DNA from: an uncultured Gammaproteobacteria bacterium
GTDB taxonomy: Bacteria; Patescibacteriota; Microgenomatia; UBA12405; JAHJSD01
NCBI GenBank assembly: GCA_964468355.1
Contig: CAYXSV010000006.1
Span: 5,452-29,451, forward strand
Length of the DNA: 24,000 bases
Direction: 5' to 3'
A program made the position numbers and the translations under genes. Below the pieces are notes generated by a model that was not told where the DNA came from, did no database searches, and saw nothing but the letters and a program-made list of their open reading frames with translations. Below, piece by piece: positions 1-24,000 of the stretch. Numbering within the stretch: position 1 is the stretch's first letter; each line of letters opens with the position of its first letter.

Positions 1-233
1 ATTCGCTCAATTGTGAAATCTAAAGTACAGTCAGGAACCACCGCCGGTGCTTTTTCAGGCGCAGTAGGAGCAACCGGCTTTTCGCGCATCTGGTAAAGCT
101 TGAAAGCACTAAACACGGCTATTAATGCTAAAACTACAGTTACGGTAATTAAGCCAAATAATTTCAATTTATTAGTTTTTCCCGATTGATTATTTGTTGA
201 ACCGGTATTTTTTTCAATATTTATTTCTTCCAT
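1..233 (-). CDS. 5' part of a membrane-anchored secreted protein (continues past the window start)
   Basis: The ATG at 233-231 overlaps the TAA stop of the upstream gene by 1 nt (TAATG). My translation is MEEINIEKNTGSTNNQSGKTNKLKLFGLITVTVVLALIAVFSAFKLYQMREKPVAPTAPEKAPAVVPDCTLDFTIER... This gives an N-terminal TM anchor, a Pro/Ala linker and then a Cys-initiated domain, the same layout as the two genes upstream. It is absent from the ORF track because it is truncated. Confidence 0.5.
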   Translation of the reverse strand, partial: MEEINIEKNTGSTNNQSGKTNKLKLFGLITVTVVLALIAVFSAFKLYQMREKPVAPTAPEKAPAVVPDCTLDFTIER

Positions 234-1525
234 TATTTCCAACCAAAATGCGGATTATAAACTTCCGCCTCAACTCTAAAGCTGTCGTATTTAGCAAAAG
301 TATAGGGTAGATAAAAACCTTTATCATTTTTATCAGTAGTTTCCATCCAACCGCCGCCGTCAACTCTGAACCGCGCTTTCGTTAAGCCGTCCGGATGACT
401 GGTTTGACCCCTGACAACCAAATAAACTTCTTTGTTATATATTTCAGAAGGATCAACCAAAAGACCGGACGCCCGGTTAACTATCAGCATCCAGTTTTTG
501 TTATATATCTCCACTTCGGTACAGTCACAGTCGTAAACCGGTGTCCCCGTCGGGGTAATTGTCGGAGTTGGAGTTTCCGTCGGTGTCGGGGTTGGGGTAT
601 CTTCCGGCCGCGTACAACAATTATCCTCATTAGGATTATCTGTACATTCAGGTTCGGGATCAGGGATAGAACAAATATAAACCGCAACACCAGGATAAGC
701 AAAGGTGCATACATGATCTCCTGAACAATCCTCATCATCCTTACAACCGATTTCACCACAGTCTAACGGAGCCGGTGTTTCCGTCGGTGTCGGTGTTTCA
801 GTTGGACGAGAACAATCCCAATCCAAATCGTCCGGGTTACATCCGGTTCCCTCCACACAATATTCACCCCTGTCACCAATAAAAACAACTATTGCCCCAT
901 CACCTTGAGGAGCATTAGTGTCAGCTTGCACCGTCGTACACCAGGAAGAAATAAAAGTTTCTTTTCCATCCTTCTTAACTTTAACTTCTTCTCCATATTT
1001 AATAGAACCGGCCGGAATTCCGTTACCCAAAAAAGAACCGTGTTTTTCATTACATGCACTATGCGAACGACCTCTGCAGTAAAATGACACCGGCCAAACA
1101 CCGGAACAATCGTTATTACAACCATGCCGGTCACACCATCCAGTACAATCGTCGCTATCATCCCCGCAAGGCGTGCCTTCTTCAACCCATGTTCCACTAC
1201 AACAGTGATACTCTTTACCCGTATCCTTATTCGTAGCACAGCAATAACCGTCATCGTAACAAGTACCGCCGGATTCGCACTGATTATCACCGCAAGTTGG
1301 TGAATCCCCATTATCGTCGTCACTTACAATTTTATAACAACCATCCCCATTATGTTCCGGACAACCTTCACAACAAGGACAACTGTTGTCTGGACAATGA
1401 CAACACCATTCAACCTTCGCTTCTTTTCTTACATCCTGCTGTTGTTTAACCAAAATAATTCCGCCTATTAAAGAGGCAGTTAACAAAATTCCGGTTATAA
1501 TTAAAATAATTGGTTTTTTGGTCAT
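233..1525 (-). CDS. Extremely Cys-rich secreted or membrane-anchored protein with PT-rich linkers and a C-terminal beta-rich domain; function unknown
   Basis: 430-aa ORF. It has an N-terminal hydrophobic anchor (IILIITGILLTASLIGGIILV) and dense Cys clusters (WCCHCPDNSCPCCEGCPEH...). Three TPTPTETP-type linkers are present. The C-terminal ~100 aa are paralogous to the C-terminus of the 170-aa neighbour. Its start overlaps the stop of that neighbour by 4 nt. Confidence 0.75.
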   Translation of the reverse strand: MTKKPIILIITGILLTASLIGGIILVKQQQDVRKEAKVEWCCHCPDNSCPCCEGCPEHNGDGCYKIVSDDDNGDSPTCGDNQCESGGTCYDDGYCCATNKDTGKEYHCCSGTWVEEGTPCGDDSDDCTGWCDRHGCNNDCSGVWPVSFYCRGRSHSACNEKHGSFLGNGIPAGSIKYGEEVKVKKDGKETFISSWCTTVQADTNAPQGDGAIVVFIGDRGEYCVEGTGCNPDDLDWDCSRPTETPTPTETPAPLDCGEIGCKDDEDCSGDHVCTFAYPGVAVYICSIPDPEPECTDNPNEDNCCTRPEDTPTPTPTETPTPTITPTGTPVYDCDCTEVEIYNKNWMLIVNRASGLLVDPSEIYNKEVYLVVRGQTSHPDGLTKARFRVDGGGWMETTDKNDKGFYLPYTFAKYDSFRVEAEVYNPHFGWK

Positions 1526-2034
1526 CGGCAGGTACCCTCCACGCAGACCTCAGCGTCAATGTCATAACACGGCTCGGTTATTTCTGAAAAGTCATAACAC
1601 CAGTTATAATAATAAAAGCGTCCGTTACCGCCGGTATTATCCTCGTCTCTTTGAAAATCGCCCCATCCCCAATCATCATCGCCGATAATTTTAAACCTGG
1701 CTTCGGTTATACCTTGTTCACAATCAGTCCAACCTTTTACCTCAAAACAAACTTCTTGAGGTTCTAACTCCTGCAATTGATTGTCGTCAATTTTATCTCC
1801 CGCATCATCAATTGCGTATAAATCAACGCAATTAAAATTGCAGTCAAGGTCAGGAGGCGGAGTTTCTGTCGGCGGGACTTCTGTCGGCGTTGTTTCCGAT
1901 TCTTCTTCACCCAATTGGTCAACCGCACTTCTTCTAGTTTCTTGGGTTTGCCTTACTAAAAATACGGCTCCGGCTAAGGAAATAAGAATTAAACCTACTA
2001 CACTGACGGATAAAATTATCTTTTTGGTATTCAT
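1522..2034 (-). CDS. Membrane-anchored secreted protein sharing a C-terminal domain with the 430-aa neighbour; function unknown
   Basis: 170-aa ORF with an N-terminal TM (IILSVSVVGLILISLAGAVFLV) and a Pro/Thr/Glu linker. A Cys-containing domain follows, with GITEARFKI and IDAEV motifs that match GLTKARFRV and VEAEV in the next gene. Confidence 0.75.
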   Translation of the reverse strand: MNTKKIILSVSVVGLILISLAGAVFLVRQTQETRRSAVDQLGEEESETTPTEVPPTETPPPDLDCNFNCVDLYAIDDAGDKIDDNQLQELEPQEVCFEVKGWTDCEQGITEARFKIIGDDDWGWGDFQRDEDNTGGNGRFYYYNWCYDFSEITEPCYDIDAEVCVEGTCR

Positions 2035-2060
2035 TATTCAAAATTTATTTTACTTACTTC

Positions 2061-2089
2061 ATAATAAACTAAAATTGAAAATCTTGCAA
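2061..2089 (-). promoter_or_regulatory. Candidate sigma70-type promoter for the 170-aa/430-aa secreted-protein genes
   Basis: On the minus strand: TTGCAA (2089-2084), a 17-nt spacer, then TATTAT (2066-2061). It lies in the only sizeable gap (2035-2095) of the minus-strand gene string. Confidence 0.3.
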
Positions 2090-2095
2090 ATTAAG

Positions 2096-3475
2096 TTACA
2101 ACCATAAAAAACCTAAAATTACAAATAAACTGCCCCCTAATAAAATAAATGTCGGTTCCCAAAAGCCGCTGTCGGGAACGCCGGATTCGGTTGACGGCTG
2201 ACTTTTTCTGGGTGGAGAAGTCGGAGCAGTTGTTTTAGTAGGCAGAGGGGTTTCAGTCGGTTCGGGCGTATTGGTCGGCTGGCTTGTCGGCGACGGCGTC
2301 ATTGTAGGAGTAGCGGTACTACCGGAAGGCGAAGCACTATAAGCCGGTTCTGAATCATCAACACTAGCAGCTAAAACAAACGTGCGTAAAAAGCTTTCCT
2401 CTTCACCGGTTTGAGGATCAATATAATTTACTTTTAAGGTATGAGGTCCGGGTGTTAAATCTTCAGGCGGCACCCACTGCCATTGATTATCAGGTCCGAT
2501 TTCTAATTCCGCCTCATACTCAACCGGTGATTCCAAATTGATCTTTAATCGTCCGCCTTGAGGACCTTCACCAAAAATTTGAGGTCTTGAAGTATTAATA
2601 GTTTCACCGTCATTAGGCGAAATAATTTTAAATCCTTTTTCCACTTCAACGTTTTCTGGAGTTTGCAGACGCGATCCACCAACACCCGGCTGAACAATTT
2701 CTTCATTTTCAAAAACAGCATTGTCGGCATTTGTAGTAAAATCGTAATCGCCGCCAAGTTTAATTAGCGGCACCGGGTCATCATTGTTGGTATATACCAC
2801 TGCTGACGCATTTCCCATCTCGCCTCCATCTACATTAATAATTTCTTTTATCTCTCCTTCCACATAATTAGCTCTTCCTATTAAATCTTCGGAATAGGCC
2901 CGAGCTAAAGGTATTACCCAATTACCTTTTTCAGTCACTAATGCCGATAATGGACTTATTTGAGAAATATCAACGTAAACAATTGATCCATTTGCCGGTT
3001 CATCCGTAGAGGTAACTATTTTTCCGGAAGCCAAATTGGCCTTTTCCGGCTCTCCCGATACCAAACCAGCCGTAGTCACCGAATAAGACCGGCCTTCGTT
3101 TCTAAATTCTTTTCCTTCCGAGTAAATAGTAAAGCTATATTTTTTTTCCGAATCTAAATTTTTAACCTCCACATAGTGAGTTGTATATTTACCCAAATTA
3201 TCTGTAGCGTCCCGATTATCAAGATGTGTTTTCGGAGATGTTTCTTCAACTTCTACATATCCAATCGCTTCTTTTTGAGTAACCCAAGAAACCGTAAACG
3301 AACTGTCAGTTATGTTAGTAATTTTAACTTCTTGAGGAAAAACTTCCTTTGATGCCCGACTAAAAAAGGCCGTCCCATTTTTCACTAAAAAAAGACCACC
3401 AACTATTCCCAAAACCAATAAAATTCCGACAATAGTAGGAATTTTTTTTTCATTCATTGCTATTTTCAATTTCAC
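2096..3475 (-). CDS. Surface protein with an N-terminal anchor/signal, an FN3-like domain, a PT-rich stalk and a C-terminal VPDSG + hydrophobic tail
   Basis: 459-aa ORF. The FN3-like signature is VKITNITDSSFTVSWVT...GYVEV...YTTHYVEVKNLDSEKKYSFTIYS. The C-terminus reads ...TPEPTETPLPTKTTAPTSPP...VPDSGFWEPTFILLGGSLFVILGFLWL. An alternative ATG at 3457 (MNEKKIPTIVG) overlaps the upstream stop by 8 nt (ATGAATGA). Confidence 0.8.
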   Translation of the reverse strand: MKLKIAMNEKKIPTIVGILLVLGIVGGLFLVKNGTAFFSRASKEVFPQEVKITNITDSSFTVSWVTQKEAIGYVEVEETSPKTHLDNRDATDNLGKYTTHYVEVKNLDSEKKYSFTIYSEGKEFRNEGRSYSVTTAGLVSGEPEKANLASGKIVTSTDEPANGSIVYVDISQISPLSALVTEKGNWVIPLARAYSEDLIGRANYVEGEIKEIINVDGGEMGNASAVVYTNNDDPVPLIKLGGDYDFTTNADNAVFENEEIVQPGVGGSRLQTPENVEVEKGFKIISPNDGETINTSRPQIFGEGPQGGRLKINLESPVEYEAELEIGPDNQWQWVPPEDLTPGPHTLKVNYIDPQTGEEESFLRTFVLAASVDDSEPAYSASPSGSTATPTMTPSPTSQPTNTPEPTETPLPTKTTAPTSPPRKSQPSTESGVPDSGFWEPTFILLGGSLFVILGFLWL

Positions 3476-3863
3476 CTGTTTCTAAATTCTTTAAATCCGT
3501 CTCCTCTAAATCCGACTTTTCTAGGTCTTCTGCTTCAGTTTCCACTTCTTCTTCCGGAACGACTTCTTCTTCTTCAATTTCCTCTTCCGTTTCTTCATCA
3601 TCAATAGTTGGTATCGCCGTCGGCTTAGATTTTAAATATTCTTCAACTTCTTCTAATTTATATTCACGTCTTTGTTCAATTTCTTCAATAATTTTTTCAT
3701 CCAAATCAGGATCAATCGGGGTTAAAAGCTGACTAACGTCTTCTAATCGGTCCCTTCTAACTAATTCGTGATAACTGTCTAAAGCCACCCAAATAAAAAC
3801 GGTAAATAAAGTAATACCAGCCAGCCAAATAACACGCTGTCTGTTTTTAGCTTCTTTTTCCAT
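3450..3863 (-). CDS. Single-pass membrane protein with a highly acidic (Glu-rich) C-terminal tail; function unknown
   Basis: The ORF-track entry 3450-3893 begins with GTG. The ATG at 3863 (MEKEAKNRQRVIWLAGITLFTVFIWVAL...) is the more plausible start. One TM is followed by EEIEQRREYKLEEVEEY and EETEEEIEEEEVVPEEEVETEAEDLE. Confidence 0.6.
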   Translation of the reverse strand: MEKEAKNRQRVIWLAGITLFTVFIWVALDSYHELVRRDRLEDVSQLLTPIDPDLDEKIIEEIEQRREYKLEEVEEYLKSKPTAIPTIDDEETEEEIEEEEVVPEEEVETEAEDLEKSDLEETDLKNLETGEIENSNE

Positions 3864-4503
3864 AATTTTCTTCAAACCAATAATTAAAATCACCTCTCAC
3901 ATTGAAATTTAATATATTTACAGGTTGATCCTTTTCATCGGCAAGATTAACTTGATAACTGCTGACATCTATCCATCTTCTAACCAGAGATAAATCCTTA
4001 ATAAAGGTTTTTAACTGGTCATATTCACCCTTTGATGAATAACTAAATTCCAATCCCGAAAACTCATTGCCCGGTGAAATCATATTTTCTATTCCTCTAA
4101 TATTCATCTGATTTATTTCCAGATTACTGTCAGAAGCAGCACCGGCTATTTGGACAATCCCTTGAATAATCGAAAATTTAGAAGGAAGATAACTTTCTAG
4201 AATTTCCCTTTTTCCTTGAACCAAAGCAAATTCTTCCTGAGCGATAATAACTGAATTTATTTTACTTTGCATTTTTTTGCTGGTTTCTTTTTTTTCATTA
4301 ATTTCACCAATTAGACCTGAAATAGTCAAAACGGCCGGTCTAATTGCAAAAATTATAAAAAAAGTTATTGACAAAAGAGTAATAATAACCTCCATATGAC
4401 GCCAACTATTCTTATTCTCCGCATATTCTGTTAATCTAGTATTAATTTTTTCTTGATATTCTTTAAACTGGTTTTTCAGTATTTTCTTGTTCATTTTTAT
4501 CAA
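3847..4503 (-). CDS. PilO-like bitopic membrane protein (type IV pilus/T2SS inner-membrane alignment-subunit architecture)
   Basis: 218 aa with a short cytoplasmic N-terminus, one TM (VIITLLSITFFIIFAI), a coiled-coil segment and a C-terminal alpha/beta-like domain (EFSYSSKGEYDQLKTFIKDLSLVRRWIDVSSYQV). The call rests on architecture and motif resemblance only. Confidence 0.4.
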   Translation of the reverse strand: MIKMNKKILKNQFKEYQEKINTRLTEYAENKNSWRHMEVIITLLSITFFIIFAIRPAVLTISGLIGEINEKKETSKKMQSKINSVIIAQEEFALVQGKREILESYLPSKFSIIQGIVQIAGAASDSNLEINQMNIRGIENMISPGNEFSGLEFSYSSKGEYDQLKTFIKDLSLVRRWIDVSSYQVNLADEKDQPVNILNFNVRGDFNYWFEENYGKRS

Positions 4504-5053
4504 CCAAATAATTAAATTTTACTAAAAATTGAATTGTCATTCCTCCTTTTCCTTCTTCTTTTTCTATTGTTCCCACCTGAACGGATGAAATTTCCGGCTG
4601 AGATAATAAGTTATCAATAAAATTAGCCAGACCAACTTCAGAAAATATCTGCGCCTTAAGGTTAACTTGTATTTTTCCATTATTTTCTGTAAATTTAAAG
4701 TCAGACAAAAGTAGGTCGGCAGGCAAACTTTCGGCAATAATCAAAAGCGGATCAGCAGGCCCATATTCGCTATTAAACTCATCTTTGATTTTTGTTAACC
4801 GTGACTGAAATAAGCGAAATTCTTTTTCAAAATTTTGAACACTTGATAAAATCGCTTTTTGTTGACGAATTTTTTCAGATAAATCAGTATTCTGTCTATC
4901 AAGCCAAAACCGCGAGAGAAATGCACCAATAACAACTAAATTAGTAAATATAACAATATATTTTCCAACGGATAAAATCCACTTAACTGTTTTGTCAGTT
5001 AATGTTTTAACGACGTTTTCTTCAGATAATAAACTAATTTCTTTTTTAGGCAT
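4463..5053 (-). CDS. PilN-like bitopic membrane protein
   Basis: 196 aa with a cytoplasmic N-terminus, one TM (YIVIFTNLVVIGAFLSRFW), a coiled coil, then LPADLLLSDFKF...IQVNLKAQIFSEVGLANFIDNLLSQPEISSVQV, which resembles PilN family periplasmic domains. Called by eye only. Confidence 0.4.
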   Translation of the reverse strand: MPKKEISLLSEENVVKTLTDKTVKWILSVGKYIVIFTNLVVIGAFLSRFWLDRQNTDLSEKIRQQKAILSSVQNFEKEFRLFQSRLTKIKDEFNSEYGPADPLLIIAESLPADLLLSDFKFTENNGKIQVNLKAQIFSEVGLANFIDNLLSQPEISSVQVGTIEKEEGKGGMTIQFLVKFNYLVDKNEQENTEKPV

Positions 5054-5102
5054 TAATTCAGTATATTAAACTCTAACCCCAGTGTCAAAATAAAACCGGA
5101 AA

Positions 5103-6755
5103 TTAGTCAGGTCTGGGCGGCAATTCCTGTAAAGGAAGAATTTCCCTCGGCCAAATTATAATTGATTTAAGTAGTTTAATAATTGCTCTGGCTTCTTTTA
5201 ACTGAAAAGAAAGGCCTAGCACTAAATAAATAAAAATTCCGCCTAAACTACTAAGAGTAGTTAAGCCGATTAAGCCGCTGATTCTAGTTGTATCAAAAAC
5301 ATAATTATCCAGGATCCTCAATAAAATCCAAACTGTTATTCCCCCTAATAAACTTGAAAAAAACATCTTAATCAAAGGAGTGATAATTTGTCTATAAATT
5401 TGCATTTTAATTTTTTTAAACAAAACTAAGAGTAGAATAAGTGATTGAATTAAAGAGCTAAAACTGCTGGCAAGCGCTAAACCAATAACACTTGTTCTAC
5501 CAAATACTTCATAACCAACAGCAATACCAATAAAAATGAATAATGAAATCCAAGAAATTATTAACGGCGTTTTTGTATCCTGAAGAGCATAAAACCCACG
5601 CCCTAAAATATCATTAATTGTTCCGGACACAACTAAAGGCACCAAAAAAGCAATTACTTGTCCAGTAATTAAAGTAGCTTTCCAGGGAAAATCTTTAGCT
5701 CCATAAGCCAACCGAACCAAAGGAATTCTTAAAATTAAAAATATGACTGCTGTTGGTAAAGCTAAAAAAACAGCTTGAAGAAGCGACCCGGTTAAAGTTT
5801 TGGCATATTGTGATTGTTTGTTTGTACTTGCTTCTCGTGACAAAACAGGTAAAGAGGCCTGTCCTATGGTTACACCAAAAACTCTTGAAAAAAAGCCGGT
5901 CAAGCGCTGACCTAAATAAAACAAAGACAAATGGCCGGCAGTTAAACTACTTCCAACAATCAGGATAATTGTCGACTGAAATTCCCTTATACCCAAAGCA
6001 ATTGTCCTCGGCGGCATTAAAGAAAGCATTTTTTTAACACCGGCAAGTTTAAAATCAATAACCGGAAAATATTTAAAACCAATTCTAACCACCAGCGGCA
6101 GTTGAACTGCAAAATGAAAAACTGATCCTAATAAAACTCCGAGCGCCGGCCCCCAAATACCAAAATAAGGAGACAAAATTTGTATTCCAATAATTATACC
6201 CAGGTTATAAACCATTGGGGCTAAGGCAGGAACTAGAAAACGTTGATAAGTCTGTAAAATCGAAGTTAAAAAATTACTCAGCAAAAAAAAGATTTGGGAT
6301 AAAACAATAATTTTCATTAACCCACTCATCAACAAAGTTTGCTGTTCAGAAAAACCAGCAGCAATAAGGCCGGATAAAGGTCTTGAAAATAAAATAATTA
6401 ACACTCCAAAAATTAAAAATATTAACACTAATAAATTCAATACTGACGAAGCAACTTCAAAAGATTTTTTTTTGTTTTTACCTAATTCTTCACTAAACAC
6501 CGGAATAAAAGCCGCTGAAAGAGTTCCTAATACAAGCAGTTGGAAAACAATTTCCGGTATCCGAAATGCAGCGTTGTAAGCGTCAAGTTCCGCTGCGCAA
6601 CAAGCAAAAAATCTAGCATATAAAAGGCGGTCGCGAAAAATACCTAAAAAAGCCGAAATGCTAAAAGTCAATCCTAGAATGGCGGCCGCTGAAAAAATAC
6701 TTGACTGTTTTTTGGAAAAAATTTTTGAACCATTTTTAAAAATTGCCTTAATCAT
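5103..6755 (-). CDS. murJ: Lipid II flippase MurJ (MviN family)
   Basis: 550-aa polytopic ORF. The N-terminal region FGIFRDRLLYARFF...LDAYNAAFRIPEIVFQLLVLGTLSAAFIPVFSE matches the conserved MurJ/MviN N-terminal signature. About 14 hydrophobic segments are present. Confidence 0.9.
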   Translation of the reverse strand: MIKAIFKNGSKIFSKKQSSIFSAAAILGLTFSISAFLGIFRDRLLYARFFACCAAELDAYNAAFRIPEIVFQLLVLGTLSAAFIPVFSEELGKNKKKSFEVASSVLNLLVLIFLIFGVLIILFSRPLSGLIAAGFSEQQTLLMSGLMKIIVLSQIFFLLSNFLTSILQTYQRFLVPALAPMVYNLGIIIGIQILSPYFGIWGPALGVLLGSVFHFAVQLPLVVRIGFKYFPVIDFKLAGVKKMLSLMPPRTIALGIREFQSTIILIVGSSLTAGHLSLFYLGQRLTGFFSRVFGVTIGQASLPVLSREASTNKQSQYAKTLTGSLLQAVFLALPTAVIFLILRIPLVRLAYGAKDFPWKATLITGQVIAFLVPLVVSGTINDILGRGFYALQDTKTPLIISWISLFIFIGIAVGYEVFGRTSVIGLALASSFSSLIQSLILLLVLFKKIKMQIYRQIITPLIKMFFSSLLGGITVWILLRILDNYVFDTTRISGLIGLTTLSSLGGIFIYLVLGLSFQLKEARAIIKLLKSIIIWPREILPLQELPPRPD

Positions 6756-6762
6756 CTCTGCC

Positions 6763-6791
6763 AGTATATCAATTTCTTGCTAGTCTAACAA
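6763..6791 (-). promoter_or_regulatory. Candidate murJ-operon promoter; -10 lies 7 nt from the ATG (leaderless)
   Basis: On the minus strand: TTGTTA (6791-6786), a 17-nt spacer, TATACT (6768-6763), then GGCAGAG and the ATG at 6755. Confidence 0.35.
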
Positions 6792-6805
6792 CCAAATGAT
6801 AAAAT
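6777..6805 (+). promoter_or_regulatory. Candidate rpsT promoter with extended -10
   Basis: TTGCTA (6777-6782), a 17-nt spacer, then TGATAAAAT (6797-6805). It overlaps the divergent murJ promoter face to face. Confidence 0.4.
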
Positions 6806-6841
6806 AATAAACAGAGATTAACTATTAATCATCAATTTATT

Positions 6842-7117
6842 ATGCCAGTAACTAAATCAGCCGCAAAGGCGTTAAGAAACCAACAAAAAAAAAGGGAATA
6901 CAATTTAAAAGCAAAAAGAAAAGTTAAACAGGTAATAAAAGCCTTTAATGAAAGTCCGTCACAAAAAAAATTAAATCAAGCTTATTCAGCTGTTGACAAA
7001 GCAGTAAAAAGAAATATTTTTCATAAAAACAAAGCAGCGCGTATAAAAAGGCAATTAGCCGAAAAGCTTCCTTCGCCAAAAAAAACAGATGACGCTAAAA
7101 AGGCCAATAAGAAATAA
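6842..7117 (+). CDS. rpsT: 30S ribosomal protein S20
   Basis: 91-aa basic ORF. MPVTKSAAKALRNQQKKREYNLKAKRKVK...AVDKAVKRNIFHKNKAARIKRQL matches the bS20 pattern (SAKK...R...N, IHKNKAAR). Confidence 0.95.
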   Translation: MPVTKSAAKALRNQQKKREYNLKAKRKVKQVIKAFNESPSQKKLNQAYSAVDKAVKRNIFHKNKAARIKRQLAEKLPSPKKTDDAKKANKK

Positions 7118-7118
7118 A

Positions 7119-8534
7119 ATGCCGAAAAAGTTTTATATAACTACTCCTATTTATTATGTAAACGATGTGCCGCATATTGGGCATACCTGCACGACTATTG
7201 CCGCTGATATTACGGCCAGATACCATCGATTAAAAGATGATAACGTCTTTTTTCTTACCGGCACTGATGAACACGGGGCAAAGGTTGCTGAAGCAGCCAA
7301 AAAAAAAGGGTTGACTCCTCAAGAATTTTGTAATCAAATTTCGCCGCGGTTTCAAAAAACATGGCAAAGTTTAAATATCAGCAACGATTTTTTTATCAGA
7401 ACAACTGATCCTAGACATGAAAAAATAGTCAGAGAAATTTTCCAAAAATTATATGACCAAGGTGACTTATACAAATCCAAATATGAAGGCCTTTACTGTA
7501 TCGGCTGTGAAAAATTTTTAACGGAATCGGATATTGAAAACGGCCGATGTCCACTTCATCCTCCCCGCCAAACGGTAAAACAAAAGGAAGAAAATTGGTT
7601 TTTTCGGCTTTCTAAATATGTTCCCCAATTAATTAAACTGATAGAAAATAATAAAACAAATTACATTTTTCCGGAAGGTAAGCGGAGTGAGGTTCTAGCA
7701 AAACTAAAAAACGGGGTTCATGACATTTCATTCACTAGAGCAAAAGTTGATTGGGGTATTCCTGTACCCTGGGATAAATCACAAACAATTTATGTTTGGG
7801 TTGATGCTTTAATTAATTATTACAGCGCAACTCAATTTTTAAAAAACAAGAACAGTTTTTGGCCGGCTGATATACACGTTTTAGGTAAAGAAATTCTTTG
7901 GTTTCACACCGTTATTTGGCCGGCAATGCTTTTATCAATAAATCTACCTCTGCCAAAAAAAACATTTGTTCACAGTTTCTATATTATGAAAAATAAAAAA
8001 ATGTCAAAATCACTTGGAAATTTAATTACCCCTGAGGAGTTAGTGGAAAGGTTTGGTATCGACGGAACACGTTATTTAATTGCCTCATCGTTTCCAGCCC
8101 ATAACGATACTAATATAAGCATCAATCGATACATTAAAAAATATAATGCTGATCTCGCCAACAACTTAGGTAATCTTGTTTCCAGAACAGCAAAACTCTG
8201 TGAAAAAAACAACATATCCTTTAATCAAGAACCAAAAACCAAATTTTTTAACCAGTTTAACAAAGCAATAAATAAATTTAATTTACCAGCGGCTTTAAAT
8301 ATTATTTGGAACGAATCTGCTCAAAGTATCTCATCTACCAATCAATTATTCACCAAAAAGAGAATTTGGGAATTAAACTCCGAAAATAAGAAAAAAGAAC
8401 TTAAAAAGATTATTAAAAATCTACATAATATCTCTTTTAATCTTAAACCTTTTATGCCTCAAACAGCTGATAAAATTGCTGAAACGTTTAGTGGCAAAAT
8501 AACTGCACCAAAGCCGCTATTTCCCAGAATATAA
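7119..8534 (+). CDS. metG: Methionyl-tRNA synthetase (short form, no C-terminal appended domain)
   Basis: HIGH-type motif (VNDVPHIGHTCT), KMSKS motif (KMSKSLGN) and a zinc-knuckle insert (CIGCEK...GRCPLH). The ATG at 7119 follows the rpsT TAA directly. The ORF-track start at 7089 would overlap rpsT by 29 nt. Confidence 0.95.
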   Translation: MPKKFYITTPIYYVNDVPHIGHTCTTIAADITARYHRLKDDNVFFLTGTDEHGAKVAEAAKKKGLTPQEFCNQISPRFQKTWQSLNISNDFFIRTTDPRHEKIVREIFQKLYDQGDLYKSKYEGLYCIGCEKFLTESDIENGRCPLHPPRQTVKQKEENWFFRLSKYVPQLIKLIENNKTNYIFPEGKRSEVLAKLKNGVHDISFTRAKVDWGIPVPWDKSQTIYVWVDALINYYSATQFLKNKNSFWPADIHVLGKEILWFHTVIWPAMLLSINLPLPKKTFVHSFYIMKNKKMSKSLGNLITPEELVERFGIDGTRYLIASSFPAHNDTNISINRYIKKYNADLANNLGNLVSRTAKLCEKNNISFNQEPKTKFFNQFNKAINKFNLPAALNIIWNESAQSISSTNQLFTKKRIWELNSENKKKELKKIIKNLHNISFNLKPFMPQTADKIAETFSGKITAPKPLFPRI

Positions 8535-8564
8535 CTTTGTACGTACAATCCTAAAATTTAATAA

Positions 8565-8573
8565 TGATAAAAT
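8565..8573 (+). promoter_or_regulatory. Candidate extended -10 element upstream of the GT2 gene
   Basis: TGATAAAAT lies 10 nt upstream of the ATG at 8584 and is the same 9-mer as upstream of rpsT. No good -35 is visible. Confidence 0.25.
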
Positions 8574-8583
8574 ATAAATAGAT

Positions 8584-10080
8584 ATGAATAAGAAAACTAA
8601 ATTTTATCGTTTTTTGGAAATGATACCCGGCTTGCTTACTTGGAATATTATCTTTTTCTTATTTTGGGGTTCCCTTTTAATTCCCAGGGTTGTCGCCTAC
8701 TTTGTTATCGCGTTCTTAATTTTCTGGCTTTATCAATCATTTAAAGCAGCAATTCTTGGTATCCGCGGTTATTTAAAAATAAATCAATCAAAAAAAATCA
8801 ATTGGCAAAAGAAATATCACTCAGAAAAAGAAAAAGATTGGCTTCAGTGGAAAGAAATTAAACACGTCGTTATTATTCCTAATTATGATGAAAGTGTGAA
8901 AACAATCTCTAAAAACCTTCAATCTTTAGCCAACCAAGCTAATATTGAAACAAAAGAAAAACTAATTGTTGTTTTAGCAATGGAAAAAAGGGCTAAAGAC
9001 CACAAGGAAAGAGCTGAAAAACTAATTTCATTGTTTAAAGATAACTTTTATCAATTGTTTGCAACTTACCATCCACCGGATATAGCCGGTGAAATAAAAG
9101 GTAAAGCTTCAAATGAGGCCTGGGCCGCAAAAGAAACCAAAAAAAAGCTTGTCAATAATCAAAATTTTGATATTAACAAGTTAACATTAACAACTTGTGA
9201 TGCCGACGCACAATTTGACTCTAATTATTTTTCCGCCTTAACCTATAAATTCTGCCAATCAAAAAATCGATATTACCAATTTTGGCAAGGACCAATTTTT
9301 TGGCATAATAACCTAAACCAAGTCCCGGCTCCAATTAGAATAGTCGGAATAATCAGCAATATTATTTATCTGGCTCATCTTCAAGAACCAGACGGTCTTT
9401 TTTTTAACCACTCCGGGTATTCTCTCAGCTTCAAACTTATACATAACGTTGGCTATTGGGATACAAACATAATTCCTGAAGATTGGCATATTTTTTTACA
9501 AGCATTTTTCTTTACTAAGGGAAAATCAACTGTTAAACCAATCTTCGCCCCAATAAGTATTGACGCGCCTGAAGGAAAAAGTTATTGGATGGCACTAAAA
9601 AATCGATATCTACAATGTCAACGCCACGCCTGGGGGGCAACCGACATTCCATACGCAATACAACAAACTATTGTTCATAAAGACATACCTCTTTCAGTTA
9701 GACTTTTACGAACTTATAAATTAATGCAAACTCACATTCTTTGGGTAACAAACTGGTTTATTTTAACACTTGGGGCCACTTTACCACCTTTACTAAATCC
9801 GAAATTTTTCCAAACTTCGTTAGGGTATAACCTTCCCAAGTTTTCACAAATTATTTTAACCATTTGTTTGGTTGCTCTGGCAATAACCATTCTTCTTGAT
9901 TGGAAGCTTCAACCTAAAAAGGACAAAAACCTTACCTTGCCACGAAAAGCTCTTTATCTATTACAATGGATTTTAATGCCGGTTGCAACTCTTTTTATGT
10001 CTGTTTTACCCGGTCTAGATGCACAAACAAAACTCTTATTTGGAAAAAGGTTGGAATATTGGGTAACCAAAAAATATTAA
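8584..10080 (+). CDS. Membrane-embedded family 2-like glycosyltransferase (processive synthase-like architecture)
   Basis: 498 aa with two N-terminal TMs. The cytoplasmic domain has VVIIPNYDES, TCDADAQFD (DxD-like) and a QRHAWGATD motif resembling Q(R/Q)xRW. About 4 C-terminal TMs follow. Confidence 0.7.
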   Translation: MNKKTKFYRFLEMIPGLLTWNIIFFLFWGSLLIPRVVAYFVIAFLIFWLYQSFKAAILGIRGYLKINQSKKINWQKKYHSEKEKDWLQWKEIKHVVIIPNYDESVKTISKNLQSLANQANIETKEKLIVVLAMEKRAKDHKERAEKLISLFKDNFYQLFATYHPPDIAGEIKGKASNEAWAAKETKKKLVNNQNFDINKLTLTTCDADAQFDSNYFSALTYKFCQSKNRYYQFWQGPIFWHNNLNQVPAPIRIVGIISNIIYLAHLQEPDGLFFNHSGYSLSFKLIHNVGYWDTNIIPEDWHIFLQAFFFTKGKSTVKPIFAPISIDAPEGKSYWMALKNRYLQCQRHAWGATDIPYAIQQTIVHKDIPLSVRLLRTYKLMQTHILWVTNWFILTLGATLPPLLNPKFFQTSLGYNLPKFSQIILTICLVALAITILLDWKLQPKKDKNLTLPRKALYLLQWILMPVATLFMSVLPGLDAQTKLLFGKRLEYWVTKKY

Positions 10081-10458
10081 ATGACGGAAAAAAAACGGCT
10101 TAATCTCTTAACGAATATTGGCCATCTCTGGTTAAATAAAAATATTTTTAGAGCCCTGCTACTATCTATAATATTAATTATTATTCAATTAATAATTATT
10201 ATTGTCTTCTTTACTAAATTTCCACCAAAAGTACCTTTGTTTTATTCTAAACCTTGGGGACAACCCCAGCTTACCTCTCCGGTTAACCTGCTGCTTTTAC
10301 CTGGTTTTTCTTCAGCAACATTTATTTTAAATTCGTTTTTGGCCTCTTTATTTATCGAAAATAAAAAGTTTTACAGTTATTGTCTCAGCTGGGTAAGCGC
10401 TATTTTTGCATTTTTTTCTTTGGTAACCCTAGTTAAAATTGTCTTAATAATTTTTTAG
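10081..10458 (+). CDS. Small polytopic membrane protein, function unknown
   Basis: 125-aa ORF whose ATG follows the GT2 TAA immediately, and its own TAG is followed immediately by the next ATG. It has 3 hydrophobic segments. Its position suggests translational coupling within the envelope operon. Confidence 0.6.
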   Translation: MTEKKRLNLLTNIGHLWLNKNIFRALLLSIILIIIQLIIIIVFFTKFPPKVPLFYSKPWGQPQLTSPVNLLLLPGFSSATFILNSFLASLFIENKKFYSYCLSWVSAIFAFFSLVTLVKIVLIIF

Positions 10459-11505
10459 ATGAAACATATACTTTTTCCGGCACTTTTTTCATTAGTAATT
10501 TCAGCCGCAACTACACCTTTAACCATCTGGTTTTTTAAAAAAAATAATTGGCTCGAAGACCCTCAAAAAGAAAAAAGGAAAAATATTACTCATCAAAAAC
10601 CAATACCTAGAGGAGGAGGGATCAGCTGTTTTATTGCTATTTTTTTAACCAGCATGGTCTTTCTTTCCCCTGATCCTCACCTAAAAGCAATTTTAGCCGC
10701 TTCTCTTTTAACCGTAATTGTCGGGTTTTTTGACGATATTTTTAATCTTAACCCCTATCTGCGCTTATTAACCAATGCACTAACAGCAATGATAATTATC
10801 TCCTCCGGTGTAAAAATTAATTTTATTACCAATCCACTTGGCGGGATTATAAATTTAAATTTTAATATTGGCCCAATTAATATTGCCGGTTTAATTAGTT
10901 TAATTTGGATTTTATGGTGTATGAATGTCATCGGCTGGTCAGCCGGAATAGCCGGCCAACTGCCCGGTTTTATTTCTATCACCAGTTTAATCATCGGCAT
11001 ACTAAGTTTAAGATTTATTCAAGATATAACCCAATGGCCGGTAATTATTCTTGCCGGAGCTGTTTCCGGAGCATACTTGGGTTTTCTTCCTTACAACTTC
11101 CCTCCACAAAAAATTATGCCGGGCTACAGTGGAAAAAGCTTAGCTGGACTGCTTATTGCCGTTTTGGCTATTCTTTCAGGAGCTAAATTAGCAACGGTTA
11201 TTTTAACTCTCGGAATTCCTATGCTCGATGGGGGCTGGGCAATAATTAGAAGGATCTCAAAAGGCAAAGCGCCGGTATGGGGAGACGCTCAACATTTACA
11301 CCATTTGTTTTTAAAAGCCGGCTTTTCTAAACCGGCAACTGCAATCATTTACTGGCTTTTCTCTGCTGGGTTAGGAACATTAGTACTTCAACTAAATAGC
11401 CGGCAGAAAGTTTGGACTTTTTTAATGGTCGGAGTAGGTTTTATATTTCTAATTATCTATCTTAAAAAGCTGATCAAGAAGAATCATTCTGACTTTTCCG
11501 CGTAA
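10459..11505 (+). CDS. Polyprenyl-phosphate N-acetylhexosamine-1-phosphate transferase family protein (MraY/WecA, glycosyltransferase family 4), divergent
   Basis: 348 aa and polytopic. Family motifs present: PRGGG, GFFDDIFNL (DD Mg site) and PMLDGGWAIIRR...GDAQHLHHLFL. The NxxNxxDGxDGL motif is degenerate (NVIGWSAGIAGQ). Confidence 0.75.
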   Translation: MKHILFPALFSLVISAATTPLTIWFFKKNNWLEDPQKEKRKNITHQKPIPRGGGISCFIAIFLTSMVFLSPDPHLKAILAASLLTVIVGFFDDIFNLNPYLRLLTNALTAMIIISSGVKINFITNPLGGIINLNFNIGPINIAGLISLIWILWCMNVIGWSAGIAGQLPGFISITSLIIGILSLRFIQDITQWPVIILAGAVSGAYLGFLPYNFPPQKIMPGYSGKSLAGLLIAVLAILSGAKLATVILTLGIPMLDGGWAIIRRISKGKAPVWGDAQHLHHLFLKAGFSKPATAIIYWLFSAGLGTLVLQLNSRQKVWTFLMVGVGFIFLIIYLKKLIKKNHSDFSA

Positions 11506-12311
11506 TCGTTGGAAACCCAACCCTCTTCGCCTTCCTCGTATTCTATTTTGTACCAACCGGAATCTTCCTCTAAAAAGTTGAATTTTTCACCCGGCTCAAC
11601 TCTGCCTACCTCCTCATAACTGGTACCAGGCCCGCCTCTTACCCTTAACCAGCCAGTCGGTGTTTCGTTAATCAAAACTTGTGGAATAACCACCTCTGTT
11701 TCATTTGGAGTCGGAGTTAACTGATCAGTTAATCCTTCCTCTTGTTTAACCAATTCCACTTCAGCTACTAATCGATATCCTTTAAGCGTACGCGCCATTA
11801 TTTCAACTTCTTTATAACCCGGCGCGGAAATTGAAATCCGATGTTCTCCTTCACCGACATCCTCTAAATTTAATGGTGTAAATCCCTGCATTTGATTATC
11901 AACGCTTACCGAACACTCATCCGGCTTACAATTAATCATTAAACCGGCTTTATCGCGAGAAGCAATTTTTTCAAGATATATTAATCTTCCTCCGGTAAGT
12001 TCTGGGTTGCTGTTAAATTCCCTGCTGACAAAAGTTTGTGTATTCGGGTTAAGGATCAATTTTTTTTTCCAGACCTGATCAATTTCTTTCTGTTCAGGTA
12101 CCAAACGAATATCAACTTCACCTGCTTCAATATTATCGTTCTCATAAGGAGTTGATCCTGCCTCACGCCCGTCAATATAAACTGTTGCTGACGGGTAAGC
12201 ATCCAAAGAGATTGCCGCTTTTTTTGCACCAAGGTCACCGGTGAAAATAAAAACAATTAAGCCGATTACCCCGACTACGCCAACTAATACCAATAATCCC
12301 TTTTTTGTCAT
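11484..12311 (-). CDS. Membrane-anchored PEGA-domain protein with a C-terminal bacterial SH3 domain
   Basis: 275 aa with an N-terminal TM. Two PEGA-like repeats are present (VYIDGREAGSTPYEN...; VSVDNQMQGFTPLNLEDVGEGEHRISISAPGYKEVE). The C-terminal SH3b-like segment is GWLRVRGGPGTSYEEVGRVEPGEKFNFLEEDSGWYKIEYEEGEEGWVSNDY. Confidence 0.8.
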   Translation of the reverse strand: MTKKGLLVLVGVVGVIGLIVFIFTGDLGAKKAAISLDAYPSATVYIDGREAGSTPYENDNIEAGEVDIRLVPEQKEIDQVWKKKLILNPNTQTFVSREFNSNPELTGGRLIYLEKIASRDKAGLMINCKPDECSVSVDNQMQGFTPLNLEDVGEGEHRISISAPGYKEVEIMARTLKGYRLVAEVELVKQEEGLTDQLTPTPNETEVVIPQVLINETPTGWLRVRGGPGTSYEEVGRVEPGEKFNFLEEDSGWYKIEYEEGEEGWVSNDYAEKSE

Positions 12312-12346
12312 TTTATTACCTGGGGAGCCAAATTCTCCCTGTTATT

Positions 12347-12355
12347 AATATACCA
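12347..12355 (-). promoter_or_regulatory. Candidate extended -10 for the PEGA/SH3 gene
   Basis: The minus strand reads TGGTATATT, followed by a 35-nt leader that contains a GGGAG(7 nt)CTCCC hairpin. Confidence 0.25.
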
Positions 12356-12369
12356 AATATTATCCGTAA

Positions 12370-12393
12370 GGACAATCCTAGGATTGTCCCTAC
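12370..12393 (-). repeat. REP-like element: GTAG tetranucleotide abutting a perfect 20-bp palindrome
   Basis: The minus strand reads GTAG-GGACAATCC-TA-GGATTGTCC. The palindrome spans 12370-12389 and the GTAG is at 12393-12390. It lies 18 nt downstream of the RayT-like stop codon. Confidence 0.5.
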
Positions 12394-12410
12394 AATTACA
12401 TGAATGACTA

Positions 12411-12977
12411 CTAACTATCAGGATTATTTCTATCAATGGACCAATTAATCGGATTATTAGAAATATATGTGCGAATTTTATATAGTGATTTTTCATTACG
12501 GATAATGTGGTCATAAAATGACCGTTGCCATAATTTCCCCTCAAACGGTTTCCATCTACTATTTTTTACCTTGCTGATATATCTATTAGTCGTCATTGTT
12601 TTAAACCACTGAATTACTTTAGACAAATTAAAATCATCTTTTTGAGGACAGACACACTGGTCTGTCCCTACATTTTTTTTATTTGTAGGGGCGGACCAAT
12701 GTGTCCGCCCTGATTCAGGTGAATAAATCACTATTGCGTGAATATGGTTTGGCATTATTTGGTAACAATCAATTTTTGTGCCGTAAAAACGTTCGGGCAC
12801 CTTCAGCCACCATGTCCGAATCATTTCTCCAACTTCATTCAATCTTACTTTTCCATTTTCAATTTTCCCAAACCAACACTGTAGTTTAAACGTACAAATC
12901 GTAATATAATACCAGCCGGGCGCAGAATAATCGTAATCAGGTAACCGGTTTCTTTTTCTTGGAGATGAAATTACCAT
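12411..12977 (-). mobile_element. RayT / IS200-like HUH Y1 transposase (COG1943 family)
   Basis: 188-aa ORF with an HUH motif in IMPNHIHAIV and the catalytic Tyr region KLWQRSFYDHIIRNE. The conserved IQWFKTMTTNRYI helix is present. No second IS605-type orfB and no obvious terminal repeats are seen, consistent with a domesticated, REP-associated single-gene form. Confidence 0.85.
12646..12710. repeat. REPIN-like doublet of two GTAG-hairpins in inverted orientation, embedded in frame in the RayT-like CDS
   Basis: The plus strand reads GGACAGAC-acactg-GTCTGTCC-CTACA-ttttttttatt-TGTAG-GGGCGGAC-caatgt-GTCCGCCC. This gives two 8-bp stems with 6-nt loops. Each stem is abutted by GTAG on its own strand, and the two GTAG flanks can themselves pair (CCCTACA/TGTAGGG). 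Confidence 0.5.
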
Positions 12978-12998
12978 TAACTAATACTACAATATCAG

Positions 12999-13027
12999 TT
13001 GAAGGTGGATAAGAGTAATGTTAAAAT
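12999..13027 (+). promoter_or_regulatory. Candidate promoter for the tRNA-Val/tRNA-Ile pair
   Basis: TTGAAG (12999-13004), a 17-nt spacer, then extended -10 TGTTAAAAT (13019-13027). The tRNA begins 11 nt after the -10. Confidence 0.45.
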
Positions 13028-13037
13028 CTAATTTACG

Positions 13038-13111
13038 GGGCGGTTAGCTCAGTTGGCTAGAGCGTTTCTTTGACGTAGAAAAGGCCAGGGGTTCGAGTCC
13101 TCTACCGCCCA
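13038..13111 (+). tRNA. tRNA-Val (anticodon GAC)
   Basis: Hand-folded cloverleaf: acceptor GGGCGGT/ACCGCCC, D arm GCTC-AGTTGGCTA-GAGC, anticodon arm TTTCT-TTGACGT-AGAAA, T arm AGGGG-TTCGAGT-CCTCT, discriminator A. CCA is not encoded. Confidence 0.9.
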
Positions 13112-13174
13112 CCCACGTACCAGTACAAGCACGGTACATGGCGGGCTTGCCTCGCCGTAGTCACAGACGAAGGC

Positions 13175-13248
13175 GGGCCGTTAGCTCAGTCGGCTAGAGC
13201 GCTGTCCTGATAAGACAGAGGTCTCAGGTTCGAGTCCTGAACGGCCCA
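13175..13248 (+). tRNA. tRNA-Ile (anticodon GAU)
   Basis: Hand-folded cloverleaf: acceptor GGGCCGT/ACGGCCC, D arm GCTC-AGTCGGCTA-GAGC, anticodon arm CTGTC-CTGATAA-GACAG, T arm TCAGG-TTCGAGT-CCTGA, discriminator A. CCA is not encoded. Confidence 0.9.
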
Positions 13249-13253
13249 CATTA

Positions 13254-15696
13254 TCACTTCGTACTTTTTTCTTTATACCAAAGCTTTATTAATTCTATTC
13301 CAATTAGATCCAGAAAACCGAATATAAAAACTATCAACAGCAACCAAGGGGGCAAAGGAATAGTACTAAAAATCTGACCAAGAAAAGGAACATAGGCCAC
13401 CAGTAACATAGACATAAAACCAATTAACACCGAAAAATTAAGTGTTTTGTTTGAAAAAGGATTAAACTCCCAAATATTTCTTGACAAACTGCGGGTAGCA
13501 AAAACAAAAAGTAGAGAATCAAAAGCCAAAGACAAAAAAACAATTGTCCGCACTATTTCTATTGAATATCCCAAATTAAGAAAAAATAAAAACAGGCCGA
13601 CTAATAAAATATCACTTACTAGGCCAACAGTGAAAATAATTGTCTTCACTTCTTTGTCTAAAAGCCGTGTATTTTTATCTCTCGGCTTTTGTTTCATTAC
13701 ATCACTAGTTCCTTTTTCATAAGCTAAAGACAGTGCCGGCAAACTGTCTTCAAACAGATTTACCCACAATATTTGGACCGGCAGTATCGGTAAGGGCAGT
13801 TTAAACGCAAAACTAAATCCAATCAGCATTAATTCAGTAAAACTCCCGGAGAGCAAATAAACAATAACTTTTCTAATATTTTCAAATATAATTCTGCCCT
13901 GTTCAACCGCAGTAATTATCGTTGAAAAGTTTGAATCCATTAAAACCATGTCGGCAGTTTGTTTGGCAACATCGGTTGCTTCCCCAACAACAATTCCAAT
14001 ATCAGCTTTTTTTAAAGCTAAGGCGTCATTAACTCCGTCGCCCATCATTGCTACTGTTTTTCCATTTTTTTGCAGTGCATTAACAATTTTAATTTTTTGT
14101 TCTGGTGATATTCGATAAAAAAGTTTGATTTCCTCAACTTTACCGGCCAAAGCAGATGCGGAAATTTTTCCCAAACTCTTTCCGCTCATCACCTCCGAGG
14201 ATTTCAAAGGACCATGGTTAAGATCCAAACGGTTAATTACCGCAGCTGCTGTTTGATAATAATCTCCGGTAATAACTTTTAATTTAATTCCGGCTTTTTT
14301 AGCCAATTTTAAAGATTTTTTTACTCCTTTTCTAGCCGGATCAGAAAAAAAGACCAACCCTTGAAAATCAACGTTAACTCCCTGCCAATTGTTTTCAACC
14401 AACTTTTTCCAAACGTCTTCTTTTATTGCACCAACGGCAATTGCCCTAAAACCCTCGGTAGTTTTTTCTTGTAATTTATTTTCCCAATCATTAACTTCCT
14501 CTTTTTTTAATTGCGAGTTTTTTAATAAAATTTCCGGCGCCCCGTAAATATAAATTATTCCATTCATTTTTCCGGCAGAAAACTTCCGCTGAGCAGAAAA
14601 TGGAAGCTGTTCTTCCACCTTCTCTAACAAATCTTCTCCGCCGGTAAAACTTGAGGTCTTATCTTTAATCCAGTCCCACAAGGCAATATCTACGGCATTA
14701 ACCAAACTGTTAGCAATAACCAGGGCTTTTTCCACTTCTGCTTTGTTTTTCGTTTCAACTTCAACCACCCGCATCTTACCTTCAGTTAAAGTACCGGTTT
14801 TATCAAGACAAATTACATTTACCGCCCCCAAAGTTTCTGCGGCCAATAGTTTACGAACCAGGCCCCTTTTTTTAGATATCCTCTTCATTCCAAGCGCTAA
14901 AACCATGGTTACCGAAATTGCTAAACCTTCAGGTATAGCAGCAACAGCCAAACTGACCGATAAAGTGAAAATTTCTTCGAAACCTCGTCCCAGAATTAAT
15001 CCTTCGACCATAACAATCAAGCATAAAATGCCGATAATTAACGTCAAAGTTTTTGCTAACTTCTGCACCTGAAGTCTTAAAGGAGTAGATTCACCGACCG
15101 TTCTTTTCAGTTTTGAAGCAATCTCCCCCATTCTCGTTTTTTTACCGGTTTTAGTAACTGAAAATTCAGCTGTTCCCGAAACTACAGTCGAACCCATAAA
15201 AACCTCTTCTTCCTCCTTTTTCGCCACTGGTCTGGACTCACCGGTCAAAATTGCTTCATTAACGTAAAAATCTCTTGAGTTGATAAGTTTTCCGTCAGCG
15301 GGAATTGTTTGACCTCTTTTTACAATAACAACATCTTCCGGAACAATATCAACCGCTTCAATTTCCTGTTTCTCCCCCCCCTCTTAGAACAACGGCTTTC
15401 GGTTTAACTATCCCCCTTAAAGACTCTAGGGCCTTTTCAGACTTGTATTCTTGAAAAAAACCAAGACCGGTATTAACAACAACTGCCAAAAAAATCACCC
15501 CGGCATCAATCAGCTCTCCTAAAACTAAACTTAAAAGGCCGGCAAAAAAAAGAATATATATTAATGGAGATTTAAATTGACTTACCAAAACTGACAGCCA
15601 AACTACTTTTTGCTGACGTTCAATTTCATTAGGGCCGTACTGATCCAACCTATTCTTCACTTCCCTATTGGTTAAACCGGAAGTTTTTTTGGGCAT
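13254..15696 (-). pseudogene. P-type (E1-E2) cation-transporting ATPase, PEGL type (Ca2+/Mn2+-like, P2 group), split by a 1-nt frameshift in a G8 tract
   Basis: The N-terminal ORF 15358-15696 carries the cation-ATPase N-terminus (GLTNREVKNRLDQYGPNE plus TM1-2). The downstream ORF 13254-15248 carries LTGESRPV, AAIPEGLAISV, CLDKTGTLT and MMGDGVNDALALKKADIGI. The gap between them translates in the second frame as EKQEIEAVDIVPEDVVIVKRGQTIPADGKLINSRDFYVNEAI, the actuator domain. Removing one G from the G8 run (15374-15381) fuses everything in frame. Confidence 0.85.
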
Positions 15697-16571
15697 TTTA
15701 TTTTAGTTAATTTTTTTAGTCGCCATGACATCTTTTCTATTTCTTGCTTAGTCTTTAAATCTGTTCCCATGATTGGTTTTAATTGGGACAAAGCAGTAAA
15801 TATATCTTTATCATAACTTATTTTACCTAAATATTTCTTTCCAGCCCAATTAATAATTACTTCAGTTTTTTGCTGATCAAGATCATATTTGTTTATAACT
15901 AATCGCCAATCTAAATTAAAGTTTTTAACTACTGACAATATTCGTTTTAAATCTGACCAGCCAGTTGGTGTTGGTTCAGTAACCAACAAAACTAAATCTG
16001 TTGATTTTAATGCAGCAGTTACCGGACAACCCAACCCCGCTGGAACATCAATTAACTTGATATCAAAGGAAAGCTCTTTTTTAAACTCAATTATCTCATC
16101 TACAATCTTGCCTGACCCGGTTTGGCCAGGATAAAGCTGCCCAGAAATCAAAGGAAAACCGAAAATACTTTTCTTAAACTTAATTTCACCATTAACAACT
16201 TTTTCCATTTTAATTATTTCCGGTCCTAAAATTTCTTGACACAAACCGCAACCCTCACATAAAAAAGGATTAATTTTCAACTGATTATCGCTGCAGCTAA
16301 TTGCTCCAAACTGACAGTTAACTTTAAAATCTTGACAATTAAAATCTCTTTTAATTACTTTAGCCTTTTCAGTTAGGGAAACTTTTTTCGTTTCATCCCA
16401 ATCATCAATCCCTCCCAACCACAAATGTAAATTGGGGGCATCAACATCAGCGTCAATTGCAATTATTTCCCGGTCACGGCTTAAAAGCATTGCTAAAGCA
16501 GAAGTAAACATTGATTTACCAACTCCGCCTTTTCCAGAAGCAACAGCAATAGTTAAATCTTTTCTAGACAT
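15672..16571 (-). CDS. MinD/ParA-superfamily P-loop ATPase with an inserted ferredoxin-like Cys cluster (COG1149 type)
   Basis: 299 aa with a deviant Walker A (ASGKGGVGKS). The Cys-rich insert is CQDFKVNCQFGAISCSD...NPFLCEGCGLCQEI. A later DVPAGLGCPV motif is present. Its ATG overlaps the previous gene by 19 nt and its 3' end overlaps the ATPase start by 25 nt. Confidence 0.85.
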   Translation of the reverse strand: MSRKDLTIAVASGKGGVGKSMFTSALAMLLSRDREIIAIDADVDAPNLHLWLGGIDDWDETKKVSLTEKAKVIKRDFNCQDFKVNCQFGAISCSDNQLKINPFLCEGCGLCQEILGPEIIKMEKVVNGEIKFKKSIFGFPLISGQLYPGQTGSGKIVDEIIEFKKELSFDIKLIDVPAGLGCPVTAALKSTDLVLLVTEPTPTGWSDLKRILSVVKNFNLDWRLVINKYDLDQQKTEVIINWAGKKYLGKISYDKDIFTALSQLKPIMGTDLKTKQEIEKMSWRLKKLTKIKCPKKLPV

Positions 16572-17404
16572 TTTTCTATTTGATAACTATCTAACTCTAA
16601 TAATTTCTTTTGGGTATAAGCTTTAATTATATTTGAACTATGAGGAATTTCAGCGATTATTTTCTCCTTATCAAAATAATCTTTGATTAATTTTAAATTA
16701 CCTAAATCACTTTGGTTAACTATTATTCGATAGTCCAATCCCAGTTTTTTAATAACTTCAATGATTACACCCAAATCATGTTGCCCCAAGGGCGTTGGCT
16801 CAGTAACCGCAATTGCTAAATCAACTTCCAACAGGGCATTAATTACGCTACAATGAGTTCCAGGAGCAGTATCAATAATTATTTTTTCCGCCCCAAATTG
16901 TTTGGCTTTTTCATAAGCATGCTTTTTTAACTGGCCGACAATAGGTCCTGTTTCCTCAACCCCAACCTCGGTTATTCCAGTAACTAAAAGTAAATTAGAA
17001 TAAATTTGGTTTTCATAAAAATGTGCTGTTAATTTTTTTTTGGGTTTTATTGCCCCATAGGGACAAATTTCCCAGCACAAGCCGCAACTAGCACACAATT
17101 CCGGGAAAAACTTCGGGTACTGACCCACCGGGGCAAAAATAGCATTAAAGCGACACTTCTGCCCACACAAACCACACTTTTTACATTTATTTTTAATTAA
17201 ATGAGGGTAGTTAGCGTAAATTTGTTTGCTCTCTTTTTTCAAATTCCGATTAACTAGAAGATGGTCGTTAGGGCACTCAACATCAGCATCAACAAGAACA
17301 ACTTTTTCCTTTTTAGCTATTTGGTTAGCTAATAAAATTGAAACCGTTGATTTACCCACTCCGCCTTTACCCCCGGTAACTGCAATTTGCTTAATTTTAC
17401 TCAT
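16553..17404 (-). CDS. MinD/ParA-superfamily P-loop ATPase with inserted 2x[4Fe-4S] ferredoxin motifs (COG1149 type)
   Basis: 283 aa with Walker A TGGKGGVGKST. It has two CxxCxxCxxxC(P) motifs (CKKCGLCGQKC; CASCGLCWEICP) and DTAPGTHCSV. Its ATG overlaps the CDF stop by 8 nt (ATGAGTAA). Confidence 0.85.
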   Translation of the reverse strand: MSKIKQIAVTGGKGGVGKSTVSILLANQIAKKEKVVLVDADVECPNDHLLVNRNLKKESKQIYANYPHLIKNKCKKCGLCGQKCRFNAIFAPVGQYPKFFPELCASCGLCWEICPYGAIKPKKKLTAHFYENQIYSNLLLVTGITEVGVEETGPIVGQLKKHAYEKAKQFGAEKIIIDTAPGTHCSVINALLEVDLAIAVTEPTPLGQHDLGVIIEVIKKLGLDYRIIVNQSDLGNLKLIKDYFDKEKIIAEIPHSSNIIKAYTQKKLLELDSYQIEKCLEKI

Positions 17405-18632
17405 TTCGCTTAGTTGGCTGAGAAAGCTCTTTTAATTCTCTTTGCGTAAATAAATTTATTACCTGCAAACCTGTATTTTCATCTGCCTGATAAATATCAA
17501 TCAGATAATCTCTTAAAGTGTGAAAAGATATTTCCCCAATTTCTTTTGTAATTAAAGTATCAACTTGCTGTTTGTTGATTAATTTCACCACTGCTAAACC
17601 AACTCTGACTTTTTTATTCACATAAGGATTTTTAATTATATAGCTTCCTTTAATTTTGTCCCCCTCTAAGTTGACAAACAAAAAGTAAGGGGCTCGTCCA
17701 AACTTGTTAGATAAAAAAGAATTTAGTCCTTGATCTTCTTCTATCGGCAAAACTAAATGTCTGAACTCATCAACATATGGCTCCACATGCACTATAAAAG
17801 AACTAACACCATCGAAATTATTTTTTACTTTCTCTTCAACTTGGTCCGCTAATTGATGGCTTTGTTTAACTTTCAGTTTCTTACTGACCCCAACTTTAGT
17901 TTGACCAAAAAGGTAAGGCCCGGATTTTCTTAGCTTTAAATCAAACGCTTCTTTTACCCCGGGAACGGATTCAACAACAGCAATAACTTTTTGCTTTACC
18001 TCTTCGTCAGGACTAACATCCATTAATCCTAGAATTCCCTCTCTAATCGTTTCCAAGCCGATTTTAAAAATTAAACCGGAAACTAGAAGAGTAATTATTC
18101 CTTCTACATAAGGTATTTGGTTTACGGTTGCTAGAGTACCCAAAAAGACTGCGGAAGAAGTAATAAGATGGGTTCGATTTTCTTTACCCAAAGAAATTAA
18201 ACTTTGAGAATTAATTTCTTTGCCAACTTTTATTTCGTAACGGCCAAAAAAGAAAAGGACTGCCGCATCAACTAATGATATTCCCAAAGCAAAAAAAGGT
18301 AGTTCAATAACGCCTAGCTTTTGCAATCGAGAATATCCTTGAAAAAACATTTGAATAAATGCGTAAAAAATTAACAAAGAAATAAACAGTGTCGCTAAAC
18401 TTTCTGCTTTGTAATAACCATATGAAAATTTCTCATCCGGATCTTTTTGAGCCATTTTCAATCCAAGCCAAGAAGCAAAAATAGTCAGCAAATCAAAAAC
18501 ACTGTGTAAAGCGTCAGAAATTAAAACAATACTGCCGGAAAGTAAACCAATGACCACCTTAGATAGGGCTAAAAACCCTTCTAATCCAGCCGCTGTTTCC
18601 GTTAATCGTTGACCCTTTTTTAAATCATTCAC
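17397..18632 (-). CDS. Cation diffusion facilitator (CDF) transporter fused to a C-terminal NifX/NifB-C-like (dinitrogenase FeMo-cofactor-binding family) domain
   Basis: Six TMs with the CDF TM2 motif SDALHSVFD, followed by the cytoplasmic CDF domain (VIAVVESVPGVKEAFDLKLRKSGPY...FIVHVEP). About 120 aa then resemble COG1433 (LVLPIEEDQGLNSFLSNKFGRAPYFLFVNLEG...VGLAVVKLINKQQVDTLITKEIG). The ORF track starts at GTG 18674. I prefer GTG 18632, which is preceded by AAGGAG and overlaps the upstream stop by 8 nt. Confidence 0.8.
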   Translation of the reverse strand: MNDLKKGQRLTETAAGLEGFLALSKVVIGLLSGSIVLISDALHSVFDLLTIFASWLGLKMAQKDPDEKFSYGYYKAESLATLFISLLIFYAFIQMFFQGYSRLQKLGVIELPFFALGISLVDAAVLFFFGRYEIKVGKEINSQSLISLGKENRTHLITSSAVFLGTLATVNQIPYVEGIITLLVSGLIFKIGLETIREGILGLMDVSPDEEVKQKVIAVVESVPGVKEAFDLKLRKSGPYLFGQTKVGVSKKLKVKQSHQLADQVEEKVKNNFDGVSSFIVHVEPYVDEFRHLVLPIEEDQGLNSFLSNKFGRAPYFLFVNLEGDKIKGSYIIKNPYVNKKVRVGLAVVKLINKQQVDTLITKEIGEISFHTLRDYLIDIYQADENTGLQVINLFTQRELKELSQPTKRNE

Positions 18633-18945
18633 TTCGATACTCCTTAATAATTTGATCAACTGACTGCCTTTCACCTTTGGCTACTGCCTGAATACCACTT
18701 GACTCTAATGCTTGTAAAGCATTAGGACCAAAATTGCCGGCGATGACTTTTTCTACCTCATTGTCGGCAATCAATTGGGCAGCAACAATACCAGCACCCC
18801 GTTGGCTATTTTCACCAGAATTTGAAATAACCTTAACATCATCGGGATTATTTAAATCCACAATTTGGAAAAAGGGACATCTTCCAAAACGAGAGTCAAC
18901 AAAATTTGTCTTTTTTTCGCCGTCTGCAGCAATAGCAATCTTCAT
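18625..18945 (-). CDS. NifX/NifB-C-like small protein (COG1433, dinitrogenase iron-molybdenum cofactor domain family)
   Basis: 106 aa. MKIAIAADGEKKTNFVDSRFGRCPFFQIVDL...GAGIVAAQLIADNEVEKVIAGNFGPNALQALESSGIQ is the typical pattern of this family. It has an ATGA overlap with the DUF134 gene. Confidence 0.85.
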   Translation of the reverse strand: MKIAIAADGEKKTNFVDSRFGRCPFFQIVDLNNPDDVKVISNSGENSQRGAGIVAAQLIADNEVEKVIAGNFGPNALQALESSGIQAVAKGERQSVDQIIKEYRSE

Positions 18946-19445
18946 CTTTTTCTAATCAGCTGACTGCCACATTTTGGGCAAACTTGCTGAAAACAAGGTA
19001 TTCCTAGTTTATGAACTTCTTGATAATCACATTCCGGGTTTGGGCAACTACAATATCCACCTGGACCTGCTTGTAAGGGGCCTCCTTTTCTTCCTCGGCC
19101 CTGTCCACTTCCTGGTCTACGCCCTCTCCCTGGTCTTCCAGAACCGTCACCTTGTGCCACTTTATTTTCACCTCCTTTCACTCTTATTGCTTGTCCTAAT
19201 ATTAATCCTTTAGCAACTTTTTTTCTAGCCGAGGTCAAAATACGCTGAATTGTGCTTTGTGAAACAGCCATTTTTTGAGCCGCGTCTTCTTGGCTTTTTT
19301 CTTGATAATCAACTAAACGAAGCACCTCTAGTTCATCAAAATTTAAATTAACTTCTTTTAAATGCGCTAAAGGAACATTGATCGGCTTAAAATAAGTTAT
19401 CTCTGGTATAAAATTAACCCGCCTGAGTCTTTTTGGTCTAGTCAT
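18942..19445 (-). CDS. DUF134/UPF0251 (COG1342) predicted DNA-binding protein with a Gly/Arg-rich linker and a C-terminal zinc-ribbon-like extension
   Basis: 167 aa. The N-terminus RLRRVNFIPEITYFKP...FDELEVLRLVDYQEKSQEDAAQKMAVSQSTIQRILTSARKKVAKGLILGQAI matches DUF134 with a sigma-70 region 4-like HTH. It is followed by GDGSGRPGRGRRPGSGQGRGRKGGP and CSCPNPEC...CPKCG. Confidence 0.8.
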   Translation of the reverse strand: MTRPKRLRRVNFIPEITYFKPINVPLAHLKEVNLNFDELEVLRLVDYQEKSQEDAAQKMAVSQSTIQRILTSARKKVAKGLILGQAIRVKGGENKVAQGDGSGRPGRGRRPGSGQGRGRKGGPLQAGPGGYCSCPNPECDYQEVHKLGIPCFQQVCPKCGSQLIRKR

Positions 19446-19453
19446 ATGTTATG

Positions 19454-19482
19454 AATATATACCCAAAACCACTATTTGTCAA
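19454..19482 (-). promoter_or_regulatory. Near-consensus sigma70-type promoter of the DUF134-NifX-CDF-MinD-MinD-ATPase operon; leaderless geometry
   Basis: On the minus strand: TTGACA (19482-19477), a 17-nt spacer, TATATT (19459-19454), then 8 nt to the ATG at 19445. Confidence 0.55.
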
Positions 19483-19533
19483 GAAAACTTCTTGTATTGA
19501 GCGATCGCGCATTTCGAGAATGAGTATTAGCTA

Positions 19534-20085
19534 TTAATTTTTTGTTAATTCCTCTATTTTGTTTAAAACTTCTTCCGGAGTAGAAACAATTTCATAAACC
19601 TGAAGTTCTTCTTGTCTGATTTTCATATTTTTACCGAATGCTTCCATAATATCATGCCACCACGACCCGTAAAGCAGCATTGGTTTGTGTTTGCCAAAAA
19701 ATAACCTGGCCAATCCCCAGGCCATTCCAAATTCGGACACGGTTCCTGTACCACCGTTAAAAATTACATAAACGTCACCAAGTTCTAAAAGCTTTTTTGT
19801 TCTCTGCCAATAATCCTCAGCTGTAATTTCCTCATCAACCGGATTATCAGGATCACGGCCTTCAAAATTAGTCATCCCTTCTCCGGTAAATCCTACCCCT
19901 ATTGATTTGCCGCCGGCCTCTTTTGCTCCTAACGTAGATGCTTTCATTATTCCAGGACCGGCTCCGTTGACAATAGTTATTCCTTTTCGGGCTAACAAGA
20001 AAGCTGATTTTTTCGCTGCCTGAAATTCTTCACCTTCCGGTTTTGCTTCAGAATGTCCAAAAAAAGTTACAGCTTCAATCTTCAT
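19534..20085 (-). CDS. LOG-family (lysine decarboxylase-like / TIGR00730-type) nucleotide-binding protein
   Basis: 183 aa. VNGAGPGIMKA and NGGTGTVSEFGMAW correspond to the GGGxGxMG and PGGxGTxxE motifs of the LOG family. Confidence 0.75.
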   Translation of the reverse strand: MKIEAVTFFGHSEAKPEGEEFQAAKKSAFLLARKGITIVNGAGPGIMKASTLGAKEAGGKSIGVGFTGEGMTNFEGRDPDNPVDEEITAEDYWQRTKKLLELGDVYVIFNGGTGTVSEFGMAWGLARLFFGKHKPMLLYGSWWHDIMEAFGKNMKIRQEELQVYEIVSTPEEVLNKIEELTKN

Positions 20086-20812
20086 AATCTGATAATAACA
20101 AATTTTTTAACTTTTGTGCATTATCAATTGCAAACCCTTGAAAATCATTATTGAAGTAACAATATACTTCAACCTCCTGACGGAGGAATTTTCGAATTTT
20201 CAATTTCCAATTTTCTAATTGCTGATCATTATATTTAGATTGGTAATAGCCGTCCGGGCCGTGGAAACGGAAATAAACAAAATCAGCGGTAACAATTTCC
20301 GGTGAAGGCGCATCTTGATGATCGTGAATGCAAAAAGCCAAATTGTTTGTTTTTAATAGTTCATATACCTCCTCGGTGTACCAAGTTTGGTTACGAAACT
20401 CAAAAACGAATCGGTAATCAGTCGGCAAAAGATTAACAAATTTTTCTAATCTTTCCAGATTTAAATTCCACTGCGGCGGGAGTTGGAATAAAATCGGGCC
20501 CAATTTTCGGCCCAACGGTTCAGCCCGTTTTAATAATCTGTTTATTGGCTCTTCGTCAACCATTAAATTTTTCATATGGGTAATATAACGATTGGCTTTA
20601 ACCGAAAAAACAAAACCATCCGGAACTGCATCTGCCCAGTTTTGAAAAGTTTTTTTGGTCGGCAAGTTATAAAAAGAATTATTTATCTCTACCGTGTCAA
20701 AATATTCAGCATAATAATTCAAACGCTTATTGGAAGCAATATCCATTGGATAAAAATCACCCACCCAGTCGTCGTAAGAAAAACCGGATGTTCCGATATA
20801 TAATTTCGACAT
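20075..20812 (-). CDS. DUF72 (UPF0759, YecE-like) family protein
   Basis: 245 aa. LYIGTSGFSYDDWVGDFYP...YYAEYFDTVEINNSFYNLP...GFVFSVKANRYITH...ILFQLPPQW is the characteristic DUF72 pattern. Confidence 0.9.
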   Translation of the reverse strand: MSKLYIGTSGFSYDDWVGDFYPMDIASNKRLNYYAEYFDTVEINNSFYNLPTKKTFQNWADAVPDGFVFSVKANRYITHMKNLMVDEEPINRLLKRAEPLGRKLGPILFQLPPQWNLNLERLEKFVNLLPTDYRFVFEFRNQTWYTEEVYELLKTNNLAFCIHDHQDAPSPEIVTADFVYFRFHGPDGYYQSKYNDQQLENWKLKIRKFLRQEVEVYCYFNNDFQGFAIDNAQKLKNLLLSDYED

Positions 20813-20824
20813 TTTATACTTAAC

Positions 20825-20833
20825 ATTTTAGCA
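20825..20833 (-). promoter_or_regulatory. Candidate extended -10 for the DUF72/LOG genes
   Basis: The minus strand reads TGCTAAAAT, 12 nt upstream of the ATG at 20812. Confidence 0.3.
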
Positions 20834-20868
20834 TTTGAATAAAACTTAAACCTGTTCCACTTTCTTAC

Positions 20869-20902
20869 TATCCTTAGCGCTACGATCGTAGAAGTTAGGA
20901 TA
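20869..20902. promoter_or_regulatory. 34-bp imperfect palindrome (possible operator) in the divergent DUF72/CapA intergenic region
   Basis: The sequence is TATCCTtagcgCTACGATCGTAGaagttAGGATA. The core is a perfect 12-bp palindrome (20880-20891) and the outer arms are 6 bp each. In total 13 of 17 symmetric positions pair. Confidence 0.3.
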
Positions 20903-20950
20903 GACACAATACTTTGAGTGGGAAAATTGACTAATTTGGTAGAATTGAAT

Positions 20951-21889
20951 ATGAAAAGATGGTTGTTTTTAATTGTTTGGATTGGAGTAACGGGTGTAAT
21001 CGGCGGATTGCTGTGGGGAATGGAACCGAATGTTGAACAGATTAAATCTCCGGAACCAAAAATTTTTCAATCAATGTCAACGCCGACACCTAAGCAAGAC
21101 AAAATTACTATTGCTGCTGTTGGTGACATCGGCCTGGGCCGAGAAACAAATTACCAAATTATTCAGCAAAATAACCCTAATCTTCCGTTTGAAAAAATTA
21201 AGGATGTTATTAACAGTGCTGATATTTCAATTGGCAACTTGGAAGGACCGGTTATTGAAAACTGTCCAATTATACGAAGCGGATTTAAATTCTGCGGTCA
21301 ACCCGAAAATATTCAAGGATTAAATTATGCCGGATTTGACGGAATGAGCTTGGCCAATAATCACATCAATAACTACGGTTTGGAGGGAATTACACAAACA
21401 ACGAAAAATTTACTGAAAAATAATATTGATTATTTTTATGAGGACAAAAGCTGGATAACCGAAATTAAAGGGACAAAAATCGGCTTTCTGGGGTTTGATG
21501 ATACGGTACAAAAAGTTAAAAGTGAAAAGTTAAAAGTGAAAAGTAAAGAAATCAAAAAAAATGTAGATATATTAGTTATAAATTTTCACTGGGGAGAGGA
21601 ATACCAGGACCAACCAAATGAAAGACAAAAAGAACTGGCTAAATTGGCAATTGATTCCGGCGCTGATATTATCATCGGCCACCACCCGCACGTAATTCAA
21701 CCGCTGGAATATTATCAGGACAAACCGATTTTTTACTCCCTGGGCAATTTTGTTTTTGATCAGATGTGGTCGGAAGAAACAAAAAAAGGTGCAATCGGCC
21801 TGATTACAATTGAAAATAATCAAATTACCAGTGCGTCAATTAAAGAGACTTATTCGTCTGTCTGCTGTCAACCGGAACTGATAGAATAA
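20951..21889 (+). CDS. CapA-family (PGA_cap, metallophosphatase-fold) protein, membrane-anchored
   Basis: ITIAAVGDIGLGRE, SIGNLEGPV, LANNHINNYG, VINFHWGEEY...ADIIIGHHPHVIQP...YSLGNFVFDQ. The ORF-track start at 20918 is GTG. The ATG at 20951 (MKRWLFLIVWIGV) begins the signal anchor. Confidence 0.85.
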   Translation: MKRWLFLIVWIGVTGVIGGLLWGMEPNVEQIKSPEPKIFQSMSTPTPKQDKITIAAVGDIGLGRETNYQIIQQNNPNLPFEKIKDVINSADISIGNLEGPVIENCPIIRSGFKFCGQPENIQGLNYAGFDGMSLANNHINNYGLEGITQTTKNLLKNNIDYFYEDKSWITEIKGTKIGFLGFDDTVQKVKSEKLKVKSKEIKKNVDILVINFHWGEEYQDQPNERQKELAKLAIDSGADIIIGHHPHVIQPLEYYQDKPIFYSLGNFVFDQMWSEETKKGAIGLITIENNQITSASIKETYSSVCCQPELIE

Positions 21890-21893
21890 AATC

Positions 21894-23258
21894 ATGAAAA
21901 AGACCGCCTTGTATGTTTTTTTTATTGCTATTTTCACTATTTTTTTTCTACCGCCGATTGATACTGATTTAGGATGGCACTTCCGATACGGAAATTACTT
22001 CCTGAACTACGGACGGCCGATGACCGAAAACAAAATTACAGTACTTCTCCATAATCAGCCCTGGCCTAACTCTTACACCCTCTATCAACCATTAATCTCT
22101 ATTATTTACCGTCTTTTTGGTTTTTGGGGGCTTAGTATCTTAAACTCTATCATCATAACAATTAGTTTTTACTTTATTTGGCTTCTATTTAACAAAAACT
22201 TAACTAAAACCACCCTTACCGGGCTTATTACAACCATTGGCGGCTGGTCAATTCTACAATACGGTTTAAGAGGTCAAGTAACTTCTGTCCTTTTCCTGTC
22301 CCTGCTTTTTTATATACTTATAAAAGTAAAAAATTCCACCAAAAAAACTTTTTGGCTGGGATTACTATTTTTATTCTGGGCTAATTTTCACGGAAGTTAC
22401 TTTTACGGAATTTTATTAACCTGCCTATGGGCACTTCTTAATCTAAAACCGATAATCATCTTACCTGTAATAATTACGCCTCTTTTTAATCCTTACGGGT
22501 TTGACAACTATAAACACGTTTTTGTTACAATGACTGCTCCTTTAAACACAATGATTGCTGAATGGACTCCCCCCAGCTTAAATTTAAAATTCATATCAAT
22601 AATATTTTTTTCTTTATATTTATTTATCTGGACAAAAAAGAGTAAGAAAACTTTGTCAAAATTTTTTTGGCCAATATCAACATTAAGCGCCTTATACTTA
22701 GTTTTAAACGCCCGGCGTAACTTGCCCCAATTCTTCCTGATTCAATCGTTAGCTTTTTTCATGACAGTAAATGTTAAAAAAAATTCCGCCTATCTAGTCA
22801 ACATTTTCTGGTCCGCGATTGTTATCCTCTTTTTAATTATTCAAATTCCTCAGACAATAAAAATTAATTCTAATTTTAATAATTTCTGTCGGGAAGGAAT
22901 GACTTCCTATCCCTGCCAAGCAATTGACTTTATTAAAACAAACCAATTAAAAGGAAGTATTTTTAACTTTTACCGTTGGGGAGGATTTTTAACATGGCAG
23001 CTTCCTGATAATTTAATTTTTGTTGCCGGCCATATTCCGGCTTATCAACTTGAATCAGGCAAGTATCCTTACCAATTTCATCTTGAAATTCTACAAGCTC
23101 GGCCCGGATACCAAGAAAAATTAAACAAATACAATATTGATTATATCCTCATTCCACCAAAAACATTTTTGGATTTGGAAATTCAAAAAAACAAAGATGC
23201 CCCCTGGCGGGAAATCTACCGGAATGAAATATCTGTTTTGTATAAACGATTAGACTAG
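21894..23258 (+). CDS. Large polytopic membrane protein, possibly a GT-C-type glycosyltransferase or polymer-modifying enzyme; function unknown
   Basis: 454 aa with about 10 hydrophobic segments. An acidic first-loop motif (PPIDTDLGWHF) is reminiscent of GT-C enzymes, and a C-terminal ~130-aa soluble domain follows. The ATG lies 4 nt after the CapA stop. Confidence 0.5.
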   Translation: MKKTALYVFFIAIFTIFFLPPIDTDLGWHFRYGNYFLNYGRPMTENKITVLLHNQPWPNSYTLYQPLISIIYRLFGFWGLSILNSIIITISFYFIWLLFNKNLTKTTLTGLITTIGGWSILQYGLRGQVTSVLFLSLLFYILIKVKNSTKKTFWLGLLFLFWANFHGSYFYGILLTCLWALLNLKPIIILPVIITPLFNPYGFDNYKHVFVTMTAPLNTMIAEWTPPSLNLKFISIIFFSLYLFIWTKKSKKTLSKFFWPISTLSALYLVLNARRNLPQFFLIQSLAFFMTVNVKKNSAYLVNIFWSAIVILFLIIQIPQTIKINSNFNNFCREGMTSYPCQAIDFIKTNQLKGSIFNFYRWGGFLTWQLPDNLIFVAGHIPAYQLESGKYPYQFHLEILQARPGYQEKLNKYNIDYILIPPKTFLDLEIQKNKDAPWREIYRNEISVLYKRLD

Positions 23259-23271
23259 GACGTTAAAAATC

Positions 23272-23435
23272 ATGCAATGATTATGCTTTCATGGATACCG
23301 CTCACCTATCTGGCCACAGTACCGTACAGGGTACATGGCAAGTTCGCTAGACTTTCGCTTCACAAAAAGTACTTTCAAACCTTTAACGCATAGTAGCTCG
23401 CTCAAGACTATATACGAAAACATAATTCATTGCAT
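23272..23435. other. Unassigned ~165-bp element bounded by a 14-bp inverted repeat (candidate structured sRNA or MITE-like remnant)
   Basis: ATGCAATGATTATG (23272-23285) pairs with CATAATtCATTGCAT (23421-23435) with a single bulge (t26). The interior is visibly more GC-rich than its surroundings. It lies in an unusually long (252-bp) intergenic gap. Confidence 0.3.
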
Positions 23436-23490
23436 TCCTACGATGGCAATATGACAATATAGCAATATATTTTCTTTTCCTACCTATTTC

Positions 23491-23499
23491 TGGTATAAT
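23491..23499 (+). promoter_or_regulatory. Candidate acyP promoter, extended consensus -10
   Basis: TGGTATAAT lies 11 nt upstream of the ATG at 23511. The -35 is weak (TTTCTT at 23471-23476). No Shine-Dalgarno sequence is present. Confidence 0.45.
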
Positions 23500-23510
23500 A
23501 TATTAATTAA

Positions 23511-23813
23511 ATGACAGATGATCAATTCACTCGCATTCGAGTTCTTATTTACGGACAGGTACAAAATGTCGGCTTCAGGGCAAATACAGTTAAAAAAGCA
23601 GAAAAAAATAACGTAACCGGCTGGATTCGGAATCGAAGTGACGGCCGTGTTGAAGCGTTAGCTGTTGGTAAAAAAGAAAATATTGAAAAAATGCTTAAAT
23701 GGTTTAAAAAAGGACCTTCGGCAGCAACAGTTGAAAAAGTCGAGGTCATAACCAAAGAGGAAATAAACTACAATCCTTTTGAAAATGAATTCAAGATAAA
23801 CCCGACAATTTGA
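23511..23813 (+). CDS. acyP: Acylphosphatase
   Basis: 100 aa. IYGQVQNVGFRANTVKKA...VTGWIRNRSDGRVEALAVG matches both acylphosphatase signatures (V-x-G-x-V-Q-G-V-x-F-R and G-W-V-x-N-x-x-D-G-x-V). Confidence 0.9.
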   Translation: MTDDQFTRIRVLIYGQVQNVGFRANTVKKAEKNNVTGWIRNRSDGRVEALAVGKKENIEKMLKWFKKGPSAATVEKVEVITKEEINYNPFENEFKINPTI

Positions 23814-23822
23814 GTCAAAGGC

Positions 23823-24000
23823 TCATGACGAAGTCATAACGTATTCCGCCATTTCTATTAAACGGCAGGAATAGCCATATTCATTATCATACCAAGCAGA
23901 AATTTTAATCATATCGTCTGATAAAACCTCCGTCATCGGTAAATCTACTATCGCTGACCCGGTATTGCCAATAATGTCTCTTGAAACCAACGGCTCATAG
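23823..24000 (-). CDS. gap: 3' end of glyceraldehyde-3-phosphate dehydrogenase (partial, continues past the window end)
   Basis: The minus-strand translation is YEPLVSRDIIGNTGSAIVDLPMTEVLSDDMIKISAWYDNEYGYSCRLIEMAEYVMTSS*. This carries the conserved GAPDH C-terminal WYDNE(W/Y)GYS motif. It is not in the ORF track because it is truncated. Confidence 0.85.
   Translation of the reverse strand, partial: YEPLVSRDIIGNTGSAIVDLPMTEVLSDDMIKISAWYDNEYGYSCRLIEMAEYVMTSS

Follow-up and report, generated by a model that had tools for sequence, protein, structure and literature searches.

REP-type hairpins within and beside the reading frame of a probable subclass 2.4 RAYT gene from an uncultured bacterium

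A transposase gene whose reading frame contains hairpins of the kind that its enzyme class acts upon raises the question of what these hairpins are, how they came to be translated as part of the protein, and whether they are there as passengers or as working elements. Such a gene lies in a 24-kb window, the whole stretch of DNA that was analysed, from an uncultured bacterium. Its product resembles Escherichia coli TnpA-REP, also known as RayT, which reportedly binds the folded single-stranded REP, reads its 5' GTAG foot, and cleaves and rejoins the strand by means of an HUH-bound metal and a single tyrosine (Ton-Hoang 2012; Messing 2012). A first-pass annotation of the window had pointed to three GTAG hairpins, one just past the stop codon and two within the gene, and had read them as REP elements of a RAYT-type enzyme, the internal pair forming a REPIN-like inverted doublet that is translated in frame.

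The transposase and its three hairpins

The gene occupies positions 12411-12977 of the minus strand and encodes an intact Y1 HUH nuclease of 188 aa, assigned to the RAYT/TnpA-REP family and the subclass 2.4 type from its ORF, Pfam and NCBIfam matches, a profile search, and AlphaFold2 (AF2) and Foldseek comparisons, all of which sustain the enzyme type originally proposed. Pfam Y1_Tnp is matched with an E of 1.1e-9, and the NCBIfam equivalog NF047646 REP_Tyr_transpos is matched at 61.9 bits, short of its curated cut-off of 80, which weighs against the assignment; both alignments are confined to residues 112-177 because an insert splits the domain, which is also why annotation models give these proteins scores that are too low. 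A profile of 51 homologues matches E. coli TnpA-REP (4ER8) with an E of 3e-6 in two blocks, one on each side of the insert. The AF2 model, computed with the homologue alignment, has a pLDDT of 87.4 and a pTM of 0.80, and its best 30 Foldseek matches (E <= 0.001) are all Y1 HUH transposases, with 4ER8 having the lowest rmsd among them, 3.7 Å.

The motifs of the protein support the same assignment. The HUH motif, P-N-H-I-H (residues 76-80; 12738-12752, minus strand), agrees with the subclass signature NH[IFV]H, and M75, P76, H78, and H80 do not vary across the alignment of 51 sequences. In E. coli TnpA-REP, the residues that bind the GTAG guide are W94, Q95, W99, E100, H101, and R104 (Quentin, Siguier, Chandler and Fichant 2018, BMC Genomics 19:475). 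The HMM alignment to 4ER8 places the segment W150-Q151-R-S-F-Y155-D156-H157-I-I-R160 (12498-12530, minus strand) against these positions, so that W150, Q151, H157, and R160 align with W94, Q95, H101, and R104, while Y155 and D156 are conservative replacements of W99 and E100. The catalytic-tyrosine motif, Y-I-S-N-N-P (residues 171-176; 12450-12467, minus strand), follows the subclass 2.4 signature YIxNNP, and the HuH-to-Tyr distance, from H80 to Y171, is 91 aa, the median of subclass 2.4 being 88 aa (Quentin et al. 2018). The window protein keeps the fold and residues of E. coli TnpA-REP, and elements of that enzyme's substrate class lie both beside and within its gene. An autonomous insertion sequence with a TnpA of the IS200/IS605 type was rejected, as NCBIfam transpos_IS200 yields 32 bits against a cut-off of 55 and the motifs (WQ..., YIxNNP) are of the RAYT type; no tnpB gene lies beside the transposase. 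Designed SAKe beta-propeller repeats, the top PDB matches of a single-sequence search, were discarded as spurious hits brought in by the loop peptide.

All three hairpins are present in the sequence where they had been placed, each with a GTAG abutting a palindrome, as is characteristic of REP-type elements. The flanking, extragenic REP (12370-12393, minus strand; GTAG-GGACAATCC-TA-GGATTGTCC) lies just past the transposase stop codon, with 17 bases, rather than the 18 nt first counted, between the stop and its GTAG. It falls within the 99-nt spacer that precedes the next gene on the same strand, and it folds as ssDNA with a z of -3.4. This REP was also flagged as terminator-like on the minus strand by a consensus scan, a type of promoter and terminator scan not used here as evidence, and it may on that sole basis act as a terminator or stabiliser as well.

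Within the gene, internal REP 2 (12646-12671, minus strand; GTAG-GGACAGAC-CAGTGT-GTCTGTCC) lies in sense orientation and encodes V-G-T-D-Q-C-V-C-P, which corresponds to the family word VGADxRVxP. Internal REP 1 (12685-12710, plus strand, antisense to the gene; GTAG-GGGCGGAC-CAATGT-GTCCGCCC) reads on the coding strand as a hairpin followed by CTAC and encodes G-R-T-H-W-S-A-P-T. The inverted copies are separated by an A/T spacer, as had been observed, although it comprises 13 nt (12672-12684, assigned to no strand) in the order A T8 A T3, not T8ATT, and encodes N-K-K-N. Since the translation of the ORF spans both hairpins (...NHIHAIVIYSPESGRTHWSAPTNKKNVGTDQCVCPQKDDFNLSKVIQWFKTMTT..., or more fully ...SGRTHWSAPTNKKNVGTDQCVCPQK...), both are translated in frame, and both occurrences of the 10-mer TGTCCCTACA, at 12385-12394 and 12663-12672, are confirmed.

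The three hairpins stand out from their surroundings. GTAGGGRC occurs at three sites in the window, all of them in these hairpins, compared with a shuffle mean of 0.46, and very few perfect hairpins of 8 bp in this window (36% GC) have G+C-rich stems, these three included. The stem bases are GGG/CCC in the hairpin at 12685-12710 and GGA/TCC in the other two, the "canonical long" REP having three G-C pairs. The internal doublet folds at -19.1 kcal/mol as ssDNA (z -6.1 against shuffles) and at -43.6 kcal/mol as RNA (z -8.9 against shuffles), and the minimum-free-energy structure of either molecule is a single long hairpin in which one copy is paired with the other and the 13-nt spacer serves as the loop, which upholds the comparison with a REPIN. 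Identity between the internal REPs and the flanking REP of the window is no higher than 55-64%, which counts against the explanation preferred below, and the term "cognate" is therefore derived from the GTAGGGRC foot and the stem type that they have in common. No REP was found on the 5' flank of the gene, where tRNA-Val and tRNA-Ile lie instead, and an Rfam scan returned nothing beyond these two tRNAs. An assembly chimera, a possibility raised from the outset, is excluded by five metagenome contigs, assembled independently from as many samples, in which a 740-nt region is identical.

The segment coding for the beta3/alphaC loop (residues about 91-117; 12627-12707, minus strand) consists mostly of REP sequence, with the GTAG hairpins encoding residues about 89-111. 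In the AF2 model, this loop lies between a strand (78-85) and a helix (118-140), with pLDDT blocks of 53-54 and a DSSP assignment of coil, and its columns in the 51-sequence alignment are hypervariable in length, as befits the tolerated surface loop that had been suggested. The in-gene copies are accordingly predicted by the model to be read through as a roughly 25-aa disordered surface coil that leaves the HUH, WQ...H..R, and Tyr motifs intact.

In-gene hairpins across the family

A protein search recovered 1,873 homologues at E < 1e-5, with lengths of 163-325 aa, and hundreds of homologues have a like architecture. In the alignment, the stretch from the HUH motif to the helix IQWFKTMTT is very variable in length, yet it is made of recurring words, VGADxRVxP and GxHxGSP / GRTHRSAPT / GQPQGVAPT, which prove to be GTAG hairpins translated in either orientation. 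The DNA of 80 homologous loci from many phyla, including loci of Nostoc, Anabaena, and Planktothrix, was then scanned together with the window, giving 81 genes. At least one GTAG hairpin is present in the post-HUH loop of 64 of the 81 genes, an in-gene hairpin being undetected in the remaining 17, and the density of GTAG hairpins is 2.29 per kb within the genes compared with 0.27 per kb outside them. The first-pass annotation had supposed the feature to be family-wide and undescribed; it is family-wide by these counts, but it had been published by Quentin et al. (2018, BMC Genomics 19:475), for whom in-frame REP insertions in the beta3-alphaC loop are a "unique feature" of TnpA-Y1 subclass 2.4.

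When the loop peptides were recoded synonymously, the mean stem length fell from 8.9 to 3.8; the palindromes are not accounted for by the peptide and are a feature of the DNA. Covariation was assessed in 46 distinct 26-nt loop elements picked by their GTAGG start and loop letters, a choice that is for this reason independent of seven of the eight stem pairs. Paired bases occupy 97.6% of the cells, with compensatory changes in five pairs, and 63 cells have both sides changed; shuffles give 14.3 such cells and a covariation score of 0.169, the observed score being 0.484. Slid registers all collapse. G.T pairs fill only about 6 of 368 cells, a near-absence that would be expected of a palindrome serving as DNA on both strands. 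The homologues thus keep their stems through compensatory changes, and the palindromy goes beyond what the peptide needs, a check that had been proposed together with the original reading.

The in-gene elements usually follow the REP family of their own genome. The best identity of an in-gene hairpin to an external GTAG hairpin of the same locus (within 20 kb) averages 0.82, compared with 0.59 for other loci, and an external copy at least 95% identical to the in-gene hairpin exists at 34 of 55 loci. Copy number, order, and orientation vary freely among the 81 genes: 26 have the arrangement GTAG-hairpin ... hairpin-CTAC, 12 have a single double-foot element, and 21 have one copy. Feet facing inward (hairpin-CTAC, A-rich spacer, GTAG-hairpin) were scored in the window alone among the 81 genes, and the inward order is common to its closest relatives, P0002, P0003, and P0006 (loci L210, L206, and L207). 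Of the 60 sense-oriented in-gene REPs, 53 use the GTA-GGG (Val-Gly) reading frame, although 58 would also be free of stops in the +1 frame.

Other copies, close relatives, and known systems

The search for further copies was extended 10 kb past each end of the window, to ~44 kb in total. About 17 kb from the intact gene, some 4.3-4.7 kb beyond window coordinate 1, there is a second RAYT copy, decayed by a frameshift and an N-terminal deletion, with one double-foot REP inside it and three GTAG REPs on its flanks. The hairpin family is represented by these four further REPs in the same genome, a point on which the first-pass annotation had made its reading depend. The ~44 kb contain seven or eight REPs, all at the two RAYT loci; no dispersed REPs were found away from these loci, which counts against the preferred explanation. 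Additionally, a metagenome scan with the pattern GTAGGGACA[AG][AT]C..G[AT][CT]TGTCC matched at least 120 stretches, and 161 of the 168 matches listed do not lie near a RAYT gene, so that elsewhere hairpins of this type occur as dispersed REPs; none of the source samples is among the matches listed.

Comparison with close relatives reveals both conservation and turnover of the in-gene units. The hairpin-CTAC element is identical at 24-26 of 26 nt among the window, L206, L207, and L210, and the GTAG-hairpin is identical at all 26 nt among L206, L207, and L210, compared with 61-69% identity in the gene cores of these four loci and 47-56% at third codon positions. Internal REP 1 of the window matches the in-gene copies of L206 at 26 of 26 nt, and the L206 protein is 47% identical to that of the window. 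L206 and L207 carry in-frame REP arrays with decayed copies among them. L209 is a syntenic orthologue whose neighbouring genes are 73-83% identical in nucleotide sequence; in it a single double-foot REP, GTAGGGAACGCAGATCTGCGTTCCCTAC, occupies the corresponding place, and both the flanking REP and the 24-nt unit matching internal REP 2 of the window are missing. Derivation of the diverged centre of L209 from the second paralogue of the window genome is unsupported by the identities. No REPs were found outside the gene within 11-20 kb at L206, L207, or L209.

Since subclass 2.4 has already been distinguished in print by REPs inserted into its genes, the window gene is most probably a further member of that subclass, in a new host lineage. 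All 100 sequences of RAYT Group 4 as defined by Bertels, Gallie and Rainey (2017) were assigned to this subclass (Quentin et al. 2018). Cyanobacteria, Chlorobia, and Caldilineae often carry Group 4 genes, whose flanking 16-mers are moderately abundant; a search of the available literature found no later functional study. Every signature tested is present in the window protein, namely NHIH, WQ and the guide residues, YISNNP, the Y1 fold, and the REP insert, and a REP with a 5' GT[AG]G foot lies within +/-1000 nt of the gene, on its 3' flank, giving a REPtron-like arrangement. A further trait of the subclass, 8 aa inserted where helix alphaB ends, falls in a region where the HMM alignment to 4ER8 is short and weak. 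The window gene agrees with subclass 2.4 and RAYT Group 4 in the motifs NH[IFV]H, WQ, and YIxNNP, in a length of about 190 aa without a C-terminal extension, in an enlarged HuH-Tyr distance, in a hypervariable beta3/alphaC insert of in-frame REP, and in a REP beside the gene whose 5' foot is GTAG; among its relatives, L209 and the second copy of L211 have "double-foot" REPs. It differs in its host, an uncultured bacterium of 36% GC, whereas the published set comes mainly from Cyanobacteria, Bacteroidetes, and scattered phyla; in the inward feet of its doublet; in two of its three stems, which begin GG-A instead of with three G-C pairs; and in having a REP on the 3' flank only, with the two tRNAs on the 5' flank.

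Other known systems share part of this organisation. E. coli TnpA-REP (subclass 2.2; 4ER8) has the same fold (rmsd 3.7 Å), an HUH motif with a single catalytic Tyr, the counterparts W94, Q95, H101, and R104, and a substrate class made of a GTAG foot and a hairpin, but it lacks an in-gene REP, its beta3/alphaC loop measures about 12 aa compared with about 32 aa in the window protein, it possesses a C-terminal extension of its own, and its REPs have bulged stems and hundreds of dispersed copies. The REPINs of Pseudomonas (Bertels and Rainey 2011) likewise consist of two inverted REPs with a short spacer that form one long hairpin and are linked to a single-copy RAYT; they lie outside genes and number in the hundreds, whereas the window doublet is intragenic and translated, with no dispersed population in about 44 kb. 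In-frame REPs have also been documented in unrelated genes (Di Nocera et al. 2013, BMC Genomics 14:522). These insertions and the RPEs of Rickettsia are in-frame palindromes too, single or dimeric, that add 20-30 residues tolerated in loops, although they occur at scattered sites in DNA-repair and other housekeeping genes, whereas the host gene in the window encodes the presumed enzyme of the repeat itself and a single loop site is used family-wide.

Origin and role of the in-gene elements

The hairpins are, with high probability, REP-class elements of the enzyme whose gene they accompany, one on the 3' flank and two internal, REPIN-like, and read in frame, the gene being an intact RAYT of TnpA-Y1 subclass 2.4 (Group 4). 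The in-gene copies are DNA-level palindromes in the segment coding for the beta3/alphaC loop. According to this explanation, the three hairpins would be REPs of the kind that this enzyme class binds and cuts on ssDNA; such REPs would have entered the loop-coding segment, and would be renewed there, through the enzyme's own cleavage and rejoining of ssDNA, through gene conversion with other REP copies, or through both, and selection would then retain solely the in-frame, stop-free versions. Gains and losses of unit size, tandem arrays, and a match to the REP family of each genome would be the outcome. The part of this account that treats the REPs as passive passengers is weakened by their identity at 24-26 of 26 nt, compared with 61-69% in the gene cores, and by the bias towards one frame (53 of 60). 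Conservation and frame bias would be compatible with in-gene copies that other REPs have repeatedly replaced by homology or converted, or with selection on the DNA element, and suit a purely neutral passenger less well.

Three other readings were weighed against this one. Chance palindromes, an assembly chimera, or a dead pseudogene with inserted junk might be suspected from the mere three copies in the 24-kb window and from a Pfam match confined to the C-terminal half of the protein, but this is refuted by the shuffle statistics, by the identical sequence in five independent assemblies, by an intact ORF with all catalytic motifs and a confident fold, and by the hundreds of homologues that share the architecture. 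Scarcely more credible is selection of the peptide words (VGADxRVxP, GxHxGSP / GRTHxSAPT) as a functional protein loop, with the DNA palindromy as a by-product. The recurrence of these words in many homologues and the dominance of the Val-Gly frame would suit such selection; however, synonymous recoding almost never restores the stems (mean 3.8, versus 8.9 observed), the stems co-vary with Watson-Crick compensation, and the element sequence follows the extragenic REPs of its own genome. Furthermore, both orientations occur and give unrelated peptides, and the loop, with a pLDDT of about 53, has no structure in the AF2 model.

A role for the in-gene REPs as selected cis-acting elements, rather than tolerated passengers, is a good deal less improbable, though still unlikely. 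Through them the enzyme might bind or cut its own gene or mRNA, as an autoregulatory or self-limiting switch, or they might form a protected "master" REPIN that links enzyme and substrate. The conservation just described, with third codon positions at only 47-56%, would fit such a role, as would the retention of the elements in one loop in 64 of 81 genes across phyla, the confinement of the REPs of small-genome relatives to the gene within 11-20 kb, the hairpin of -43.6 kcal/mol in the middle of the RNA of the ORF, and the strong frame bias. Conversely, 17 of the 81 homologues have no detectable in-gene hairpin and the L209 orthologue has just one, copy number, order, and orientation vary freely, and conversion from other REP copies, which are present in the window genome, can also yield such conservation. 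It is conceivable, at a similarly low probability, that in small genomes without dispersed REPs the in-gene copies are the main or only substrate of the enzyme, which might then act on its own gene, through autoregulation, a self-cleavage switch, or unit-wise remodelling of the loop, or might keep a protected master REPIN there.

For the family, a subfamily that carries its own presumed substrate within the gene is a natural test bed for the role of RAYTs and for the ways in which REP populations are seeded and maintained. The feature itself was published in 2018, and the window locus, a minor variant arrangement with inward feet together with a few quantitative leads, mainly extends it to another lineage. 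What has been added here is the covariation of the stems, the match between in-gene REPs and those of the same genome, the frame bias, the conservation of the REPs well above that of the surrounding gene, and the gain and loss of whole units between syntenic orthologues. With these quantitative points, what the literature mentions in passing could become a question amenable to testing, namely whether the in-gene REP is a passenger or a cis-element.

Mosaic orthologue and second RAYT copy

Judged from the distribution of sequence identity, the RAYT gene at the syntenic orthologue locus L209 (L209:561-1085) is a mosaic relative to the window gene (12411-12977, minus strand). The ends of the two genes share 80-88% identity, resembling the neighbouring genes at 73-83%, whereas the centre, comprising the HUH strand, the REP loop, and the helix that follows the loop (alphaC), shares only 24-62%, with the helix reading HGFKSTVTRK in L209 and QWFKTMTTNR in the window. 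A second RAYT copy in the window genome was considered as the source of the divergent centre and rejected, since the L209 centre is no closer to that copy.

This second copy, located ~4.3-4.7 kb beyond window coordinate 1 (L211:15800-16270, the same genome extended past the window ends), is decayed, retaining the N-terminus MVILSPRKRNR, followed by a large deletion and a frameshift ahead of WQRSFYDH. It contains a double-foot REP, GTAGGGACAGGTCGCGACCTGTCCCTAC, and its flanks carry three further GTAG REPs.

Hairpins within and away from RAYT genes

In two loci of close relatives, REP units form tandem in-frame arrays whose copies are increasingly decayed (L206:5830-5990 and L207:10280-10390), as exemplified by NGRIHVDINGRTRVDDNGRTHGSAPT; the L206 array includes an exact duplication of a 51-nt unit. 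Environmental DNA was scanned with the pattern GTAGGGACA[AG][AT]C..G[AT][CT]TGTCC, and among the matches listed (L086-L205), this hairpin type is frequent in contigs of 29-70% GC, with 161 of 168 copies lying away from any RAYT gene. Inverted pairs 10-40 nt apart are a frequent arrangement of the GTAGGGACA-type hairpin among these metagenome matches.

The plus strand of the window, antisense to the RAYT gene, carries at 12646-12684 the internal hairpin GGACAGAC...GTCTGTCC and, after it, CTACA and T8. This arrangement is terminator-like by consensus scan, and the T8 run corresponds to Lys-Lys codons of the RAYT loop. Designed SAKe repeat proteins were the top PDB matches of a single-sequence search, through the loop peptide (ORF residues 77-106, window 12660-12749); this likeness was rejected as a spurious compositional match.

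Neighbouring genes and homologues with extra domains

Immediately upstream of the RAYT start, and divergent from it, tRNA-Val(GAC) and tRNA-Ile(GAT) occupy 13038-13249 on the plus strand, separated by a G+C-rich 61-nt spacer; this side of the window gene has no REP. A P-type cation ATPase is encoded on the minus strand by two ORFs, 15358-15696 (112 aa) and 13254-15248 (664 aa), broken at ~15380 by a 1-nt indel. L083, a further assembly from the same population, carries a single 813-aa gene. The split reflects either strain polymorphism or pseudogenisation, or else sequencing error.

Among the homologues of the window RAYT, five proteins of ~320 aa (P0017, P0060, P0075, P0083, and P0116) align over 96-97% of the query and carry precomputed Pfam annotations for PF02021 (YraN/UPF0102) and PF08378. 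These domains suggest that the five proteins are RAYT-YraN nuclease fusions.

Follow-up and report, generated by a model that had tools for sequence, protein, structure and literature searches.

The closest described relative of the locus analysed here is the ORP complex of Desulfovibrio, in which Orp3, Orp4 and Orp8 co-purify and are matured by MrpORP, with Fe-S clusters being passed on (PMC6345978, PMC8359166). A role in cell division has been proposed for this complex and remains putative (PMC6345978). Proteins of the NifX fold bind Fe-S, Mo-Cu-S or thioferrate species (PMC6345978, PMC5524996), and one relative with this fold, IssA, is a thioferrate store (PMC5524996).

The window, i.e. the whole stretch of 24,000 nucleotides that was analysed, contains an operon whose core is, judged by its sequence, an ORP-type module like that of the Orp3/4/8 complex. 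An earlier note on this DNA had called the function of the module unassigned, and this needs revision since the Desulfovibrio complex is its counterpart (PMC6345978, PMC8359166). The five-gene core is kept across many CPR bacteria and is also found in DPANN archaea.

Results

The operon is real, and its host is a small-genome (candidate-phyla-radiation-like) bacterium. The genes are all encoded on the minus strand where they had been placed before, in the order promoter, DUF134, NifX-like protein, CDF-NifX fusion, MinD1, MinD2 and P-type ATPase, and each family assigned from motifs scored above threshold in a Pfam profile search with Pfam cut-offs. Five of the six genes, DUF134 to MinD2, are as described, but the P-type ATPase is not a single ORF, since its frame is broken in the window. 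All five junction overlaps were reproduced: 4 nt for DUF134/NifX, 8 nt for NifX/CDF (from GTG 18632), 8 nt for CDF/MinD1, 19 nt for MinD1/MinD2 and 25 nt for MinD2/ATPase. GTG 18632 was rightly preferred, as it is the JGI-called start, homologues begin there and AAGGAG lies 8-13 nt upstream. Overlapping junctions are usual in this genome: among the 12 other junctions between genes on the same strand, 5 overlap and a further three are separated by 0-4 nt. The overlaps are therefore compatible with an operon but are no special evidence for the translationally coupled unit read from them earlier.

A sigma-70-type promoter is located at 19454..19482 on the minus strand, with TTGACA at 19482-19477, a 17-nt spacer and TATATT at 19459-19454. 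It scores 11/12, the top of the 8-kb region in a promoter scan, and at least 10 orthologous loci keep TTGAC(A/T) and a −10 region in this position, in agreement with the near-consensus promoter of the earlier note. The region holds 25 promoter-like sites against 21.2 in shuffles, a total that is no higher, and the weight of the promoter thus rests on its conservation and not on the scan. Since the −10 ends 8 nt before ATG 19445, the mRNA is predicted to be leaderless or nearly so.

The first gene (18942..19445, minus strand) encodes a DUF134/UPF0251 protein of 167 aa (Pfam PF02001, 94 bits; Sigma70_r4, 34 bits) with a sigma-70 region-4-like HTH at the N-terminus, a linker rich in Arg and Gly (about residues 100-130) and, at the C-terminus, a six-cysteine (Cys6) module (C132, C134, C139, C151, C156, C159), which is conserved and also stands as a free 56-aa ORF in locus L007. 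New here is a conserved, partly palindromic promoter element, GGGTATATATTCA (19452..19464, minus strand), which overlaps the −10 and the likely transcription start and is an imperfect left-half variant of the palindrome (A)TGAATATATATTCA(T). The exact 13-mer GGGTATATATTCA occurs in 15 loci, in one copy per locus and always just upstream of the DUF134 gene, and a search of control loci totalling 1.16 Mb did not find it. The perfect palindrome TGAATATATATTCA is present at the same position in L097, L106/7, L113, L118 and the archaeal L134. The element overlaps the promoter in bacterial as well as archaeal loci and is specific to module loci, and it is probably the DUF134 operator, for which it is the candidate.

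COG1433 occurs twice as had been noted, free and CDF-fused, with Nitro_FeMo-Co scores of 75 and 44 bits. The free NifX-like protein (18625..18945, minus strand; 106 aa; PF02579) has an FGRCPFF motif and a single Cys, and it matches the Di-Nase part of MrpORP. The fused unit belongs to the CDF-NifX protein (17397..18632, minus strand), which scores 135 bits for Cation_efflux and 66 bits for ZT_dimer. Its transport site, H43, D47, E151 and H155, aligns with YiiP D45/D49/H153/D157 and does not vary in the Microgenomates alignment; the wider family has Asp instead of the Microgenomates His at position 155. The nearest CDF models, by partial NCBIfam matches, are MamB, MamM, MntE and FieF, not ZitB, and all CDF equivalog scores are far below their cut-offs, so the protein forms its own subfamily. 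The site thus reads as intact and closest to Fe/Mn-type CDFs, metal specificity itself being not readable from sequence. A structural model (pLDDT 87; TMt 0.74-0.76 to YiiP and 0.86 to PH0822) predicts a separate NifX-fold domain after the CTD. No cysteine was found in this fused domain, which counts against metal or Fe-S handling.

More than 120 matches carry all three domains (Cation_efflux, ZT_dimer and Nitro_FeMo-Co), and among the 150 best-matching representatives at 50% identity, 99 are CDF-NifX fusions of full length, giving a family of at least 99 cluster representatives at that identity. Members come from Microgenomates, Aenigmatarchaeota, Nanoarchaeia, Nealsonbacteria, one spirochaete MAG and Thermodesulfobacteriota. 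The fusion is hence a large conserved family, widespread in CPR and DPANN genomes, and the wiring to a transporter cannot be regarded as a novelty of the present contig.

MinD1 (16553..17404, minus strand; 283 aa; COG1149; Pfam CbiA/ParA and Fer4) has a deviant Walker A (GKGGVGKST), invariant C44 and H184-C185, and, as an insert, a ferredoxin domain in which both CxxCxxCxxxC motifs are complete, their Cys being invariant (8/8) in 22 homologues. MinD2 (15672..16571, minus strand; 299 aa; Pfam CbiA/ParA) is about 30% identical to MinD1. The insert here is degenerate, with C86, C105, C108 and C111 kept (one cluster) and three of the eight ferredoxin Cys replaced by D76, F82 and L115. Fer4 gave no Pfam match in MinD2 and was found in MinD1 only. 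All eight Cys are kept in 15 of 20 MinD2 homologues but not in the clade of the window. Of the two ferredoxin-insert paralogues announced earlier, MinD1 therefore has the full double-cluster insert and MinD2 the ligands of one [4Fe-4S] cluster only, so that the pair is predicted to carry ligands for three [4Fe-4S] clusters.

The P-type ATPase (13254..15696, minus strand) is of the P2A type (PMR1/SPCA/LMCA1-like) and is interrupted in the present assembly. The earlier family call is sustained by Pfam (Cation_ATPase_N, E1-E2_ATPase, Hydrolase, Cation_ATPase_C) and the PEGL motif, whereas an uninterrupted gene is not found in the window. The gene is split into an N-terminal ORF of 112 aa (15358-15696) and a second ORF of 664 aa (13254-15248) because a G8 homopolymer (15374..15381, minus strand; plus-strand C8), the sole G/C run of at least 7 in the window, shifts the frame. 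Near-identical sister assemblies have an intact 813-aa ATPase, e.g. L002 at 9726-12167. The tract is G8 in the window and L003 and G7, with an intact gene, in L002 and L004, and this G7/G8 tract explains why the ATPase is variably intact. The pump is not a transition-metal P1B ATPase; its best PDB and NCBIfam matches are P2A.

The tie between the DUF134/NifX/MinD-ferredoxin module and cation transport was corroborated by neighbourhoods: two MinD genes lie near the fusion in 21 of the 26 loci with enough flank, and module genes (MinD, NifX, Cys6) were near plain CDFs in none of 74 control loci. A free NifX accompanies the fusion in 29/40 loci and a Cys6 module in 32/40, and adjacency of CDF and module is therefore not unique to this contig. 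Other transporters inside module clusters include ZIP (L131, L134, L135), an ArsP-like transporter (L133), a CPH-type P1B ATPase in upstream position (L113) and P2A ATPases (L126, L127, L137); a thioredoxin and a CxxC membrane protein also recur nearby. The fusion also occurs alone (L011, L114-116), with the Cys6 peptide only (L007, L089, L100, L104, L108) and, in L138, beside oxidative-stress genes without MinD, and the ATPase/NifX module occurs without any CDF in L136, L137 and Desulfovibrio.

Discussion

The hypothesis we favour, with a probability of about one half, is that an ORP-type metal/iron-sulfur module is linked at the membrane to the efflux of divalent metals, and that the first gene probably regulates its own operon. 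By analogy with Orp3-Orp4-Orp8, MinD1 and MinD2 would assemble, dependent on ATP, into a heterodimer with the free NifX-like protein as its binding partner, and the NifX-fold domains may hold inorganic metal-sulfide species non-covalently. The soluble ATPase/NifX complex would load or unload such species and dock on the CDF dimer at its NifX-like domain. Either the CDF would then export metal released from a metal-sulfide pool (Fe2+, Mn2+ or a different thiophilic divalent ion being the likeliest), or the loading state of the NifX-like domain would gate CDF export. DUF134 could bind the palindromic element over the promoter and respond through its Cys6 module, and the P2A ATPase may be a clade-specific added efflux pump (Ca2+/Mn2+-type). 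This metal-handling reading is supported but unproven. Genomes with only the fusion or only the module indicate that the two halves are separable, which counts against it.

One may also regard the NifX-like domain of the CDF as a mere allosteric sensor that reads iron/sulfur status through a bound Fe-S or metal-sulfide species and gates ordinary Fe2+/Mn2+/Zn2+ efflux, the MinD and NifX proteins being general Fe-S carriers for apoproteins that share the operon through a common signal. Cytoplasmic domains of CDFs are known regulatory metal sensors and three of five YiiP CTD-site residues are kept (H259, H282, E284); several genomes have the fusion without MinD genes, and MrpORP-type proteins pass clusters to apoproteins (PMC6345978). 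We find this doubtful, since gene order and overlaps are conserved among lineages that are about 50% identical and the location of the fusion between NifX and MinD genes in bacteria and archaea suggests more than shared regulation. ZIP importers in module clusters fit supply as well as detoxification. ZIP, or another route in this clade, might import metal, with the ATPases and NifX building or storing a metal-sulfide cofactor and CDF-NifX venting the excess or delivering to an extracytoplasmic partner, e.g. a host cell or surface enzyme; the recurring thioredoxin and CxxC membrane protein agree with this, as does the ability of a NifX-fold protein, IssA, to store Fe and S (PMC5524996). Characterised CDFs, however, move metal out of the cytoplasm, ZIP is absent from the window and an IssA-type cationic tail, sought in the free NifX-like protein, is not present, and such a supply role is accordingly improbable. 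The invariant transport-site residues would be needless if CDF-NifX were mainly a tether, with transport secondary, for MinD-like ATPases engaged in spatial organisation or cell division. The proposed division role of ORP counts against metal handling, MrpORP is polar, Orp3/Orp4 have MinD-like C-terminal amphipathic helices (PMC6345978) and MinD2 ends in the basic tail KMSWRLKKLTKIKCPKK; yet the ORP role is itself putative and the recurring ZIP, ArsP-like and P-type transporters point to ions rather than positioning, which leaves a tether very improbable.

For the ATPase only, its place in the operon could have arisen as a side effect of compaction of the genome and rearrangement nearby, with no functional tie to the module, and to this we give somewhat less than an even chance. 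The pump is a Ca/Mn-type P2A confined to a shallow clade, and just 3 of the 18 fusion loci that are informative have it; its gene is frameshifted in 2/4 assemblies, overlapping junctions are the norm in the genome, and the 3' end of the operon is rearranged in the window, with tRNAs and a Y1-transposase-like gene in place of the thioredoxin pair. On the other hand, orthologues (53-68% identical) directly adjoin the module on either side in two different arrangements: in the window, L126 and L127 they follow MinD2 with overlaps of 8-25 nt, and in L137, which lacks CDF-NifX, the orthologue lies upstream of DUF134. The P1B ATPase in the upstream position in L113 is unrelated.

The recurrence of this arrangement in many bacteria and archaea with small genomes provides a concrete handle for testing the function of the poorly understood ORP-type proteins.

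Comparison with known systems

PMR1/SPCA1 and Listeria LMCA1 are the best PDB and NCBIfam matches of the pump, which shares with P2A ATPases the DKTGT, PEGL, TGD and GDGVND motifs and the M4 Glu and M6 Asn/Asp of ion site II. It differs from the PMR1 type in scoring 533 bits against a cut-off of 798 bits, and from P2A ATPases in being shorter (813 aa), in a substrate that is predicted and in the frameshift of the present assembly. The CDF has the six-helix Cation_efflux domain and ZT_dimer CTD of FieF/YiiP and the magnetosome CDFs MamB/MamM and a four-residue transport site at the YiiP positions, although this is H-D/E-H here and D-D/H-D in YiiP. It differs from other CDFs in the extra 120-residue NifX-fold domain after the CTD, which structure comparison found in none of the solved CDF structures.

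NifX, NafY and the NifB C-terminal domain, which hold complex Fe-S precursors in transfer, are of the same Nitro_FeMo-Co family as the NifX-like units. No nif genes are present in the window or the related loci examined, and among solved structures the nearest are those of the non-nif MTH1175/PH0822/TM-type proteins. IssA of Pyrococcus furiosus has the same IPR003731/PF02579 globular fold and likewise few or no cysteines, a sign that anionic inorganic species are bound non-covalently (PMC5524996). Its 70-residue cationic, Gly/aromatic-rich tail is in neither NifX-like unit; an Arg/Gly-rich stretch is instead carried by the DUF134 protein and by the free Cys6 peptides that related loci encode.

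The ORP system comprises two divergent operons where there is one here, and its NifX-fold domain is joined to an Mrp ATPase and not to a CDF transporter. The Mrp/NBP35-type Orp9 is absent from the window, and MinD2 lacks one cluster. A sigma-70-type promoter and a DUF134 protein replace the sigma-54 promoter and OrpR; Orp7 of the ORP system is, we presume, perhaps a DUF134 protein. Common to both are two MinD-type ATPase paralogues with inserted ferredoxin motifs (Orp3/Orp4), small single-domain NifX-fold proteins (Orp5/Orp8), a NifX-fold domain joined to a larger partner, as in Orp9, and an anaerobe-type distribution with suspected archaeal links (PMC6345978, PMC8359166).

Organization of the operon

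Seven open reading frames stand in a row on the minus strand from 19445 to 13254, as read from the sequence of the window, which corresponds, in reverse complement, to a section of the 53.6-kb JGI contig ML8_10000280. The first gene encodes a DUF134 protein (18942-19445) and is followed by a free NifX-like protein (18625-18945; PF02579, 75 bits), a CDF transporter fused to a NifX-like domain (CDF-NifX, 17397-18632, starting with the GTG at 18632), two MinD-type ATPases (MinD1, 16553-17404; MinD2, 15672-16571) and a P-type ATPase in two pieces (15358-15696 and 13254-15248). The junction overlaps of 4, 8, 8, 19 and 25 nt reported in an earlier note on this DNA were measured here with the same values. 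The overlaps as such are ordinary in this genome, though, since among the 12 remaining same-strand junctions five overlap and another three are separated by 0-4 nt. The GTG preferred in that note as the CDF start is also called by JGI and is where homologues start, and it is preceded at 8-13 nt by AAGGAG, no other clear Shine-Dalgarno sequence being present in the operon. The family assignments made there all score above the curated Pfam cut-offs, with NCBIfam in agreement. Overall, the observation in the note was largely right, with two corrections, and its interpretation is partly supported. The G+C content is about 0.41-0.43 in positions 1-3000 of the window versus 0.30-0.37 over most of it.

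The near-consensus promoter proposed upstream of the operon, TTGACA-17-TATATT (19482-19454), matches at 11/12 and is the top site in the region, but promoter-like sites are not more frequent than in shuffled sequence. The real support for this sigma-70-type promoter is therefore its conservation across orthologous loci rather than the scan count: TTGAC(A/T) and a -10 region are found at the same position in at least ten of them. With 8 nt between the end of the -10 and the ATG, the operon mRNA would be leaderless or nearly so.

At the other end, the stop codon of the ATPase lies 4 nt from convergent tRNA-Val(GAC) and tRNA-Ile(GAT) genes, after which comes a 188-aa Y1-transposase-like ORF (12411-13249 for the tRNA genes and the ORF together). 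In L129 and L130 (L-numbers designate the compared loci, L001-L138) MinD2 is directly followed by genes for a thioredoxin and for a CxxC membrane protein of 391 aa, and in L126 and L127 the same pair is present but after the ATPase; neither gene occurs within the window. The presence of the thioredoxin pair at this place in relatives suggests a local rearrangement at the 3' end of the operon. The thioredoxin and the approximately 390-aa protein recur in clusters (L129, 9926-11379; also L126, L127, L124, L088, L095, L134, L135 and L137), and in L088 and L135 the latter lies between the two MinD genes. In this protein a signal sequence is combined with a CxxC thioredoxin-like domain and a multi-helix membrane domain in which NPC and CSxG motifs occur. 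Pfam searches with the 391-aa protein and with 407-aa and 123-aa neighbours gave no match above cut-offs, a weak Glutaredoxin match being seen for the approximately 390-aa protein.

A CDF transporter carrying a NifX-like domain

CDF-NifX matches Cation_efflux (membrane domain, 135 bits) and ZT_dimer (CTD, 66 bits) above the Pfam cut-offs, and TIGR01297 at 201 bits versus a cut-off of 82. Residues H43 and D47 in TM2 and E151 and H155 in TM5 align to D45, D49, H153 and D157 of site A in E. coli YiiP/FieF; all four are invariant in an alignment of Microgenomates homologues, and position 155 is mostly Asp in the wider family. The top partial equivalog matches are MamB, MamM, MntE and FieF and do not include ZitB. 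Sequence comparison places the protein with Fe/Mn-type CDFs, a grouping that does not by itself fix the substrate. In an AlphaFold model built from 58 sequences (mean pLDDT 87), the first 290 residues adopt the YiiP fold (TMt 0.74-0.76) and the last 120 resemble the NifX-fold protein PH0822 (TMt 0.86), and structure comparison of the model found no solved structure combining the two folds. The fused NifX domain has no cysteine; the free NifX protein has one, within FGRCPFF. The nearest named relatives of the CDF are from Microgenomates and Shapirobacteria MAGs, which makes it likely that the DNA is from a CPR bacterium. A literature search found no paper on a CDF-NifX fusion, and the sole statement on CDFs in CPR was that few genomes carry one (PMC6744442).

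Conservation of the arrangement

The earlier note had linked a NifX/MinD/DUF134 module to transporters, and comparison across genomes demonstrates that for the CDF this adjacency is not unique to the contig, the fusion lying inside the module in both bacteria and archaea. All three Pfam domains are present in more than 120 matches, at 50-100% identity. When 1.84 billion representatives were searched exhaustively, 252 proteins reached E <= 1e-30, and 99 of the best 150 representatives are full-length fusions, which amounts to at least 99 sequence clusters. Carriers are Microgenomates, Nealsonbacteria, Aenigmatarchaeota, Nanoarchaeia, a spirochaete MAG and Thermodesulfobacteriota.

Among non-redundant fusion loci, with the informative ones as denominator, two MinD-type genes lie within 6 kb of the fusion in 21/26, a free NifX gene is near it in 29/40, the six-cysteine (Cys6) module of the DUF134 protein in 32/40 and the DUF134 HTH in 24/40. 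The commonest order is DUF134 (or its Cys6 part alone, as a small ORF), NifX, CDF-NifX, MinD1, MinD2. None of 74 plain-CDF control loci, taken from a scan of genome contigs that returned mostly plain CDFs, has any module neighbour within 10 kb. In loci beyond Microgenomates the fusion is surrounded by NifX, DUF134, a pair of MinD/ferredoxin genes and, in some cases, DUF5320. Further transporters accompany it there: ZIP in L131 and L134 (archaeal) and in L135, a complete Nealsonbacteria genome; two ArsP_1 permease halves in archaeal L133; and, in L113, a P1B ATPase of CPH type whose gene immediately precedes DUF134.

The association of fusion and module is not obligatory. The fusion occurs without module genes in L011 and L114-116 and with the Cys6 peptide only in L007, L089, L100, L104 and L108, and the NifX/MinD module occurs without any CDF in L136 and L137. 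In archaeal L138 (521-5813) the fusion is flanked by desulfoferrodoxin (superoxide reductase)/peroxiredoxin and by NfeD/Band_7 and a free NifX, with no MinD genes in the neighbourhood, a context that may point to a connection with oxidative or iron stress.

MinD-type ATPases

Both MinD-type proteins have CbiA/ParA matches and deviant Walker A motifs (GKGGVGKST in MinD1, GKGGVGKSM in MinD2), and they are about 30% identical to each other. They had been described as two ferredoxin-insert ATPases, and this holds fully for MinD1, which has two complete CxxCxxCxxxC motifs whose eight cysteines are invariant in 22 homologues, but MinD2 keeps only C86, C105, C108 and C111. Elsewhere all eight cysteines of MinD2 are kept in 15/20 homologues; in the clade of the window D76, F82 and L115 stand in place of cysteines and C93 has been gained. 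In 2x[4Fe-4S] ferredoxins the standard geometry has ligands swapped between the two motifs, and on this basis the four remaining cysteines could hold one cluster, the other being lost. MinD2 thus appears to have undergone a clade-specific loss of one [4Fe-4S] site.

DUF134 and a candidate operator

The DUF134 protein (PF02001, 94.3 bits versus a cut-off of 27) consists of a sigma-70 region-4-like HTH, an Arg/Gly-rich linker and a C-terminal CxC-x4-C...C-x4-C-x2-C. No paper on DUF134 function was found in the literature. Pfam searches with the Arg/Gly-rich and Cys6 tail (E up to 10) gave a weak Zn_ribbon_Top1 match only and none to DUF5320, and the tail visibly resembles the N-terminus of DUF5320 in L134. 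The same stretch (18945-19160, residues 96-167) also exists as a free ORF of 45-56 aa (L007, 9794-9964), directly upstream of NifX or CDF-NifX in many Microgenomates loci, and in L106 the HTH half of DUF134 is encoded divergently. These free ORFs and the divergent HTH half suggest that the Arg/Gly-rich and Cys6 stretch is an independent component. The Arg/Gly-rich portion is also reminiscent of DUF5320 and of the IssA cationic tail.

A 13-nt element, GGGTATATATTCA (19464-19452), overlaps with the -10 hexamer. Exact copies of it are present in 15 loci from about ten independent lineages, one in each locus and always just upstream of DUF134, and 1.16 Mb of control loci contain none. In distant loci it follows right after a TTGACA-17-TATAAT promoter, and the perfect palindrome TGAATATATATTCA takes the same place in L097, L106/7, L113 and L118. 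Archaeal L134 has TGAATATATATTCA upstream of DUF5320-DUF134 and a second near-copy 11 nt downstream; versions with 1-2 mismatches stand beside the first gene of the cluster in archaeal L133 and in L135 (Nealsonbacteria). One form or the other marks the operon start at L006 9442, L090 251, L124 9452, L118 1319 and L134 7868. Matches with up to two mismatches are frequent by chance (43 in the controls), and weight is given only to exact and position-specific ones; part of the archaeal TATATA core could also be a TATA box. A search of the window for a second copy, as expected of a regulon, gave only a chance-level two-mismatch match (3182-3194). On the simplest reading, the element would serve as operator for the HTH product of the first gene and be positioned for repression. 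The candidate DUF134 operator would span 14-16 bp, the putative target sequences being TTGGGTATATATTCAT and the perfect palindrome.

The P-type ATPase and its G tract

The last gene encodes a P-type ATPase with DKTGT, PEGL, TGD and GDGxND motifs and Cation_ATPase_N and _C domains (Pfam). Its best PDB matches are human SPCA1 and Listeria LMCA1, and the PMR1-type model TIGR01522 scores 532.8 bits, below the equivalog cut-off of 798.3; the enzyme is accordingly classed, from its sequence, as P2A type (PMR1/SPCA/LMCA1-like). A P1B heavy-metal pump was ruled out by the helix AAIPEGLA (PEGL, no CPx), the lack of an HMA domain and the matches to SPCA1/LMCA1.

The PEGL motif had been recognized correctly, but the reading frame of the gene is split in the window. 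A G8 tract (C8 on the plus strand, 15374-15381) stops the first frame after 112 codons, and taking out one G restores it as VLRGGEKQEIEAVDIVPEDVVIVKRGQTIPADG...LTGES. Four other assemblies from the same population are 99.96-100% identical to the window. L002 and L004 have G7 and an intact 813-aa gene; the window contig (L001) and L003 have G8 and a split gene. Tract length is the only indel among these assemblies over up to 13.4 kb of shared sequence. The tract is the only G/C homopolymer of at least 7 in the window, and orthologues in relatives lack such a run there. Its variable length could reflect slippage at an on/off site or an error in assembling the homopolymer. A programmed frameshift was considered, with no supporting feature; as G7 alleles exist, the tract is more simply read as variable in length or misassembled.

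ATPase orthologues follow MinD2 with overlaps of 8 and 14 nt in L126 (CDF 81% identical) and L127 (69%) and are missing from L129/L130 (CDF 66% identical), and 3/18 informative fusion loci have one. In L137 (2406-8886) an orthologue with 53% full-length identity is immediately upstream of DUF134; the flanking genes are as in the window and CDF-NifX is missing. The pump and CDF-NifX may be alternatives within the clade. That the pump adjoins the module in two arrangements within the clade implies more than one accident, if accident it is. Its adjacency may nevertheless be local synteny, and we consider pure coincidence a substantial possibility, somewhat short of even odds.

Proposed mechanism and alternatives

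Three lines of evidence point to handling of a transportable divalent metal by the module: at least 99 sequence clusters join an Fe/Mn-type CDF to a NifX-like domain, bacteria and archaea of very small genome size have the fusion within the module, and ZIP, ArsP-like and P-type transporters also join it. Starting from the observed gene content, its conservation, the intact transport site and the fold, we infer complex formation, ligand, direction of hand-off and regulation. In the mechanism that we favour as most likely, the CDF dimer would offer its NifX-like domain as a docking site to an ORP-type ATPase/NifX complex, a metal-sulfide pool would either feed or gate the efflux of a divalent metal of the Fe/Mn type, and DUF134 would repress the operon.

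One may instead speculate that the NifX-like domain of the CDF is only an allosteric sensor gating efflux. In bacteria and archaea alike the fusion is embedded between NifX and MinD genes, and we regard this sensor role as unlikely. That the cluster imports and assembles rather than detoxifies, for which the ZIP genes of some clusters would speak, is in our opinion quite doubtful. Even less probable is that CDF-NifX serves mainly as a membrane tether for the MinD-like complex, the transport-site residues being invariant among the Microgenomates homologues.

In its fullest form, the docking mechanism would make the fusion, the free NifX and the MinD/ferredoxin pair one ATP- and redox-driven machine that hands a metal-sulfide species, or metal stripped from it, directly to the transporter. 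DUF134 would then sense a cluster or a metal and repress through an operator kept in both domains of life. We put the probability of this complete reading at about 15%. If true, it would represent a so far undescribed metallocluster-coupled transport system common to CPR bacteria and DPANN archaea. The long-unexplained ORP-type module is tied to transport across many genomes of both groups, and a specific candidate DNA site for DUF134 is now at hand. This has a bearing on metal management by CPR and DPANN organisms in sulfidic habitats; these organisms are described as being without many known detoxification transporters (PMC6744442).

Comparison with known systems

The ORP-type gene set of DUF134, NifX-like and MinD proteins with a ferredoxin insert is common in anaerobes. 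In Desulfovibrio vulgaris, the MinD-like proteins Orp3 and Orp4 are paralogues that each carry two ferredoxin motifs, Orp5 and Orp8 are NifX-fold proteins and Orp9/MrpORP is an Mrp ATPase fused to a NifX-fold domain; Orp3, Orp4 and Orp8 co-purify, accept Fe-S clusters from MrpORP and belong to a complex expressed only at low redox potential (PMC6345978, PMC8359166). NifX-fold proteins carry their inorganic cargo non-covalently, as a Mo-Cu-S cluster in Orp8 homologues, [3Fe-4S] in MrpORP, thioferrate in IssA and NifB-co/FeMo-co in NifX/NafY (PMC6345978, PMC5524996).

The core of the operon matches the D. vulgaris ORP complex in its two paralogous MinD-type ATPases and single-domain NifX-fold protein. 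Unlike Orp3 and Orp4, MinD2 of the window keeps ligands for one cluster only. The window also differs in having no MrpORP (NF041136 partial matches of 37-42 bits versus a cut-off of 450) and no sigma-54 promoter/OrpR, no AAA+ enhancer-binding protein being found among its ORFs. Neither the 24-kb window nor the flanks of the related loci examined contain nif genes (nifB, nifEN, nifHDK). Membership of the IssA family was rejected: the free NifX (106 aa) stops right after the fold and the fused domain 5-10 residues past it, with no cationic tail. Further differences of the window are the CDF transporter fusion and a DUF134 with a defined promoter element. Compared with the CDF family as represented by YiiP, the fusion shares the membrane domain, ZT_dimer and metal-coordinating residues at the site-A positions, and differs from it in the added NifX-fold domain.
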